A stretch of DNA of 64,000 nucleotides, taken from positions 50,132 to 114,131 of the forward strand of contig PGYA01000006.1 of NCBI GenBank assembly GCA_002839435.1, written 5' to 3'. Below are positions 1 through 64,000 of this stretch, one piece after another (position 1 is the stretch's first letter; each line of letters starts with the position of its first letter). The notes under the pieces were generated by a model. It searched no databases. It was given only the letters and a program-made list of their open reading frames with translations, and was not told the origin of the DNA. A program made the position numbers and the translations under genes. Source of the stretch: Candidatus Riflebacteria bacterium HGW-Riflebacteria-2. GTDB taxonomy: Bacteria > Muiribacteriota > Ozemobacteria > Ozemobacterales > Ozemobacteraceae.

Positions 1-123
1 GAAAAAGCTTCGTTCAAACTACATCCCGAGCTCAAAAACCTTCTGCTGGTAACCCTGCTGCCGGTAGATCACATGCAGTTGCCATTCTTCACATCTTTCG
101 CACTGCGAGGGCGCCAGTCATGA
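1..123 (+). CDS. 3' end of a hypothetical protein, truncated by the window edge
   Basis: Frame 1 is open from base 1 (EKASFKLHPELKNLLLVTLL...GRQS) to TGA at 121-123, with an ATGA overlap into the next gene. Confidence 0.5.
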   Translation, partial: EKASFKLHPELKNLLLVTLLPVDHMQLPFFTSFALRGRQS

Positions 124-512
124 GGAAACCACGACACGGAGCCATCTCTCATATCATCATGGCGACAGTATTGTCTCTTCTTGTCATACTGACTGCCATT
201 CTTCTCAGCAGTATGCATACTTCAAATGTTGTTCCGGCGATTTCACTTATAAATGCTGATTATCAGGCCGAATCTGCCATTATCATGCAGTTGCAGCAAG
301 CACACTTCAACCCGACGCTGCCTGAGCAGATTCTCGAAAAAGAAATCATGCCCGGAGTTCTGCTTAGACTCAAAGGTGTTGCTACCACAAATGGCGACTG
401 GCAATTCATCGGAAGCATAACCGGCAACCAGCTGAACAGAACATTCTCTGCCAGCGCCAACGTCAACACCCCTGACCAGATCAACTTCAGCCGGCAGCCT
501 CAGTCAGAATAA
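120..512 (+). CDS. Pilin-like protein (PilX/GspK-type N-terminus)
   Basis: Short basic leader MRKPRHG, then a hydrophobic helix lacking Glu5 and an ADYQAESAI motif resembling the PilX N-terminal AxYxAESG pattern. Confidence 0.5.
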   Translation: MRKPRHGAISHIIMATVLSLLVILTAILLSSMHTSNVVPAISLINADYQAESAIIMQLQQAHFNPTLPEQILEKEIMPGVLLRLKGVATTNGDWQFIGSITGNQLNRTFSASANVNTPDQINFSRQPQSE

Positions 513-1482
513 GCTCGTCACCATGACGGCTGAAAACCCTGGAACCACTCAAAACCCGGCGGCCGCCACCTTTTTTTTGCCATAAACTATCAATCTGCCC
601 GATCAACCGTCGATTGGCGATTTCTCCCAGCCCGGCTTCTATCAGCCACAGCCGGATGACTTCCCGCCGTAAAAAAGAGGGCGGAACCCTGGTGACCTTG
701 AGAATTGCTGCCTTACGGTTGCGCTGCAAAAACATGCTGGCCGCGCGTGTTACCATGCCATGCAACTGCTGTATCTCTTCGGCCAGTTCGGAAAAGTGAC
801 GGGCAGCGCCTGTAGCCGCGGTGTTTATAACCGGCATAATGCGATGCCGAACCATGTTACGAAAATACACCTCGCTGCTGTTGGTTTCGTCTTCACGCCA
901 GACCTGCCCGACGGTGCCAAGATACTGCTTGAGCTCCTGCCTCTCTATATTCAGCAGTGGCCGCCACAGGTACAATGGTTTTTCATCGATGATGAGACGG
1001 CGGCGGCTTCTGATACCACCGGCACCGGCAACGCCACAACCGCGTAGCATGCGCATAAGAACAGTTTCGGCCTGATCATCGGCAGTATGTCCGGTTGCGA
1101 TAATTGCGGCCCCCGATTCTTCAAGCATCTGCGCAAAACAGCGATAGCGGAAGGCTCTAGCCCAGGCCTCACTGCCCGGTCGACTGCTGCCGGCATGATC
1201 TTCAGCGCCGGCACGCCGCCAGAAAAATTCAAGCCCGAGTCGGCTCGCCAGTTCACCAACCCAATGCCGGTCAGCCTCGGAAGCTCCACGCAAAGCATGA
1301 TCGACATGAAAAACCACAAGTTGCAGCCGCTTCATGCGACAGTAATGCAGCAGTAAAAGCAGCATCGCAACAGAATCGATGCCGCCTGAAACAGCTGCAG
1401 CAATTCTGCCACCTTTTCCCACAGCGGTAAAAGATGAGATCAGCCTCTGCTGAAGGCGCCGCGCCTCATTCATCGTATTCAA
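487..1482 (-). CDS. tilS: tRNA(Ile)-lysidine synthetase
   Basis: PP-loop AVSGGIDS, HVDHALR, ARAFRY, GHTADDQAETVLMRMLRG, RPLL, EDETN and RN..RH motifs. Confidence 0.95.
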   Translation of the reverse strand: MNTMNEARRLQQRLISSFTAVGKGGRIAAAVSGGIDSVAMLLLLLHYCRMKRLQLVVFHVDHALRGASEADRHWVGELASRLGLEFFWRRAGAEDHAGSSRPGSEAWARAFRYRCFAQMLEESGAAIIATGHTADDQAETVLMRMLRGCGVAGAGGIRSRRRLIIDEKPLYLWRPLLNIERQELKQYLGTVGQVWREDETNSSEVYFRNMVRHRIMPVINTAATGAARHFSELAEEIQQLHGMVTRAASMFLQRNRKAAILKVTRVPPSFLRREVIRLWLIEAGLGEIANRRLIGQIDSLWQKKGGGRRVLSGSRVFSRHGDELILTEAAG

Positions 1483-1580
1483 GCCTCTGTAAAAGTGATT
1501 CGCAGGATACTCCTGTCACTGCGTATTATAGCATATTACCGGTCAGCGCGGGCAAAGCTGGTGCATATCGGTTAACGCAG

Positions 1581-1606
1581 AAAAGCTGCCCCGTTGCCGG
1601 AGCAGC
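1581..1606 (-). terminator. Intrinsic terminator of the 3972-1648 gene pair
   Basis: Minus strand reads GCTGCTCCG-GCAA-CGGGGCAGC followed by TTTT. Confidence 0.6.
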
Positions 1607-1647
1607 CAATCTTAAGAGCTCTTTTGTAGAACTGGCAGGCCAGTCCT

Positions 1648-2664
1648 TTACTTGATTTTCAGAGGAACGTAAAGAACCTGACGATTACCGCTTACATCAG
1701 ATGCATCCACATAGAAATGCGGGTTTTCAGGAAGTTCAAGTTCTGCCAGCGCAATCTCAGTAGCATTGATAGCACTTACCGGAACTGGTTCACCGCTGGC
1801 GTTACTACAGATGCCGTATTTAAGCTTAGTATTATCAAGCTTATAGTTGTCTTCGCCGTTAACCTTGATCTTCAACACAGAACCCGCCGGAACCTTCACC
1901 GCTGCCTTTTCAGGCGGCACGACCATACCAGCACCCAGTTCGAGACCCTGTACCGCGAGAATGGCTCCTGGGTCAGCCTCGTTAATCAGGGCACCGCTGA
2001 AGTAAACATCTGCCAGCTTGGGCAGCGGATATTTATTGGGCGGATTTTCAGCCACCCAGAATGTCCCTGAGCGACCGCCTTCAACCAGAATCTCGAGGCC
2101 GCAGGTCGGCGGTGTGATATCAAGAACACGCGCGTCATGCCCGACACTTGCATTGGCAAAGGTGCCTCTGGTCTTGCCGGTCACCGGATCAGTGTAGCGC
2201 ATCTTGCGGCCGATATGACAGGTTATCGCGCCTTTTCCGGTCGGATTGATCGGCGTTACCACCATCTGATTCAACGCCAGCTGCTGGGTTGAAGAAGCAG
2301 GAACGTTTTTGTTCTTTTCCCAGTCGATGAAGAACCACGAAACCGCAGCATTGCGCGACCATTTTGCATTGGGAATGTCGCTCCCATTGTATTGAGCCGG
2401 CGGTTCAGCATCAAAGATAGCGGTATCAGCCACCAGAGTTATTGGTATATCCTCGGTCAGAGTCGCCGGAATAGCCTCGCCGTTCTCCATGAATATTTTC
2501 AACGGCATAACCGGGCTGAGGTTTTCCGGGTGCGGCGGCATGTTTATACCTTCAAGCCAGGGCGGAGTCTCCTTTTTTGTGGCGTCATCCTGGGCATACA
2601 GAGCCACAGAACCTGCCAAACTGACGATTATTGCGACAACTACAAAGATAGAACGATTTTTCAT
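1648..2664 (-). CDS. Secreted hypothetical protein with a shared C-terminal Ig-like module
   Basis: Signal peptide (ALYA-QD); DITPP...IKVNGEDN...ASDVSGNRQVLYVPLKIK pattern. Confidence 0.75.
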   Translation of the reverse strand: MKNRSIFVVVAIIVSLAGSVALYAQDDATKKETPPWLEGINMPPHPENLSPVMPLKIFMENGEAIPATLTEDIPITLVADTAIFDAEPPAQYNGSDIPNAKWSRNAAVSWFFIDWEKNKNVPASSTQQLALNQMVVTPINPTGKGAITCHIGRKMRYTDPVTGKTRGTFANASVGHDARVLDITPPTCGLEILVEGGRSGTFWVAENPPNKYPLPKLADVYFSGALINEADPGAILAVQGLELGAGMVVPPEKAAVKVPAGSVLKIKVNGEDNYKLDNTKLKYGICSNASGEPVPVSAINATEIALAELELPENPHFYVDASDVSGNRQVLYVPLKIK

Positions 2665-2688
2665 GCTTTATTCTTCTCCAGAACTCGG

Positions 2689-3972
2689 TTACTGATTTCT
2701 GCCACCTTCAAATGCAGCCTGGGTGTTAACAATGTAAAGAGGCATTCTGATAGTGGTCAGGTTGCCATCTTTGTCGGCTGCTGAAGTGGTGAAATAGTAA
2801 TCCGGCTGGTCTTTATATTCGGCACGGGGATAATTGGGAACACGGAACAGATAAGCATCGCCATCTCTTTCGACTTCCTTGTCGTTGGCATCAACGATTC
2901 TGACTTCAACTTCGCCGGCAGAAGCACGCTTGTTGCCATTGTCGGTTGAAACAGCCGCGATGATGAAAGGAACGTTGCGGCGGACATATACGCCCTTAAT
3001 GCTCTTGTCTTCGCCGCCAATGACGCTGACGTGGTTGGTATATTCCTTCTGATCGATCTTCGAGTTCAGCTTGCCACTCTCATATTTGGGCGCGCCGCGC
3101 TCGTTGAACAGAGTACCGGCAATCGAAAGTCTGGCAGTCTTTTCCCAGGGTATGCTGTTGCGCTCTTCGTCTTTACCTTCTTCGATAAAGATGTAGCTGG
3201 CATCTTCGAAATCTTTGGAATCTGTTGAGAACGGCTGACCCATATTTTCGATGATCTTGCCAACCATCTGGGCTTTCAGAGCCTCTTCAGATTCTGCCAT
3301 ATTGATGTTACCGGCGCCTTCCTGGAAAGCTATCCAGACGTCGGGAGAGGTGCAGTCATGAACTTCAATACCTACACGCTGCTGAGCCGTAACGGTGCTT
3401 GCTGCACCCGAGGCTTCGCCGCCTTCTTCGCCTTCAGCACCGGTAGTAGCAGTTGCTGAACCGCCGGCTTCTTCATCGGTTCCTCCTACGGCATCACCCT
3501 CGGCGCCGCCAGCAGAAGAAACCTGGCGGGCACCACCGTTGTGAACCTGGTAGTAACCGGGGTCAGTGATATTACAGGGATTAGAGGCAACATTGGTGTC
3601 TTCTGAACTTTCGGTGTTCAGGTTGCCTGATTCGTCTTCTTTTTTGACTTCCCAGTTGATGTTGGGCGGGCCTTCAAACTGTGCGCTTTCTGCAATCGCG
3701 TTGGCGTCAACGTTGTAAAGGTCTGAGTTTTCAGCCATAAGGTAGCCAACATCTTCAAGCCACTGCAGATCACCCTCTTCAGCATCCTTGCCCCTGAACC
3801 CTTCCGGCATAACATATTCGCTGTTAACAACTCCAAGCGACATATCGACGCTTTCAGGCAAAGCCGGCGCTTCTTCTTCGGTTGCGGTAGTGTCCTGGGC
3901 ATAACCCGGCCATACTGAAGCACAAACAAACATCACTGCAACAACAAACCAGAACCTGTTCCAAAATTTCAT
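2689..3972 (-). CDS. Secreted acidic hypothetical protein with a shared C-terminal Ig-like module
   Basis: Signal peptide (GYA-QD), GGAG RBS, acidic G/A/E-rich linker; DCTSP...RRNVPFIIAAVSTDN...AADKDGNLTTIRMPLYI pattern. Confidence 0.75.
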   Translation of the reverse strand: MKFWNRFWFVVAVMFVCASVWPGYAQDTTATEEEAPALPESVDMSLGVVNSEYVMPEGFRGKDAEEGDLQWLEDVGYLMAENSDLYNVDANAIAESAQFEGPPNINWEVKKEDESGNLNTESSEDTNVASNPCNITDPGYYQVHNGGARQVSSAGGAEGDAVGGTDEEAGGSATATTGAEGEEGGEASGAASTVTAQQRVGIEVHDCTSPDVWIAFQEGAGNINMAESEEALKAQMVGKIIENMGQPFSTDSKDFEDASYIFIEEGKDEERNSIPWEKTARLSIAGTLFNERGAPKYESGKLNSKIDQKEYTNHVSVIGGEDKSIKGVYVRRNVPFIIAAVSTDNGNKRASAGEVEVRIVDANDKEVERDGDAYLFRVPNYPRAEYKDQPDYYFTTSAADKDGNLTTIRMPLYIVNTQAAFEGGRNQ

Positions 3973-4142
3973 AAGGTTTCCTCCATATTTCTCTGAATCA
4001 GATCTGCAGTACCTTTAACCATTCTAATTCTGTTACGAAAAAAACACCAAGGATTGTTTCAAAAATTATTTTTTTTTTGAGAAACCCACAGCCGTTAGCG
4101 AACGATTTGCCCTCGCTCAGTCTAAATGATAAGCTTGCTTAT

Positions 4143-5318
4143 ATGAGCATTGCCATTATTACGGGTTTTGAGCCTTTCGCTGACTGCGGCGTCAACCCTT
4201 CATGGCTTGCAGTCAGCGCACTGCCGGCCAGCGTCGGGTCGTTCACCTTGACGCGACTTCTGCTACCGGTCTCTTTTGAAAAGGCCTTTGGCAGACTGGA
4301 AGAGGCAATCGTCGCCTGCCAGCCAGATCTGGTCATCTGCACCGGCCTGGCCACCCGACGCGACAGCATCTCGATCGAGCGCATTGCAATCAATATTGAC
4401 GATGCGCGCATTCCCGACAACGAAGGCTACCACCCGATCGAGCGCAGAATCGACTACTCTGCGCCAGATGCCTACTTCAGCTGCCTGCCTGTTCGCGCCA
4501 TCTGCGAAAAAATTAGCGAGGCCGGCCTGCCCGCGGCTATCTCCGACTCAGCCGGAACCTATGTCTGTAACCATGTCATGTTTCGCCTGCTGCACCTGAT
4601 CGCCAACCGCTACCCCAAAATTCTTGGCGGCTTCATCCACGTTCCGGCCACTCCCGAAATGTCTGGCAATAAAGGTCCCGGCATGCCACTCGCCGACATC
4701 ACCCGCGCGCTGCAGCTTGCGGTTGAAGTCTGCTCCGATCATTCAACTCACTGGCAGGGCAGCAAACGCCGCATCGTCGAATACAACCCGGGCTGGCCAG
4801 GTGAATTTACAGAAATCGCAACGCAACTGCATAGCGGCCTTGGCAATCTGGCTCTGCGCATCGACCACATTGGCTCTACTTCTGTGCCAGAGCTGGCTGC
4901 CAAGGACGTGATAGACATTCAGATTACCGTAAGCGAACTCAGCGACCAGCTGCTTGCGGCAATGACTGCCATGGGCTACACCCGCTCAGAAATCGCCACC
5001 AGCGACCACATTCCGGCCTGCATGAGCGACAAACCGCATGAATGGCAGAAGTGGTTCTTCAAGGCACCGCCCGGTCAAAGACCAACCAACACGCATGTTC
5101 GCATCGCTGGCCGCGCCAATCAACGCTACCCGCTGCTGTTTCGCGATTTTCTACGCGCGCATCCCAATTACGCGAAGTCGTATGGTGAACTAAAAAAGCG
5201 GCTGGCCGCCAATCTTGCCAACTCCAGAACTTACCCCGACGTCAAAGACCCCGCCGTCGATCTCATCTACCACGCCGCCGAAAACTGGGCGGCCAGGATT
5301 TGCTGGCAGTCAGAATAG
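4143..5318 (+). CDS. pcp: Pyroglutamyl-peptidase I fused to a GrpB (UPF0157) domain
   Basis: ITGFEPF, NPS, ISIERIAIN, AGTYVCNH and GFIHVP (Glu-Cys-His triad); C-terminal IVEYNPGWP, IDHIGSTSVP, AAKDVIDI and FRDFLR..P GrpB motifs. Start placed at ATG 4143. Confidence 0.88.
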   Translation: MSIAIITGFEPFADCGVNPSWLAVSALPASVGSFTLTRLLLPVSFEKAFGRLEEAIVACQPDLVICTGLATRRDSISIERIAINIDDARIPDNEGYHPIERRIDYSAPDAYFSCLPVRAICEKISEAGLPAAISDSAGTYVCNHVMFRLLHLIANRYPKILGGFIHVPATPEMSGNKGPGMPLADITRALQLAVEVCSDHSTHWQGSKRRIVEYNPGWPGEFTEIATQLHSGLGNLALRIDHIGSTSVPELAAKDVIDIQITVSELSDQLLAAMTAMGYTRSEIATSDHIPACMSDKPHEWQKWFFKAPPGQRPTNTHVRIAGRANQRYPLLFRDFLRAHPNYAKSYGELKKRLAANLANSRTYPDVKDPAVDLIYHAAENWAARICWQSE

Positions 5319-5340
5319 AAAGCCTGACAAACTCCACCCC

Positions 5341-6111
5341 TCACCTTACAAACGAAATTCCATACTTCGTCAGAAGAAAGATGCAGCCAATAAAAACAAA
5401 TACCTGCAAGTAACCGAGAAAAGCATGCCAAAACCTGTCCATGATATTGAACTCACGAAATTCGAATGAAAACCGCATGTTCAGGCCGCGCACAGGCTCA
5501 GCAACCATTTCTACCTGAGGCTCAACGTAGGCAGCACCGATTATCCCGGCAATCTGTTTTGCCAGATTCTTGTTTTCCTCAAGCGAACCAGATTTCATAT
5601 CACTCAATACCTTTACCTCGCCGGTATTATCGACCAGTACAGTCTGATATGTCCATAAGAGTTTCTTTCCGATAACCTGCTGCATAGCCGTCACCGTCAA
5701 AGCATGCACCTGCGAAAAAGTCAGCATCACTCTTTCGCTTTCATAGCCAAGAAATTCAAAGTGATAAAACAGGCACTTTTCATCAATATCGAGCACATAA
5801 TAGTTGTCGGTGAAATTGTAAAGAGTGACAAAAGCTACGCTACAGATCGCACCTGCCGGCAGCATCAACTTCGTCACCATTGTCATGCCATCTTTCATCC
5901 AGCCGTGGCAACCACCCAGCAAAACAGCTAAGCTGTAAAAAGAGGCGGTAAAGAAAAAGCTTTCTAGCGGCGTTTTAAGATCAAGTATTATCTTGCAAGG
6001 CGGTTGGCCATCAACAGCCAGAACTGATCTGCCCTTCATCTTCGCTCCCATGACTGATGATAGAGTCAGGATAGCTGAAATCAAGTCTTTCAGCAACAGA
6101 TCAATTTTCAT
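5341..6111 (-). CDS. Hypothetical membrane protein
   Basis: Two N-terminal hydrophobic segments, a soluble middle region and a C-terminal TM helix. Confidence 0.65.
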   Translation of the reverse strand: MKIDLLLKDLISAILTLSSVMGAKMKGRSVLAVDGQPPCKIILDLKTPLESFFFTASFYSLAVLLGGCHGWMKDGMTMVTKLMLPAGAICSVAFVTLYNFTDNYYVLDIDEKCLFYHFEFLGYESERVMLTFSQVHALTVTAMQQVIGKKLLWTYQTVLVDNTGEVKVLSDMKSGSLEENKNLAKQIAGIIGAAYVEPQVEMVAEPVRGLNMRFSFEFREFNIMDRFWHAFLGYLQVFVFIGCIFLLTKYGISFVR

Positions 6112-6245
6112 CGATGAATTGACAATTTTTCTCCAGTTTTGCCAATCGAATCTCTAAAACGAGCTCCAGATAAGGCGTTATCGACATGGCATGCCTTTTG
6201 CGTAAGCGGGGTTACCTATATGTTGCTTGAAACTGGAGGAACGAA

Positions 6246-7283
6246 ATGACTTTTACCATCGCAAGAAAGAATCACATATCAATGTTGCTGGCGTTCAGCA
6301 TGCTGTTTTCGATATTTTTTCTGGCCGCCACGCCGCCAGCTGAAGCCGGCCTGTTCAGAGCCCTCGCCAAAATCGGCCGCGCTGTTGCCGTTACCGCCTC
6401 TGCCATAACTGGCGGAGTCATTGGCGCTGTAGTTGGCTGCGTTACCGGGGGCCCGGTTGGCGCTCTGGCAGGATTCACCGCCGGTGCCATTATTGGTGGA
6501 ATAACCATGGGCGCCCTCACTTCGACAACCGGCACCTCAGCCCTTACCGGCGCTGCAATCGGAGCCATGCACGGCGCCTGCGGCGGTCCGCTCGGCATGC
6601 TGGCCGGTGCGGCTATCGGCGGCGTTGTCGGTGCCGCTATCGGTTGTGTAGCTGAAGGTTGCTGTGATGACAACTGCTGCAACGGCGGCAATGGCAAAAA
6701 AGGCTCGGTGGTAGCGTCAGGCTACATCAAAGATTCTGGTAAAAGCGAAGAACCGGCAGAAAGCCTGCCAACCGATATTCCCGCCGAAGAGCCACTTCCC
6801 CAGGAACCCGCCAGAGAAGAACCGGTTGCCGAAGTGCCACAGACCCCTGAAACCGAAGAAACCGGCAATACCACTTATGCCGACGCCAGCGCAGAAGCAG
6901 CTGCCAGCAACGATCCTGCCGACATGACCGTAGAGGCATCGGTTCAGTTTCTGGTAATGCAGGCTCCCGAGCTCGACAGCGCGAGAACAGATGCGCTCAC
7001 CAATAATACCAGCTCTGAAGAATACGAAAGTCGACTCGACCAGCGCGAGCTTGTCGCCGACAACCTCACCAGCAAACTGATCGCAGAAATCGAAGCAAAC
7101 AACGGCCAGCCCGGCGAAGCCTACAGCCAGTTCAGAGCCAGCCTGCAGAAACTCGAACCCGAAAAGCGTGCAGCCCTCAACGATGTTATCGAATCAGTCA
7201 AAGACAACGTCACTCACAATCAGGTCAATAACCCCGATTCAACCAGCTACCAGACCCTCGCTGGCGAACTCAACCACATCTGA
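6246..7283 (+). CDS. Secreted glycine-zipper protein
   Basis: GGAGG RBS, signal peptide (AEA-G), long run of GxxxG repeats, Cys-rich linker, Pro/Glu-rich spacer and helical C-terminus. Confidence 0.75.
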   Translation: MTFTIARKNHISMLLAFSMLFSIFFLAATPPAEAGLFRALAKIGRAVAVTASAITGGVIGAVVGCVTGGPVGALAGFTAGAIIGGITMGALTSTTGTSALTGAAIGAMHGACGGPLGMLAGAAIGGVVGAAIGCVAEGCCDDNCCNGGNGKKGSVVASGYIKDSGKSEEPAESLPTDIPAEEPLPQEPAREEPVAEVPQTPETEETGNTTYADASAEAAASNDPADMTVEASVQFLVMQAPELDSARTDALTNNTSSEEYESRLDQRELVADNLTSKLIAEIEANNGQPGEAYSQFRASLQKLEPEKRAALNDVIESVKDNVTHNQVNNPDSTSYQTLAGELNHI

Positions 7284-7308
7284 CATCAGATATCTTTCAG
7301 ACCTACCT

Positions 7309-7344
7309 CGGGCCTGCCTGGCAAAGGCGGGCCCGCTTTTATTT
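7309..7344 (+). terminator. Intrinsic terminator
   Basis: CGGGCCTGCCT / AGGCGGGCCCG hairpin followed by CTTTTATTT. Confidence 0.65.
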
Positions 7345-7519
7345 CAGCGCCTCCAGCCTCGCCAAAGTTCGATGCCTTTATATATACAAAAATTATTTGA
7401 ATGTTTTCAGGTGCAAGTCGGTTTGCTTTTTCGTAAGCTTATGAGCGAAGCAAATCACTGCAGATAAAGCATTCCATTCTATAGATACCATATCCACGAA
7501 ATTGGAGAACTTTAAGCCG

Positions 7520-8329
7520 ATGACAGACCAGAACGATGACCGCTGGGCTTTACCGGGTATCGCAGAAGCTTTGCAATGGCTTGATTATCGTAACCAGCAG
7601 GGAATATCAATAGCACTCGATGCGCTGGGGGAATATGCAAAAGACACCGAACAGGCAGCAGAAAATCTGGCAGGCTATCGAAACTGTCTGCTGGCGCTGC
7701 CGCCAGCCAGCCACAAAGTAGCGGTTGCAATCAAGCTTTCAGCGCTCGGTCTGAATTTTGACGCCGCGCTCGCCGAAACAAATCTGCAAAATCTGCTGGA
7801 ACTGGCTCGAAACAGCGATAATCTGGTCGAAATCGATATCGAAGGCACTCCGACGGTCGAGGCTACGGTAGCTATGGCCTGCAAATTCGCGACTATGGGC
7901 CTCAATCTTGTTCTCGCCCTGCAAGCCTACCTCGATCGAACTGATTCCGATATCCGCCGCGCACTTGAAGCCGGGCTGAAAATCCGTCTGGTCAAAGGCG
8001 CGTATCGTGGCGACACCGATGATTTTACCGAGATCCAGAGCCGTTTCTTCTCTCATTTCAAAACGCTGCTGGCAACCGGCCGACCTTTCGACGTCGGAAC
8101 CCACGACCCGCTTCTGATCGAACAGATGAAGACAGCCATCACTGAACGGTCACAGGTTTGCTTCGGCTTTTTAAAAGGCCTGGCTGATCAGACCAAGCTG
8201 AATCTGGCACAAAGCGGCTTCGGCGCTTCCGAATATGTACCCTACGGAACCAATCGCAAGGCCTATGTCGCCAGACGCCAACTCTACCTCAAAAACCTCG
8301 AAAAAACCGGCCTCACCCCAGCCCCCTGA
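7520..8329 (+). CDS. Monofunctional proline dehydrogenase
   Basis: LDALGE, AIKLSALG, LQAYL.RT, IRLVKGAY, GTHD and YVPYG..RR motifs; ATG at 7520 follows GGAG. Confidence 0.88.
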   Translation: MTDQNDDRWALPGIAEALQWLDYRNQQGISIALDALGEYAKDTEQAAENLAGYRNCLLALPPASHKVAVAIKLSALGLNFDAALAETNLQNLLELARNSDNLVEIDIEGTPTVEATVAMACKFATMGLNLVLALQAYLDRTDSDIRRALEAGLKIRLVKGAYRGDTDDFTEIQSRFFSHFKTLLATGRPFDVGTHDPLLIEQMKTAITERSQVCFGFLKGLADQTKLNLAQSGFGASEYVPYGTNRKAYVARRQLYLKNLEKTGLTPAP

Positions 8330-8377
8330 CCAGCCCGCAAACCACAACGACCTCAAGCCAGATAAACTATCCGCCTG

Positions 8378-8408
8378 AAAAAAAGCCCGCTTACGCAGCG
8401 GGCTTTTT
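8378..8408. terminator. Bidirectional intrinsic terminator, probably the original terminator of the tRNA operon before island insertion
   Basis: AAAAAAAGCCCGC-TTACGCA-GCGGGCTTTTT, about 10 bp outside the att repeat. Confidence 0.8.
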
Positions 8409-8417
8409 GAAATACAC

Positions 8418-8429
8418 TAGCAAGGGTCG
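8418..8429. repeat. Distal att core: duplicate of the tRNA-Met 3' end
   Basis: TAGCAAGGGTCG is identical to 38335-38346. Confidence 0.85.
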
Positions 8430-8480
8430 CTATCAAACTGAAGAATACTGATGTCTGCACAGGTCTTTTTTACACTGAGC

Positions 8481-8500
8481 TTATCCCTATCTTGTCCCTA
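8481..8500 (+). promoter_or_regulatory. Putative integrase arm-type binding sites, distal end
   Basis: TTATCCCTA (8481-8489) and TTGTCCCTA (8492-8500); the same motif pair and 11-bp spacing recur at 38200-38219. Confidence 0.7.
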
Positions 8501-8716
8501 CAAATCAAAAAATCCAACATCCACTTCCACCTAAAGTCTTTTATAGTCCATGTTTGGATATGAAAGTATATCACATTTCCACCAAATACAAAAAACTCCA
8601 TCAAACTGGCAAGCAAATCACTGTTTACGAATTCACTAAAAAATGCCGAGGCGGCAGTTGCTATTGCTAATGTTGCTATTTCTGCGATAGTTCGGAAGCT
8701 ATCGTGGGTGGACAGT

Positions 8717-8739
8717 GAGAATTTTACTTCGTCAGAGCC
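8717..8739. repeat. 23-bp direct repeat, copy 1
   Basis: GAGAATTTTACTTCGTCAGAGCC is identical to 10932-10954 and reads GSDEVKFS on the minus strand. Confidence 0.9.
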
Positions 8740-9154
8740 GGGATTGACGCCAGGGTCTTTTATGTTCAAGCTATCGTTGTGGGAATTAAAAACAGTGCCC
8801 TTCTTAATTGTGACATTTGAACCCCTGAGTAATGCCAGAGACAAAGCGACAAAATAGCAGCGACAGTGACGGCACCGGTATTCCCAGAGCAGCTTTTTCC
8901 TTTGTTGGCCTTAAATAAATTTTTTGGAGTGGCCGCTTAAAAAAATGTCCATTTTTACTAGACCATTCCAACCAACGGATAACCGGCCTTAAAAAGGTCG
9001 CACGTCTGGCAGCCTCGTATCGATGGAATGACGAAATTCTTGGGCCATTTGAAACAAAGAAGCTCACAGCTAAATCTGCCTTACGGTTCCGTAAAAATAA
9101 AAACTACCCCAGATCATGCGATCCGGGGCAGTAGTTTCAGAGCCTTAGTATGAG

Positions 9155-9361
9155 ATGATTTCTACTTTCTTCTGCCAAATGGCCAAGCTGCGTAGCCATA
9201 TTCAGAAGCAATCATTTTTTTGCCAGTGCGGTAATGTATATACCAAGTCACAAAGCCATGAATGTTCTTCATACTGTTCCTCCTGTCGCAAGATTGCTGA
9301 TCAGAAGAACAATGTGAAACGATTGACAAAAAGAATGGCTCTGAGGTATTCTTTTGCTTGA
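9155..9361 (+). CDS. Small putative zinc-finger protein
   Basis: CQCG...YCSSC followed by a basic tail; ends before a terminator-like hairpin; start uncertain. Confidence 0.35.
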   Translation: MISTFFCQMAKLRSHIQKQSFFCQCGNVYTKSQSHECSSYCSSCRKIADQKNNVKRLTKRMALRYSFA

Positions 9362-9398
9362 GATAGTTTCTAGGTCTTCCGGGCTCAGCTTGGGGACT

Positions 9399-9433
9399 AA
9401 AAAGGCTTGGATGTTAGAGCATCCAGGCTTTTT
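9399..9433. terminator. Bidirectional terminator-like hairpin between convergent ORFs
   Basis: AAAAAGGCTTGGATG-TTAGAG-CATCCAGGCTTTTT. Confidence 0.6.
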
Positions 9434-9447
9434 TGTTGCCAGTTTAG

Positions 9448-10023
9448 TTACAAAAATTTATGAATTTTATTTACTCGGTTTTCTGCCGCCTTATAACTCA
9501 CTTTGAAAGTGTCCATAACATCTTCTACGGTCGCTCCTTTTCGGCAAATATTTACTACCATAGGGGTTGGCATTAGAACCGCAGATGCAAAAGCTTCTGC
9601 TTGCCATTCTGGATTTCTGAAAACTTTTATGTCACTCCGGTTTAAAACAGAAATTTTGTTTTCCATAATACAACCCTTGAAAAAATCTCCATGAAGCCAG
9701 GCATGGCCCAGTTCATGTCCAACCGTGAACTTTTCTCGACCTGCATGTAATTGAGCCGCAATGTATGTAGCAGGCGGAATGGTGATCACATTTTGACAGA
9801 AATCAGTTTGCCCTAGAATCCCAAATCCTAGCTCTTCTGCGAGTAATGTAAACCCTGTCTCTTCCTCAAATTTATGATTGGCATCTAAGATGTCAATGAT
9901 AGGGATAGGACAAGGTTTTTGCAGACCTTCTGGATAAAATTTTCTTAAAAATTCTACAGCCTCACGACCTATGCTTTTATATGATTGTGGAGGCACTTCG
10001 GGGATTTTAACTGCAAACGTCAT
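9448..10023 (-). CDS. ImmA/IrrE family metallo-endopeptidase
   Basis: REKFTVGHELGH (HExxH) and EWQAEAFASAVLMP motifs, VSYKAAENR tail. Confidence 0.9.
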   Translation of the reverse strand: MTFAVKIPEVPPQSYKSIGREAVEFLRKFYPEGLQKPCPIPIIDILDANHKFEEETGFTLLAEELGFGILGQTDFCQNVITIPPATYIAAQLHAGREKFTVGHELGHAWLHGDFFKGCIMENKISVLNRSDIKVFRNPEWQAEAFASAVLMPTPMVVNICRKGATVEDVMDTFKVSYKAAENRVNKIHKFL

Positions 10024-10032
10024 TTTGTCACC

Positions 10033-10389
10033 TCAGTTGGAAAATTTGCTTAAGATTTTTTCGATTTCCGAAGCGTCAAGCTCGCTTAATTCATCCCAAG
10101 ATCTTTGGAGAGTAATTGCCAATTCTCGCTTTTTGGGGCCAAGATTAAGCAAACCAAGTTCTACCCGCAGCTTGTCTTGATGTGCGATTTTTAGCAATTC
10201 TGCGATATCAATTTCTAACAAGACAGCCAAGGTGGCAATTGTCTTGTCGTCCGGTGGCTCCCTACGCCCATTTTCAATTTGACTAAGATAAGACAATGAT
10301 ATGCCAGCTCTTTCAGACACTACCATCAAAGACAAGCCCTTTCGCTTTCTTGCGGTCCGTATTTTGTCTCCAAACGGCCTCTTCAACAT
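10033..10389 (-). CDS. XRE-family HTH transcriptional regulator
   Basis: FGDKIRTARKRKGLSL...GISLSYLSQIENG..PP; AAGGAG RBS before ATG at 10389; 9 bp upstream of the ImmA gene. Confidence 0.9.
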   Translation of the reverse strand: MLKRPFGDKIRTARKRKGLSLMVVSERAGISLSYLSQIENGRREPPDDKTIATLAVLLEIDIAELLKIAHQDKLRVELGLLNLGPKKRELAITLQRSWDELSELDASEIEKILSKFSN

Positions 10390-10618
10390 GTTTTGCTCCT
10401 TTGCTTCTCGCATAATCAAATCCGCACATTTTAACTCTTGCGAGATTCTACAAATTAAGCATACCTCATTTTGCAAATTTACACAATAGCTGTGAAGACT
10501 TTTTGTTGATAAGTGTTACGGCTTGGGCAAATTAACCTCAATCGTTTGTTTGACCGATGGTGCTGATGTTTGGATTTACACGGCATGCCGTCGAAGGAAG
10601 ACCAAGATGCGTGTATAC

Positions 10619-11104
10619 CTAGGCCGCATCACACCAAGTCAAACAATGAAACAACAGCACAAAAACTTCACCGGCCGGAATCTGCCGGTCTATTTCTTGT
10701 AATGCTGGTTCAGCCGCCGGTCGGACTCTGAGCGCTCGGAGTATTTCTTTTGGTGTTCTGGCGTTTGGTTTGCTGGCAAGCGCACGCTGAAACGCCGGGT
10801 CGAGCTCGGAGACTTCAGATGTCAGATGCACCAAGCCATCCGTTACAAAATGTTTGGCCTGCTGCAAAATAGACGAATCATCTTCGTCTGCCTGGTTGGG
10901 GTTTGCTGCGATCTTTTCAAGAGTCGCAAGAGAGAATTTTACTTCGTCAGAGCCAGCGGCAGTGCCAGAATTTTCCCGATCATGTCCATGATCCAGATCA
11001 ATACCGGATGTTCCCGCTCGAACTTGGCCATCCGAGCGTCCTGTTCTTGTCTTGCCTGCTTTACCAATAGCTCCATGTTTTTCCGCGTCATGCTGAGCAC
11101 CCAC
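10619..11104 (-). pseudogene. Probable remnant of a larger mobile-element (polyvalent-like) protein
   Basis: Open frame containing GSDEVKFSL, no good start, in-frame stop shortly upstream. Confidence 0.3.
10932..10954. repeat. 23-bp direct repeat, copy 2
   Basis: Identical to 8717-8739. Confidence 0.9.
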
Positions 11105-11139
11105 TCCCTTGAAAATTTCTTCCGGAGCTCTGCCGTCAA
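10939..11139 (-). CDS. Small hypothetical protein (66 aa) with its stop codon inside the 23-bp repeat
   Basis: AGAGG RBS before the TTG start; helical, with a hydrophobic C-terminus. Confidence 0.4.
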   Translation of the reverse strand: MTAELRKKFSREWVLSMTRKNMELLVKQARQEQDARMAKFEREHPVLIWIMDMIGKILALPLALTK

Positions 11140-11571
11140 TATCCTCTACTCAAAGTCTAAGTCTGTTACCGAGAACCGTCAAGAAGTTTTACCTAATGTC
11201 GAGAAAGCAGCTGTAAGAACTATAAACAGGCGTCTGTTACCAATGCTTTTACCACTTTTTGCCAGTTTTACCACACAAAAACTTTCTTCATCAGGGAAAC
11301 CCAGGTGCTAACGATTTCAGCATAGAAGTCATAAAAATCCTGCCATCACTGGTTTTCTAAGCGATGTTTCTGCATCGCAGCGCAAGGAGATATTTGCCGC
11401 TGCTATCGGCCCAAAGTATTCGAACTGGCCTTACTATTAAAGGTTCAGTCGGCAAAGATCAATTGACTAAGTCATTGCAAATCGTTTATCTTGCCAGAAA
11501 ACTAATTCGATCGGGAGATGCGGGCACAACATTGTTGCCATGCAAGGAATTGTCAGGATTTGGGGACGATT

Positions 11572-12186
11572 TTGAACAGCGAAAAATACAGCATGTCTTT
11601 TACTACCGGCGGGCTGTTCCTGCAGGAATCAATCAAGCTCGCCCTTTTGCATCAACATCTGCAGAACTGGGAAACCGTCAAAGAGCAGGTTATTGCTGCA
11701 AATCTGCTGCAGGCCAGAACTATCAACAGCGCAAAACGGGTTTGTTACGAAATTATCAACAGGCTCAGACAGCTTTCACCAGATGAGCTTGAGCTGCTGT
11801 TGGACGGCGATGTCCACGAACAAAAGCACGTTCTCTGGCTGGCGATCTGTCGACATTATCGTTTTATCGCAGATTTTGCCAGTGAGGTTATGCGTGAACG
11901 TCTCCTCAGCCTGCAAACAGATCTTAAACCGGAAGAATTCGATTTTTTTCTTAACAGGAAAGCAGAATGGCATGCTGAGCTTGAAAGTCTCAGCCCGTCT
12001 ACCAGAACAAGACTTCGCCAGGTTTTGTATAAAATGCTTCGTGAGTCTGATATGTTGAATGACAATTACATCATCAATGCCGTAATGCTCAGTCCACGTC
12101 TTTTGAGCGCAATTCCGCGCGAAAGGCGTCATGATGTATTTACCTTTCCGGTTTTTGAATCAGGCGTGAGAGGTAAAACTCAATGA
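11572..12186 (+). CDS. brxA: BREX protein BrxA (DUF1819)
   Basis: YSMSFTTGGLF, NLLQART, LWLAICRHY.FI.DF..EV and STR.RLRQVLYKMLRE motifs; first gene of the operon; start (TTG 11572) uncertain. Confidence 0.92.
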   Translation: MNSEKYSMSFTTGGLFLQESIKLALLHQHLQNWETVKEQVIAANLLQARTINSAKRVCYEIINRLRQLSPDELELLLDGDVHEQKHVLWLAICRHYRFIADFASEVMRERLLSLQTDLKPEEFDFFLNRKAEWHAELESLSPSTRTRLRQVLYKMLRESDMLNDNYIINAVMLSPRLLSAIPRERRHDVFTFPVFESGVRGKTQ

Positions 12187-12791
12187 AAAATAATTTCCAG
12201 AAAAGTTCTCTGGCAGAAAGATTTAAGCACCTGTTTTCTGTTATCTCAGGCCCGCGCTTTCTCAAAAAACAAGGCCTCGGCAACGAAGTCCCTTTCTTCA
12301 TCTGCCCATATAAACCAGAAGAGAGCATCGAAATGACACGCCTGCAGGGGCAGCTTGTCAATAAGCTTGAGCAAAAGGGAATTCGAGTGCTCGAAATTAA
12401 TCTCTACGACCTGTCTGTCGAAATTCTGAGAGATCGCGGCATCTGGGAGCAAACGTTGGAAAGAGAAGTTGCCGTCAGCAAAGATGAGCTAAAAGAGCTC
12501 CTGCAGGGTGTTCTTGACACAGAAGACCATCTGATTCCTGCAATTGCAGCAAAAATGAGAGAAGCAGACTTTGACGTCATGTTTCTGGCAGGCGTCGGCG
12601 AAGTTTTTCCCTATATCCGTTCGCACAACATACTTAATAACCTTCAAAGCACAGCAAAAGATAAACCGACATTGATGTTCTTTCCGGGAGCATATACTCA
12701 CTCGCTTGAATCCGGCGCATCGCTGAATCTTTTTGGCATGTTTCATGACGGGTATTACCGGGCTTTCAATATTTTTCACTGTGAAGCATAA
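12183..12791 (+). CDS. brxB: BREX protein BrxB (DUF1788)
   Basis: GLGNEVPFFICPY, GVGEVFPYIRSH..LNNLQ, FFPG.Y and YYRAFNI motifs; ATGA overlap with brxA. Confidence 0.95.
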   Translation: MKNNFQKSSLAERFKHLFSVISGPRFLKKQGLGNEVPFFICPYKPEESIEMTRLQGQLVNKLEQKGIRVLEINLYDLSVEILRDRGIWEQTLEREVAVSKDELKELLQGVLDTEDHLIPAIAAKMREADFDVMFLAGVGEVFPYIRSHNILNNLQSTAKDKPTLMFFPGAYTHSLESGASLNLFGMFHDGYYRAFNIFHCEA

Positions 12792-12805
12792 GAGAGGCAT
12801 ATCTG

Positions 12806-15800
12806 ATGAAGCTAAAAAACATTTTCACCAAACCGGTTGACCGCCCGATCGAAGGAGTCATCAAAGCCGATGACGAAGCCAGCCTGAGACTCGAAATAGA
12901 AGAATACGTTCTGACCAACGAGGTCGAAAAACGCCTGGAAAGCTTTCTTGATGCCTATATCAATTACGAAAACGCCAACGGCGTGTGGATCTCCGGCTTC
13001 TTCGGTTCTGGTAAATCACACCTGCTCAAGATGCTCGCCCTGGTTCTTGAGAACCGCCAGATCGACGGCATGGCAACTCTGGATCTGTTTATGCCAAAGT
13101 GTGAACATAATGAAATCTTACGTGGTGATCTCAAGCGCGCTGTCAGCATTCCATCAAAAAGCATTTTGTTCAACATTGATCAAAAGGCTGATGTTATCAG
13201 TAAAACTCAGATAGACGCGTTGCTTGCGGTATTTGTTAAGGTGTTCGACGAAACCTGCGGTTATTATGGCAAACAGGGACATATAGCCCAGTTTGAGCGA
13301 GACCTGGACAGCCGAAATCTTTATTCTGACTTTAAAACGGCCTATGAGAGCATTGCCAGCCGCCCATGGGAAAGAGGCCGCGAACAGGCCTTGCTTGAAG
13401 CAGCAAACATCGCCAAAGCTTATTCGAAAATTACTGGCAGCAGCGAAGCCGATGCTCAGGGAATCCTCGACAAATACCGCAGTCAGCATCGTGTGTCTAT
13501 TGAAGATTTTGCCGACCAGATAAAGGCCTGGCTCGATCGCAAGCCAGCGAACTTTCGGCTGAACTTTTTCGTCGACGAGGTTGGGCAGTATATAGCAGAC
13601 AACGTGAAACTGATGACCAATCTTCAGACCATCGCCGAAAGCCTGGCAACAAAATGCCGCGGCCGCGCCTGGGTTATTGTGACCGCCCAGGAAGAGATGA
13701 ACTACATCGTTGGCGAGATGAGCAAGCAGCAGAGTAATGACTTTTCCAAAATTCAGGCTCGCTTCAACAACCGCATGAAGCTGACCAGTTCTGATGTGGC
13801 CGAGGTCATACAAAAGCGCCTGCTGACCAAGAACGAAGAAGGCATTCAGCAGCTGACTGATCTTTACCATAAGGAATCAAACAACTTTAAGACACTTTTC
13901 GATTTTGCCGATGGTTCACAAACCTACCGGAACTACCAGGATCGCGAGCATTTCATACACAGTTATCCATTCACGCCCTATCAGTTTGTGCTGTTTCAAA
14001 CCGCAATTCTAAACCTTTCGCAGCATAATGCTTTTGAGGGAAAGCATAGCTCAGTCGGCGAACGTTCAATGCTTGGGGTGTTCCAGCAGGTTGCTATTCA
14101 GATCGGTGACCATAAAATAGGGCAGCTGGCGACCTTCGACCTGATGTTCGAAGGTATTCGCACAGCCCTCAAATCAAACATTCAGCAAGCTATACTCAAA
14201 GCCGAAAAACAGCTCGATAACCAGTTCGCGATAAAGCTGTTAAAAACACTTTTTCTGGTAAAATACGTTAAAGAATTCAAGCCAACTTTGCGCAATCTCA
14301 CAGTGCTTATGCTTGAAGGCTTCAAGAGCGATCTGCCCGCCCTGCGCAAAAAAATTGAAGAAGCCCTGAATCTGCTTGAACAACAGAGTTACATTCAATT
14401 TAACGGTGATCTGTTTGAATACCTGACCGACGAAGAAAAAGACGTCGAGCTCGAAATCAAAAATACCGAAGTTGAAGCCGCCGACATTCAGGCCGAACTC
14501 GAAAAAATCATCTTTGACTACGTAATCAAAAACCGAAAGATCCGTTTTCAGGAAAGCGCACAGGATTACTCCTATTCAAGAAAACTTGATGACCATCTGC
14601 ATGGCCGCGAATATGAGCTGGCAATAAATGTCATCAGCCCATTTCATGACCAGATTGCCAATGAGCCATTTTTCCGCATGCAAAGTATGGGGCGCGATGA
14701 GCTTATAGTGGTGATGCCGCCTGATCCCCGCCTGATCCACGAGATTTTCATGTATAAGCGCACCGAAAAGTATATAAAGCAGAACATCAGCATAACCCAG
14801 CAGGAAGCGATCAAGCGCATTCTCACCGACAAAGGCTTTCAGAACCGGGAGCGCTATACAGATCTGCAGCAACGTATTCAAAAACTGCTCGGCCAGGCAA
14901 AATTATTTGTGGCCGGCACTGACATTGAAAGCAGCTCAGAGGACGCACAAACTCGTATAAGTTCAGGATTTTACGAGTTGATAAATCGAACTTACGCAAA
15001 TTTACGTATGCTGCGCGGAGTTGTCTACAGCGAAAATGATATCGCCAGATACCTCAAAAATCAGGGGCTTTATGATGACAACGTTGCTTCCCTTCCAGAA
15101 TCAGAACAGGAACTGCTGGCCTTTATCCAGAGTAATAACCGTGGGGGCGTGCGCACTACCCTTAAAAACCTGATTGAGCGTTTTGAGCATAAACCATACG
15201 GCTGGAATTTCCCTGCTATTCTATGTATTGTAGCCAGCCTGTGCTCCAGGGGTAAGCTCGAAGTCAGATCAGATGCCAATGTTCTTGAAGACAACGAACT
15301 TGAGCGATCATTGCGCAACACCCAGGCGCATGCCAATCTGGTTCTTGAGCCTCAAATCGAGTTCACCGCTTCGCAGGTGCGTTCACTTAAAGCATTTTTT
15401 GAAGATTTCTTTGATTCACCGCCGCAGAGTAACGAAGCAAAAGTTCTGGGTAAAGAAACCGGCAGCGCCATGCAGGAGCTCATGCATCAACTTACACCTG
15501 TTGCTGCGCAAGCAGCTCAGTATCCATTTCTGAATACTCTCAAACCGGCACTTGAAAAGCTTAAAGAGTTTTCTGGCAAGCCTTACACCTGGTATTTAAC
15601 CGATCTGATTCGACGACAGGATGAACTGCTTGACCTCAAAGAAAGTGTTATCGATCCGATCCGAAAGTTCATGAACGGCCCACAAAAGGCCATTTTCGAT
15701 ACTGCCCGCAAGTTTGTGCAAGATCAGGAATCGAATTTTGCCTATATTGAGGGCAACGAGGCCGAGCAGATCGCTGGCGCTCTTACTGAAGCAGACTGCT

Positions 15801-16363
15801 ATAAGGGAAATCGCATGCAGCAGGTCAAAGTGCTGACCGAGTCCGTTCAAAAACAGATCAACGACCAGATCGCCGCTGAAATAGAAATTGCAAAAAAATC
15901 AGTTGCATCACTCAAGGAGCGGCTTTGTGGCATGAATGAGTTTGCCTCTTTAAGACCCGAACAACAAGAAGAGATCACCGGCCCGTTTGATGAGTTTTCG
16001 CGGGCAATTGCCAGCCATAAGCTTATTGCTGTAGTACGCGATACGCTGCGCCGCTTTGAAGAAAGTGATTATCAGAAGTATCTTACCCGTCTGGCCAACA
16101 TGGGCCGACCAGCTCCAGTTCCAGCTCCGGCAAAGCCTGTCAGCACCAGAACCTCGACTAAAGGTAAGCCGACTGACTTCCAGGATGTTGAAAAGGAGCC
16201 CAATAAGATCGAGCCTGAGATTGAATATATCAGCAGTCGTGCTATACATGTCTCATTTGCCAAAGCCTGGCTTGCCGACGAAAACGATATCGACTGCTAC
16301 GTCACATCAGTGCGTGAAGCTATGCTTGCCGAAATCCGCAAAGGCAAAAGAATTCAGATCTAA
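12806..16363 (+). CDS. brxC: BREX P-loop ATPase BrxC
   Basis: RPIEGVIKAD, Walker A GFFGSGKS, Walker B FFVDEVGQYI, SYPF and GERS motifs; 1185 aa. Confidence 0.96.
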   Translation: MKLKNIFTKPVDRPIEGVIKADDEASLRLEIEEYVLTNEVEKRLESFLDAYINYENANGVWISGFFGSGKSHLLKMLALVLENRQIDGMATLDLFMPKCEHNEILRGDLKRAVSIPSKSILFNIDQKADVISKTQIDALLAVFVKVFDETCGYYGKQGHIAQFERDLDSRNLYSDFKTAYESIASRPWERGREQALLEAANIAKAYSKITGSSEADAQGILDKYRSQHRVSIEDFADQIKAWLDRKPANFRLNFFVDEVGQYIADNVKLMTNLQTIAESLATKCRGRAWVIVTAQEEMNYIVGEMSKQQSNDFSKIQARFNNRMKLTSSDVAEVIQKRLLTKNEEGIQQLTDLYHKESNNFKTLFDFADGSQTYRNYQDREHFIHSYPFTPYQFVLFQTAILNLSQHNAFEGKHSSVGERSMLGVFQQVAIQIGDHKIGQLATFDLMFEGIRTALKSNIQQAILKAEKQLDNQFAIKLLKTLFLVKYVKEFKPTLRNLTVLMLEGFKSDLPALRKKIEEALNLLEQQSYIQFNGDLFEYLTDEEKDVELEIKNTEVEAADIQAELEKIIFDYVIKNRKIRFQESAQDYSYSRKLDDHLHGREYELAINVISPFHDQIANEPFFRMQSMGRDELIVVMPPDPRLIHEIFMYKRTEKYIKQNISITQQEAIKRILTDKGFQNRERYTDLQQRIQKLLGQAKLFVAGTDIESSSEDAQTRISSGFYELINRTYANLRMLRGVVYSENDIARYLKNQGLYDDNVASLPESEQELLAFIQSNNRGGVRTTLKNLIERFEHKPYGWNFPAILCIVASLCSRGKLEVRSDANVLEDNELERSLRNTQAHANLVLEPQIEFTASQVRSLKAFFEDFFDSPPQSNEAKVLGKETGSAMQELMHQLTPVAAQAAQYPFLNTLKPALEKLKEFSGKPYTWYLTDLIRRQDELLDLKESVIDPIRKFMNGPQKAIFDTARKFVQDQESNFAYIEGNEAEQIAGALTEADCYKGNRMQQVKVLTESVQKQINDQIAAEIEIAKKSVASLKERLCGMNEFASLRPEQQEEITGPFDEFSRAIASHKLIAVVRDTLRRFEESDYQKYLTRLANMGRPAPVPAPAKPVSTRTSTKGKPTDFQDVEKEPNKIEPEIEYISSRAIHVSFAKAWLADENDIDCYVTSVREAMLAEIRKGKRIQI

Positions 16364-16372
16364 GGTAAACTA

Positions 16373-18046
16373 ATGATCTACGATGAGAAAGAGATTCTTA
16401 GACTGATCCAGCAGGGTGAAAGCCTGGTGTTGGAGTTTAAAAGCGACCTTAAGAGCCTCCCTGATCGCGAATTGATCGCCGCGATAGTTTCCCTTGCCAA
16501 CACCGAAGGTGGCAATCTGTTGCTTGGGGTTGAAGACGATGGTTCTATTACCGGCCTGCACTTAAACCACAATAACCTCAATGGGCTGCCGGCAATGATT
16601 GCAAACAAAACCAATCCATCAATTTCTGTATCGGTCGAGCTTTTAAAGGTTCAAGGGCATAATATTGCATGTATCAGCGTGCCCAAATCCAGGCAGCTGG
16701 TATCTACTTCTGAAGGTCTTTTGCAGCGGCGACGCATTAAGCTTGATGGCACACCGGAAGCAGTTCCGTTTTACCCACATGAGTTTATTCAAAGACAGTC
16801 TTCAATGGGTCTGATTGATCCTTCAGCAATTCCGATGCTCGACATCGCAGTCGAAGAGCTTGATCCTCTGCAAAGACTTCGCATTCGCAATGCCATCAAA
16901 AAGTATGGTGGTGATCAGAGCTTGCTTCCATTAGCTGACGACGAACTTGACGGAGCTATGGGTCTTGTCGTAACTGTCGATGGACATAAACGGCCAACTT
17001 TGGCAGGCCTTCTGCTACTGGGAAGCGAAAGTTTGCTGCGTCGTCATTTGCCTGCCTACGAAGTTGCTTTTCAGGTGCTGCGTGGCACGGATGTTCTGGT
17101 CAATGAGTTTTTCCGCAAGCCGCTTTTAGAAACCTTCGAAGAAGTTGAATTGCTGTTCAGAGCCAGGGTAAGCGAAGAAGAAATTCAGGTTGGCCTTTTT
17201 CGGGTTCCTATTCCCGATTTTGACCGTCGCGCTTTTCGTGAGGCATTTGTTAATGCCCTGGCGCACCGGGATTACGGTCGCCTCGGCGCAGTTCATGTCA
17301 AAATGGATACTGATGGTCTGACTATCTCCAACCCGGGAGGATTTGTCGAAGGAGTAACGCTCGAAAACCTGCTTGTTGTTTCTCCTCGCGCCCGCAATCC
17401 CTTGTTGGCAGATATCATCAAGCGCATTGGCCTGGCTGAACGCACTGGTCGTGGTATCGATAGAATTTACGAGGGTATGTTGCGATATGGTCGCCCGGCA
17501 CCAGATTATGGCATGTCAGATTCTTCAACCGTTACATTGCAGATGTCGAGTGCCGAAGCCAACCTTGATTTTCTCAAGATGATTTTGCAGTGCGAAGACC
17601 GGGCAGGCGGATTTATGCCCATTGACAGTCTTATTATTCTCTCAAGGCTAAGTGAAGAAAGACGCCTGACCACTTCTGATCTGCTTGTTTCAGTGCAAAA
17701 GCCAGAAGCATCAGTTCGTGCCAGCCTGGAAAAGCTGGTTGAAGCAGGTCTGGTCGAGCCACACGGCGCGGGACGCGGTCGTATATATATGTTAAGTGCC
17801 AAGGTTTATCGACAGTCAGGTCAGAAAGCAGCCTATGTTCGCCAGGCTGGATTCAACCTGATTCGACAGGAACAGATGGTGCTTACCTATATAGAAAGTC
17901 ATGGTCATATAAAGCGGTCAGATGTTATCGAACTTTGTAGTCTGACCCCATCACAGGCCTATCACCTTTTAAAAAAGCTCAAGGATCAGAAAAAAATCAT
18001 ACAAACAGGGGAAAAGCGCCATGCCTTTTACACAAAGAATACCTAG
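16373..18046 (+). CDS. Schlafen/AlbA_2 domain + HATPase_c_4-type domain + C-terminal winged-HTH protein
   Basis: GESLVLEFKS...SLANTEGG.LLLGVEDDG (AlbA_2); REAFVNALAHRDY, SNPGG, RNP and ERTGRGIDRI; C-terminal wHTH-like segments. Confidence 0.88.
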   Translation: MIYDEKEILRLIQQGESLVLEFKSDLKSLPDRELIAAIVSLANTEGGNLLLGVEDDGSITGLHLNHNNLNGLPAMIANKTNPSISVSVELLKVQGHNIACISVPKSRQLVSTSEGLLQRRRIKLDGTPEAVPFYPHEFIQRQSSMGLIDPSAIPMLDIAVEELDPLQRLRIRNAIKKYGGDQSLLPLADDELDGAMGLVVTVDGHKRPTLAGLLLLGSESLLRRHLPAYEVAFQVLRGTDVLVNEFFRKPLLETFEEVELLFRARVSEEEIQVGLFRVPIPDFDRRAFREAFVNALAHRDYGRLGAVHVKMDTDGLTISNPGGFVEGVTLENLLVVSPRARNPLLADIIKRIGLAERTGRGIDRIYEGMLRYGRPAPDYGMSDSSTVTLQMSSAEANLDFLKMILQCEDRAGGFMPIDSLIILSRLSEERRLTTSDLLVSVQKPEASVRASLEKLVEAGLVEPHGAGRGRIYMLSAKVYRQSGQKAAYVRQAGFNLIRQEQMVLTYIESHGHIKRSDVIELCSLTPSQAYHLLKKLKDQKKIIQTGEKRHAFYTKNT

Positions 18047-18221
18047 GCATTGCACGTCGTGTTTAGTCTATACACGCAAGTGCATAGACTCGTGTATAGA
18101 AAGCATGATATGCGCTGAGTTTAGAGATCTGCGCCAATTTATGCGCCAGACGCATAAAAATGTTCTATTAAAATTTTAAATAATTATAAAATGAAACGGC
18201 AAAGGCAAAACGAATAAAAAC

Positions 18222-19397
18222 ATGATTACGCAATTTGAGCTAAAGAATTTCACCGCTTTCAGCGACATTAAGATCACTTTTTCTCCCCAAATCAATGTAA
18301 TCATCGGCGAAAATGGCACTGGTAAAACCCATTTGCTCAAGGCTGTCTATAGCATGTGCGCCGGCGCGCCGCTTTTTAATACCAAGCATAATCCCAACGA
18401 TGAGGATCTAGAAGAAACGCTTACAACCAAGCTAATTCGTCTCTTTATGCCTTTGAACCATAAGCTCGGCAAAATTCATCGCCAAGGGGCAATTGAGAAG
18501 GCATATATGCACGCCAGATTTGCCCAAGACCAGAGCATTTCTGCAACTTTTTTCAATAACTCCAGGTCTATTTCTATTCAAAATCAGAACAACTACGATC
18601 AATATCAGACTACGGCGGTTTTCATCCCGACCAAAGAGGTTCTTTCGCTAGTGAAGGGGATAACAGACAAAACGCATGACCAGAAAACAGTCGAACTTAT
18701 CTTTGATGATGGTTACGTAGATCTTGCAAATGCGCTTATGAAAACAGCACGGGAGGATGTAGAAACTAAGATCAATCTTGAGCCGCGTCTGAATGCAATT
18801 ATTCCAAATCTGGTTAACCTAATAGGCGGGCGTTACCAATTGAAAAACGGCGGCTTCTGCTTCCAACCAGGTAAATATGAGGAAAAGGCGGCTCCTAATA
18901 GGTCTAAAGCCCAAACAGCCCAAATATATCAAGATTCCACCGTAAAAAAATTTATTGCAACCAAAAAACAGCCATATTCGAGTGAAATGACGGCAGAGGG
19001 GTTCAGAAAAATCGGAATTCTGCATCGACTCCTGAACAACGAAACACTCAATCCTGGGTCAAGCGGTCCACTATTATGGGACGAACCTGAGTCCAACCTG
19101 AACCCCAAACTGATGAAACAACTCGTGCAAATTCTGCTGGAGTTATCACGCAATGGCCAGCAGATCATTTTGGCAACTCATGACTACGTCTTACTCAAGT
19201 GGCTCGATCTGCTCATAGACAAAGACAAAAATGACCATGTGCGCTTCCACAGCCTTTACCGCGATCCTGACACCACAGAGATCAAATTAGCCTCAACCGA
19301 TTATTACTCGAGAATCACACCGAACCCGATTGATGAAGCCTTTGGCTCTCTCATCAATCAGGAGATCGAAAATGACATGGGAGGCCTCGGCAAATGA
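18222..19397 (+). CDS. ABC-type ATPase (AAA_15/AAA_21-like)
   Basis: LKNFTAF, Walker A GENGTGKT, signature-like TAEGFRK, Walker B/D-loop LLWDEPESNLNP, H-loop ATHD. Confidence 0.9.
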   Translation: MITQFELKNFTAFSDIKITFSPQINVIIGENGTGKTHLLKAVYSMCAGAPLFNTKHNPNDEDLEETLTTKLIRLFMPLNHKLGKIHRQGAIEKAYMHARFAQDQSISATFFNNSRSISIQNQNNYDQYQTTAVFIPTKEVLSLVKGITDKTHDQKTVELIFDDGYVDLANALMKTAREDVETKINLEPRLNAIIPNLVNLIGGRYQLKNGGFCFQPGKYEEKAAPNRSKAQTAQIYQDSTVKKFIATKKQPYSSEMTAEGFRKIGILHRLLNNETLNPGSSGPLLWDEPESNLNPKLMKQLVQILLELSRNGQQIILATHDYVLLKWLDLLIDKDKNDHVRFHSLYRDPDTTEIKLASTDYYSRITPNPIDEAFGSLINQEIENDMGGLGK

Positions 19398-19930
19398 AGG
19401 TCGTTGAAGCTGACGGTTTCGAGTTTCGGTTTACGGATGCCTTGGAAGCGTTCGTTTTCGACGAGAAGGACAAAACCAAACCCACATTTCACGGAGCGCC
19501 CATGAAGGGCGTTGACATCGTGGCTGAGTTCGATAAAGCGTATGTCTACGTTGAGTTGAAGGACTATGACGACCCCTCTGTTTACGACGTCCTCGGTGCC
19601 GCAAACGACGGCGAACAGATATCTCGACAGGCATGCTTCAAATGGTTGAAAAATTATCTGAAATACAAGTTCAGAGATTCCTACCTCTACCGGCACGCCG
19701 AGCAGAAGGTTGAAAAACCAATCCACTATGTCTGCCTAACCACCTTTGATAATGCCCTGAACACTCGGATGCAGAAGGCGCTTAAGCAGGAACTTCCCGT
19801 AGGCAAAGCTTCACGCCGTTGGGCTCAGGCTCTGGCTACAAGTTGCCAAGTCGTAAACATAAACAAATGGAATGAGAACTTCCCGAAATGGCTAGCCAGA
19901 CGTATCAACACGGCAACAGAAGGAGCATGA
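19394..19930 (+). CDS. Hypothetical protein, putative PD-(D/E)xK-like nuclease
   Basis: MKGVDIV...YVELKDY matches the D...ExK spacing; ATGA overlap with the ATPase. Confidence 0.6.
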   Translation: MKVVEADGFEFRFTDALEAFVFDEKDKTKPTFHGAPMKGVDIVAEFDKAYVYVELKDYDDPSVYDVLGAANDGEQISRQACFKWLKNYLKYKFRDSYLYRHAEQKVEKPIHYVCLTTFDNALNTRMQKALKQELPVGKASRRWAQALATSCQVVNINKWNENFPKWLARRINTATEGA

Positions 19931-19931
19931 G

Positions 19932-22900
19932 ATGGACACTTCTAAAATCAAAAAATTTGCACAGTATGCGCGGCGGAATTTGATCGAACAGGTTGAGGCA
20001 AAGCTCAAGCTGGTTCTGGCTGGTGGAAGCGCAGCGCGCCGAGAGAATACTGCAGCAATAAAGAAGCTTGAAGAAAGTATCGCTGCCAGCAGCAAAGAAC
20101 AGGTTGTCGAGCGGGTGGCCTATATCTGGTTCAACCGCTTTTGCGCTCTGCGATATATGGATATCAATCGATATACTGGCATTGGTGTGGTCTCACCGGC
20201 AGCGGGGCAATTTCAACCCGAGATTCTGGCAGAAGCCAAAATGGGGCATATCGCTGATGAAATAGCTTCAGACAAAGTCAAACAGCAGGTTTTTGCCGTA
20301 TTAGACGATAAAACACCCAGTCGCGATCCGCAGGGCGAAGCATATCGCCTGTTAATTGTTGCTGTCTGCAATTTCTGGAACAAGCAGATGCCGTTTCTGT
20401 TTCAGCGCATTGACGATTTTACCGAACTGCTGATGCCAGATGACCTGCTGTCGGGCAATTCAATTCTGGCCTATACCCGCGAAGCAATGACACCAGAGGT
20501 TTGCCAAGATGTTGAAGTAATCGGCTGGCTGTATCAGTTTTATATTTCTGAGAAAAAAGACCGGGTTTTCGAAGGTCTCAAGAAGAACAAAAAGATCACA
20601 CCCGAAAACATTCCGGCCGCCACCCAGCTTTTTACACCACACTGGATTGTGCGCTATCTCGTCGAAAATTCACTTGGCCGCCTCTGGATGCTGAACCGGC
20701 CCAACTCAAAGCTGATCAAAAAGATGGACTATTACATCAAGCCAGATCAGCCTGAAACTGATTTTTTGCGGGTCAGCAAACCCGAAGAGATCAAGATCTG
20801 CGACCCGGCCTGCGGTTCGGGGCACATGCTGGTTTATGCCTTTGATCTGCTTTACGCAATTTACGAAGAAGAAGGCTACGAGGCTGTCGAAATACCAGAA
20901 AAAATCCTGACCAACAATCTCTACGGCATAGAGATCGACGAACGCGCCGGTGAACTGGCTGCCTTTGCCCTGGCTATGAAAGCCCTGCAATACGACAAGC
21001 GTTTCTTTCGTCGCATGAACGGTGACGATAAGACCGTCAAGCCGAATGTCTGCGTTCTGCAGAATGTAATCTTCGATGATAAAGAACTCAAAGATTATAT
21101 GGACTTCGTTGGCAGAGATCTCTTTGCAGCCCCGCTGCAGACCACCCTGCGCCAGTTCGAAGAAGCCGATAACTTCGGCTCCTTGATCAGACCGGATGTC
21201 ACCGACGTGGACGGTATGCTCAGGATTCTGGAGACAAAGAACGTTTCGGAACATCTATTTATAAGCATTACACACCATAAGGTGCTGCAAGCCATGCGGC
21301 AGGCCGATTACCTCAGCCCGAAATACCATGTGGTGATTGCCAATCCGCCTTATATGGGTAGCCGGAGCATGAATAAACGTCTCGATGCTTTTGCGAAAGG
21401 AAATTATCCACTTTCGAAAGCGGACATTTATGCAATATTCATTGAACGCGGATGGAGTCTTAGTAAGAAACTTGGCTACCTTGGATTCATAAGCATGCAG
21501 TCTTGGATGTTTCTGTCTTCTTTTGAGAAGTTACGGAGCTGGATGCTTTCAAGCTCAACTATCACCAACATGGCACATTTGGGTGAAAGGGCCTTTGATT
21601 CGATAGGAGGTGCGGTTGTTTCAACAACTGCATTTATTACGCAAGTTCGACGTGCAACCGAAGTATTTGGGACATATGTTCGCCTAACTGGTGGTAAGAA
21701 TGAGAGTGAAAAATCTGAGATGCTGCGAAACGCGGCGTTAGGTATAGCTCCGGATATTACCTACAGGACTACCGATGTGAATTTTAAAAAAATACCGGGA
21801 AGTCCAATTGCATATTGGGTGAGTCAGCCAGTTCTTGACGCATTTACGTCTTGTGACCGCGTGTCTGATAAGGTTACAACAGCTTATGGCTTGATCACCA
21901 TGGATAATAATAGGTTTGTTCGCGAATGGCAGGAAGTCAATCTGCGTGATGTCTTCCTAAAGCAGGGCGACTCGGATGACTGGGTTCCCTACAACAATGG
22001 TGGAACATTCAGGAAGTGGTTCGGAAACCACGAAAACGTAGTCCGTTGGAAAAACGATGGCCAAGAAGTAAAACAATTTGCCAAAGACAAGAACGGAAGC
22101 ATCACAAGGACCGTGGTGGGGCAAGGGCATTACTTCAAGGAAGGGATTTCATGGAATGCTATCTCAACGGACAAAATTGGGGTTCGTCATTTCCCAAGCG
22201 GTTTTATTTTTTCAAATGCGAGTATGTGCGCGTTTGGAAAAGAGCGAGATCTCGATATCACCTGTAGTGTTTTGAACGCTAAGGTTGCTCCACATTTCCT
22301 CCGTATCCTTGCGCCTTCGGTAAACTTCGGAGCTATGCAAATTGGTGCAGTGCCTTTCCCCAAAACAGGTCAGACCAATGCTGTTTCTGAAACGGCTCGT
22401 CGGTTAAGTGCCGCGGGAAAATTTGACTGGAATTCCTACGAAACCTCTTGGGACTTCACCGGCCTCCCACTACTGAATCCAGAATACCGTCAAGCAACTC
22501 TGAAAAACACCTACCAGAAGCTCCGCGCCCACTGGCGGGAGATGACGCTGGAGATGCAGCACCTGGAGGAAGAGAACAACCGTATCTTCATCGAGGCTTA
22601 TGGCCTACAAGATGAACTGACGCCCGAGGTGCCGCTGGGCGAGATCACCCTGACCTGCAACCCTTGGTATCGCTATGGCAAAGAACTGCCTGAACAAAAA
22701 AAGGGCGAATTCCCGATAGACCAGGAACTCGAAGACCGCCTGCTCGCCGATACCATGAAAGAATTCATCAGTTACGCTGTTGGTTGCATGTTTGGCCGCT
22801 ATGCACTCGAAAAACCGGGGCTGATTCTCGCCAATCAGGGCGAGACATTCGAAGATTATCTGAAGCAGATCCCCGAACCCAGCTTTCCCGCCGACAAAGA

Positions 22901-23483
22901 CAATGTAATACCAATGCTCGACGGTGACTGGTTCACCGATGACATCACCGAGCGCTTCAGACAGTTTTTGCGCGTCACCTTTAGCGCTGAGCATTATGAA
23001 GAAAATCTCAAGTTCATCGAAGATGCCATCGGCAAAGATATTCGCAAAGATTTTCTTAAAGATTTTTACAGCGACCATGTTAAACGCTACAAAAAACGTC
23101 CGATCTACTGGCTGTTCTCAAGTCCCAAAGGCAGCTTTAACGCGCTGATCTATATGCATCGCTACCGCCCTGACACGGTCAGCGTGGTTCTTAACGACTA
23201 CCTGCGCGAGTTCCGCACCAAGCTCGCCGCCCGACTTGACCACCTGAAGCGTGTCGAAGCCAGCGGCGATGCCTCAAAAGCCGAAAAAGCCAAAGCGTTG
23301 AAAGAGATCGAAAACCTCAAAAAAACCATCGACGAACTCAACACCTGGGAACACGATGTGCTCTATCCGCTTGCCACCAGCAAGATAGAAATAGACCTCG
23401 ACGACGGCGTCAAAGCCAACTACCCCAAATTTGGCACTGCCCTCAAAAAAATACCCGGCCTTGATGCAAAAGATGAAGAGTGA
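19932..23483 (+). CDS. pglX: BREX-1 adenine-specific DNA methyltransferase PglX
   Basis: WFNRF.ALRYM, GWLYQFY, ATQLFTPHWIV, motif I DPACGSG, motif IV NPPY, KKRPIYW and IDLDDGVK.NY. Confidence 0.97.
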   Translation: MDTSKIKKFAQYARRNLIEQVEAKLKLVLAGGSAARRENTAAIKKLEESIAASSKEQVVERVAYIWFNRFCALRYMDINRYTGIGVVSPAAGQFQPEILAEAKMGHIADEIASDKVKQQVFAVLDDKTPSRDPQGEAYRLLIVAVCNFWNKQMPFLFQRIDDFTELLMPDDLLSGNSILAYTREAMTPEVCQDVEVIGWLYQFYISEKKDRVFEGLKKNKKITPENIPAATQLFTPHWIVRYLVENSLGRLWMLNRPNSKLIKKMDYYIKPDQPETDFLRVSKPEEIKICDPACGSGHMLVYAFDLLYAIYEEEGYEAVEIPEKILTNNLYGIEIDERAGELAAFALAMKALQYDKRFFRRMNGDDKTVKPNVCVLQNVIFDDKELKDYMDFVGRDLFAAPLQTTLRQFEEADNFGSLIRPDVTDVDGMLRILETKNVSEHLFISITHHKVLQAMRQADYLSPKYHVVIANPPYMGSRSMNKRLDAFAKGNYPLSKADIYAIFIERGWSLSKKLGYLGFISMQSWMFLSSFEKLRSWMLSSSTITNMAHLGERAFDSIGGAVVSTTAFITQVRRATEVFGTYVRLTGGKNESEKSEMLRNAALGIAPDITYRTTDVNFKKIPGSPIAYWVSQPVLDAFTSCDRVSDKVTTAYGLITMDNNRFVREWQEVNLRDVFLKQGDSDDWVPYNNGGTFRKWFGNHENVVRWKNDGQEVKQFAKDKNGSITRTVVGQGHYFKEGISWNAISTDKIGVRHFPSGFIFSNASMCAFGKERDLDITCSVLNAKVAPHFLRILAPSVNFGAMQIGAVPFPKTGQTNAVSETARRLSAAGKFDWNSYETSWDFTGLPLLNPEYRQATLKNTYQKLRAHWREMTLEMQHLEEENNRIFIEAYGLQDELTPEVPLGEITLTCNPWYRYGKELPEQKKGEFPIDQELEDRLLADTMKEFISYAVGCMFGRYALEKPGLILANQGETFEDYLKQIPEPSFPADKDNVIPMLDGDWFTDDITERFRQFLRVTFSAEHYEENLKFIEDAIGKDIRKDFLKDFYSDHVKRYKKRPIYWLFSSPKGSFNALIYMHRYRPDTVSVVLNDYLREFRTKLAARLDHLKRVEASGDASKAEKAKALKEIENLKKTIDELNTWEHDVLYPLATSKIEIDLDDGVKANYPKFGTALKKIPGLDAKDEE

Positions 23484-23490
23484 GAAATCA

Positions 23491-26037
23491 ATGAACCCCA
23501 AAATAGCACAGGCGGTTGCCAGGCTTTTTACCAAACATCGCATTGTTTTCTGGTATGACATTAAGCGCGAATTGCGGGCAGATTATGAAGCCCTGGAAAT
23601 GCCGGACGTCGAAAAAATCGTTATAAATAATAACGAATATGCCCTGAAATACCGAATTTTGCGTGAAGAGCCGGAACAAAAGTTTCTGCTCTATCGTGAA
23701 GGAGCAAAACCGGCAGAGCTCGACAACTGGTTGCTCGACGTTGAGCTTGCCCATTGCGAATTTCGCACCGACCAGATTGCAATCTGGCTCTCAGAACTTG
23801 ATCTTGGCATGGATTTTTCTGATGTGGTTGCTGCGCATGGCGAATTCTACCAGGCTGCCCGGCGAAAAGATGCGCTTAAACGCCTGCTCAAGTCTGACGA
23901 TACCATTGGTGTTATTCGCATGAAAATGCTGGCAGTTTGCGCAGGCAGCGATGCCAGACTGGACACTGTCCTAGAAAGCCTGCTGCAGGAGCTTGCAGAT
24001 GGCAGCAACGAAAAATACAAACTTATCTGCCGCTGTGGCCTTGATACCGTTTTGTGGGAGCAGGTCGCTCGACATTTTGACTACGAATCAACTGCGAAAA
24101 ACCTTAAGGATTTTGCCATTCGTGTTTTTGCAGACTGCTTCGAAATAGCTGTTTTTCCTGGCAGATACTGGGAGACACGCAAAAAAGACCGCGAGGCAAA
24201 ACGGCCGCCATCTCGAATGTCACAGGAAATACAGGTCTTTTTTAAGCGCTGGAAAGACAGTCGACAGTATGAATCCGGCTTTGAAAAGCTTTCGCACGAA
24301 TGCTCAGAAATTCTCAATGTTGAAAGCGATCTGGCAGGTATCAACTTTCGTGATCTGATCGAACCCGATTATTTCAGCCTGATAGATCGAAAGATCATCA
24401 GCGACCTGGTAAAGACCGTGGCGGCCGGCACCGTTTCAAGTGGCGATGTTGCCATCTGGGTTCGCCAAAGACGCCAGAGTCACTGGTATAGCGAATACCG
24501 TAGCCTTTATGAGGCAATCGACTACGCTGCTCAATTTAAACAGCTGCTTGGCGAAACAAAACTGACCATCGAAGGCCTTGAAGATGGTGTGACCAGATAC
24601 TGTCAGAGCTGGTATAAGCTCGATCAGTTATATCGCAAATTTGTCTATCATGTGCGCACAGCTGGCCAGATTTCGTTGCTGAGCGAGCTTGCGGAACAAA
24701 TTGAAAACCTTTATTCGAACAATTACCTGCTTAAAATTAATGACACCTGGCAGTCTCTGATTAACCAGGCCGGCAAATGGAACGTGCCATCGGTTACCTC
24801 ACAGAAAAAGTTTTTTGAACGCTGGGTTAAACCTTTTCTGCAGAAAGACAACAAGGTCTGTGTGATCATCTCAGACGCCTTTCGCTACGAAATCGGTCAC
24901 GAGCTTCTGAGCTTGATTCGCCAGGAAGATCGTTACAGCGCTGAAATATCCCATGCGCTGGCAATGCTGCCCAGCTATACACAGCTTGGCATGGCGGCAC
25001 TTTTGCCCAACAAAAATTTGTCTCTGGCAGAGAACGATACTGGCATAGTGCTGGTTGACGGCCAGAGTTCACAGGGAACAGCCAATCGCGACAAGATCCT
25101 CTGCAAAGCGGTTAGCGGTGGTGCAACGGCTATAAAGTCTGAAGATCTGATGGCTCTTAAAGGCGATGATTGCCGCTCTTTGTTGCGCGACCACAATGTT
25201 GTCTATGTTTATCACAATCGCATCGATGCTACCGGCGACAAACGCGAATCAGAAGATCGGGTTTTTGAAGCGGTTGAAGAAACGCTTCTGGAGCTTATAA
25301 AACTGATTAAAAAGCTGACCGGTGCCAACGCCAATAATCTGCTGGTCACTTCTGATCATGGTTTTATCTACCAGAACAGAGCTATTGATGAAAGTGATTT
25401 TGCCGGCTGCGAGCCAGAGGGCGATCAGATTTTGTTTAGAGACCGTCGCTTTGTTCTTGGCATGGGTCTTAAAGAAATTGCCGGTCTGCGCAAATTTTTG
25501 TCCTCCGAACTGGATCTCAGCGGTAATATGGAAGTACAGATTCCGAATTCTATTAACCGTTTACGCCTGAAGGGTTCTGGCAGCAGATACGTGCATGGAG
25601 GTGCTTCTCTGCAGGAAGTAATAATACCTGTTCTGAAGATCAACAAAAAGCGGCAGAGCGACGTATCTGTGGTTGATGTTGATATTCTGCGAGGTTCAAG
25701 CTCTATAATCTCCTCGGGCCAACTGGCGGTAGTGCTATATCAGAGCCAGCCAGTCACCGAAAAGCTGCAGCCCAGATTTTTGCGCGCCGGCATTTATACA
25801 GAAGATGGTGAGCTGATTTCAGAGAGCCATGATCTGATCTTTGATCTTACCTCTGACAACCCGCGCGAACGCGAGCTACAGGTGCGCTTTGTGCTTTCAC
25901 GAAAAGCAGACTCTGTAAACGGCCAGGATGTCTTGCTCAAGCTTGAAGAGAAGCATGAAGATACAACCCATTACAAAGAATACAAATCGCTTCGCTATGT
26001 TATGCGGCGTTCGTTTACTACAGATTTTGATTTTTGA
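23491..26037 (+). CDS. pglZ: BREX-1 alkaline-phosphatase-family protein PglZ
   Basis: RIVFWYD, IISDAFRYE, LPSYTQLGMAALLP, YHNRIDA.GD, TSDHG and YVHGGASLQE; ATG at 23491. Confidence 0.96.
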   Translation: MNPKIAQAVARLFTKHRIVFWYDIKRELRADYEALEMPDVEKIVINNNEYALKYRILREEPEQKFLLYREGAKPAELDNWLLDVELAHCEFRTDQIAIWLSELDLGMDFSDVVAAHGEFYQAARRKDALKRLLKSDDTIGVIRMKMLAVCAGSDARLDTVLESLLQELADGSNEKYKLICRCGLDTVLWEQVARHFDYESTAKNLKDFAIRVFADCFEIAVFPGRYWETRKKDREAKRPPSRMSQEIQVFFKRWKDSRQYESGFEKLSHECSEILNVESDLAGINFRDLIEPDYFSLIDRKIISDLVKTVAAGTVSSGDVAIWVRQRRQSHWYSEYRSLYEAIDYAAQFKQLLGETKLTIEGLEDGVTRYCQSWYKLDQLYRKFVYHVRTAGQISLLSELAEQIENLYSNNYLLKINDTWQSLINQAGKWNVPSVTSQKKFFERWVKPFLQKDNKVCVIISDAFRYEIGHELLSLIRQEDRYSAEISHALAMLPSYTQLGMAALLPNKNLSLAENDTGIVLVDGQSSQGTANRDKILCKAVSGGATAIKSEDLMALKGDDCRSLLRDHNVVYVYHNRIDATGDKRESEDRVFEAVEETLLELIKLIKKLTGANANNLLVTSDHGFIYQNRAIDESDFAGCEPEGDQILFRDRRFVLGMGLKEIAGLRKFLSSELDLSGNMEVQIPNSINRLRLKGSGSRYVHGGASLQEVIIPVLKINKKRQSDVSVVDVDILRGSSSIISSGQLAVVLYQSQPVTEKLQPRFLRAGIYTEDGELISESHDLIFDLTSDNPRERELQVRFVLSRKADSVNGQDVLLKLEEKHEDTTHYKEYKSLRYVMRRSFTTDFDF

Positions 26038-26051
26038 AGGACAGCTAATTT

Positions 26052-28085
26052 ATGAACACACTCGACCAGAAGATTAACGATCACTTCCAGGGCCTGGTAG
26101 TCAGAAAAGATCTGGTAAAAGCGGTCAAAGGCAACGCCGTGGTGCCTTCTTACGTTCTTGAATATCTTCTCGGCCAATATTGTGCCACGAGTGATGAAGC
26201 TACGATTCAAACCGGCATTGAAACCGTCAGAGAAATTCTGCGCAAGCATTATGTTCATCGTAGCGAAGCAAACCTGGTGCGTTCTGAAATTGCCCGTCTC
26301 GGCCGATTAAAAGTTATTGACCGCATAGAAGTGGATTTTGTTGATGACAATGGCAGTCACGAAGCGAGCTTTGAGAATCTTGGCATCTCAAAGGTTCTTA
26401 TTGATGCCGACACCGTAAAAAAGAACAGTAAGCTCCTGGTCGGTGGCGTCTGGTGCATCGCGGATCTCGAATATACGCCGTCAGAATCAAAAGCTGTGTG
26501 CCCATGGATTTTAACTTCTCTGAAGCCAATTCAGCTTTCGAGTTTCGATCACGATAATTACCTGAAAATGCGCAGATGTTTCAGCACCGATGAGTGGATC
26601 GACCTGCTGATGCAGAGCATCGGCTTTAACCCAGAGTTCTTCGGCAAGCGCAGCAAGCTTACTCAGCTTAGCCGGCTTATTCCTTTCTGCGAAAGAAATT
26701 ACAATCTGATCGAACTTGGCCCAAAAGGCACCGGCAAATCGCATATTTACTCAGAATTTTCACCGCATGGCACTTTGGTTTCTGGTGGTGAAGCTACTCT
26801 GGCCAAGCTTTTTATCAACAATAACTCCGGCAAAATTGGCCTGGTCGGCTACTGGGATGTAGTGGCACTCGACGAGTTCGCCGGCAAAAACAAGAAGCCC
26901 GATATAAAGCTGATCGATACGCTCAAAAACTATATGGCTAACAAGTCGTTTAATCGTGGCACCGGCCCACAGAGCGCAGAGGCCTCAATGGTGTTCATTG
27001 GCAACACCTCGCACAATGTGCCTTATCTGCTTAAACACAGTGATCTTTTTCATGACCTGCCGGAAAACTACCGCAACGCTGGTGGACATGCAATCTTAGA
27101 CCGCCTGCACCTTTTTGTGCCGGGCTGGGAGATGGATAATCTGAGAAACGAGCTTTTCAGCGATGGCTACGGGTTCGTCGTCGATTATCTGGCTGAAGTT
27201 CTGAGATCTTTGCGCGATCACGATTTTTCTGATCGTTACTCAGAGCACTTTTCGCTGTCGCCTGACATCTCAACCCGCGACCGTGATGGGATCAATAAGA
27301 CTTTTGCCGGGCTCATGAAACTGTTGTTTCCACATGGCGAAGCAACCAGGGAAGAGATCGAAGAAGTCTTGAAGTTTGCCATTGAAGGGCGTAAAAGAGT
27401 TAAAGATCAGTTGATGCGCATTGACGCCACTTATGGCAAGGTAAGCTTTGCCTATCGAGACAAAGAAGGCAAGGAATCTCTAGTCAAAACCCTCGAAGAG
27501 GAAGAATACCCTGGCTTTTACTACAACAAAATCCTTGACGAAGATTCAGCAGCGACGGTTGCCGTCGCTCAGAGTATTGCAGCTGCCCCCAAAACTGAAT
27601 TGCGCGAGCATCACCAGACCATTCAGGAAAACCAGCGCGGAATTTCATTTGATTCTCTGCTTGGGCCCTATCTGCTTGGCGCCCGTAAAATAGTTATCAC
27701 CGACCCATACATTCGGCTATTTTACCAGGTCAGGAATTTGATGGAATTCATTGAAATGTTAGTAAGGCAGAAGAAGGAAGACGAAGTAATCAGCATTGAT
27801 CTGATAACGGTCGAAGACGACTATAAATGCGAGCAGCAGCTTGAAAGCCTTGAAAAGATCAAGGAAGCCTGCCAGATGGCGGGCATCGAGTTTAAATGGG
27901 AATTCGCCACCAACGGTTCAATCCACGCTCGCCACATAATCACCGACCACGGCTGGAAAATCTCACTGGACCGTGGCCTCGACATTTTCCAACACTACGA
28001 AATGAATGACGCTCTCAGCCTCACCAACCGCCTGCAGCAGTTCCGACCCTGCAAAGCCTTCGAAGCAACCTTCATCAAGCTTTGA
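26052..28085 (+). CDS. brxL: BREX protein BrxL with a C-terminal MIT_C/PLD-like domain
   Basis: VVRKDLV, PSYVLEYLLGQYC, Walker A GPKGTGKS, LDE and RKRVKDQL; C-terminal ITDPYIR...HARHIITDHGWKISLDRGLDIFQ; no Lon protease motif. Confidence 0.93.
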   Translation: MNTLDQKINDHFQGLVVRKDLVKAVKGNAVVPSYVLEYLLGQYCATSDEATIQTGIETVREILRKHYVHRSEANLVRSEIARLGRLKVIDRIEVDFVDDNGSHEASFENLGISKVLIDADTVKKNSKLLVGGVWCIADLEYTPSESKAVCPWILTSLKPIQLSSFDHDNYLKMRRCFSTDEWIDLLMQSIGFNPEFFGKRSKLTQLSRLIPFCERNYNLIELGPKGTGKSHIYSEFSPHGTLVSGGEATLAKLFINNNSGKIGLVGYWDVVALDEFAGKNKKPDIKLIDTLKNYMANKSFNRGTGPQSAEASMVFIGNTSHNVPYLLKHSDLFHDLPENYRNAGGHAILDRLHLFVPGWEMDNLRNELFSDGYGFVVDYLAEVLRSLRDHDFSDRYSEHFSLSPDISTRDRDGINKTFAGLMKLLFPHGEATREEIEEVLKFAIEGRKRVKDQLMRIDATYGKVSFAYRDKEGKESLVKTLEEEEYPGFYYNKILDEDSAATVAVAQSIAAAPKTELREHHQTIQENQRGISFDSLLGPYLLGARKIVITDPYIRLFYQVRNLMEFIEMLVRQKKEDEVISIDLITVEDDYKCEQQLESLEKIKEACQMAGIEFKWEFATNGSIHARHIITDHGWKISLDRGLDIFQHYEMNDALSLTNRLQQFRPCKAFEATFIKL

Positions 28086-28232
28086 CTGGCTAGATAAGCT
28101 ACTAGAATCACAGTTTTTCTCTAGCCGCCGTAAAGGCTAAGAATTTAGATCAGCCCAAATTTTGTATAGATTACATTCAGGCAGTAGTAATGAGTTGTCT
28201 GAACTATTTTAGGTCACAGCAAAGGAAAGAGC

Positions 28233-31200
28233 ATGGGAGGCACACTAAATACTGGGGACTCAATGCCTGCAAACTGGGAAATTGGTGATTTGATTCTCGG
28301 ACGTTATGAAGTGCGCGACATTTTTTCTGGCGGCATGGGCAAAGTATATCGTGTCTTTGACAGGCTATGGCAAAGAGAGTTGGCTGTAAAAACTCCCAAC
28401 TCGGAATTTTTTTCAACTCCTACTACAAAAGAGGGGTTTGAGAAAGAGTGTCTGACTTGGATTAGTCTTGGTTTACACCCTAATATTGTTCCCTGCTACT
28501 ATATAAGTTCATTTGGCAACGTCATGCGCGTTTATTCAGAATTTATATCCGCTGGTAGTTTGCAATTGTGGATTAAATCCAAGCGTTTATACCAGGAAAA
28601 GCATCAGGGTGATAGTATCCGAAGAATTTTAGACATTGCAATACAGTCGGCCAGAGGGCTTGAATACGCTCACTCGAAAAATGTTATTCACTGCGATGTG
28701 AAGCCGGCGAATATACTTGTTTCTGATGCTGGTTCCGTTTTGATAACTGATTTTGGGCTTGCAAAAACCTACAAGTCAGAAAGAGTGCAAAAAATAGATC
28801 TTCAGATATCACCTGATAGTATTGTTTGCAGCTCTGGAGGTCTTACTCCCGCCTATTGTTCTCCGGAGCAGGTATATGACTCAGTTGTAACGCGTCGGAC
28901 AGATATATGGAGCTGGGGTGTTACTGTTCTTGAAATGCTATCAGGTTCCATTTTTTGGCCTGATGGGCGTTCGGCAAACGAAGCTTTGCGGTTGTATTCT
29001 TCTGGCCAGATAAACAACACTGCCGTAAAGGTTCATTTGCTCCCCAAGGAACTTATAAATTTGCTTGCTGCGTGCTTTTTAGAGGATGAAATAGAACGGC
29101 CTCAAAATTTTGGAGTCATAGAGAAAGCTCTCTATTTAATTTACAAAGATTTTACAGGCAATGAATACCCTTTATTAAAACCGACTCATACCGATCTCGA
29201 CGCTCCTTCTCTTAACAACAAGGCAATTTCCTTCGTTGAACTTGGGAAATACTTTAATTCAAGTGGGCAATCAGCGAACTCAATAATTCGAGAGCTTAGA
29301 ACTAAGCATCATGACTATGAAATTGGGTTCATTAACGAAATTCTTATGGAATGGCGAGAGCTAGGCATGCCTGTTAACGAGTTAAATCGTCGTCTTGATA
29401 ACTTTGTATCTTTAAACACAGATGAAGAAATTATTGCATGCAAACTCTCACTGGAACTAGAGAAACTTGACCTGGAAAGAGCTGAAAAGCAAGCAAGGCT
29501 TCTGTCTGAAAATTCTTGCTTCAAGCAGGAAACCTTGAATGCAGTGGCCTCCAGAAAAGAGAGTATACGAAGGGACTTGGAGGAATTCTTCTGCACGCCA
29601 TCAGATTTTGACTTGAATGAGACCATGGAGTTATTGCATCAGCTGTTTTGTCGAGATTACGATAATTTTGTTTTCCCTCTATGTTTTGCCAGGCCTGATA
29701 CAAATCTCGTGGCTTTTATAAACACCATAACTCATGAGTTAGTGATTTTTAACTATAAAATGCGCAATGTTGTATGCAACATCAAGTTGGATCGGCCCTA
29801 TTCACGAATTGCCATCTCAGAAAACGCCAAGCTGGTTGCTGTCTGCTCATGCAAGGGGTTTGATACTGAAAAAAAATCTTACCGATTGTCGGTATTTTCA
29901 GTTAGGGAAGGCAAATTGCAGGGTTCGGCAGAAGGAGATTCTATCTGGAGCCAGGCAAATGTAACAGATTTGACCATAGACGATATGGGCAAACGTGTGA
30001 GTATCTGGTGGAGGGCTAATAGCTCGGTTTATGAGGGCGTGCATGACTTTTGCGATGGCAAACTTGGATCCTACCGGCTTGATTTTCGTAAAGTTAGTTG
30101 TTTTCGCAATTTTGATAAAGTTGTCATAGAAGGTTCTGCTAAATATCTTCTGTTCCTTGCCGGAAAATCATGCATTCTTTGGCAAAACATGGCGATTGAA
30201 CCACACGCAGACGCTCTTTTCAATTTATTCGATGTCGACTTTGGATATTATGAAGTTAGAAATCGTTTGGTTCAAGGTTTTTTGCCCGGCTTGGAGCCTT
30301 ATGTTGATTATTCAAAGGGTCTTGCATGTTGCCAACTGTATCGATTCATGGGGAAATTGCTGTCTTTAAAACCCTCAGTTTATGCCAGCTATATTGTTTG
30401 TCAGCCTTCAACTATCGATGAACAGTTACAACGGAAGTCTCAAAGGTTATTGTTATGGAGTCAGGGAAATGAGGCTGAAAAATACGGAGATATTCAATCA
30501 GCAATAACATTCTACTCAGAATGTGCTCTTCTCGGTGGTGGTAATCAGGAACTGGTATTTGCAAGACGCCATAGTCTCGTGAAGGCGTTGGATAAGTTTC
30601 AGCTGACCAGGGCCTGGCCAGAGAGAACCTATGATCAATATTGGGAAGGAGATATTCTTGGGCTTAACTGTGAGGGTAATAAAATTGTTATTCAAGGTTA
30701 TAATAGGGTAGAAACCGTTGAAATGCCAGAACTCACTACAGTCACCAATCATTATGGAAAATTTTATTCAGATAAAGGCAAAGTAATAATAGGTCTGGCG
30801 GCAACTGGTAATAATCATTTTCTTGTGTATGCCCATGAAACTCAGCCCCCGTATTCAAACAAGCTTGTATTAGCCGAAAACATTGGCGGGGAATTACAGG
30901 ATAAGTGGGTAGTGAATTATGAAGCTGCTCCCGGCTGGAATTGGCCAATAAAAAGACTTGCAGTAACGGATCGCATGGTTTTTGCAGAAACGAAGCCAGG
31001 AATTGTCAATCGGATTGCTCTTTCTGACGGGCAAATGCAAGAGATAGATATAGGCACTGATGAGGTCAGTTTCATAAGAAAAGCTACCGCTGGTGATAAT
31101 GCATGCATTTTTATTGCTTTTTCACGTTATGGCTACGAGATTTTAGATTTTGATGGGAAAAAACTGGATTTTACCAATATGCAGTTGGCTAGATCAAAAT

Positions 31201-31571
31201 CAATGAGAATCGAAGCAGTCTCTGATGACCTTTCAGCTGTGGTTTGCTGGCTGGATAAAGGCAAATTAGCTGTTTTTACCAGGCATTCTGATGCTCCCGC
31301 CATAATATGGGAAAATGACTTGTTTTCAGCTGAGAGCAATTCTTTTTTATACCCACATAGCATCGTGATTTCTCCATGTGGGAAGGCCGTAGCTTTGGGA
31401 ATGGGGGGGCTTATACAGATTAAGTGTGCTCTGTCTGGTCGAACTATTTTGGAATGGAAATGTCCAGAATGTAAATCAGTAGTATCTATGGCCTTCGATA
31501 AAGATTCACGATGGCTAATTGCCGCTCATAGCATAAACATCATCGAACAATTTCAGCTGTATTGGTCTTAG
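28233..31571 (+). CDS. Hanks-type Ser/Thr protein kinase with helical and degenerate beta-propeller regions
   Basis: GGMGKVY, AVK, HPNIV, HCDVKPAN, TDFG, TPAYCSPEQ and DIWSWG motifs; C-terminal ISPCGK and VVSMAFDKDSRWL WD40-like strands; start may be ATG 28263. Confidence 0.9.
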   Translation: MGGTLNTGDSMPANWEIGDLILGRYEVRDIFSGGMGKVYRVFDRLWQRELAVKTPNSEFFSTPTTKEGFEKECLTWISLGLHPNIVPCYYISSFGNVMRVYSEFISAGSLQLWIKSKRLYQEKHQGDSIRRILDIAIQSARGLEYAHSKNVIHCDVKPANILVSDAGSVLITDFGLAKTYKSERVQKIDLQISPDSIVCSSGGLTPAYCSPEQVYDSVVTRRTDIWSWGVTVLEMLSGSIFWPDGRSANEALRLYSSGQINNTAVKVHLLPKELINLLAACFLEDEIERPQNFGVIEKALYLIYKDFTGNEYPLLKPTHTDLDAPSLNNKAISFVELGKYFNSSGQSANSIIRELRTKHHDYEIGFINEILMEWRELGMPVNELNRRLDNFVSLNTDEEIIACKLSLELEKLDLERAEKQARLLSENSCFKQETLNAVASRKESIRRDLEEFFCTPSDFDLNETMELLHQLFCRDYDNFVFPLCFARPDTNLVAFINTITHELVIFNYKMRNVVCNIKLDRPYSRIAISENAKLVAVCSCKGFDTEKKSYRLSVFSVREGKLQGSAEGDSIWSQANVTDLTIDDMGKRVSIWWRANSSVYEGVHDFCDGKLGSYRLDFRKVSCFRNFDKVVIEGSAKYLLFLAGKSCILWQNMAIEPHADALFNLFDVDFGYYEVRNRLVQGFLPGLEPYVDYSKGLACCQLYRFMGKLLSLKPSVYASYIVCQPSTIDEQLQRKSQRLLLWSQGNEAEKYGDIQSAITFYSECALLGGGNQELVFARRHSLVKALDKFQLTRAWPERTYDQYWEGDILGLNCEGNKIVIQGYNRVETVEMPELTTVTNHYGKFYSDKGKVIIGLAATGNNHFLVYAHETQPPYSNKLVLAENIGGELQDKWVVNYEAAPGWNWPIKRLAVTDRMVFAETKPGIVNRIALSDGQMQEIDIGTDEVSFIRKATAGDNACIFIAFSRYGYEILDFDGKKLDFTNMQLARSKSMRIEAVSDDLSAVVCWLDKGKLAVFTRHSDAPAIIWENDLFSAESNSFLYPHSIVISPCGKAVALGMGGLIQIKCALSGRTILEWKCPECKSVVSMAFDKDSRWLIAAHSINIIEQFQLYWS

Positions 31572-31613
31572 TAAGATTCGGAATGCAAATCTTGACAATA
31601 TTTTTCGGGTATT

Positions 31614-32234
31614 TTATCCATCAGCTTTTTCAATAAAGTTTCCTTCCTTGTCGTATACATAATTTATGGATTTAAAATGGAAGCGTATATCTGAATTTCC
31701 AGCAAGGATTTCACCTCCGCAGAATGGGTGTTTAAAGCCTATTGGAATAGCCTCGGTCTGCTCATGCAGGCGTTTCCATTCAACATTTGTCAAATAAACA
31801 TGTTTTTCTTCACCACAAATCAGACATTTATAAGGGGACTGCCTATCCCGCATAAGCTTCAATCGGGCAAGGTCTTCGGCAACATGTTGTTTTAATGCTG
31901 TGATCTTGTATTGTAATTCTTTAACTTCTTCCGGGAGTTTTGGTTTTATGCCCAGCAGCTTTTTGTGCCAAGGTATTTCACTAGGCTGGCTCTCTTTGCT
32001 TTTCTCAAGTGCCGACACCAATACTTGCAGCAAATTTTGTCGGCCCATAATTTCTTTTTCGTCTGGAAACGCTTCAATCAATGCAATATTTTTGCATCTA
32101 AAGCACCAGCCAAGCTCACTACTAACTGGTATATAGCTCTCATCGCAACGATAATTTCTTCTTCCAAAGCATTTGAGACTGGTTGATTCAAAGTCGCATT
32201 TTGAGCACTGGAATTCAAGGTGAGGCAAAGACAT
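31614..32234 (-). CDS. Hypothetical protein with zinc-binding motifs and a coiled coil
   Basis: GGAGGAG RBS; CSKC, CFRC, CLIC and HPFCGG motifs. Confidence 0.75.
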   Translation of the reverse strand: MSLPHLEFQCSKCDFESTSLKCFGRRNYRCDESYIPVSSELGWCFRCKNIALIEAFPDEKEIMGRQNLLQVLVSALEKSKESQPSEIPWHKKLLGIKPKLPEEVKELQYKITALKQHVAEDLARLKLMRDRQSPYKCLICGEEKHVYLTNVEWKRLHEQTEAIPIGFKHPFCGGEILAGNSDIRFHFKSINYVYDKEGNFIEKADG

Positions 32235-32451
32235 GTGACTCCTCCAAAAAAATATCTCTCAATTTCGCTTCCATTTTATTGGATTTATGCTAACACACTC
32301 CAACTATGCTGTGACAGAAAATTAGATCTCCGATTCTCACCTGTTTAATATGTGCTGTTTTAGAAGGTTTAGACGGGGTTTGCGCAATCGTCGAAGAATT
32401 CTGTTTTTACATCATGTCATTTGCCAGAGCGGTTATTGCCAGACGAAGAAG

Positions 32452-32483
32452 GGCAACGACAGCTTATAATGCCTGTCGTTGCC
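32452..32483. terminator. Stem-loop downstream of the 33130-32516 ORF
   Basis: GGCAACGACAG / CTGTCGTTGCC perfect 11-bp inverted repeat; no clear U-tract. Confidence 0.4.
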
Positions 32484-32515
32484 GATGATTTATACATCCT
32501 GTGACGGAGTGGTTA

Positions 32516-33130
32516 TTAATTGAACGTTTCGGGAGCTATGTCATCTTCAACTCCACGGTAATCTACCACTTCCCATTTATCAGCACTGGATTGATGGGCC
32601 CTCTCGACGAAGTCAAGCATCAGAAAATTTTTCCCTTTTACAAAGGTTGCTCTTAAATCCTGGTCTACAACTCTCATAACAACGCATTCATCGGTCCAAT
32701 CAATATAGAAAGTGCCATCTGGATTTTGTTTGACCTGATCCAGCCGCCGGCACAACTCTTTTGCCCGTTCGGTCATTGAATGCAAGCGATGGAATTCATC
32801 ATCTTCCGGCCACCACGGGTGGTGGTTACAGATGGTGTGATAGCTTGGTTCAAGCCCGCTAAAGTCATCGACGCCGTTCTTTACCGTTATATGAGATTTT
32901 TCAGAGAAGTTATTGGACATAAAGATTAACTGCGCAAAGAAAGTCACATCTGGATACAGCGTGGACAGTTCTTTGATCTGGTCGATTGGCGACTCGTCTT
33001 TCGCCGAGATACTAAGTTCACACTGATTTTGGTCGGGGTGAACAGTAGCCCATAGCTGGTTTGCTGATGTAAGTATCTCGTTAAATCGTTCTGCGTTATC
33101 AATTGTTAAAGTCATGAAAGAATTGCACAT
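32516..33130 (-). CDS. Hypothetical protein
   Basis: Open frame of about 204 aa from ATG 33130 (MCNSF) with an AGGAG RBS. Confidence 0.6.
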   Translation of the reverse strand: MCNSFMTLTIDNAERFNEILTSANQLWATVHPDQNQCELSISAKDESPIDQIKELSTLYPDVTFFAQLIFMSNNFSEKSHITVKNGVDDFSGLEPSYHTICNHHPWWPEDDEFHRLHSMTERAKELCRRLDQVKQNPDGTFYIDWTDECVVMRVVDQDLRATFVKGKNFLMLDFVERAHQSSADKWEVVDYRGVEDDIAPETFN

Positions 33131-33336
33131 TATAGTTACTCCTATACAAGTTGTTGCTAGCCGCTCACGTTCCACCCGCTCGATTTATTGCATTTGCGAA
33201 CACCTCCTTACTTTCCAGTGAACATGACAAAGTCGTCCGAATTTGCTTTGCAGCTGTTCGTGGTAGGTTTGAATGTCACTAACAGGTTGGGAATTATTGT
33301 TTTTTATGATGCTAGAAGCTAATCATGTAAATGAAA

Positions 33337-34872
33337 TCACTGAGAGTCGTTGCTCTTAAACCCGGATAAAAGCGCCGGGTTGATAAGAACGATTCGCCGC
33401 TTGTTGACTTCGACAACTCGTATTCGGTCAAGATTAAAAAGTCCTTCCAAGGCCGGTTCAAGTTTGGCCTTCAAGCGGAATCCACCTGGTCCGCGCTGCA
33501 TAATTTCTCCAGTGGAAATTCTGTCGACGTTGAGTTCTCTGCAGCGCTTCAATAACCATTCATCAAGACGTGCCAGGTTAGGTGAATCTTCGGATAGTGC
33601 TATTTCGCCAAGAAAGCGCTTTGATTCCATCAGATGCCAGCGTGCAATTTTTGTTGCAGACTGCATAGAATGGGAGCTTATGACAGAACTAAGGCCGCTT
33701 TCGAACACTTCAAAACATGCTGCCAAGCGTGCAGCATTGTCAGCGCTTTTGCTCGCAACGTCCCTGACATCATCTAAATCCCCGCCTGGCTTTAATTCAC
33801 TTTCTACTGCATTGTAATAATCAATCCAAAGCTGTCGAGCCTCTTGCGTGAATTTCATCATTGCCGGCGCTAATCGTCCTCCTGCTGCAATGGGCAGAGG
33901 CATATTAAGAAACTCAGCTACATGATTTTTGAAACTTTCCAGCGCCGGCCAAGTATTGGGTTCGTCTTTCCATGGTCGAAATCCTTGAGTGCTTTCTGGC
34001 CAAGAGACCAAAAATCGTGCCAGGAAGCCGCTGCCACGGGCAAGCACACCCAATTTGTCAAGGAAAGACCTGATTGCAGGCTCTTGAATCTGTAATGACA
34101 TGGTTAATCGAGCACCATCAACTTCAGTTGATTTCACCGTTTTCCTTTCCAAAGAACAGCGCCCGCCGCTCCAGAGGGTATTATAGACACTCAGGGTTCT
34201 CATACAAATGTCAGGCTGCATGCTATAACTGCCAAATACCGTTCCAGCTTCATCAGAAAAAACGCATACTGAAGGTAAGTTCTCTGCAAGACTTTCTAGT
34301 AATTTCTCCGGGGTAACATCCTTGAAAAGAATTTTAGCCTCTGGTGGCTGGATCGGTGCGTTGTTCTCCAAGATTCTCAAGCGCTCCTTAGGATTGCTAG
34401 TGTTCTCGTTTTTTCTTGCGCCGTTCTTGATCAACTCTTTCAAGCCATTTTTCTCCGCTTCCCATGCCTCTTTTTTTGCCACATAGTCTGCACGGACGTT
34501 TTTCATCCGAGCCTGCTCTCTAGCCTGATACTCATAGATTGGAGTTGTAAAATAGCTGTCAATGGTTGATTTGCGTTCTCCGCTTTCAGCGATAATCATT
34601 GCGAACAATGAGGCCGGACCTGTAAGCGTGGTCGATCTTTCTACGTCTACCTGCCCTTGAACAGCAAAAGACACGGTAGATAAAGCGCAAGTTGCAATCA
34701 TTGCAATCGGTGCCTGCGCAAATGACTGAACCTCGCAAACTGCACTTTTAATTTTTTCGGGTAAGGCATCAATTGGATATGGCTCTGGCATTATTGGTGC
34801 CACGAGCGGTTTTGGTTCTGACCAGGAATTTGACTCATCTCTAAGTGATTCCAGGGAATCTATTTTATTCAT
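33337..34872 (-). CDS. YfjI/DUF3987 family protein (putative replication helicase)
   Basis: YPIDALP, AESGERKS, DVTPEKL, SDEAG and GSGFLARFL motifs; ATG at 34872 with a GGAGG RBS, overlapping the upstream stop. Confidence 0.88.
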   Translation of the reverse strand: MNKIDSLESLRDESNSWSEPKPLVAPIMPEPYPIDALPEKIKSAVCEVQSFAQAPIAMIATCALSTVSFAVQGQVDVERSTTLTGPASLFAMIIAESGERKSTIDSYFTTPIYEYQAREQARMKNVRADYVAKKEAWEAEKNGLKELIKNGARKNENTSNPKERLRILENNAPIQPPEAKILFKDVTPEKLLESLAENLPSVCVFSDEAGTVFGSYSMQPDICMRTLSVYNTLWSGGRCSLERKTVKSTEVDGARLTMSLQIQEPAIRSFLDKLGVLARGSGFLARFLVSWPESTQGFRPWKDEPNTWPALESFKNHVAEFLNMPLPIAAGGRLAPAMMKFTQEARQLWIDYYNAVESELKPGGDLDDVRDVASKSADNAARLAACFEVFESGLSSVISSHSMQSATKIARWHLMESKRFLGEIALSEDSPNLARLDEWLLKRCRELNVDRISTGEIMQRGPGGFRLKAKLEPALEGLFNLDRIRVVEVNKRRIVLINPALLSGFKSNDSQ

Positions 34873-35240
34873 AGCCAACCTCCATCTGGCAGCGTTCGTG
34901 GGGATTTCAAGCCCGCCCGCCAACCTGATTCGAATGTTGCATCTGCTTCAGTCTTATTTTTGAATGAGCCCCCGCGCTTTAAATATGCTGTGGTCAGGTG
35001 CTGTTTGAGAGGTTCTTTGTCGAACAAGCCCAGATGATGAAATTGCGCAATCTTCATTGCAGCAGTGTTTAACGCCGAGTTCCCAGTCCCGCCTGGCGCT
35101 GTCGCGACAGACTCCAGCTCGCTATTGAAGATGTTGTTGAAGAACGAAAACCTTGTCTCGGCTGCGCCGGATGTGATAGAATTACTACAGTTAAATTTTT
35201 CTGGTGCCGAGCTTTGGCTCGGTGCTTTTTCTTTTAGCAT
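34869..35240 (-). CDS. Primase-polymerase C-terminal helical domain only, probably truncated
   Basis: APGGTGNSALNTAAMKI...EADATFESGWRAGLKSPR resembles prim-pol C-terminal domains; no catalytic N-terminal domain. Confidence 0.55.
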   Translation of the reverse strand: MLKEKAPSQSSAPEKFNCSNSITSGAAETRFSFFNNIFNSELESVATAPGGTGNSALNTAAMKIAQFHHLGLFDKEPLKQHLTTAYLKRGGSFKNKTEADATFESGWRAGLKSPRTLPDGGWL

Positions 35241-35243
35241 GGC

Positions 35244-35444
35244 TTATTTTCCGCTGCTGGTTCCCATCTGATTGATGAGAGCCTTGATGTCTTCAACTCG
35301 CCACAGCGAAGATCTTCCCTGCTTAACTGGTTTTGGATATCTCCCAGCCTTCATTTCCTTGTAAAACGCCGCTTTGCAGACCGGTATAAAAACCAAAATC
35401 TGCTTCAGTCTCAAAAATCCTGTTTCGGGTAACGCTATAGCCAT
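35244..35444 (-). CDS. alpA: AlpA family regulator / excisionase
   Basis: LPETGFLRLKQIL..IPV.KA.FY..MK.GRYPKPVK.GRSSLWRVEDI motif; GGAGG RBS. Confidence 0.9.
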   Translation of the reverse strand: MAIALPETGFLRLKQILVFIPVCKAAFYKEMKAGRYPKPVKQGRSSLWRVEDIKALINQMGTSSGK

Positions 35445-35502
35445 AAATGACCTCCATTAAAATTGAGTGCATGGCTATAGAATCATTTTTGAAACTAAAA
35501 GT

Positions 35503-35534
35503 ATGGGGAAGAAGTTTTCAAACTTCTTCCCCAT
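35503..35534. promoter_or_regulatory. Perfect 15-bp inverted repeat upstream of alpA (operator or terminator)
   Basis: ATGGGGAAGAAGTTT-TC-AAACTTCTTCCCCAT. Confidence 0.6.
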
Positions 35535-35552
35535 TGCTTTTTAAATGGTGAT

Positions 35553-36698
35553 CTATGCAGAAAATATTTTTTTTACTTTTTTAGCTGCATCTAAAAATTC
35601 GGCATACTGCTTGGCAAATTTTTTCCCAAACCACCTATCGTATGATTTTTTAATCAATCCACCGGACTTGGCATTCAGCCCCATTTCTTTCAGTATATCA
35701 GCTACTTCATCAAATTTATCATCACCTGATTTGCGATTAATACGCTTTACGATAGGATTATTGATTGGGCCGTTTTTAGCAATCTCTAACAACGCCCAGG
35801 TTTGAGCAGCCAGTTTCTGATTTTCTTTTTCTATGTTCAGGTTTGCTCCCTTTGCATAAGGATAACCAAAAGCCCGCGGATTGTTCCAGCCGCTATCTCT
35901 ATCCTTTTTGCTCTTTGCCTTGCTGCTAGAAACAAACTCCTTGATATCTCTAAATTCTTTCACAATCCATTCTGGGAGCGTCAAACGGCACTCTGCGCAG
36001 TCGAACAAACATTGAAGCAAAAAGCCGCCACGTTCTCCAGCTTCCAGTTCTTCAAGCTGAGCTTGCCTTCCAAGCAGATCTCTTGCTCTAATAGCTCGGT
36101 AAGCTGGGCTCAAGTGAATTGTTCTGGGCGTCTCAAGCATCACTTTTTTAACGATGCCCTCCACGCACATTCTCATGGCCTCTTTAACACAATCTTTATC
36201 TGAAGCTGCCCATGGATAGAATGAGCTCTGCAGGGCTTTGCCTGTTGGCATAGCAGCATCTTCTCTGGCAGCTTGTTGCGCAAATTCTTCTTCGTCCTGA
36301 GCATCAGGCATGCTCTTCCAGTAGGCATTAGTCTCAAAAAAATCTTGATCAAGCTCGAATTTAATAGCGTTTTCTGGCAGCTGCTCTCTTTCAGTAATGC
36401 TTCTGGCAAGCACGCCAACAATAGTATAGCGGCTATCATTTTCTTTAATCAGTATCTGACTGTAAGGCGAAAAATAGACTATGATCCTATCAGGGCTGGC
36501 TCTCTTGGCCATACCAAAAAGCAATTGATCCTTCTCAACATCTCGGAAAAGGTGTATTTCTGACTTACCATCGACGACCCGACTAATGGGCCTTACTTCA
36601 GCAATGTCATTTTTAAAAAGCCTAAAAGGGCTCATTTCATCAGTCTCTACGCGCAGTGAGATCAAGCTTTTGTCCTCAGTGTCTCTAATAACAGGCAT
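35553..36698 (-). CDS. Hypothetical protein between the integrase and alpA
   Basis: 381-aa ORF with a GGGAG RBS; no recognisable motif. Confidence 0.7.
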   Translation of the reverse strand: MPVIRDTEDKSLISLRVETDEMSPFRLFKNDIAEVRPISRVVDGKSEIHLFRDVEKDQLLFGMAKRASPDRIIVYFSPYSQILIKENDSRYTIVGVLARSITEREQLPENAIKFELDQDFFETNAYWKSMPDAQDEEEFAQQAAREDAAMPTGKALQSSFYPWAASDKDCVKEAMRMCVEGIVKKVMLETPRTIHLSPAYRAIRARDLLGRQAQLEELEAGERGGFLLQCLFDCAECRLTLPEWIVKEFRDIKEFVSSSKAKSKKDRDSGWNNPRAFGYPYAKGANLNIEKENQKLAAQTWALLEIAKNGPINNPIVKRINRKSGDDKFDEVADILKEMGLNAKSGGLIKKSYDRWFGKKFAKQYAEFLDAAKKVKKIFSA

Positions 36699-36773
36699 GC
36701 CATTTATCTCCCGAGGTTATTGTTAGCAAAATTAGCGTGATTAGCATTAGCAACCCAACCGAGTTAAAAAAAA

Positions 36774-38168
36774 CTACATTTTCTGGAATTTCAGGCAGAG
36801 ATCTTCGTATTTGGCCTTCAATGACGCTATGTCTGGCTCTCCCACTTTCAGCTGATCCAGGTAATCGCTCCAGACCTGAACCATGGCGCGTCTCTGCGCC
36901 AGAAATGAGCCACGTTGATAACCATATTTGTCGCCCTTGGTGCTGTGGCTCATCTGCGGTTCAATTACAAAGGCCGGTATATCCAATTTCTCGGACAAAA
37001 GAGTTCGCGCTGTAGATCGGAACCCATGTGCAGTCGTTTCGATAATTCCCATTCTCTTCATGGCTACATTGATTGAACCATTAGAAATTGGGCGCGTAAT
37101 ACTGTCCAGACCCGGGAAAACAAACTCACTGTTGCAGGTAAAGGGCTTGATCTTCGCTAACATTTCAACAACCTGCCGGGACAACGGAACGATATAGTCC
37201 TTCGGCTTGTCTGCCATTTTTGGATCTGCAATTGACCGACCTTTAACCTTTGATTTGTGAAGAATCCAGAGGCCGCTTTCGAGGTCAATATCCTTCCATC
37301 TGGCAAATCGCAATTCCATCTGCCGGACAAAAACATGCGGCAGAAGCATCATGGCAGTTTTAACAGTAAGTTGACTGGGACTGGCGTCCAACTTCAAAAG
37401 AACTTCTCTGAGCTGGTCTGGTTCAACGACAGCCTTGTGACTCTCACGGATTGCCCTTGGCAACCTCTTCAATATGCCGACAGTTGGATCAACCGGTGTC
37501 AGTCTTCTAAAATATGCGTCCTCAAATATCTTTCCCAGCCAGGCGATTACCCTGTGAGCCGTGTCTATAGAATCGCGGGCAATAATTACATCAGCTACAG
37601 CTTGGATGTCTTCACGAACGATGGTGTGAACAGGTTTGTTACCCATCAATGGGAAACAATCACCCTTGAGTCTTGCAACAACTTTTTCTCTGTGCAGGTC
37701 GGTAAATGGCTGAGCTTCCAACCATTGTAGGGACAAAACTTTAAAGGTCCTCTCTTCCTTTGCCTGAAGCGCATCAGAATGCTTTTTCTCTTCAATCTTT
37801 TTGTCTTGAGGATCTGTGCCTTCTCGCTTCAGAAGTGCGATTTCGGATCTATGCTTTGACCGAGCCTGCTCAATAGTAAAGGAGTCAATTCCGTCACCGT
37901 TTAGTGAAAATGTCCCTATGGTGACAACCTTATCCTTGGGAATCCCTTTACTGTTACGCTCTTCAAGCGAATAATATTTGTACCGAAATGTCTTTTTGCC
38001 AGTTTTCGAGACCTGAACAAACAACCCGGAAGAGTCGGAAATTTTCTGGTTGTTGGTAACAATTCGTCGGGTAGTCGGATCCTGGTTGCCAACCTTCAGC
38101 TTCTCAATCCTATCGTTGGTTAGCGATTTCCCTTTTGTAGAGCCGATTTTCTTGCTTGGTAGGGACAA
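36774..38168 (-). CDS. int: Tyrosine recombinase/integrase, P4-like
   Basis: Arm-binding N-terminus (DSSGLFVQVSKTGKKTFRYKY...IGTF), catalytic R (VRQMELR), HGFRSTART, MSH...Y and RRAMVQVWSDYLD; GAGGAG RBS, TTG start. Confidence 0.95.
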   Translation of the reverse strand: MSLPSKKIGSTKGKSLTNDRIEKLKVGNQDPTTRRIVTNNQKISDSSGLFVQVSKTGKKTFRYKYYSLEERNSKGIPKDKVVTIGTFSLNGDGIDSFTIEQARSKHRSEIALLKREGTDPQDKKIEEKKHSDALQAKEERTFKVLSLQWLEAQPFTDLHREKVVARLKGDCFPLMGNKPVHTIVREDIQAVADVIIARDSIDTAHRVIAWLGKIFEDAYFRRLTPVDPTVGILKRLPRAIRESHKAVVEPDQLREVLLKLDASPSQLTVKTAMMLLPHVFVRQMELRFARWKDIDLESGLWILHKSKVKGRSIADPKMADKPKDYIVPLSRQVVEMLAKIKPFTCNSEFVFPGLDSITRPISNGSINVAMKRMGIIETTAHGFRSTARTLLSEKLDIPAFVIEPQMSHSTKGDKYGYQRGSFLAQRRAMVQVWSDYLDQLKVGEPDIASLKAKYEDLCLKFQKM

Positions 38169-38259
38169 AATATTACTCCTCTGTAGAAGTTTTATTCATT
38201 TGTCCCTATTTTATCCCTAAAAACCAAAAGACGCAACAGACAACCATGGATGGGGATAA
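38160..38259. promoter_or_regulatory. Putative integrase arm-type sites, tRNA-proximal end
   Basis: TTGTCCCTA 38200-38208 and TTATCCCTA 38211-38219; inverted TAGGGACAA 38160-38168 over the int start codon; near-match TGGGGATAA 38251-38259. Confidence 0.7.
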
Positions 38260-38274
38260 ACGCCGGTAAATAGA

Positions 38275-38299
38275 AAACCCCGCTATTAATGCGGGGTTT
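38275..38299 (-). terminator. Island-supplied terminator downstream of tRNA-Met
   Basis: AAACCCCGC-TATTAAT-GCGGGGTTT. Confidence 0.7.
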
Positions 38300-38332
38300 A
38301 AGCCTTTGGTAGACTTGTATAAATCTACTTCC

Positions 38333-38408
38333 GGTAGCAAGGGTCGGAATCGAACCGACGACCGCACGGGTATGAACCGTGTGCTCTAACCAGCTGAGCT
38401 ACCTTGCC
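38333..38408 (-). tRNA. tRNA-Met (CAT), elongator type; integration target
   Basis: GGCAAGG-TAGCTCAGCTGGTTAGAGC-A-CACGG-TTCATAC-CCGTG...GGTTCGATTCC...CCTTGCT-A-CC cloverleaf. Confidence 0.93.
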
Positions 38409-38450
38409 GGGTAAAAACAAAGGCCTGAATTTGTCCAGGCCCTGTTTTAC

Positions 38451-38526
<76 letters not shown>

Positions 38527-38533
38527 TCGTATG

Positions 38534-38619
38534 GGTGCCGAGAGCCGGGCTTGAACCGGCACGGGTTTTACCCCACCGGATTTTAAGTCCGGTGCGTCTG
38601 CCAATTCCGCCATCCCGGC
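38534..38619 (-). tRNA. tRNA-Leu (TAA)
   Basis: GCCGGGATGGCGGAATTGGCAGACGC-A-CCGGA-CTTAAAA-TCCGG, long variable arm, GGTTCAAGCCC. Confidence 0.95.
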
Positions 38620-38800
38620 TGATCGAACTTTATTGTAACAGCCTTAAATCGCAAAGTCAAGCTATTTTATCTGATTTGCCAAATAAATGATTGTAGGAGT
38701 GTTAAATTATTTTTACAGCCTAATAAGCTTGTGTTCTGAGTTAGGATAAATTAAAATTGTACATGAAGAAGGTTAATTGAGCAGAACGGGGTATTGCACA

Positions 38801-39556
38801 ATGAAGCTTGCAAAACAGGGTGTTACCCTGCCTGAAATCGCGCTGGCCATGCTGATACTGGCAGCGGCCTTCATTCCGCTCATCGGTGTTATCGGCACAT
38901 CTTCGACTGACTCCGATGTTGCTAATTCGGTGGTATTCGCGCAGACGGCTGTGCGCAATATTCTTGACACCCTGCTCGACGACGTGCCGTTTTACGCAAT
39001 AAGACCGGCCGGAACCCCTGTCAGTGACGCAGACGGCAACAACCCCGAAGACAACGTTGCTGAAATTGTTGACCTGGCCGACCCGGCTTTCGATCGCCGC
39101 ACTTTTCTTACCCTCCTCGGGAACGATGCGAGCGCCGACGGTTACGCGCGCGGCACCATCGTTGACGAGCGTGGCCTGCAATACAAGACCAAACTTTATG
39201 TTTTCCCGATTCCAGTATCGCCAAACGTCAATACCAACAACGAAATCTCCTTCACTCATCTGCCGCGACCAATTTACGAAAATCAGATAAATGCTGACGG
39301 GCAAAACATCTGGTACAACTACGACGAGGCTTTCATATCGGGAGCGGCAATGTCGCCTTACGACCCGCCAGATGACGACAAACTCGTGCAGCCACCGCTC
39401 AAAATCCTCGGTGCTTTTGAGCTGGGTACACCTCCAGGACCCGACGCTAATAATCACTGCATCATGAAAAAAATTCTGCTGCGCGTTACCTGGCAGAATC
39501 GGAGCGGTCATGATCGCTCGATCGACATCTTCACGATGAAGGCAAATCTGAAATGA
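38801..39556 (+). CDS. Prepilin-type minor pilin (PilV-like)
   Basis: MKLAKQG|VTLPEIALAMLILAAAFIPL class III signal with Glu5; C-terminal KKILLRVTW. Confidence 0.8.
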   Translation: MKLAKQGVTLPEIALAMLILAAAFIPLIGVIGTSSTDSDVANSVVFAQTAVRNILDTLLDDVPFYAIRPAGTPVSDADGNNPEDNVAEIVDLADPAFDRRTFLTLLGNDASADGYARGTIVDERGLQYKTKLYVFPIPVSPNVNTNNEISFTHLPRPIYENQINADGQNIWYNYDEAFISGAAMSPYDPPDDDKLVQPPLKILGAFELGTPPGPDANNHCIMKKILLRVTWQNRSGHDRSIDIFTMKANLK

Positions 39557-40272
39557 AACAGACAAAGCGATCCGGCATGGCAATTCCGCTGGTTCTCGTT
39601 TTCGCAACCGCCCTGGGCATAGTTGCAACCTATCTGATCAAGAGCACCCAGCAGTATAACCGCTCGAACCTCACCAGCTTTTCTCAGCTGCAGGCTCACT
39701 TTACCGCCAGAGCCGGCATCGAGCATGCAATGCTCAAAATCAAGTTCCTGCATCGTGAATTGTATGATGCAATCTGTCTGGCACAGGGACGCAACCCGCT
39801 TTTCGACTTCACTCAAATTACCGACCTGAATGCGCCTGAAAGCGGAATTAAAAGTTACAATCCAGGCCCAATCTTTCTTTACCGCAGCGGGCAGTTCAAC
39901 CCAAACCGCCTTTTCACACCGGGTTTTTCAATTGCTGGCGGCCGCGAGCGACAATGGCTCGAAACTTTCATGTCTGATATCAAGTCTGACGCCACCGTTT
40001 TCAATGGCGTATCGACCAATGGCGTGCTGTCGATGAAACCGCTGCCGGCCGAAATCAAGAATCGCATGCGTGAGCCTTTCAATCTTGCCGAATACGGCGT
40101 GACCGACCTTAACATCGCAGCCCAGGAAATCGCCGAAACGGTTGATGCCAGCGGCAGCAAGGTCAGCAATACGGCAGTAATAGAAATTGTCGTGGCCAGT
40201 ACCGTAGAAACATCGCGTGGCGAAGCCTGGGACTACGAAATCCGCAAAACTGTGAGAATTAACCGTGATTAA
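39553..40272 (+). CDS. PilX/GspK-like minor pilin
   Basis: KRSG|MAIPLVLVF.. without Glu5; QAHFTARAGIEHAM. Confidence 0.7.
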   Translation: MKQTKRSGMAIPLVLVFATALGIVATYLIKSTQQYNRSNLTSFSQLQAHFTARAGIEHAMLKIKFLHRELYDAICLAQGRNPLFDFTQITDLNAPESGIKSYNPGPIFLYRSGQFNPNRLFTPGFSIAGGRERQWLETFMSDIKSDATVFNGVSTNGVLSMKPLPAEIKNRMREPFNLAEYGVTDLNIAAQEIAETVDASGSKVSNTAVIEIVVASTVETSRGEAWDYEIRKTVRINRD

Positions 40273-40987
40273 GCGACAAAATCGACAGGGCATGACGATC
40301 ATGGAAATAGCCATAGCGTCAGCGATACTATCAGTCTTCATGGTCGGCGTTTTCAGCCTTTACCGCGGCGGCAGCAAACTCAGCAATACCACCTTATGGG
40401 CGCAGCAGACGATAAACAAGCTCAAACTGGCATGCCGCGAAATAAACAACGCCATCAAAAAAAGCACTTATCCTGCAAGCATCACGTTTCCCGGTAGTAT
40501 CAGCGAAAATACGGGCGGCGATTTCGGGCTTCATCATTTCAACGGTACAATGTATGCTACTCAGACGGTTGGCATAAATGGCAACGGCTTTTCCGGCGCC
40601 AAAGTATTTTCCCTGACCGAATCGACACCTGCGAAAATTGGCTTTGCCGCCAGCGACAACCACGACGCGGTGCTTATTTACCACGTCGTTTCACTCGCAA
40701 GCGACGGCAATCTTAACTATGGGCGCTGGCAGGAGACGGTCGCCGGCACATCGGTTTCCGCTATGGCCCGCCCGGCACTGCCAACCGGCGCCAACATATT
40801 CAAGTCGATTCTGGCTCGCGATGTTGAGTCGGTCACCTGCGAACCGACCAGTGTCGGCAGTGCGCGCAGCCCGCTTCTGATAAAAATCACCTGTCGAATT
40901 CCGGGCGGCGAGACCTCGCGTACGGAACAGGCAGTGGGTACACCTAACGTAGATCTGATATCACACAATAACGTCGGAGGATGGTAA
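40265..40987 (+). CDS. Prepilin-type minor pilin (PilW/GspJ-like)
   Basis: RQG|MTIMEIAIASAILSVFM class III signal. Confidence 0.8.
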   Translation: MIKRQNRQGMTIMEIAIASAILSVFMVGVFSLYRGGSKLSNTTLWAQQTINKLKLACREINNAIKKSTYPASITFPGSISENTGGDFGLHHFNGTMYATQTVGINGNGFSGAKVFSLTESTPAKIGFAASDNHDAVLIYHVVSLASDGNLNYGRWQETVAGTSVSAMARPALPTGANIFKSILARDVESVTCEPTSVGSARSPLLIKITCRIPGGETSRTEQAVGTPNVDLISHNNVGGW

Positions 40988-40990
40988 GAT

Positions 40991-41917
40991 ATGCTCTCAG
41001 GGAAAAGGCTTGTTATATTTCTGCTGGCAATCGCCAGTCTATACGTCAGCTCGGCCACCCAGGCCCAGGAACAGGTACAGTTCGGCTATGTCAACCTGGC
41101 TGAAGCAGTGCTGCTGCACCCATTCATGAAAGAATTCGACGCAGCGCCCCGCCGTTTCCGAATAACCGCGCTAAAGGGCGATGCCGATAAAACGCGGCTG
41201 GAAAATACCGCAAAATTGAAAGGCGAAATCGAAAAGGCACAGACAGAGCTGAAAAAGCTCGAAGAAGAACGCATCAAGGAAGAAAACGACTATACAAAAC
41301 AGTTGCAGAAACTTATTCGACAAAAAAATACCAGTCCTAAGGCTGGCGAAATCTCAATGGAGAAGTATAATGAAGAGAGGAAGTCTATCGACCTTGAATT
41401 TACCCGCAAACTGCGAGCTTTGCGTACAGAGATAAAAAAGGTGCAGAACACCATTACAAAACTGAATCAGAATTCGGCATACGTCGAGCATGCCTCGCAC
41501 GAAGAAACGCGCAAGGTTTTTTCGCTGATTCTTGATGAGCTTTACGAAGGTGTCGATGCCGTTGCCAAGTTTTACAAGATACCCTTTGTGTTTAACAGTT
41601 CTTTTGCGTTTGAACGCAATGCCAACCAGGCAACCATAACTAATCCGATGCCCGAATTTTTCAAGGATCTAGATTACCGTCTGTCTGAAGATCCTGAAGG
41701 CAAGCTGACGGTTGGCGCCGGCATCAAGGCCTGGCTTGACCTCAAAAATAATAATCTGGTTAACTGCTCTGATCCACGACTAACCAGTTTTGTACTCAAG
41801 GGCGGGGTTAACATGACCCCGGCCGTAGTTGATTATATTTATCAGAAACACGGAATCAGCAAATCTCATCGCGATTTCATTCAGGAATATTTCCGCACGG
41901 TTGGCTCTGACAAGTAA
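40991..41917 (+). CDS. Skp/OmpH-like periplasmic coiled-coil protein
   Basis: Signal peptide; FGYVNL N-terminal strand, long coiled coil, VDAVAK..KIPFVFN and NMTPAVV tail. Confidence 0.55.
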   Translation: MLSGKRLVIFLLAIASLYVSSATQAQEQVQFGYVNLAEAVLLHPFMKEFDAAPRRFRITALKGDADKTRLENTAKLKGEIEKAQTELKKLEEERIKEENDYTKQLQKLIRQKNTSPKAGEISMEKYNEERKSIDLEFTRKLRALRTEIKKVQNTITKLNQNSAYVEHASHEETRKVFSLILDELYEGVDAVAKFYKIPFVFNSSFAFERNANQATITNPMPEFFKDLDYRLSEDPEGKLTVGAGIKAWLDLKNNNLVNCSDPRLTSFVLKGGVNMTPAVVDYIYQKHGISKSHRDFIQEYFRTVGSDK

Positions 41918-41953
41918 TTTTGTAGTGCTGTTATCAGCTCGGGGGAGGCTATT

Positions 41954-44900
41954 ATGAAGAAGAACATTATTCTGGGGCTGTGCCTGATGATGATTCTGAG
42001 CGTCGGCAGTGTTGCCGTGCAGGCTCAGGGTCTCGGTATGAACGGCGTAGCTTACGTCCTTCTCGGCAACGAATTTGACAGCCATGGCGTTTATCGTCTC
42101 AACGAATACAGCGCTGATGCCAGCGTGCGGGCAGTGCCTTACAAGCTTTTCAATCTCAACAGCATGCCCGGCAAGGTCAGTGGTCTCTCGGCCAACCAGC
42201 AGAAACAGGTATTTCTGCTTGCCGGCCCCCTGGCTGGAGAATGGGCCGATGCCGAAGTCGGCTGGCTTCCGACCGGAATGCGTTTTGATGACGACTCGCC
42301 GATTTATCTCAAAACCATGCTGCCCAACGACCCCGAAGGTGGCGTCACCAATTACAACCGCACCGGTAATCCACATAGTTTTGGATCTTACTGGCAGACA
42401 AACTACACAATCGCCGGAAAAACCTATGCCTATGGGGTTAAATTCGGTGGCCCGACTGAAGTCAAATACCTGAACGGCGTCAGCGGAACAATCGGCACAC
42501 CGGTCTGGCCAGGAACTTTCTCTGCAACGACAGGTATAGCTCACCCGACCGACCCGCGCAAGGTAATTCTGCCTTCGCACTGGGCCGGTGTTGCTTATTA
42601 TGCCTACGGCACCCAGAGTCATCCTGAATTTCCCCGTGAGGCGCTCGACGGAACTATAGGTCTCAACGGTAACCTGAAGCCAACCACACTCTGGTCCGCC
42701 GGGCAGGCAGGCCATGAAATCGCACCCAAATATATCTTTTCCTGTATCGTTAAGCGCGTTTATAAGAAGCGCACCAAGTCACTCGACCTCTATGCCGCAC
42801 TCGACAATGCTCCACCACCTCCCTCTGTTAGCCCCACGCTTCAGAGCGCCGGTATGCTCTCTTCGATTGACGTTAACGTAACCGAAGCCTACGGCAAATA
42901 TTGCGGCGACAACTGTATTCCTGGTGGATCTATCGGGCAGAACAGTATCATGACTCAGCTTTCGACGGTGCGCGTGGTTACTTCGACCAGAGGCGCGCGC
43001 TACGGGTTCAACCCGCAGGGCATCAGAAAGATTTCAAGCGTTTCTGAAATCAACGCGGCATTGCGTGTCGTAAAGCCCGGCAGTGCAGTTACCGAGGCGC
43101 TTTCTATCTCGACCGACGAAGCCGGTACAACTTTTGCGCCGGTTATTGTAAACGGCGCCTACCTTGCCAGCATCGGTGTAACTCCTGCAAACCTGAAAAC
43201 ACTTGGCGCGTCTTCCGACTTTTCCAGTGTGGCAGGTATTGACTATCTGTATGGCTCCGATGCCGACAAGTTCGTGGTCCAGGACTCCTGGTGGGGCCGC
43301 GGTGGTGTTGCCTACGAATATTACGAAGATACAGGCGCCATAAGAAAACTCGACTACATGGCCAATACCAACCCGACAATCGAAGAACTTGGCGTGCTGT
43401 CAGGCAAGATTGATGACATCGGCGTTGACGGTGATGGTTATCTTTATGTCATGCGCACCGAAAAGCTTCCGATTGACGACGAGATGGTCGCCATGGCTGT
43501 TAATATCAGCAATCCAGCGGCCCACCCACAGTTTTTCGAGGTCAGCTCAACATGGCTGCGCCCACCTCCCGAAGGTGGCGAGACATCTGACCCTTCACCG
43601 ATACCCGAAGGAAGCCAGCAAATTGGCGACTACAAGGAAGTCACACTCAAGCAGGATGTATACAAGACGGTAAAACGTTATCCACAGGGCACTGGCGCAC
43701 TCGGCACCGAAGAAGACCGCGGCAGCGTTCTGGCTGGTTTCGACCTGTGGACACGCTCATTCGAGGTAAAGGCGGACGGCAGCATCGGCTGGAAGCATGT
43801 CACCTGGAGCATAGAGGCTGAAGGCGACCGCGATTCAACATTTGCGGGCGAACTTGCTGTTGTTAATCTTGCTAAAGTTCCCGACAACTTACCCGGCAGC
43901 GACAAACTCAACGTCATCGCCATCGGCAATGTTGATGACAGCAGTTCAACCTTGCCCAACCAGGATTACACTACCAGCAACCCCGCTCTGAGCATTAAAG
44001 AGCACTCAACCATGACATTCAAGGTTGAAGGCTACAAACCGTATATAGACGGAGTTGCACACGAACTCAAACCGATGGGCAACATAGTTAATCCAAACAC
44101 TGGCGCAACAGTTCTGACCAATGTAAGACTCAATTCGACACCGAACGCCAACGGCACCTACTCGCATGATGAGAACAATGACGGCTCTCCAAGCGGTTTC
44201 CCGTCGAGCATGTTTGAATCTACCGAACGCGATACAGTAGTCAAATGGCGAATCAAACTTGTTGAAGAAAGTGATGCCTCCGCCCCAAGTTTCACTGAAA
44301 TCGAAACCTTCCCGGAAGTAACCGGCGCTGGAGAATTTCGCGCTCTCAGCTTCAATTTCCCACACCCCGGCAACTATCTGATCGAAGCCGTTATAACCTA
44401 TAACCATTTCAATTTCAGCGGCGTCGATAACACCATCAGACCACATGAACTGACATTCTCCAGCAAGACGGTAACCACAGCTCCGTTCATAGTTAAGGTC
44501 TTTTCAGAGAGCCTCAATCTCAACAACAGCCCGAGCTATATCACCAACATACAGATCAAACCGACTGTCAGGTCACGTCTGCACAGCGTAGCAAACTCCT
44601 CAGTTGATGGCACTGGCCCAGTAACTTCTCTGCTTGATTTTGAAGAAGACAAAGCTCTTGGCGGCATTGAGATCACTTTTGATGCGCAATTCGTGCGCGA
44701 TGCCAACCGTGTCACCAATATTGGGTCTGCCCTGGCAACATTTGACGGCATAGGTGTCTGGGATTACCGTTATTACGCCAGACTTTACAACGAAATTCCA
44801 AACACCTTCCCGGGTATGACTGCTTACGGCGCGCCGACAACGGTTAGCGATCTCACTAACGAATCCAGCAGCGCCCATGCCTACAACTACAACGCGCTCG

Positions 44901-46765
44901 GGACCTTGCTCGACATAAGCACCAAGATCAAGCCAGATGTTTACAACCCAGCGCGACCGAAAGGCGCCGAAGTCGGTGTCGATAACGGCACCCGCGTCGA
45001 CAGCGCTCCAACCGCCAAAGACTGGAGCTTCATCCAGTGGGGTCTTTATCTGCAGCCGACTGGCCCCTATAACATGGCCACACCAACTTCGTTCCTCGAC
45101 GCTGACGGCAGGCACACCCGCGGTATCCTCGTCGCACAGGGCGCCTGTAACGATGCTGAAGTTGTTACCACCGACCTTGGCAACCGCAAATACAGCGTAA
45201 GAGTTCCGATAGATTCTTCAAAATTCAGTCAGATCATCAATACGCCAAAAGACCCTGAAACCTTCAATCTGCACCTCGAAATACTCTACCCGCGAGTCAG
45301 CTGGCTGAGTAATGACCTTGGCGACAGCGCGACTGACGAGAAACGCTTCAGCAGCATGGTTCCGCTCAGCAATAGCGGCGGCGACAAACCTTTCCACATC
45401 CTTGGCCGCATGCGGCTTGTGCCAGGCACCGCGCCCGAACCGGGCAGTAACGCCCTGATCAACCAGAGCTGGAAAGATAGCGACAGTGGCGATGAATTCT
45501 TTGTCAGTGGCAAAGAAAGCATCGGCGTGCTGGCGCGCGACTTCACCCTGCCGCGCTTTGTCGAAGCACCAGGTACCAACGCAACTCCGATTATTCAGAC
45601 CACCGGCGATGAGGCCAGCGAAGTCAAGGTTTCTTTCGCTGTCTACGACAATAATCCGCATGCCGAAATCGGCATTTTCTACCCGGCTTATGAAATGCTC
45701 AAAGTCGATCCGGCGACTGATGCCCCGTTGCGACGCTTCGATTCGACCGACAGCAACAAGGAGTTCAAAAAAGGTCCGCCAATCACTGATATAGCCGAAC
45801 ACAAGGGCCCCTTAGACACCAACTTCTACAGCAATAACGACTGGGAAGCCGGCGCGTCGTTCACCGCAATCCTCGCTGAATATGGCCCGGGCAGCAGATT
45901 TGATACCGGCAAGGAACTGGAAAACTGGATCGGTTCACTCAACTATACCGTGCTGGGTTCAATCAAAGACGGTATCGGTTCATATTCAACTATCGTCGAG
46001 CATCAGTTCTATCATGAAAAAGCCTGTAATGATATTGGCATAACTGTTGATGACAATGCGAAAATCGTCATTGACAACGTTCTAGTCAAGGCCGTTGAAC
46101 GTGTCGATAATGACCCGCCCAGCATTGAAGTTGAATTGATTTCGCAGGTCGATAACCGCCGCTGGGAATTCAAGCTTAACGAGATGGTTAACGACCTCTG
46201 CCGTCTCCCGACCACGGTCGAGAACCTTGGCCAATGCACCCTTGCAGTCACTTCTTACAATCTGCAGACCAATACGCCGATAACCACTCTGTCTTTCGAC
46301 CAGATCCCCGGCTGCACAGCCTACCCGGACGACATCGGCCAGACTGACATCAACGCCCTGACAGTTATGCCGGCAGCCCTGCCCGAATTCAGACGCGCCA
46401 GCCGCCTGATGATCAACGTCAAAATCTTTGACAATACTGGTTTCAGAGAACTCAAAGAAGCCACAATCAAGGTTGTTAACCTTGATGGCGGCGAAACCAG
46501 CCTGTTGCCCACTAATAGCCCACAGATTCCGTTGATGGCATGGCAAAATATCAATGGCAACGCCATAGATGGCGTAGCCAACCGCCCGCGCGCCAGCTAT
46601 TCCGTCGATATGCCGATGAAGGCTGTGACTGGACAGAATCAGGTGCTCATCGAAGTTTACGCCAGCGACCTGAATAACAACCGGCGCCGGCTGACTATTC
46701 CGATAAAGGTTGTAGAAAGCACTTTCGAAACCCGTGTTCTTGAAATCAAAGAAAACCGCAACTGA
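41954..46765 (+). CDS. Very large secreted beta-rich protein (adhesin/PilY1-like position)
   Basis: GGAGG RBS, signal peptide (VQA-Q), 1603 aa rich in G/S/T/N/P; FPHPGNYLI PKD-like strand; shared C-terminal module. Confidence 0.75.
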   Translation: MKKNIILGLCLMMILSVGSVAVQAQGLGMNGVAYVLLGNEFDSHGVYRLNEYSADASVRAVPYKLFNLNSMPGKVSGLSANQQKQVFLLAGPLAGEWADAEVGWLPTGMRFDDDSPIYLKTMLPNDPEGGVTNYNRTGNPHSFGSYWQTNYTIAGKTYAYGVKFGGPTEVKYLNGVSGTIGTPVWPGTFSATTGIAHPTDPRKVILPSHWAGVAYYAYGTQSHPEFPREALDGTIGLNGNLKPTTLWSAGQAGHEIAPKYIFSCIVKRVYKKRTKSLDLYAALDNAPPPPSVSPTLQSAGMLSSIDVNVTEAYGKYCGDNCIPGGSIGQNSIMTQLSTVRVVTSTRGARYGFNPQGIRKISSVSEINAALRVVKPGSAVTEALSISTDEAGTTFAPVIVNGAYLASIGVTPANLKTLGASSDFSSVAGIDYLYGSDADKFVVQDSWWGRGGVAYEYYEDTGAIRKLDYMANTNPTIEELGVLSGKIDDIGVDGDGYLYVMRTEKLPIDDEMVAMAVNISNPAAHPQFFEVSSTWLRPPPEGGETSDPSPIPEGSQQIGDYKEVTLKQDVYKTVKRYPQGTGALGTEEDRGSVLAGFDLWTRSFEVKADGSIGWKHVTWSIEAEGDRDSTFAGELAVVNLAKVPDNLPGSDKLNVIAIGNVDDSSSTLPNQDYTTSNPALSIKEHSTMTFKVEGYKPYIDGVAHELKPMGNIVNPNTGATVLTNVRLNSTPNANGTYSHDENNDGSPSGFPSSMFESTERDTVVKWRIKLVEESDASAPSFTEIETFPEVTGAGEFRALSFNFPHPGNYLIEAVITYNHFNFSGVDNTIRPHELTFSSKTVTTAPFIVKVFSESLNLNNSPSYITNIQIKPTVRSRLHSVANSSVDGTGPVTSLLDFEEDKALGGIEITFDAQFVRDANRVTNIGSALATFDGIGVWDYRYYARLYNEIPNTFPGMTAYGAPTTVSDLTNESSSAHAYNYNALGTLLDISTKIKPDVYNPARPKGAEVGVDNGTRVDSAPTAKDWSFIQWGLYLQPTGPYNMATPTSFLDADGRHTRGILVAQGACNDAEVVTTDLGNRKYSVRVPIDSSKFSQIINTPKDPETFNLHLEILYPRVSWLSNDLGDSATDEKRFSSMVPLSNSGGDKPFHILGRMRLVPGTAPEPGSNALINQSWKDSDSGDEFFVSGKESIGVLARDFTLPRFVEAPGTNATPIIQTTGDEASEVKVSFAVYDNNPHAEIGIFYPAYEMLKVDPATDAPLRRFDSTDSNKEFKKGPPITDIAEHKGPLDTNFYSNNDWEAGASFTAILAEYGPGSRFDTGKELENWIGSLNYTVLGSIKDGIGSYSTIVEHQFYHEKACNDIGITVDDNAKIVIDNVLVKAVERVDNDPPSIEVELISQVDNRRWEFKLNEMVNDLCRLPTTVENLGQCTLAVTSYNLQTNTPITTLSFDQIPGCTAYPDDIGQTDINALTVMPAALPEFRRASRLMINVKIFDNTGFRELKEATIKVVNLDGGETSLLPTNSPQIPLMAWQNINGNAIDGVANRPRASYSVDMPMKAVTGQNQVLIEVYASDLNNNRRRLTIPIKVVESTFETRVLEIKENRN

Positions 46766-47513
46766 CATAAAAGTTCAAACATACGCCGGCACACCCCTTA
46801 TCAGGGGTTTTGCCGGCGTTTTGTTGTTTTTATTTGTGCTGACAACCAGTTTGCCGGCCTGTGACATGAGCTCATTCGTGCAGTCGGAATTCGCCGAGCG
46901 CTGCCAGTTGCTGCTAGACCTCTGCGAGAAAGCAGATCTGGCAAGAAATCTTGGGCACCCCGACTTAACAGATTACAACAATGCCTTGAGCCGCGAATGG
47001 ATCAGGTTTTTTCTTGCGCACGGCAATCACGTCAATATTCCGCCAACACTTTCTTTCATTGCAACTGACAGCTGGAACGCCGCGATAGACGAAGTCGGCA
47101 ATGCCATTGCTGGCCTGATCAAGACCGGCCTCGAGCGTGAGCGCATGAACCGCCTCAGATTCAGGGTAATACTGATGAAAGAGCCACAACGCATTGAATC
47201 GCTGCAAAAGATGTTTGCCGGTCGCCGTCAATTCATAGACAGCAAGGAAATCGGTCCTGACAAAGAGAAGTGGTTAGAGCAAGCTCTTATATTGCCGGCC
47301 ATTGCCCTTAACGACCAACTCGGAGAGAACCCGGAACTGCAGCATCAGCTGCAAACCGAGGTAAGTTCACATATCGAGACCTTGCAACGTATTCTCGAAC
47401 ATGAAAAACAGGGCAGCGACAAAGAAGTAGTCGCGGCCCTGTTTGCCAGCCTGCAGCAGGAAATCAATTTCGACATGGCCTTCTGGGAAAGCCTGTTCTT
47501 CTACAATACCTGA
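46734..47513 (+). CDS. Secreted helical hypothetical protein, paralog of 58637-59386; start uncertain
   Basis: Hydrophobic stretch then PA-CD; WIRF...PP....W...DE pattern. Confidence 0.65.
   Translation: MFLKSKKTATDIKVQTYAGTPLIRGFAGVLLFLFVLTTSLPACDMSSFVQSEFAERCQLLLDLCEKADLARNLGHPDLTDYNNALSREWIRFFLAHGNHVNIPPTLSFIATDSWNAAIDEVGNAIAGLIKTGLERERMNRLRFRVILMKEPQRIESLQKMFAGRRQFIDSKEIGPDKEKWLEQALILPAIALNDQLGENPELQHQLQTEVSSHIETLQRILEHEKQGSDKEVVAALFASLQQEINFDMAFWESLFFYNT
46783..46830 (+). terminator. Intrinsic terminator after the pilin operon
   Basis: ACGCCGGCA.ACCCCT / AGGGGT..TGCCGGCGT hairpin followed by TTTGTTGTTTT. Confidence 0.6.
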
Positions 47514-48886
47514 TAGTCGCTCTGCTTGGTCTTTTCGCTGTCATCAGCAAAAAGTGCCTCAAGAAACAGTTCAGGCTCGAACGGCATCAGGTCATCCATC
47601 TTCTCGCCAACACCAATAAATTTGACCGGCGCACTTATCTGCTCTTCAACAGCAAAGAGAACGCCGCCTTTGGCAGTACCGTCAAGCTTGGTAACTACCA
47701 GACCTGAAATTGGCAGAGCCTCTTTAAATTGTTTGGCCTGCTGCACCGCATTCTGACCGGTTGTAGCATCGAGCACGAGAAGAATCTCATGCGGACCTCC
47801 ATCGCTTTCTTTTTCAGCGATTTTTTGAATCTTTTTAAGCTCTGCCATCAGGTTGGCTTTAACATGCATACGGCCGGCGGTATCAACAATCAGCAGATCA
47901 GCCTCGCGTTTTTTAGCGGCATGAATAGCGTCGAATACAAGTGCGCCAGGGTCGCCACCCTCACTGCCCCTGATGACTTCAACGCCAACGCGCTCACCCC
48001 AGATTGAAATCTGGTCAATTGCCGCCGCCCGGAAAGTATCGCCGGCAGCCAGAACAACCTTCTTGCCATCTTTAACAAAACGCCGTGCCAGCTTGGCAAT
48101 GGTTGTCGTTTTACCGACTCCGTTAACGCCGATAACCAAAAACACAGTCAATCCATTCGGGTTAAAAACCGCCGCAGAAGAGAATCTGGTCAGCATACCA
48201 CGCAGCTGGTCGCGCAATATTTCGTAGATCTTCGCGGGCTCAGTGATATCTTCTTCTTCCACCTTCTTGTGCAGATAAGTAAGGAGCTCCTGAGTGGTCT
48301 TTACCCCCACATCAGCTTCAAACAGAGCCTCTTCGAGCTCATCGAGAAGATTGCCATCTATCTTTGTGCTGCCAAGAACAAGCTTTTTAAGCCTGCCGAC
48401 AAAACCGCTCCGGGTCTTGGTCAATCCATTTTTCAGGCGCTGAAACCATGACAGCTCTGGTTCGGGTTCTTCGACCAAAGCAGCAGGAGCAACCGGCGCG
48501 GCAGGCTCAGCAATTTTAACCGGCTCAACTGACTTTTCGACAACGGCGGGTTCAGCGGTTGGCGGCGCTTCTAATACCGCTTTTTCAGCCATTGGCGGGA
48601 CTGAAATTGTCTCTTTTTTCTCATCATCCGCATCGATCGCAGTCGTATCGTCGAATACTTCAAAAGGCACCAGCCATGCGAAAAGCAGCAGAGTAATGCC
48701 AGCCAGACCGGTAACCCCGGCCACTATCATCTGTGAAGGGCCGGCCTGATAGTAAATCAGTAAGCCCTCGATCAACAGACTGAGACCGATCAGAAGAACT
48801 ATTATCCGTGATTCATCCCATTGTCGGGAATAAACGACCTGGTCGCCCGCGGTTTCAGTCTGGGTCTTTTGAAGTTCGTCGCTCAT
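47501..48886 (-). CDS. ftsY: Signal recognition particle receptor FtsY with N-terminal TM segments
   Basis: [39 protein letters not shown] and GVGE motifs. Confidence 0.97.
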
Positions 48887-51800
48887 TGCAAATTCTCCTC
48901 TGAGGCCGCCGAAGCCACCAGCGGAATGTTTCTGCCGCTGACCTGACCTGATTTGCCTACAGTAAATTCCTTGATTTTGTTCTCATCTTCGAGCCGTATC
49001 GATATTGGCCGTGATATGCCAGATTTCTGAAGAGTTACACCGTAAATTACATCGACAGCCTGCATGGTTTCCTTGTTGTGAGTAATAACGATAAACTGGG
49101 TTTTATCGGCAAAGCTGCGCAACATCCGGTTAAAGCGACGGACATTCGATTCATCGAGCGCGGCTTCGACCTCGTCGAGCAGACAGAATGCCGGCGGTTT
49201 TACCTGCAGAATTGAAAACAACAGAGCCAACGATATCAGCGACTTTTCGCCGCCCGAAAAAAGTTCGAGCGTCGACAGCTTTTTACCAGGCAGACGACAG
49301 GTGATATCAACATCGCTTTCGAGCGGGTTGTCCTTGTCGCTGAGTTTCAGCATACCGCTGCCGCCCGGAAACAGTATCTCAAAAATATCGTTGAAAGCGC
49401 TGTTGATCTGCGCAAAAGTTTCGAGAAAGCGTTCAGAAGATATCTTCTCGATCTCGGCAATGACCTGTTCGAGCGAATCGGCGGCCTCACTGAGATCGGC
49501 GACCTGAGAATTCAAAAAATCATAACGCTCGCGCGTCTTTTCGTAATCTTCGATCGCCAACGGGTTAACCGGTTCGAGCAGTTCCTGTTCGAACTTGCGC
49601 TGGGTCGTGCGCCCGACCAGTTCATCGCGGCTTTCGTATTTGTGCATATTGATGGTAAGATCGTTAAGGTCGAGACCAAACTCGCCGCTGAGAATGCCTT
49701 CCTTAGTGCTGATATGGGTCTTGACTTCGGCCATCTTGATATCAAGTTCAGAAAGCTTTTTGCGGGTTGAATCTTCGATGCGCACGCGGCTTTGATAAGC
49801 ATGATCGAGCTGATCGAGTTCTTTCGACATCCGGCGGTATTCGCTTTGAATGTCTGCCATAGCGTTTTCCAGCGCTTCACGATGCTTTTCGAATTCATCG
49901 ATCTCCTTCTGGAGCAGGGTCACTTTGCCATCACCCTCGCCACTCAAAACCTTGAGTCTCTCAACTTCGCCACTTGCGCGGTCTTTGCGATCCTGCGCAT
50001 CTTTGCGGCGGCGACTGGCATTATCAATTTCCTTGCGCACCGCCTTCTTGCGCTCGACTACCTGCGCCAGTTCAAGCTTGCGCTCGCCAAGCATGCCGGT
50101 AAGAGCAGTCAGACGGCTCTGAATTGATTCTTCACGACCACTCAATGAATTCAGACGCCCGCTGAGTTCGGCATCCTGCGTCTCGAAGAAGGTAAGCTCT
50201 TCCGATGCCTTTTCGATTTCTTCGCGCAGAGTGGCAAGACGCGAGGTCATTTCACTGCGGTCGCGCGCAATATTGGTATATTCTTCGTTGCGGGTGCTCA
50301 GCTCAGCCTTGAACTGATCGATCTGGCGACCAAAGAAACCGATCGACTGCTCGCGCCGCATGATCTCGTCTTCGCGGGCACGCGTTGAACTCTGCAGCTG
50401 CTGGCGCTCCTTTTGCAGATTGGCAACCAGAGAGCGCAATTTGCTTTCTTTGGCGGTAAACGCCTTGAGCTTGCTTTCGAGCTCTTCCTGTTCGCGTTTG
50501 CGGGAAAGAATGCCGACCGACTTGCGTGCTTCGCCGCCACCGGTGAGCGCGCCGGATGAGCGCACGATTTCACCATCGAGCGTGACGATACGATTAAAAT
50601 TGCGGTTATTGCGTGCGAATTCAACTGCATTGTCAAGGTTGTCAAAAATCAGTATGCGACCGAGCAGGTTGCTCATTACCGTGTAAAACCTGGCATCGAA
50701 CTGAATCAGTTCGAGAGCCACGCCGACGCAGCCTTTAACGCCGGGATTTGCCACGGTCGGAGGCGCGGTGATCATATCGAGAGGCAGAAAAGTTGCACGC
50801 CCGGCCTTGTTTTCTTTGAGTATCGCAATCGCCCGCTTGGCCGTCTCAGCGTCACGAGTGACGATATCCTGAATGCTTGCGCCAAGAGCGGTTTCGAAAG
50901 CCATTTCGTAACCCTGCGGCACCTTGATGAGATCGCCGATTATGCCGAAGATATCGGGCAGACGGCCAGTTTCCTTGAGTGCCAGCGCAGCCTGTACGCC
51001 GCGATAAATGCCGCTTTCGCTGCTATGACGAAGTTCTTCGAGCATATTGCTGCGGGCGTTAAGAATTTTGATCTGGTCAGTGGCAGCGTTAAGCTCTTCT
51101 TCATTCCGGCGGCATTCGCTATCGATCTTGTTGAGGCGCGCAACTTCTTCGTTCTGACGGACGCGGTTCTCTTCAACTTCGGACTTCATGGTAGCGATTT
51201 CTTTTTCGAGCCGGTCGATCTGAGCTTTAAGATTATCGACGTGCGCCCGGGCCGAAGCGACATCAGATTCACCTTTCTCGAGCTGACGCTCGAGAATCTG
51301 AACCTGAGCCTGAGCTGTCGTAATGCGGTTCTTACGGTCGGCCAGCTTGACTGCTATCTGAAAGGCAGAATCCTTGTCGTTAGCCTGTTCCTTGAGATGT
51401 TTCTCAAGCTCTGAGCGCACGCTCGCGATACTGCCTTCGACCTCAGACATGGTCGAGCCGATCTCGATTTCACGCGCTTCCTCGTCTTTAAGGCGGTTCT
51501 CGGCATCAGAAATTTCCTGGCCACCGTCAAGCAGCATGGTTTCGATGCCTTCGATTTCTTCGAGTATTGCCTGGCAGCGGGCCTGCTGACTGCGAATATC
51601 TTCGCGCAGAACTCCGACCTGTTTGCGACGGTCGTCGATCTGCAATGTTACGACCTTGACTTCGTCCTGACGCGTCTTAAGGATCTCTTCGAACTCGGCG
51701 AATCTGACGCGGGCATCAGCCTTTTTGCTGTCGACCTCAGCCAGAAACTTTTCGATTTCTTCGATCTTGGCCAGCAGTCCAAGCCGCATCGAGTTGATAT

Positions 51801-52527
51801 TCTCCTGCTCGGAATAATATTGGTTGAGATCGAAAAGAATCAGGTCAATTTCGAGCTGTCTTATCTCAGATGCCAGCGCCTGATATTTGCGGGTCTTTTC
51901 AGCCTGCTCGGCGAGAGGGCCAAGCTGAGACTCGATTTCGCTGATGATGTCGTTGAGGCGGGTGATATTGGTGCGGGTGTGGCCAAGCTTGGTCAATGTG
52001 TTCTGTTTGCGGTGCTTGAACTTGGTTATACCGGCGGCTTCTTCGATCAAGGTGCGGCGCGACTGCGTGCGCTGAAAAACGATGTCTTCGATGTCGCCCT
52101 GGCCGATGACCGAATAACCATCTTTACCAATACCGGTATCCATGAGCATTTCCTTGATTTCAGAAAGCAGCGTGCGTCCGTTATTGACAAAATAGTTGCT
52201 CTCACCCGACCGGAAAAGCTGGCGGCCAATACTGACTTCTGAATAATCCATGGGCATGGCGCGATCTTCATTGTCGAGAACCAGCTTTACCTGCGAAAAA
52301 GCGGCCGGTCTGAACTCAGCTGAACCGGCAAAGATAACTTCCGACATCTTGGTGCCACGCAAGGCTTTTGCGCTCTGTTCGCCGAGAACCCAGCGTATTG
52401 CATCACAGACGTTGCTCTTGCCTGAACCATTGGGACCAATTATTGCGGTTATACCTGGCTGAAAATCAAAAACTGTCTTGCGGCCGAAAGACTTAAAGCC
52501 CATCAGCTCAAGTGACTTGAGATACAT
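48883..52527 (-). CDS. smc: Chromosome segregation protein SMC
   Basis: MYLKSLELMGFKSF, GPNGSGKSN, hinge GRATFLPL, FSGGEK and LLDEVEAALD; start at ATG 52527. Confidence 0.98.
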   Translation of the reverse strand: MYLKSLELMGFKSFGRKTVFDFQPGITAIIGPNGSGKSNVCDAIRWVLGEQSAKALRGTKMSEVIFAGSAEFRPAAFSQVKLVLDNEDRAMPMDYSEVSIGRQLFRSGESNYFVNNGRTLLSEIKEMLMDTGIGKDGYSVIGQGDIEDIVFQRTQSRRTLIEEAAGITKFKHRKQNTLTKLGHTRTNITRLNDIISEIESQLGPLAEQAEKTRKYQALASEIRQLEIDLILFDLNQYYSEQENINSMRLGLLAKIEEIEKFLAEVDSKKADARVRFAEFEEILKTRQDEVKVVTLQIDDRRKQVGVLREDIRSQQARCQAILEEIEGIETMLLDGGQEISDAENRLKDEEAREIEIGSTMSEVEGSIASVRSELEKHLKEQANDKDSAFQIAVKLADRKNRITTAQAQVQILERQLEKGESDVASARAHVDNLKAQIDRLEKEIATMKSEVEENRVRQNEEVARLNKIDSECRRNEEELNAATDQIKILNARSNMLEELRHSSESGIYRGVQAALALKETGRLPDIFGIIGDLIKVPQGYEMAFETALGASIQDIVTRDAETAKRAIAILKENKAGRATFLPLDMITAPPTVANPGVKGCVGVALELIQFDARFYTVMSNLLGRILIFDNLDNAVEFARNNRNFNRIVTLDGEIVRSSGALTGGGEARKSVGILSRKREQEELESKLKAFTAKESKLRSLVANLQKERQQLQSSTRAREDEIMRREQSIGFFGRQIDQFKAELSTRNEEYTNIARDRSEMTSRLATLREEIEKASEELTFFETQDAELSGRLNSLSGREESIQSRLTALTGMLGERKLELAQVVERKKAVRKEIDNASRRRKDAQDRKDRASGEVERLKVLSGEGDGKVTLLQKEIDEFEKHREALENAMADIQSEYRRMSKELDQLDHAYQSRVRIEDSTRKKLSELDIKMAEVKTHISTKEGILSGEFGLDLNDLTINMHKYESRDELVGRTTQRKFEQELLEPVNPLAIEDYEKTRERYDFLNSQVADLSEAADSLEQVIAEIEKISSERFLETFAQINSAFNDIFEILFPGGSGMLKLSDKDNPLESDVDITCRLPGKKLSTLELFSGGEKSLISLALLFSILQVKPPAFCLLDEVEAALDESNVRRFNRMLRSFADKTQFIVITHNKETMQAVDVIYGVTLQKSGISRPISIRLEDENKIKEFTVGKSGQVSGRNIPLVASAASEENLQ

Positions 52528-52792
52528 GTTTGTTCGCCTGTTCCTTTGCGCAGGATAATATGATGTTTGACCAATATATATGCCACATTTCGCCGCAAAA
52601 TAACAGTCCTTATCGCAATTTTTGCTGACAGGCCGCAAGTCCCATGTGTTCTGGCTGTACGCAAACGGCATGAATTTGTTGTTGCAGTGCCGGCTGATGT
52701 CGTGTTAGGATGCAGACGTGAGCCAGTGTGGCTGATTTTATCGACTTAGCTGTAGAACCTCACCGAACCCATAACACAAGGACCATCAGCAC

Positions 52793-52942
52793 ATGGAATA
52801 TGATCAGAACGAAAAAAATGACGAAAATCAGGACCAGCAGACGCCGCAATTCGACCCTGCCGGTGAAACCAAGAAAAAACTGCTGTTCTTCGTTTTTGCT
52901 ATAGTAGTTGTCGTGGCCGCCAAATATCTTCTCGGTCTGTAA
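52793..52942 (+). CDS. Small (49 aa) C-terminally anchored membrane protein, not in the ORF track
   Basis: MEYDQNEKNDENQDQQTPQFDPAGETKKKLLFFVFAIVVVVAAKYLLGL; AAGGA RBS; hairpin CTGCCGGC/GCCGGCAG just downstream. Confidence 0.65.
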   Translation: MEYDQNEKNDENQDQQTPQFDPAGETKKKLLFFVFAIVVVVAAKYLLGL

Positions 52943-53143
52943 ACACGAAAAATTTCCTGCCGGCCATTTTAAGCGCCGGCAGCCAATTACACTCTCTCTT
53001 TTTGTCTGATCGCTTTTGCGTGTGTTTTTTTGCGCCCGGGTAAACCGAAAAAGTTCTCTGAGCTGGCGTCAGAAATTTTGGAAACTGACGGCGGCATGTG
53101 CTAAACTGCAAAAAAACACAGAAAAACCTCAGGAGGTTTGAAT

Positions 53144-55417
53144 ATGCCCGTTGTAGGGAAACCTGTACCGCGCAAAGATGCCCTTGACAAGCTCAAAGGG
53201 CTAGCTAAGTACATCGACGATTATAATTTTTCAGACATACTGCACATATTCACAGTGCGCTCGCCGCACGCATCCGGGCGACTCAAAAGTATCGATAAAA
53301 GCGCCGCCGAAAGAATGCCCGGTGTAGTCGGAGTCATTACGGCCGATCAGGTTCCCGGCAAAAACGCAGTCCCGCTGGTGCTTCAGGATGAGCCTTTTCT
53401 GGCTCAGGACTACGTACGTTTTCATGGTGAACCAGTAGCGCTTGTTGTCGCTGAAAGCTATGAAGAAGCCCAGGCTGCTGCAGCAATGGTTACCATGGAG
53501 ATCGAACCAATCAAACCGCTTCTCAGCATAAGAGAAGCGATTGCCGAATCAGCACCTAAGATATACGGCAGCGACAACGTATTCAGCCACTACAATGTCG
53601 AAAAAGGCAACGCCGAAGAAGCAATGAAATCGGCAAAACACGTATTCGAACAGGAATACGAAACTCCTTATCAGGAACACGCCTACCTCGAAACCAATGG
53701 GGTTATTGCTGTTCCAGGCATAGAAGGCACCATGACGGTTTATGGCACCATGCAGTGCCCCTTTTACGTGCATGATGCGGTAGCCCAGGCGCTTGGTCGC
53801 GAACGCAACCAGGTCAGAATAGTACAAACTACAACTGGTGGCGGTTTTGGTGGCAAGGAAGATTTTCCTTCGGTAGTCGCCGGTCAGGCTGCGATAGTTG
53901 CGCAGCTATATAATCGCCCGGCCAAGCTTATCTACAAACGTGAAGAAGATATCATCGCCAGTTCCAAACGGCATCCCGGGCTGATCAAAATGAAGATCGG
54001 CACCGATGACAAGGGCAAAATAACTGCGGCTCTGATCGATTATTACGTTGATGGCGGCGCCTATTCGACGCTCACTCCGATCGTGCTCTGGCGCGGCACT
54101 GTGCATGCGCTCGGGCCCTATGAATGCGACGACATTCATATCAGATCGTGGGGGGTTGCGACGAACAAGGTTCCCTGCGGTGCCTACCGCGGGTTTGGTT
54201 CGCCGCAGGTGATTTTCGCCGGCGAATCGATGATCGATGAAATTGCCACCGCCCTGAACATCGACCCGGTTGAAATAAGGCGGATCAATGGCTATAAGGT
54301 CGGTTCGAGCACGGCAACCAGTCAGATCATCGACCAGTCATGCGGCCTGATGGAAACTATCGATAAAGCCAGTGCCAAAGCCGACTGGAATGGCAAATGG
54401 CAGAAACCCGAGCAACGCAGCGGGAACCTGCGTAAGGGCGTCGGGGTTTCGACCGTATATTATGGTGTCGGGCTCGGTGCCGGCGGCAAACATCTTGATC
54501 GCGCTGGAACCAGCATAACAATTATGAAAGACGGCTCGGTTCACTGTGCCATCGGCAACGTAGAAATGGGCCAGGGCGCCCGCACTGTTTTGGCACAAAT
54601 CGCCGCCGACGCGCTTGGTGCGCCATTTGAGCTGGTAAATGTTGTGGAGACCGATACCAATCTGGTTCCGGATTCAGGGCCAACAGTTGCCAGCCGCACC
54701 ACCTTCATGTCGGGCAATTCTTTGATGCTGGCGTCAGAGCAGCTGCGTCCGCGTCTGCTACAGGCGGCTGCCATTCTGCTTGGCGCACCCGGCAGCGAGG
54801 CAGTAGAACTTGTCGATGGCAAGGCTTTCCTTAAAGCCGAACCGAACGGCAAGCAGATCGGCTTCAAGGAACTTTGCGAAAAGCTATATGCAGAAAGGCT
54901 TATGCCCAGCGCCTTCGGCTGGTTCATCGCGCCGGACTCCTCTTACGACAAGGATACCGGTCAGGGCAACGCTTATTTTGTTTACAGCTACTGCACTAAT
55001 GTCGCCGAAGTTGAAGTCGATATGGAAACCGGTGAATTCAAAGTTACCCGCATCACTTCTGCGCACGATATGGGCAAGGCCATCAATCCGCAGCAGGTCG
55101 AGGGTCAGATCGAGGGCGGCACTCTGCAGGGCATGGGCTATGCGACCATGGAAGAGATACGCCACGACGCAAACGGGCGTATGCTCAACAATGCCTTTGC
55201 CACCTACATTCTGCCGACCACTGAGGACACACCTGAAATTGACCCGATCATCGTCGAGCATGCTTACGACCGCGGGCCTTATGGCGCCAAGGGGTTTGGC
55301 GAAGTGCCGCTGATGGGAATTGCCCCGGCGATTGCCAATGCCGTTTACAACGCGACCGGCATAAGAATACGCAAACTGCCGATCAAACCTGAAAAAATAC
55401 TGGGACTCGATGAATAA
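53144..55417 (+). CDS. Xanthine dehydrogenase family molybdopterin-binding subunit
   Basis: QEHAYLE, GGGFGGK, AYRGFGSPQ, GQG, ASR, GQIEGG and GAKGFGE motifs; AGGAGG RBS. Confidence 0.93.
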   Translation: MPVVGKPVPRKDALDKLKGLAKYIDDYNFSDILHIFTVRSPHASGRLKSIDKSAAERMPGVVGVITADQVPGKNAVPLVLQDEPFLAQDYVRFHGEPVALVVAESYEEAQAAAAMVTMEIEPIKPLLSIREAIAESAPKIYGSDNVFSHYNVEKGNAEEAMKSAKHVFEQEYETPYQEHAYLETNGVIAVPGIEGTMTVYGTMQCPFYVHDAVAQALGRERNQVRIVQTTTGGGFGGKEDFPSVVAGQAAIVAQLYNRPAKLIYKREEDIIASSKRHPGLIKMKIGTDDKGKITAALIDYYVDGGAYSTLTPIVLWRGTVHALGPYECDDIHIRSWGVATNKVPCGAYRGFGSPQVIFAGESMIDEIATALNIDPVEIRRINGYKVGSSTATSQIIDQSCGLMETIDKASAKADWNGKWQKPEQRSGNLRKGVGVSTVYYGVGLGAGGKHLDRAGTSITIMKDGSVHCAIGNVEMGQGARTVLAQIAADALGAPFELVNVVETDTNLVPDSGPTVASRTTFMSGNSLMLASEQLRPRLLQAAAILLGAPGSEAVELVDGKAFLKAEPNGKQIGFKELCEKLYAERLMPSAFGWFIAPDSSYDKDTGQGNAYFVYSYCTNVAEVEVDMETGEFKVTRITSAHDMGKAINPQQVEGQIEGGTLQGMGYATMEEIRHDANGRMLNNAFATYILPTTEDTPEIDPIIVEHAYDRGPYGAKGFGEVPLMGIAPAIANAVYNATGIRIRKLPIKPEKILGLDE

Positions 55418-55425
55418 AGTGCAAC

Positions 55426-56673
55426 ATGATTGATGACGCCAACCACAATGAAGATCAGCGGCGGGGAAACACGCAGCCGATAGAATGGAATCGCATCGCC
55501 GCGCTGGTTGCGACGGTCGCGGTGCTTTTCTTTTTCACACGCTCGGCGCCGTTCCCGGCATCGACATTCTGGGATCTGGCGCTGGCGCGAGACTTCGATC
55601 TACAGATCGGCTGGGTCTTTCTGCCAGAAACGTTGTCTCTGGCGATTGCAGATTCAACAGCTTCACTGCTTGGACTCAAGGCGGTTTTCCATATTACCTT
55701 CTTTCTGCTGTGCTGCCTGATCTGCACATGGGTATTCAAAAGCCGCGAAATCATGCCAGGTGTTCTGCTGCTGGCGGTGTTTTCGTTGTCGATGCAGTCG
55801 TATTTGAGCCTACGCATGCTTTTGCAGCTGATTTTTGTTGCCGGCACCCTGACCATACTTGACGATAACCGTCTCAAAAATAACTTCGGGGTCATTCTGA
55901 TCCCGATTACGGCAGCCGCCAGCGGTTTAAGTCTCAACAGCTGGCTGCTCGTGATTCTCGTAGCCTGTCACGCCTTCTATAACGACAAATACAGCCCAAC
56001 CCTGGTGTTGTGCGCACTTACCGGGCTGCTGTTCTTTCCCGAAGGCGCGGCAACAGCCGTCGATCGCACGTCGGTTCTCGCCTGGCAGTTCATGCCTGAA
56101 ACCGACACCCGTATCATGTATCTGCTGGCAGGCATTTTTCTGCTGATCAACCTGATTTCGCTGCATCGCCTTGGGCACGAGGATATGCCGAATCTGTTTT
56201 TCTATGCCATCACCGGTTTCATGGCGGTAATCAACCCCGCGTCAGTGCCGATTTTCATCCTTATGGGGCTTACCATGCTGCTCAAGTGTTTCAGCGAGGT
56301 TGAGCCGTTGCCGCTCAATTATCATCTAGCCGGCATTATAGCCCTGACTGCAATAATTCATCTGTTTCTTTTCGTCAACCCTTTCGGTTTCAAGCTTAAT
56401 CCAACGGTACGTGGGCAGCTCGGCAAAGACTTGTCGCCGTTGCTTGAGGGTTATATCAGCGAACAGACAGTCTACAACCACGAAATCGGCGAACTCGTCT
56501 GGAAAGGTCTGATCACCCTCAACCAGGAAGACCTGCCAGTGATTGCCAGCCAACGCGAATGGAAAATAGTAAGACTCGGCAACGGTGAATTCGAGTTGAT
56601 GCAACCGCAGAAATATTTCGAAAGAATCACCGCCCCGCTGCTGCCTGAGGATCTCCCCGAAGAATCCCACTAG
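55426..56673 (+). CDS. Polytopic membrane protein of unknown function
   Basis: About 10 hydrophobic segments; 8 bp downstream of the Mo subunit gene. Confidence 0.75.
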   Translation: MIDDANHNEDQRRGNTQPIEWNRIAALVATVAVLFFFTRSAPFPASTFWDLALARDFDLQIGWVFLPETLSLAIADSTASLLGLKAVFHITFFLLCCLICTWVFKSREIMPGVLLLAVFSLSMQSYLSLRMLLQLIFVAGTLTILDDNRLKNNFGVILIPITAAASGLSLNSWLLVILVACHAFYNDKYSPTLVLCALTGLLFFPEGAATAVDRTSVLAWQFMPETDTRIMYLLAGIFLLINLISLHRLGHEDMPNLFFYAITGFMAVINPASVPIFILMGLTMLLKCFSEVEPLPLNYHLAGIIALTAIIHLFLFVNPFGFKLNPTVRGQLGKDLSPLLEGYISEQTVYNHEIGELVWKGLITLNQEDLPVIASQREWKIVRLGNGEFELMQPQKYFERITAPLLPEDLPEESH

Positions 56674-56704
56674 TCGTCTGTCAAGATTGAATATGGGTAT
56701 GATC

Positions 56705-56792
56705 TGTCATTGCGAGGAGGGCGCCAGCCCGACGAAGCAATCTCACTGACAGAAGGATTGCTTCGTCGCTACGCTCCCTCCTCGCAATGACA
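56705..56792. repeat. Palindromic REP/RPE-like element (GTCATTGCGAG type)
   Basis: Outer arms TGTCATTGCGAGGAGGG / CCCTCCTCGCAATGACA; inner arms CGACGAAGCAATC / GATTGCTTCGTCG. Confidence 0.85.
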
Positions 56793-56850
56793 AGTTTTAT
56801 GCATGCTTTCAAATGTGACAGGGTGCGGGAAAGTTGCGTTCAGAAATTTT

Positions 56851-56883
56851 AAACCCCCGCGCCGGGAGCCGGCGCGGGGGTTT
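56851..56883. terminator. Bidirectional terminator between convergent genes
   Basis: AAACCCCCGCGCCGG-GAG-CCGGCGCGGGGGTTT. Confidence 0.8.
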
Positions 56884-56919
56884 GTTATCGGTGTAATCTG
56901 CGAAATCTGTGGATTGTCG

Positions 56920-58440
56920 TCAGATCAGCGGGCGCAACCACTGCAGCTTGCGCATCAGATTCATCTTTTTAAGGGTCTTTTCGTTAACGTGATCTTCGGG
57001 GCCGTAGGCTTTGATTATTCTACCGTTTGCATCAACCTCGATGCGATACTCGATGTTTTTCTTCTCAATCAGTCTGAGAATGCGCAATCGGGTCATCTGC
57101 GCAAAAGGCTTGTCATGGATGGCGGCGACAACTTCTGAATTAATATCTTCGCTGAGCGGATCCATGTTGTATGAGCCAACAACCGCGACAGTACCGTCGA
57201 ACACAAACATCTTGGCGTGCAGGCGCTCATTCTGGCTGGGCGCGACAAAGATGCGCGCGGTCGGCATAGTCTGCAGCAACCTTTTCCAGTCATTCATCAG
57301 AAAGGCCTGCGGAAAAAGAGAATCGGTAGATTCAGCGCTGTTAGTATGAAAAATTATGCTGACGCCGCGATCAGCAGCTCTTTTAAGAGCAGATTCAGCC
57401 GCTTCGGTGATAACCAGGTAAGGATTCTGAATGATGATTTCATGGCGACTCGCATCGATCATTCGGGTAAGAGCCGGTGTAATACCATTGAGCGGACCAG
57501 TACGGGAATGCTTGTCAAGAATCTTGACCTGTTTTTCGCGCTCACCTCTGAACATCTGAAATGATGTAAGAGAGCTGATGTTCTTGTAAGCACTGATTTC
57601 TTTGTTCATCGCGATGAGCTCGGCTTTGAGCTTGCCTTCATTCATCTTTTCGGAATCATACAGACCGCGTCCCTGCATGTAGCGGGACATGACACGATAA
57701 GCGAGTTCGACTCTCGCGAGCTGATCCTTGAAGTTGATCGTATCTGCCTTTACCACAAGATTGCGATTGAATTTCCATTCATCGTCAAAAGCCTTTTTAA
57801 GCTGGCCAGCAACGTGTCTGCCCTGCATGAGAACGTCTGAGTCGTTGTATACGATGTCGTTTTCACCGTTCTGGGCAAAATAGTCGGCGCCAATGTTGCG
57901 ACCGCCGATAATAGAAACCATACTATCGCAGATGATTATCTTGTCATGATTCGAGGCTGCAATTTTCTTGTAGTCATTGAATACTGAAACAAGCGACTTG
58001 CGGATCGAATTGTAGAGCTTGATTTGAACGTTTGGAAAAGCCGCGAGTTCTTCGACTTTGTCAGGCATCTTGCTCATGTAAGGCATGCGATAGACGCGCC
58101 CGTCAACCATCAGGCGGATACGAACACCCTGGCGGGCCTTTTTAAGAAGCAGCCCGATAAATGCCTGACCAAAAATATCTTTGTCAATAATGAAGTAAGT
58201 GCAGTCAATGGTCTCACGTGCTTCTTCGACCATTTTCCAGCGGCTGTACCAAGCTTCGTCGTTGGCGGTAATCAGCCTGATACGGGTCTGGGCGTAGGAA
58301 CCATCGACCCTGACGCCGTCGAACACTTCGCTGAGACTGCGATTATCGGGAAAAGGCCGGTATGCCGCCGCGAAAGCGGACCCAGTCAGCATACAAAAGA
58401 CTGCGAGAATACAAAACAGCGACCTGATACTCTTATTCAT
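56920..58440 (-). CDS. Secreted phospholipase D family protein (cardiolipin synthase ClsC-like)
   Basis: Two HKD motifs (NHDKIIICD..GGRNIG and LHAKMFVFD..GSYNMD); signal peptide AFA-A. Confidence 0.9.
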   Translation of the reverse strand: MNKSIRSLFCILAVFCMLTGSAFAAAYRPFPDNRSLSEVFDGVRVDGSYAQTRIRLITANDEAWYSRWKMVEEARETIDCTYFIIDKDIFGQAFIGLLLKKARQGVRIRLMVDGRVYRMPYMSKMPDKVEELAAFPNVQIKLYNSIRKSLVSVFNDYKKIAASNHDKIIICDSMVSIIGGRNIGADYFAQNGENDIVYNDSDVLMQGRHVAGQLKKAFDDEWKFNRNLVVKADTINFKDQLARVELAYRVMSRYMQGRGLYDSEKMNEGKLKAELIAMNKEISAYKNISSLTSFQMFRGEREKQVKILDKHSRTGPLNGITPALTRMIDASRHEIIIQNPYLVITEAAESALKRAADRGVSIIFHTNSAESTDSLFPQAFLMNDWKRLLQTMPTARIFVAPSQNERLHAKMFVFDGTVAVVGSYNMDPLSEDINSEVVAAIHDKPFAQMTRLRILRLIEKKNIEYRIEVDANGRIIKAYGPEDHVNEKTLKKMNLMRKLQWLRPLI

Positions 58441-58636
58441 ACTTAACTCCTTATCGAGTCTATCTTTTTAATTTTAGTTTTTTTACCGCCATCTGTAAAG
58501 ATGTATTCTGGCATTATGAAGAACCAATTATTGGCGCAGGCCTGAAAAAATGCCGGCACAACCCTTTTACTCTATTGTTATCCGCCTATCGACGGTGTAC
58601 AATAGTTTTATAAGACCACTAACAAGGAGAATCTGC

Positions 58637-59386
58637 GTGCGCAAACTCATACTTGCTGTCTGCCTGATGCTGATAATACTGGCGCCGGCCAATGCCTGCG
58701 ATGTAAGCCTTTTTGCCCTGGTCGCTGGAAACAGCCCAAACAATGCCTTTGCCGAAAAACTGACTGGCCTGGTGAGCTCTGCCAAGGCAGTCGGCAACAA
58801 TTCCCAGGAACCGGCAGCATTGCCCGGACACCTTCAGAAGCTGATGACCAGCTGGATAGAATTCAGCAATACCTATCTGGTCAATCCGCCAGAATGGGCA
58901 AAAAATGATGCATCCTGGAAACAAAAGTTTGATGAACTGACCGATCTCATTGGAAGCATCAGAAAAAACCTGTCGAACCAGGAACCCGATCAACCGAAAG
59001 CCCACCAGGAAATCCAGAAGTTCACGCGCCGACTGACCAGATTGTATGACGGCCTCCAGATGAACGAACTCGCCCGCCTGCTCCTGGACACAAGCACACA
59101 CATCGACCACATATGGGATGCCTGGTGGGCACAGGATCGCCAGAAGCTAGTCGAAGCCACAAAAAACTTCAGTTCTGTCTGCCATAACCTTTCTGAAAAA
59201 CTCGATGAGGCAAGCGCAAAAATGGCCGAAAACATAGTTCACCGCGCCGGAGAACTGCACAAAATGGCGGCCAGAGAAGACGTTTTTACTGGCAAATCTT
59301 TCGAATTCATGCTCAACATGACAGAAAACGATTTTGCCAGATTCAACGATGCCCGCAGAGAAAAAACAGCCACCGACAGCAAGTAG
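58637..59386 (+). CDS. Secreted helical hypothetical protein
   Basis: AAGGAG RBS, GTG start, signal peptide ANA-CD. Confidence 0.75.
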   Translation: MRKLILAVCLMLIILAPANACDVSLFALVAGNSPNNAFAEKLTGLVSSAKAVGNNSQEPAALPGHLQKLMTSWIEFSNTYLVNPPEWAKNDASWKQKFDELTDLIGSIRKNLSNQEPDQPKAHQEIQKFTRRLTRLYDGLQMNELARLLLDTSTHIDHIWDAWWAQDRQKLVEATKNFSSVCHNLSEKLDEASAKMAENIVHRAGELHKMAAREDVFTGKSFEFMLNMTENDFARFNDARREKTATDSK

Positions 59387-59411
59387 ACCAAGAAAAACTC
59401 CATTCAGTCCT

Positions 59412-61499
59412 ATGCGTATACTTCAGATTATCAACGCCCTGACGCTGGGTGGTGCCCAGTTCATTCTGCTCGACCTGGCACGACATGCCCGCAGCCAGGG
59501 TTGTGAGGTAGAAATTGCCTGTTTCCGGGATGGGCCGATCGGCGGCATGTTGCGTCAGGAAGGCTTTACCGTGCATATTCTCGGCGAGAATTTTCTCGAT
59601 ATCCCGGCATTTATAAGACTTATCGGTATACTGACAAAGTTCCGACCCGACATCGTGCACTCGCATCTCTTCCGGGCTACCTTCTGGGCACGCATCTGCT
59701 GCTGGTTACCCCCTCATATCAAGTTGATAACCTCAATACATGGCTGCGAAAGCACTTCTTTTCATTACCTCGAGCGGCTGCTAAACCGCTTTTCCAATGG
59801 CCTGGTTTTTCCCAGCCGTTTTTTGCGCGACTGGTATATCAGCCGTATCAGATCACGGAAAAGCGAAGAATGCAGTATCATTTACCCGGGAGTTGATATT
59901 TCATGGCCCGTGGCCACACGCAAGAGCAGCCCCAGGGTAAGAATTGGAACCCTGTCGCGTCTGCACCCGGTAAAAGGCATTGACCGTCTGATAGACGCCT
60001 GCAGCCAGCTGAAGCAGAGACAGATCGACTTTGAGCTGGTGATCGGCGGCGACGGTCGGCAACGCCATGAATTGAGCGAACTGGCCAGGAAGTTGAATCT
60101 TGCTGACTGCTGCCGGTTCTGTGGTGAGATTTCCGATCGCCAGAGCTTTCTTGAGGCGCTCGACATTTTTGTAGCGCCTTCCCGCCAGGAAGCCTTTGGC
60201 ATACATATCTGCGAAGCGATGGAACGCAGCCTGCCGGTTATCGGTGCCTGCGTCGGTGGCATACCCGAACTGATCGAACACGAAGAAACTGGTCTTTTAT
60301 TCGACCCCGAAAGCCCGACCGCGCTGGCACAGGCTCTCGAAAAACTTATCGGCAGTCCTGAAACCAGAACCAGACTCGGCAACAACGCCCGCAACCGTGT
60401 CACAAGCCTTTTTGACCGAGAAAAAGCTGTGGCCAGGCATATTGCACTTTTCCGCCAGCTTTGCGCAAATAGACGCCATGTTCACTTTGCCATTTCTTCC
60501 TGCGAACTTGGTGGAGGCGAAAGAGTCGCCCTTGGCCTGATCAGGTCTCTCAAAGCAAGGGGCTGGCAAATCAGCGCCACCTGTTCAGGCGAACCACTGG
60601 CAACAGCAATCGCCGAAACAGGCGCAACGGTCTCTGTCAGCAGTATGCGCGGCGGCGGCCTGTTTTTCGCGCTCAAGCTTCTGGCAACGCTGTGCCTGCT
60701 GCGCCCCGACATCGTCAGCTCCCATCTCAACCGCGCCAGTCTCGCCACCGGTCTGCTTGGCAGGCTTTGCCATATACCTACCATCGCACACATTCACGGG
60801 CTGAACAAGCAGAGTTACTACCACTTCAGCGACTGCCTGGTCGCCGTCTCAAATGCGGTAAAGAAGCATGTAGTCGAGCAAAATGCGAGTCTCAGCAACA
60901 TAAAGGTTATCACCAACCGCATCGACAAACCTGCGCTTATCGCAAAGAAGGCGATAAACAACCCGCTGCGACTGGTTATTACAGCCAAACTACACAAAAA
61001 CAAGGGGCACCTGTGGGCTCTTGAGGCAATTGCGCAAAATCTCGAACGCATCGGCGACATTAGAATCGACATGCTGGGTGAGGGCCCCGAACGGGCCGCG
61101 CTGGAAAAATACTGCCGCAACAGCGCTCTGAAGAACCATGTATGCTTTCATGGTTTTGTCGATGACCCCGAATCTTTCTACGATAACATCGACATCGCCC
61201 TGCTGCCGTCTCTTGGCGAGGGAATCCCTCTCAGTCTCCTTGAAGCCATGCGCTGGGGGATTCCCTGTATCGCGACCAACATCGGCGGCATACCTGAAAT
61301 AGTCGAAAACGACAAAAACGGCGTGCTGGTTGAACCGGGCGCGGCAGAAGCGCTGGTTAATGCGATTCTGCAGGTTCGTGCCGATTACCAAAGATTCAGC
61401 AGCGCCGCCATAGACAAGTTTAAGATTATCAACAACTATGCAAGCATGCTCGATGAATTTGAAAACCTGCTGCTGCAGACCATGAGGCAAAAAAAGTGA
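59412..61499 (+). CDS. Tandem GT-B (family 4-like) glycosyltransferase, two fused modules
   Basis: GGAQ/GGGE N-terminal motifs, PDIVHSH/PDIVSSH and two Ex7E motifs (EAFGIHICE, EGIPLSLLE). Confidence 0.92.
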   Translation: MRILQIINALTLGGAQFILLDLARHARSQGCEVEIACFRDGPIGGMLRQEGFTVHILGENFLDIPAFIRLIGILTKFRPDIVHSHLFRATFWARICCWLPPHIKLITSIHGCESTSFHYLERLLNRFSNGLVFPSRFLRDWYISRIRSRKSEECSIIYPGVDISWPVATRKSSPRVRIGTLSRLHPVKGIDRLIDACSQLKQRQIDFELVIGGDGRQRHELSELARKLNLADCCRFCGEISDRQSFLEALDIFVAPSRQEAFGIHICEAMERSLPVIGACVGGIPELIEHEETGLLFDPESPTALAQALEKLIGSPETRTRLGNNARNRVTSLFDREKAVARHIALFRQLCANRRHVHFAISSCELGGGERVALGLIRSLKARGWQISATCSGEPLATAIAETGATVSVSSMRGGGLFFALKLLATLCLLRPDIVSSHLNRASLATGLLGRLCHIPTIAHIHGLNKQSYYHFSDCLVAVSNAVKKHVVEQNASLSNIKVITNRIDKPALIAKKAINNPLRLVITAKLHKNKGHLWALEAIAQNLERIGDIRIDMLGEGPERAALEKYCRNSALKNHVCFHGFVDDPESFYDNIDIALLPSLGEGIPLSLLEAMRWGIPCIATNIGGIPEIVENDKNGVLVEPGAAEALVNAILQVRADYQRFSSAAIDKFKIINNYASMLDEFENLLLQTMRQKK

Positions 61500-62551
61500 G
61501 CAGAGTTCTCTTCGTGTCGCCAGTTGCCTTCGAGGCCCTGCATCAGCGCCATCAGTCGCTGGCCGGAGAACTGGCCAAGCGCGGTCAGCAGGTATCTTTT
61601 TTAAACCCGGTCAGAACTGGCGGATACAGCTGCAAAAGCAGCTCTGCTGCCGAGAATCTCGAGATCCTGCAACTGTATGTTCCCTTTAAAGGTGTTTCCT
61701 GCCCTGTTTTGCAGATGCTTGCCGCCAGGTTCGTCATGATGCTTCTCAGAGCAGGAACCAGGCTGACAACTGCCGGGACCATGCTGTGGATAAGTGAGCC
61801 TTCACTCGCCTGGCTGACCAGGCAACGATGGCAAAACGTTGTCTACGACCGTTGCGACCTGCACGGCTTATTTCCCGGCCAGAACCGGCGGGCCTGGCAA
61901 AAATACGAAAACCGGCTGTTCGCTGCAGCCAGACTGATAAGCTGTTCACACCGCTATCTGCAGCAAACGCTGCCGGAAACCGCCCGGCATAAAAGCGTGC
62001 TGGCCGGCAACGCCAGCGCTGACATCTTTTTTGCGCCAGGCCGTCGCCAGGCGACAGGCGCCCGCCCCCTCAGACTTGTTTCTGCCGGTGCGCACCATGA
62101 ATGGGTCGATATCGACTGGCTGAAAATGCTGTGTTCGCAGGCAGCGGTGGAACTGCATCTGGCCGGGACCGGCCGCGGCAAGAGCTACGAAGAGCTGCGC
62201 CGGCATAAAAGTGTAATCGAGCATGGGCAGCTATCGCAGGCCAGACTTGCCGATCTGCTTAAGAGCTGCGATATTGGCCTGGTGCCATTCCGGGATATAG
62301 AGCTGATACGCGGTGTTGATCCGGTAAAGGTTTATGAATATGCCGCCAGTGGCCTTGAAGTGTGGGCTCCACCGCTGGCAGCACTACGCGAGAACCCTTT
62401 GATAGACAGATTCATGGCAAATACCAGCGATCTTGCCCGGGCTGTCGATGATCTGGCAACGGCCCGGACGCGACCGACACCACTGGTAGCCAGATGGTCA
62501 GAAAGGTTGCAGACAATCCTTGACAGACTCGATGATTTGCGGTCAGATTAG
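61496..62551 (+). CDS. Glycosyltransferase (GT-B)
   Basis: QRHQSLA, VVYDRCD, DIGLVPF and DPVKVYEYAASG motifs. Confidence 0.85.
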   Translation: MSRVLFVSPVAFEALHQRHQSLAGELAKRGQQVSFLNPVRTGGYSCKSSSAAENLEILQLYVPFKGVSCPVLQMLAARFVMMLLRAGTRLTTAGTMLWISEPSLAWLTRQRWQNVVYDRCDLHGLFPGQNRRAWQKYENRLFAAARLISCSHRYLQQTLPETARHKSVLAGNASADIFFAPGRRQATGARPLRLVSAGAHHEWVDIDWLKMLCSQAAVELHLAGTGRGKSYEELRRHKSVIEHGQLSQARLADLLKSCDIGLVPFRDIELIRGVDPVKVYEYAASGLEVWAPPLAALRENPLIDRFMANTSDLARAVDDLATARTRPTPLVARWSERLQTILDRLDDLRSD

Positions 62552-62554
62552 ACT

Positions 62555-63523
62555 ATGAAAATTTTACTCTGCGGTTTTTTTGGCGAAGGCAATCTTGGCG
62601 ACGAAACCATTCTCGCGGCCATACGTGAGCAGTTGCCTGACAGCTGTGGCCTGACTATTACCAGCGGCAGACAAATGCTCTATGGCGGTCAGGCCATACG
62701 TCGGCGTGGCCTGCTCTCGTGGCCGGCGTTCCTCCAGGCCGCCTTCGAAAATAACGCGGCGATATTTTCAGGGGGGGTGCTGCAGGACTGGTCATTCGAG
62801 GGGGTAACCTTTTTTGCGCTACGTATTATTGCAGCCAGCACGCTGCGTTGCGAACCGGCTCTGTGGGGCGCCGGCATCGGCCCCCTGCGCAGCATCGGCG
62901 GCAGGAAACTGGCGGCGCGCGCTCTTAAAAGGGTTAAAACCGCCTGGCTGCGCGACAACGCTTCACTGCAACTTTTCAACGAATTGGCCGAAACACCTGC
63001 CTCAGATGGAACCGACTGGAGCTGGCATTTTCCGGTCACCACCAGCCCGGAACGGGAAAATGCACCGATAGCGCTCAATCTGCGACAATGGGAAAGCGAA
63101 GAGTGGCGAAACCAGGTAGCACACCAGCTGCGCCACGGGCAGCGCCAGATCGTTGGTATGGCAGCGCGGCGCAGTGACATCGACGTAATACGTGAACTGG
63201 CGCCAACAGCTTCGATAATGCATCCAGCCACTTTCAGCGAATTTGCCGAGAGCTGCCGCAACTTCTCGTTTGGTCTGGCTATGCGTTATCACGCAGGCCT
63301 GGCCATGTTGCGCGCCGGACTACCGGTCAAACTGGTTGCCTATGATGAAAAAGTCAGCGAACTCGCCCGCTCAGCCGGTGTCCTTACTATCGCCGAAAAC
63401 CAGATAAGCGGTTTTAAAACGGCGGCACCCCAATTTATCAGCAACCAGCAGCAGAAGTTCGCCGCCATGCAGCGAGCTTTTGCCGACTGGATGCAGGGTT
63501 TGTCTGCCAGCCAGCTGCGATGA
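62555..63523 (+). CDS. Polysaccharide pyruvyl transferase (CsaB-like)
   Basis: GFFGEGNLGDE, SGGVLQD, GIGPL, LRD..S, MRYHA and YDEKV motifs. Confidence 0.88.
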   Translation: MKILLCGFFGEGNLGDETILAAIREQLPDSCGLTITSGRQMLYGGQAIRRRGLLSWPAFLQAAFENNAAIFSGGVLQDWSFEGVTFFALRIIAASTLRCEPALWGAGIGPLRSIGGRKLAARALKRVKTAWLRDNASLQLFNELAETPASDGTDWSWHFPVTTSPERENAPIALNLRQWESEEWRNQVAHQLRHGQRQIVGMAARRSDIDVIRELAPTASIMHPATFSEFAESCRNFSFGLAMRYHAGLAMLRAGLPVKLVAYDEKVSELARSAGVLTIAENQISGFKTAAPQFISNQQQKFAAMQRAFADWMQGLSASQLR

Positions 63524-64000
63524 AAAAACTGCTGCAGAACGTATACCTCGCGCTGACCACCTGTGAGCGTAGATTCTTCGAAGTTTTCAGCTTTCTGGTT
63601 TATCGACCACAGGCGCGGGTAATTTCGGTCGGCAACCTCAGTATGGGCGGAACCGGCAAAACCCCGGTGCTTTTCGAAATCATTGAAGAACTGCGACAAA
63701 GCCACAATGTCTGCGTATTGAGCCGAGGCTACCGCAGCCCATGGGAACGCAGCTTCTACCACCTGCAGGGCAAGGGGTCGCATCCGGACGGGCTTACTGA
63801 CGAGGCCCTGCTGCTGAATCGAAGGTTTCCGCAGATTCCTGTGCTGCTCGGCAAGAACCGCCACCACGCCGCAATAGTTGGCGAACAGCGCGTGAAGCCC
63901 GATATATTTCTACTCGACGATGGTTTTCAGTATCGACGACTGCGAAAAGATGTTGAGCTGCTGCTCTGGGATGCCATGTCTGACCCGACTGAAGCTCAGC
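63520..64000 (+). CDS. lpxK: Tetraacyldisaccharide 4'-kinase, 5' part (runs off the window)
   Basis: Translated by hand from ATG 63520: VISVGNLSMGGTGKTP, VLSRGY, DEALLL, LLDDGFQ..RL.KD. Confidence 0.93.
   Translation, partial: MKKLLQNVYLALTTCERRFFEVFSFLVYRPQARVISVGNLSMGGTGKTPVLFEIIEELRQSHNVCVLSRGYRSPWERSFYHLQGKGSHPDGLTDEALLLNRRFPQIPVLLGKNRHHAAIVGEQRVKPDIFLLDDGFQYRRLRKDVELLLWDAMSDPTEAQ

Follow-up and report, generated by a model that had tools for sequence, protein, structure and literature searches.

The window, a 64,000-nucleotide stretch of a contig of Candidatus Riflebacteria bacterium HGW-Riflebacteria-2, contained a complete type I BREX operon on an integrase/tRNA-linked genomic island. 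All six genes were encoded on the + strand (11518 to 28085) with strong PADLOC matches, namely brxA (11518 to 12186; BrxA, 2.7e-79), brxB (12183 to 12791; BrxB, 5.8e-67), brxC (12806 to 16363; BrxC, E = 0, full length), the BREX methyltransferase gene pglX (19932 to 23483; PglX, E = 0, full length; Pfam Eco57I and N6_Mtase), pglZ (23431 to 26037; PglZ, E = 0), and brxL (26052 to 28085; BrxL, E = 0; Pfam BrxL_N, BrxL_ATPase, and MIT_C).

Two further genes on the + strand formed an ATPase-plus-nuclease pair, which is a real feature of the operon. The first, hereafter HEC-02A (18222 to 19397; 391 aa, ATG start), encoded an OLD/AAA_15-type ABC ATPase, a putative sensor/regulator, and the second, HEC-02B (19394 to 19930; 178 aa, ATG start), encoded a NERD-like PD-(D/E)xK protein, a putative nuclease effector. 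An earlier reading made from the letters alone (hereinafter referred to as the sequence-only reading) had described two coupled genes with an ATGA overlap, the second ending 1 bp before pglX. Both ORFs were confirmed, with the overlap at 19394 to 19397 (HEC-02A stop TGA, 19395 to 19397; HEC-02B ATG, 19394 to 19396), and a single base (19931) lay between the HEC-02B stop at 19930 and the pglX ATG at 19932. The pair had also been placed between brxC and pglX; pglX does adjoin it, but brxC is separated from it by a third gene (16373 to 18046, + strand). This second embedded cargo gene encoded a 557-aa protein of Schlafen AlbA_2, HATPase_c_4, and winged-helix (wHTH) architecture (Pfam SLFN_AlbA_2, 5.3e-16; HATPase_c_4, 1.2e-18; wHTH matches weak), for which a wide linkage to BREX is reported (PMC12839542).

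HEC-02A matched the PADLOC profile PDLC04213 over its full length (E 1.2e-111, 371.5 bits; residues 1-387 on positions 1-335 of 337), and the Pfam families AAA_15 and AAA_21, the latter being, in the Pfam annotation, a putative toxin-system domain of the AbiEii type. The Walker A/B and H-loop motifs, taken as intact in the sequence-only reading, consisted of residues that were invariant among 66 aligned relatives: G29, N31, G34, and K35 of Walker A, W286, D287, E288, P289, and E290 of Walker B, and H320 of the H-loop. The signature-like residues A258, E259, G260, and K263, as well as P295 and Q314, were likewise invariant. The HEC-02A of the window carried an insertion of ~30 aa (about residues 213-243) that was missing from 62-81% of its clade.

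HEC-02B matched PDLC04229 (E 2.9e-65; residues 1-172 on positions 1-169 of 171), and all nine families listed among its PADLOC matches were HEC-02B. It contained the motif KGVD41...VE54LK56D, whose spacing had been pointed out before and in which E54-L-K56 corresponds to the (D/E/Q)xK signature; D41, E54, and K56, together with F22 and D23, were invariant in 81 relatives with identities down to 28%. An AlphaFold2 (AF2) model built with an alignment reached a pLDDT of 95.9 and a pTM of 0.90 and was used instead of the single-sequence model, which was unusable (pLDDT 34.9). The motif was located on a beta-hairpin in this model, with D41 before strand 42-45 and E54 and K56 within strand 50-56, so that the conserved D...(D/E)xK residues were on adjacent strands, as in the PD-(D/E)xK superfamily. 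The best fold matches were almost all restriction-fold nucleases, including Upx (Z 7.1), BspD6I (6.4), Cdn1 (6.4), BstEII (5.9), McrC (5.7), Can2 (5.5), FokI (5.4), and Hna (5.3), values of 5-7.1 being in the middling range of the tool's own scale. Foldseek with the same model returned nothing at E <= 1e-3 (best E-value 0.032).

The likeness of HEC-02B to NERD (PF08378) lies in a beta-hairpin that bears the (D/E)xK motif. NERD was, among Pfam families, the one matched by most HEC-02B relatives, although these matches were weak (5 of 81, best E 0.016) and 76 of the 81 were without significance, and the nearest Atlas clusters included one auto-named 'NERD domain-containing protein' (score 0.96). 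It differs in that the Pfam NERD model stayed below significance for HEC-02B itself, for which Pfam gave no family at E <= 1, NERD included. No NCBIfam family was above cut-off for either protein, and sequence and profile searches of the PDB found no solved structure of HEC-02A or HEC-02B, the search with the single HEC-02B sequence giving 0 matches at E <= 10. The sole PDB match of the HEC-02B profile, RsiV (E 0.0082), was judged to be due to chance.

By these profile matches and by gene order, HEC-02A lying upstream of, adjacent to, and on the same strand as HEC-02B, the pair is a member of HEC-02 (Hma-embedded candidate 02; PADLOC-DB v2), a known and experimentally tested defence system, and is nothing new in kind. 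The sequence-only reading was right in substance to see, nested in BREX, a two-gene defence module of an ABC ATPase and a restriction-fold (PD-(D/E)xK) protein. It erred in calling the module unnamed and distinct; a confident match to a named system, which it had itself listed as the outcome that would speak against it, was what PADLOC returned, full-length for both proteins. HEC-02 is described as an ABC ATPase with a NERD-like PD-(D/E)xK protein bearing a (D/E/Q)xK motif (Payne et al., preprint 10.1101/2024.01.29.577857), and one representative is reported to have protected E. coli, with both genes needed and the plaquing of specific phages reduced by orders of magnitude (10.1101/2024.01.29.577857). 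The pair agrees with that description in gene order, in its combination of an ABC ATPase with a NERD-like PD-(D/E)xK protein, and in being embedded, in matching orientation, within a larger defence system; the difference is that HEC-02 was originally defined from Hma loci, whereas this pair sits in a type I BREX. The same module class in the same genomic setting is covered by the dyads of OLD-ABC with PD-(D/E)xK, HNH, or PIN proteins described in BREX loci (PMC12839542, NAR 2026). That source gives 594 taxa for OLD-ABC paired with non-TOPRIM nucleases, and its text contains the name HEC 0 times.

Neither PARIS nor Septu accounts for the pair, as had been proposed earlier, since the 178-aa protein matched only HEC-02B models in PADLOC and neither AriB nor PtuB. 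PARIS (AriA/AriB) resembles the pair in having an OLD-like ABC ATPase beside a nuclease effector in or near RM/BREX loci, but AriA HMMs matched HEC-02A only partially (E 6e-20, residues 1-135), a PDB profile search aligned HEC-02A to AriA in the P-loop region only, and the PARIS effector AriB (DUF4435/TOPRIM-like) had no PADLOC match to HEC-02B. Septu (PtuA/PtuB) is likewise a pair of an ABC ATPase and a nuclease; PtuA HMMs and structures matched only the N-terminal P-loop region of HEC-02A (about 45-130 residues), and PADLOC and Pfam gave no match of its effector PtuB or of HNH to HEC-02B. PrrC in the type I RM system EcoprrI, cited as a paradigm in the discussion of 10.1101/2024.01.29.577857, is also an ABC-type ATPase abortive module inside a methylation-based system, but it consists of one protein that includes an anticodon nuclease domain, and its coupling to the host system, unlike that of the HEC-02 pair, is demonstrated.

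Related loci were sought with 14 close sequences, and the resulting species-level set (n = 79) is therefore biased to the clade of the window. Within this set, 56 of 79 loci had the pair at the brxC-pglX junction, with type I BREX accounting for 47 and a second BREX subtype for 9; neighbours were typed by PADLOC for 85 of 98 neighbour ORFs, the 13 omitted being from L053, L054, L059, L072, and L032, so that L054 and L059 were assigned to the second subtype by tblastn alone. A BREX neighbour was absent in 22 of the 79 loci, one locus was in a type I RM, and an Hma neighbour was found in none. Gene order, shared strand, and the 4-bp A/B overlap were kept in 67 of the 70 loci in which both ORFs were called. 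Of the 31 loci with a type I brxC directly upstream, 29 showed a 4-bp overlap between the ATPase gene and the brxC stop, from which it follows that the pair and BREX are normally transcribed together. On the HEC-02B tree, the type I BREX label required 5 changes and did not form one clade. The brxC-pglX junction was a fixed site of the pair across many phyla. A plasmid collection of 72,556 records gave just 2 distant matches (31-33% identity).

HEC-02B ranked first in conservation among the proteins of the composite locus in 37 of 42 loci. Among the 31 type I loci, the mean pairwise distance was 0.524 for HEC-02A residues 45-250, 0.253 for HEC-02A residues 251-391, and 0.264 for HEC-02B. The distances of residues 251-391 co-varied with those of HEC-02B (r = 0.83), whereas those of residues 45-250 did not (r = 0.40). 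Judged from these comparisons, the ATPase is mosaic, its middle diverging fast and its C-terminal third being conserved and co-varying with the nuclease; both the regional distances and the A/B co-variation support a split into sensor and effector. HEC-02B distances also correlated with those of BrxC (r = 0.80) and PglX (r = 0.85), as did BrxC with PglX (r = 0.83), although all these correlations were drawn from related sequences and could be produced by co-transfer of the whole locus.

Taken together, the pair is very probably an HEC-02 module that a type I BREX operon on a tRNA-linked island carries as cargo at its brxC-pglX junction. HEC-02A, as an OLD-like ABC ATPase, would act as an ATP-dependent sensor/regulator, whose rapidly evolving middle (ABC inserts, about residues 45-250) may detect a phage signal. 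HEC-02B would be held or licensed by the conserved C-terminal third of the ATPase through a presumed A-B contact. HEC-02B, a small PD-(D/E)xK nuclease with D41, E54, and K56 as putative catalytic residues, would then end the infection by cutting nucleic acid. Being transcribed together with BREX, the pair would add to the locus a second and mechanistically different defence layer.

It is possible, though rather unlikely, that HEC-02 in this clade is non-autonomous and watches BREX itself or phage anti-BREX factors such as Ocr-like DNA mimics, with a nuclease that would fire only upon attack on BREX, by analogy with PrrC/EcoprrI or PARIS/Ocr. Such a guard fits the junction census for both BREX subtypes, the brxC overlap with pglX close downstream, the conservation of HEC-02B, and the finding that HEC-02B tracks BrxC and PglX as well as these track each other. 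It is also in print as a hypothesis for OLD-ABC modules in BREX (PMC12839542; discussion of 10.1101/2024.01.29.577857), so that the guarding idea of the sequence-only reading stands as a proposal but loses its novelty. However, the tested HEC-02 was reported to be active in E. coli without BREX (10.1101/2024.01.29.577857), close relatives occur without a BREX neighbour and in one case in a type I RM, and the type I BREX label is scattered on the HEC-02B tree; the locus set favours close relatives, and simple operon co-transfer also predicts co-divergence. An elaborated form, to which we give a low probability, holds that HEC-02 of a widely transferred clade is now a permanent component of a composite BREX operon and serves as its guard; the hypervariable HEC-02A inserts would sense a disabled BREX complex or phage factors directed against BREX, and the conserved HEC-02B, co-diverging with BrxC and PglX, would execute a backup response. 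If a guard of this kind were true, the locus would offer a natural model in which two layers of immunity are wired together, not one of two independent neighbours.

Two other roles for the pair are highly improbable. As an addiction (toxin-antitoxin-like) module, its ATPase would restrain a toxin nuclease, and its main effect would be stabilisation of the BREX island instead of phage sensing. The tight overlap of the two genes, the integrase/tRNA-linked location, and the annotation of AAA_21 are compatible with this, but the fast divergence of the ATPase inserts is more in keeping with a sensor engaged in an arms race than with a simple antitoxin. The reported drop in plaquing of specific phages, for which both genes were needed, also argues against it (10.1101/2024.01.29.577857). 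As a BREX accessory nuclease, HEC-02B would cleave unmethylated phage DNA for BREX with HEC-02A as its loader, which would agree with the constant placement of the pair ahead of pglX and with its divergence in step with the BREX core. Canonical type I BREX, however, functions without the HEC-02 pair, HEC-02B included, and close relatives of the pair are present outside BREX. In favour of this role, PD-(D/E)xK enzymes are described as the auxiliary nucleases most often present in BREX loci (PMC12839542), but HEC-02 is reported to defend alone in E. coli (10.1101/2024.01.29.577857).

As HEC-02 cargo, the pair is an ordinary and not a new finding, because it belongs to a catalogued system. According to the sources cited above, HEC-02 is already named, searchable with PADLOC, and tested; a BREX association and a backup role are proposed in print, including a backup effector layer for OLD-type ABC ATPases with PD-(D/E)xK nucleases in BREX loci (PMC12839542). 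What is added here, at the level of sequence comparison, is the junction census (56 of 79), the conservation of HEC-02B, and the HEC-02A mosaic that co-varies with it. The locus is a clean natural example for the question of what HEC-02A senses and for the functional wiring of embedded modules to their host system, and the conservation of HEC-02B, the mosaic of HEC-02A, and the fixed junction of the pair are testable handles.

The pair was preceded in the window by an AT-rich intergenic gap of 175 bp (18047 to 18221) with 36% GC (27.5% in the final 80 nt) and short palindromes, including inverted repeats at 18138-18145/18151-18158 and 18065-18076/18080-18100. The sequence-only reading had suggested a separate promoter here. 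The AT-rich composition was borne out, but a simple sigma-70 consensus scan found no promoter-like site on the + strand of the gap, a result with which a promoter is still compatible; the gap may be a regulatory region. In this window it accompanies the extra Schlafen-type gene, and the 557-aa Schlafen-type gene was also found by tblastn between brxC and HEC-02A in L014, L016, L017, and L024 (71-76% identity). The gaps at L014, L017, and L024 contained TATGCGC-type repeats similar to those of the gap in the window.

The two coupled genes between brxC and pglX, HEC-02A (18222-19397, + strand; 391 aa) and HEC-02B (19394-19930, + strand; 178 aa), encode members of a known defence system, HEC-02. 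HEC-02A matched the PADLOC HEC-02A model PDLC04213 along its whole length (E 1.2e-111; residues 1-387 on 1-335 of 337 profile positions), as did HEC-02B with the HEC-02B model PDLC04229 (E 2.9e-65). All nine PADLOC families matched by the small protein (9/9) were HEC-02B models, and the AriA, AbiLi, PtuA, GajA, and Old models gave partial matches to the ATPase only. Pfam assigned AAA_15 and AAA_21 to the ATPase and no family to HEC-02B, and neither protein matched an NCBIfam family above cut-off. PDLC04146 (344 positions), labelled HEC-02B in PADLOC, matched the ATPase instead of the small protein (E 9.8e-52), a database naming quirk worth keeping in mind when interpreting PADLOC output. Profile membership, gene arrangement, and conserved catalytic motifs place the window's pair in HEC-02 and bear out the sequence-only reading in regarding it as a defence pair; the further view that the system was unnamed and distinct was overturned by the PADLOC run. 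The pair is real, but the system has already been named, catalogued, and tested. The HEC-02 described by Payne et al. (preprint 10.1101/2024.01.29.577857) consists of an ABC ATPase and a NERD (PD-(D/E)xK) protein and was found embedded in Hma systems, whereas the window's pair lies in type I BREX. [quoted passage not shown]

The type I BREX operon was complete and located on the + strand, all six genes being strong PADLOC matches: brxA (11518-12186), brxB (12183-12791), brxC (12806-16363), pglX (19932-23483), pglZ (23431-26037), and brxL (26052-28085). The brxC-pglX interval contained three additional genes, namely a 557-aa Schlafen-type gene (16373-18046, +) followed by HEC-02A and HEC-02B. 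The latter two were joined by an ATGA overlap, and a single base separated the HEC-02B stop from the pglX ATG. Coupling, position, and spacing of the pair were therefore as first described, but the third embedded gene had been missed. BrxL carried a C-terminal MIT_C/phospholipase-D-like domain (residues 530-675; Pfam, 1.9e-42), consistent with the HKD-type variants of BrxL in a NAR 2026 paper on BREX loci (PMC12839542).

The 557-aa protein contained Schlafen AlbA_2, HATPase_c_4, and winged-helix domains; in PADLOC it had no dedicated model and gave weak pAgo-associated matches only. Genes in the equivalent place were found in four related loci (L014, L016, L017, and L024; 71-76% identity). The same architecture is reported to be associated with BREX in at least 1017 taxa (PMC12839542), and defence by bacterial Schlafens has been demonstrated (preprint 10.1101/2025.07.24.666596). 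The gap upstream of HEC-02A, which goes along with the presence of this gene, was 175 bp long. It was indeed AT-rich (36% GC), as noted when a promoter was suggested there; a simple consensus scan found no sigma-70-like site on its + strand. Short palindromes were present in the gap at 18065-18100 (TCTATACACG/CGTGTATAGA) and 18138-18158 (TTTATGCG/CGCATAAA), and similar TATGCGC-type repeats occurred in the matching gaps of L014, L017, and L024, all three with a Schlafen-type gene. These palindromes could be an operator.

One genome per species was scanned with patterns from 14 close relatives, which yielded 79 related loci in a sample biased to the window's clade. Loci were sorted by tblastn with the window's BREX proteins, ORF calls, and PADLOC on 85 neighbour ORFs. 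Type I BREX like that of the window (brxC upstream and/or pglX downstream) was found in 47 of the 79, and these BREX_I-embedded copies carried at least eight phylum labels. In nine loci the pair sat between brxC and pglX of a second BREX subtype (BrxC PDLC02489, PglX PDLC02528; L054 and L059 by tblastn only), in one (L066) it was flanked by the S and R genes of a type I RM locus, and in 22 no BREX neighbour was in view, five of them being contigs under 4 kb. The 4-bp overlap between HEC-02A and HEC-02B was present in 67 of 70 loci with both ORFs called. Of 31 loci with type I brxC as the direct upstream neighbour, 29 showed a 4-bp overlap of the ATPase gene with the brxC stop; the pair is therefore normally welded into the BREX operon without its own promoter.

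Several loci departed from this layout. The pair separated the halves of a split pglX in L010 (7144-12460), L030 (7021-12539), and L034 (6929-12539), with the N-terminal ~600 aa upstream and the C-terminal ~590 aa downstream. L020 (3805-8901) harbored two cargo systems in one brxC-pglX junction, PsyrT/PsyrA (E 2.8e-297, 2.4e-157) and then HEC-02. Downstream of pglX, L045 (14134-15692) carried another HEC-02A (PDLC04214, E 2e-164) and then a 182-aa ORF. L038 (11256-12715) had a second HEC-02A with a truncated HEC-02B copy, and L023 (10545-17626) two full-length pglX genes in tandem; all three being MAGs, these extra copies are possibly assembly artefacts. In L078, a complete genome record, the whole BREX and HEC-02 locus (4087-18900) looked decayed, with tblastn coverage of 44% for brxC, 66% for the ATPase, 50% for the nuclease, and 32% for pglX, and with pglZ and brxL at full length.

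In HEC-02A, Walker A (G29, N31, G34, K35), a signature-like AEG..K (residues 258-263), Walker B (W286-DEPE290), Q314, and H320 were invariant among 66 aligned relatives, in agreement with the intact ATPase motifs read from the sequence. The window's ATPase has a ~30-aa insertion (about residues 213-243) that is absent from 62-81% of its clade. No solved structure of either protein was found in the PDB. When the HEC-02A profile was compared with the PDB, the whole head aligned to Rad50 only; its likeness to PARIS, Septu, and OLD lies in the P-loop region, which alone aligned to AriA, PtuA, and OLD, and in partial model matches.

HEC-02B had 523 relatives at E <= 1e-3 in a 90%-clustered collection, every named one being 'hypothetical', and 350 representatives at the same threshold in a 50%-clustered library. 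Among 81 of the 350 that were aligned (to 28% identity), F22, D23, D41, E54, and K56 were invariant; the KGVD...VELKD nuclease motif (D41, E54, K56) proposed for this protein thus holds. A single-sequence model was useless, and AlphaFold2 with the 81-sequence alignment gave a confident one (pLDDT 95.9, pTM 0.90), in which D41 is predicted to open strand 42-45 and E54 and K56 to lie within strand 50-56, the classical hairpin position. For this model a Foldseek search of the PDB returned nothing at E <= 1e-3; the best match was the BspD6I small subunit (E 0.032), then Can2, Cdn1, and Hjc. Top matches in an exhaustive VIA-align search were almost all restriction-fold nucleases (Z: Upx 7.1, BspD6I 6.4, Cdn1 6.4, BstEII 5.9, CdiA-CT 5.7, McrC 5.7, Can2 5.5, Cfr10I 5.5, FokI 5.4, Hna 5.3); these values are middling by the tool's own grading, and the tentative restriction-fold assignment therefore rests on enrichment and the invariant motif and on no single match. 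Pfam NERD did not match the window's HEC-02B and weakly matched 5 of the 81 relatives (best E 0.016), among which Hjc (4), UPF0102 (2), PDDEXK_9 (1), and DpnII (1) were also found. The nearest Atlas clusters were called 'hypothetical protein', apart from one (score 0.96) that bore the automatic name 'NERD domain-containing protein'.

Median identities to the window's proteins across 45 type I loci were 77% for HEC-02B, 69.5% for BrxB, 66.5% for BrxL, 66% for BrxC, 64% for PglZ, 61% for PglX, and 52% for both HEC-02A and BrxA; HEC-02B ranked first in conservation in 37 of 42 loci. In the 31 loci with all four proteins full-length, pairwise distances of HEC-02B correlated with those of BrxC (r = 0.80) and PglX (r = 0.85), BrxC with PglX (r = 0.83), and whole HEC-02A less (0.49-0.62), none of which proves functional coupling, because the sequences are related and the whole operon may have been co-transferred. 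Splitting HEC-02A by region shows a mosaic: residues 45-250, the ABC insert region, had a mean distance of 0.524 and r = 0.40 with HEC-02B, and residues 251-391 had 0.253 and r = 0.83; the same caveat applies to these correlations. A maximum-likelihood tree was built from 75 HEC-02B rows, its bootstrap not fully settled; on it the BREX_I label needs 5 changes against a shuffled mean of 24, and BREX_I-embedded HEC-02B is clustered without forming a single clade. This conservation and co-variation pattern is a new, if modest, result.

HEC-02A may act as an ATP-dependent sensor whose variable insert region would meet a phage cue and whose conserved C-terminal third would hold or license HEC-02B, which might then cleave nucleic acid via D41, E54, and K56. 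A PARIS-like module that guards BREX and uses a restriction-fold effector, as suggested from the sequence, accords with ideas already in print: the HEC-02 preprint, in its discussion, raises triggering of embedded ABC-ATPase systems by anti-defence proteins such as Ocr, and PMC12839542 describes 594 taxa in whose BREX and BREX-related loci OLD-ABC ATPases are paired with PD-(D/E)xK, HNH, or PIN nucleases, terming such pairings a backup effector layer. Functional wiring of the window's HEC-02 clade to BREX, with the pair as its guard, seems rather unlikely.

The window's genome contained one copy of the pair, and matches in its taxonomic order were found in 3 of 51 genomes, strong in the window's genome only. 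A tyrosine integrase (36774-38168, -) adjoined three tRNA genes (tRNA-Met, tRNA-Met, tRNA-Leu; 38333-38619, -), with a DUF3987 gene nearby (33337-34923, -). The single copy, the rarity in the order, and these genes indicate that the BREX and HEC-02 locus was horizontally acquired on a genomic island; an HTH_XRE and M78 peptidase pair (9448-10476, -) is another island mark around it. Directly after brxL, a gene with a GC content of 41%, below that of the BREX genes, encoded a 1112-aa Ser/Thr protein kinase (28233-31571, +; Pfam Pkinase, 3.6e-38), which matched mad6 (4e-45) and PD-T4-6 (1e-37) in PADLOC through the kinase domain only and may be a further defence gene.
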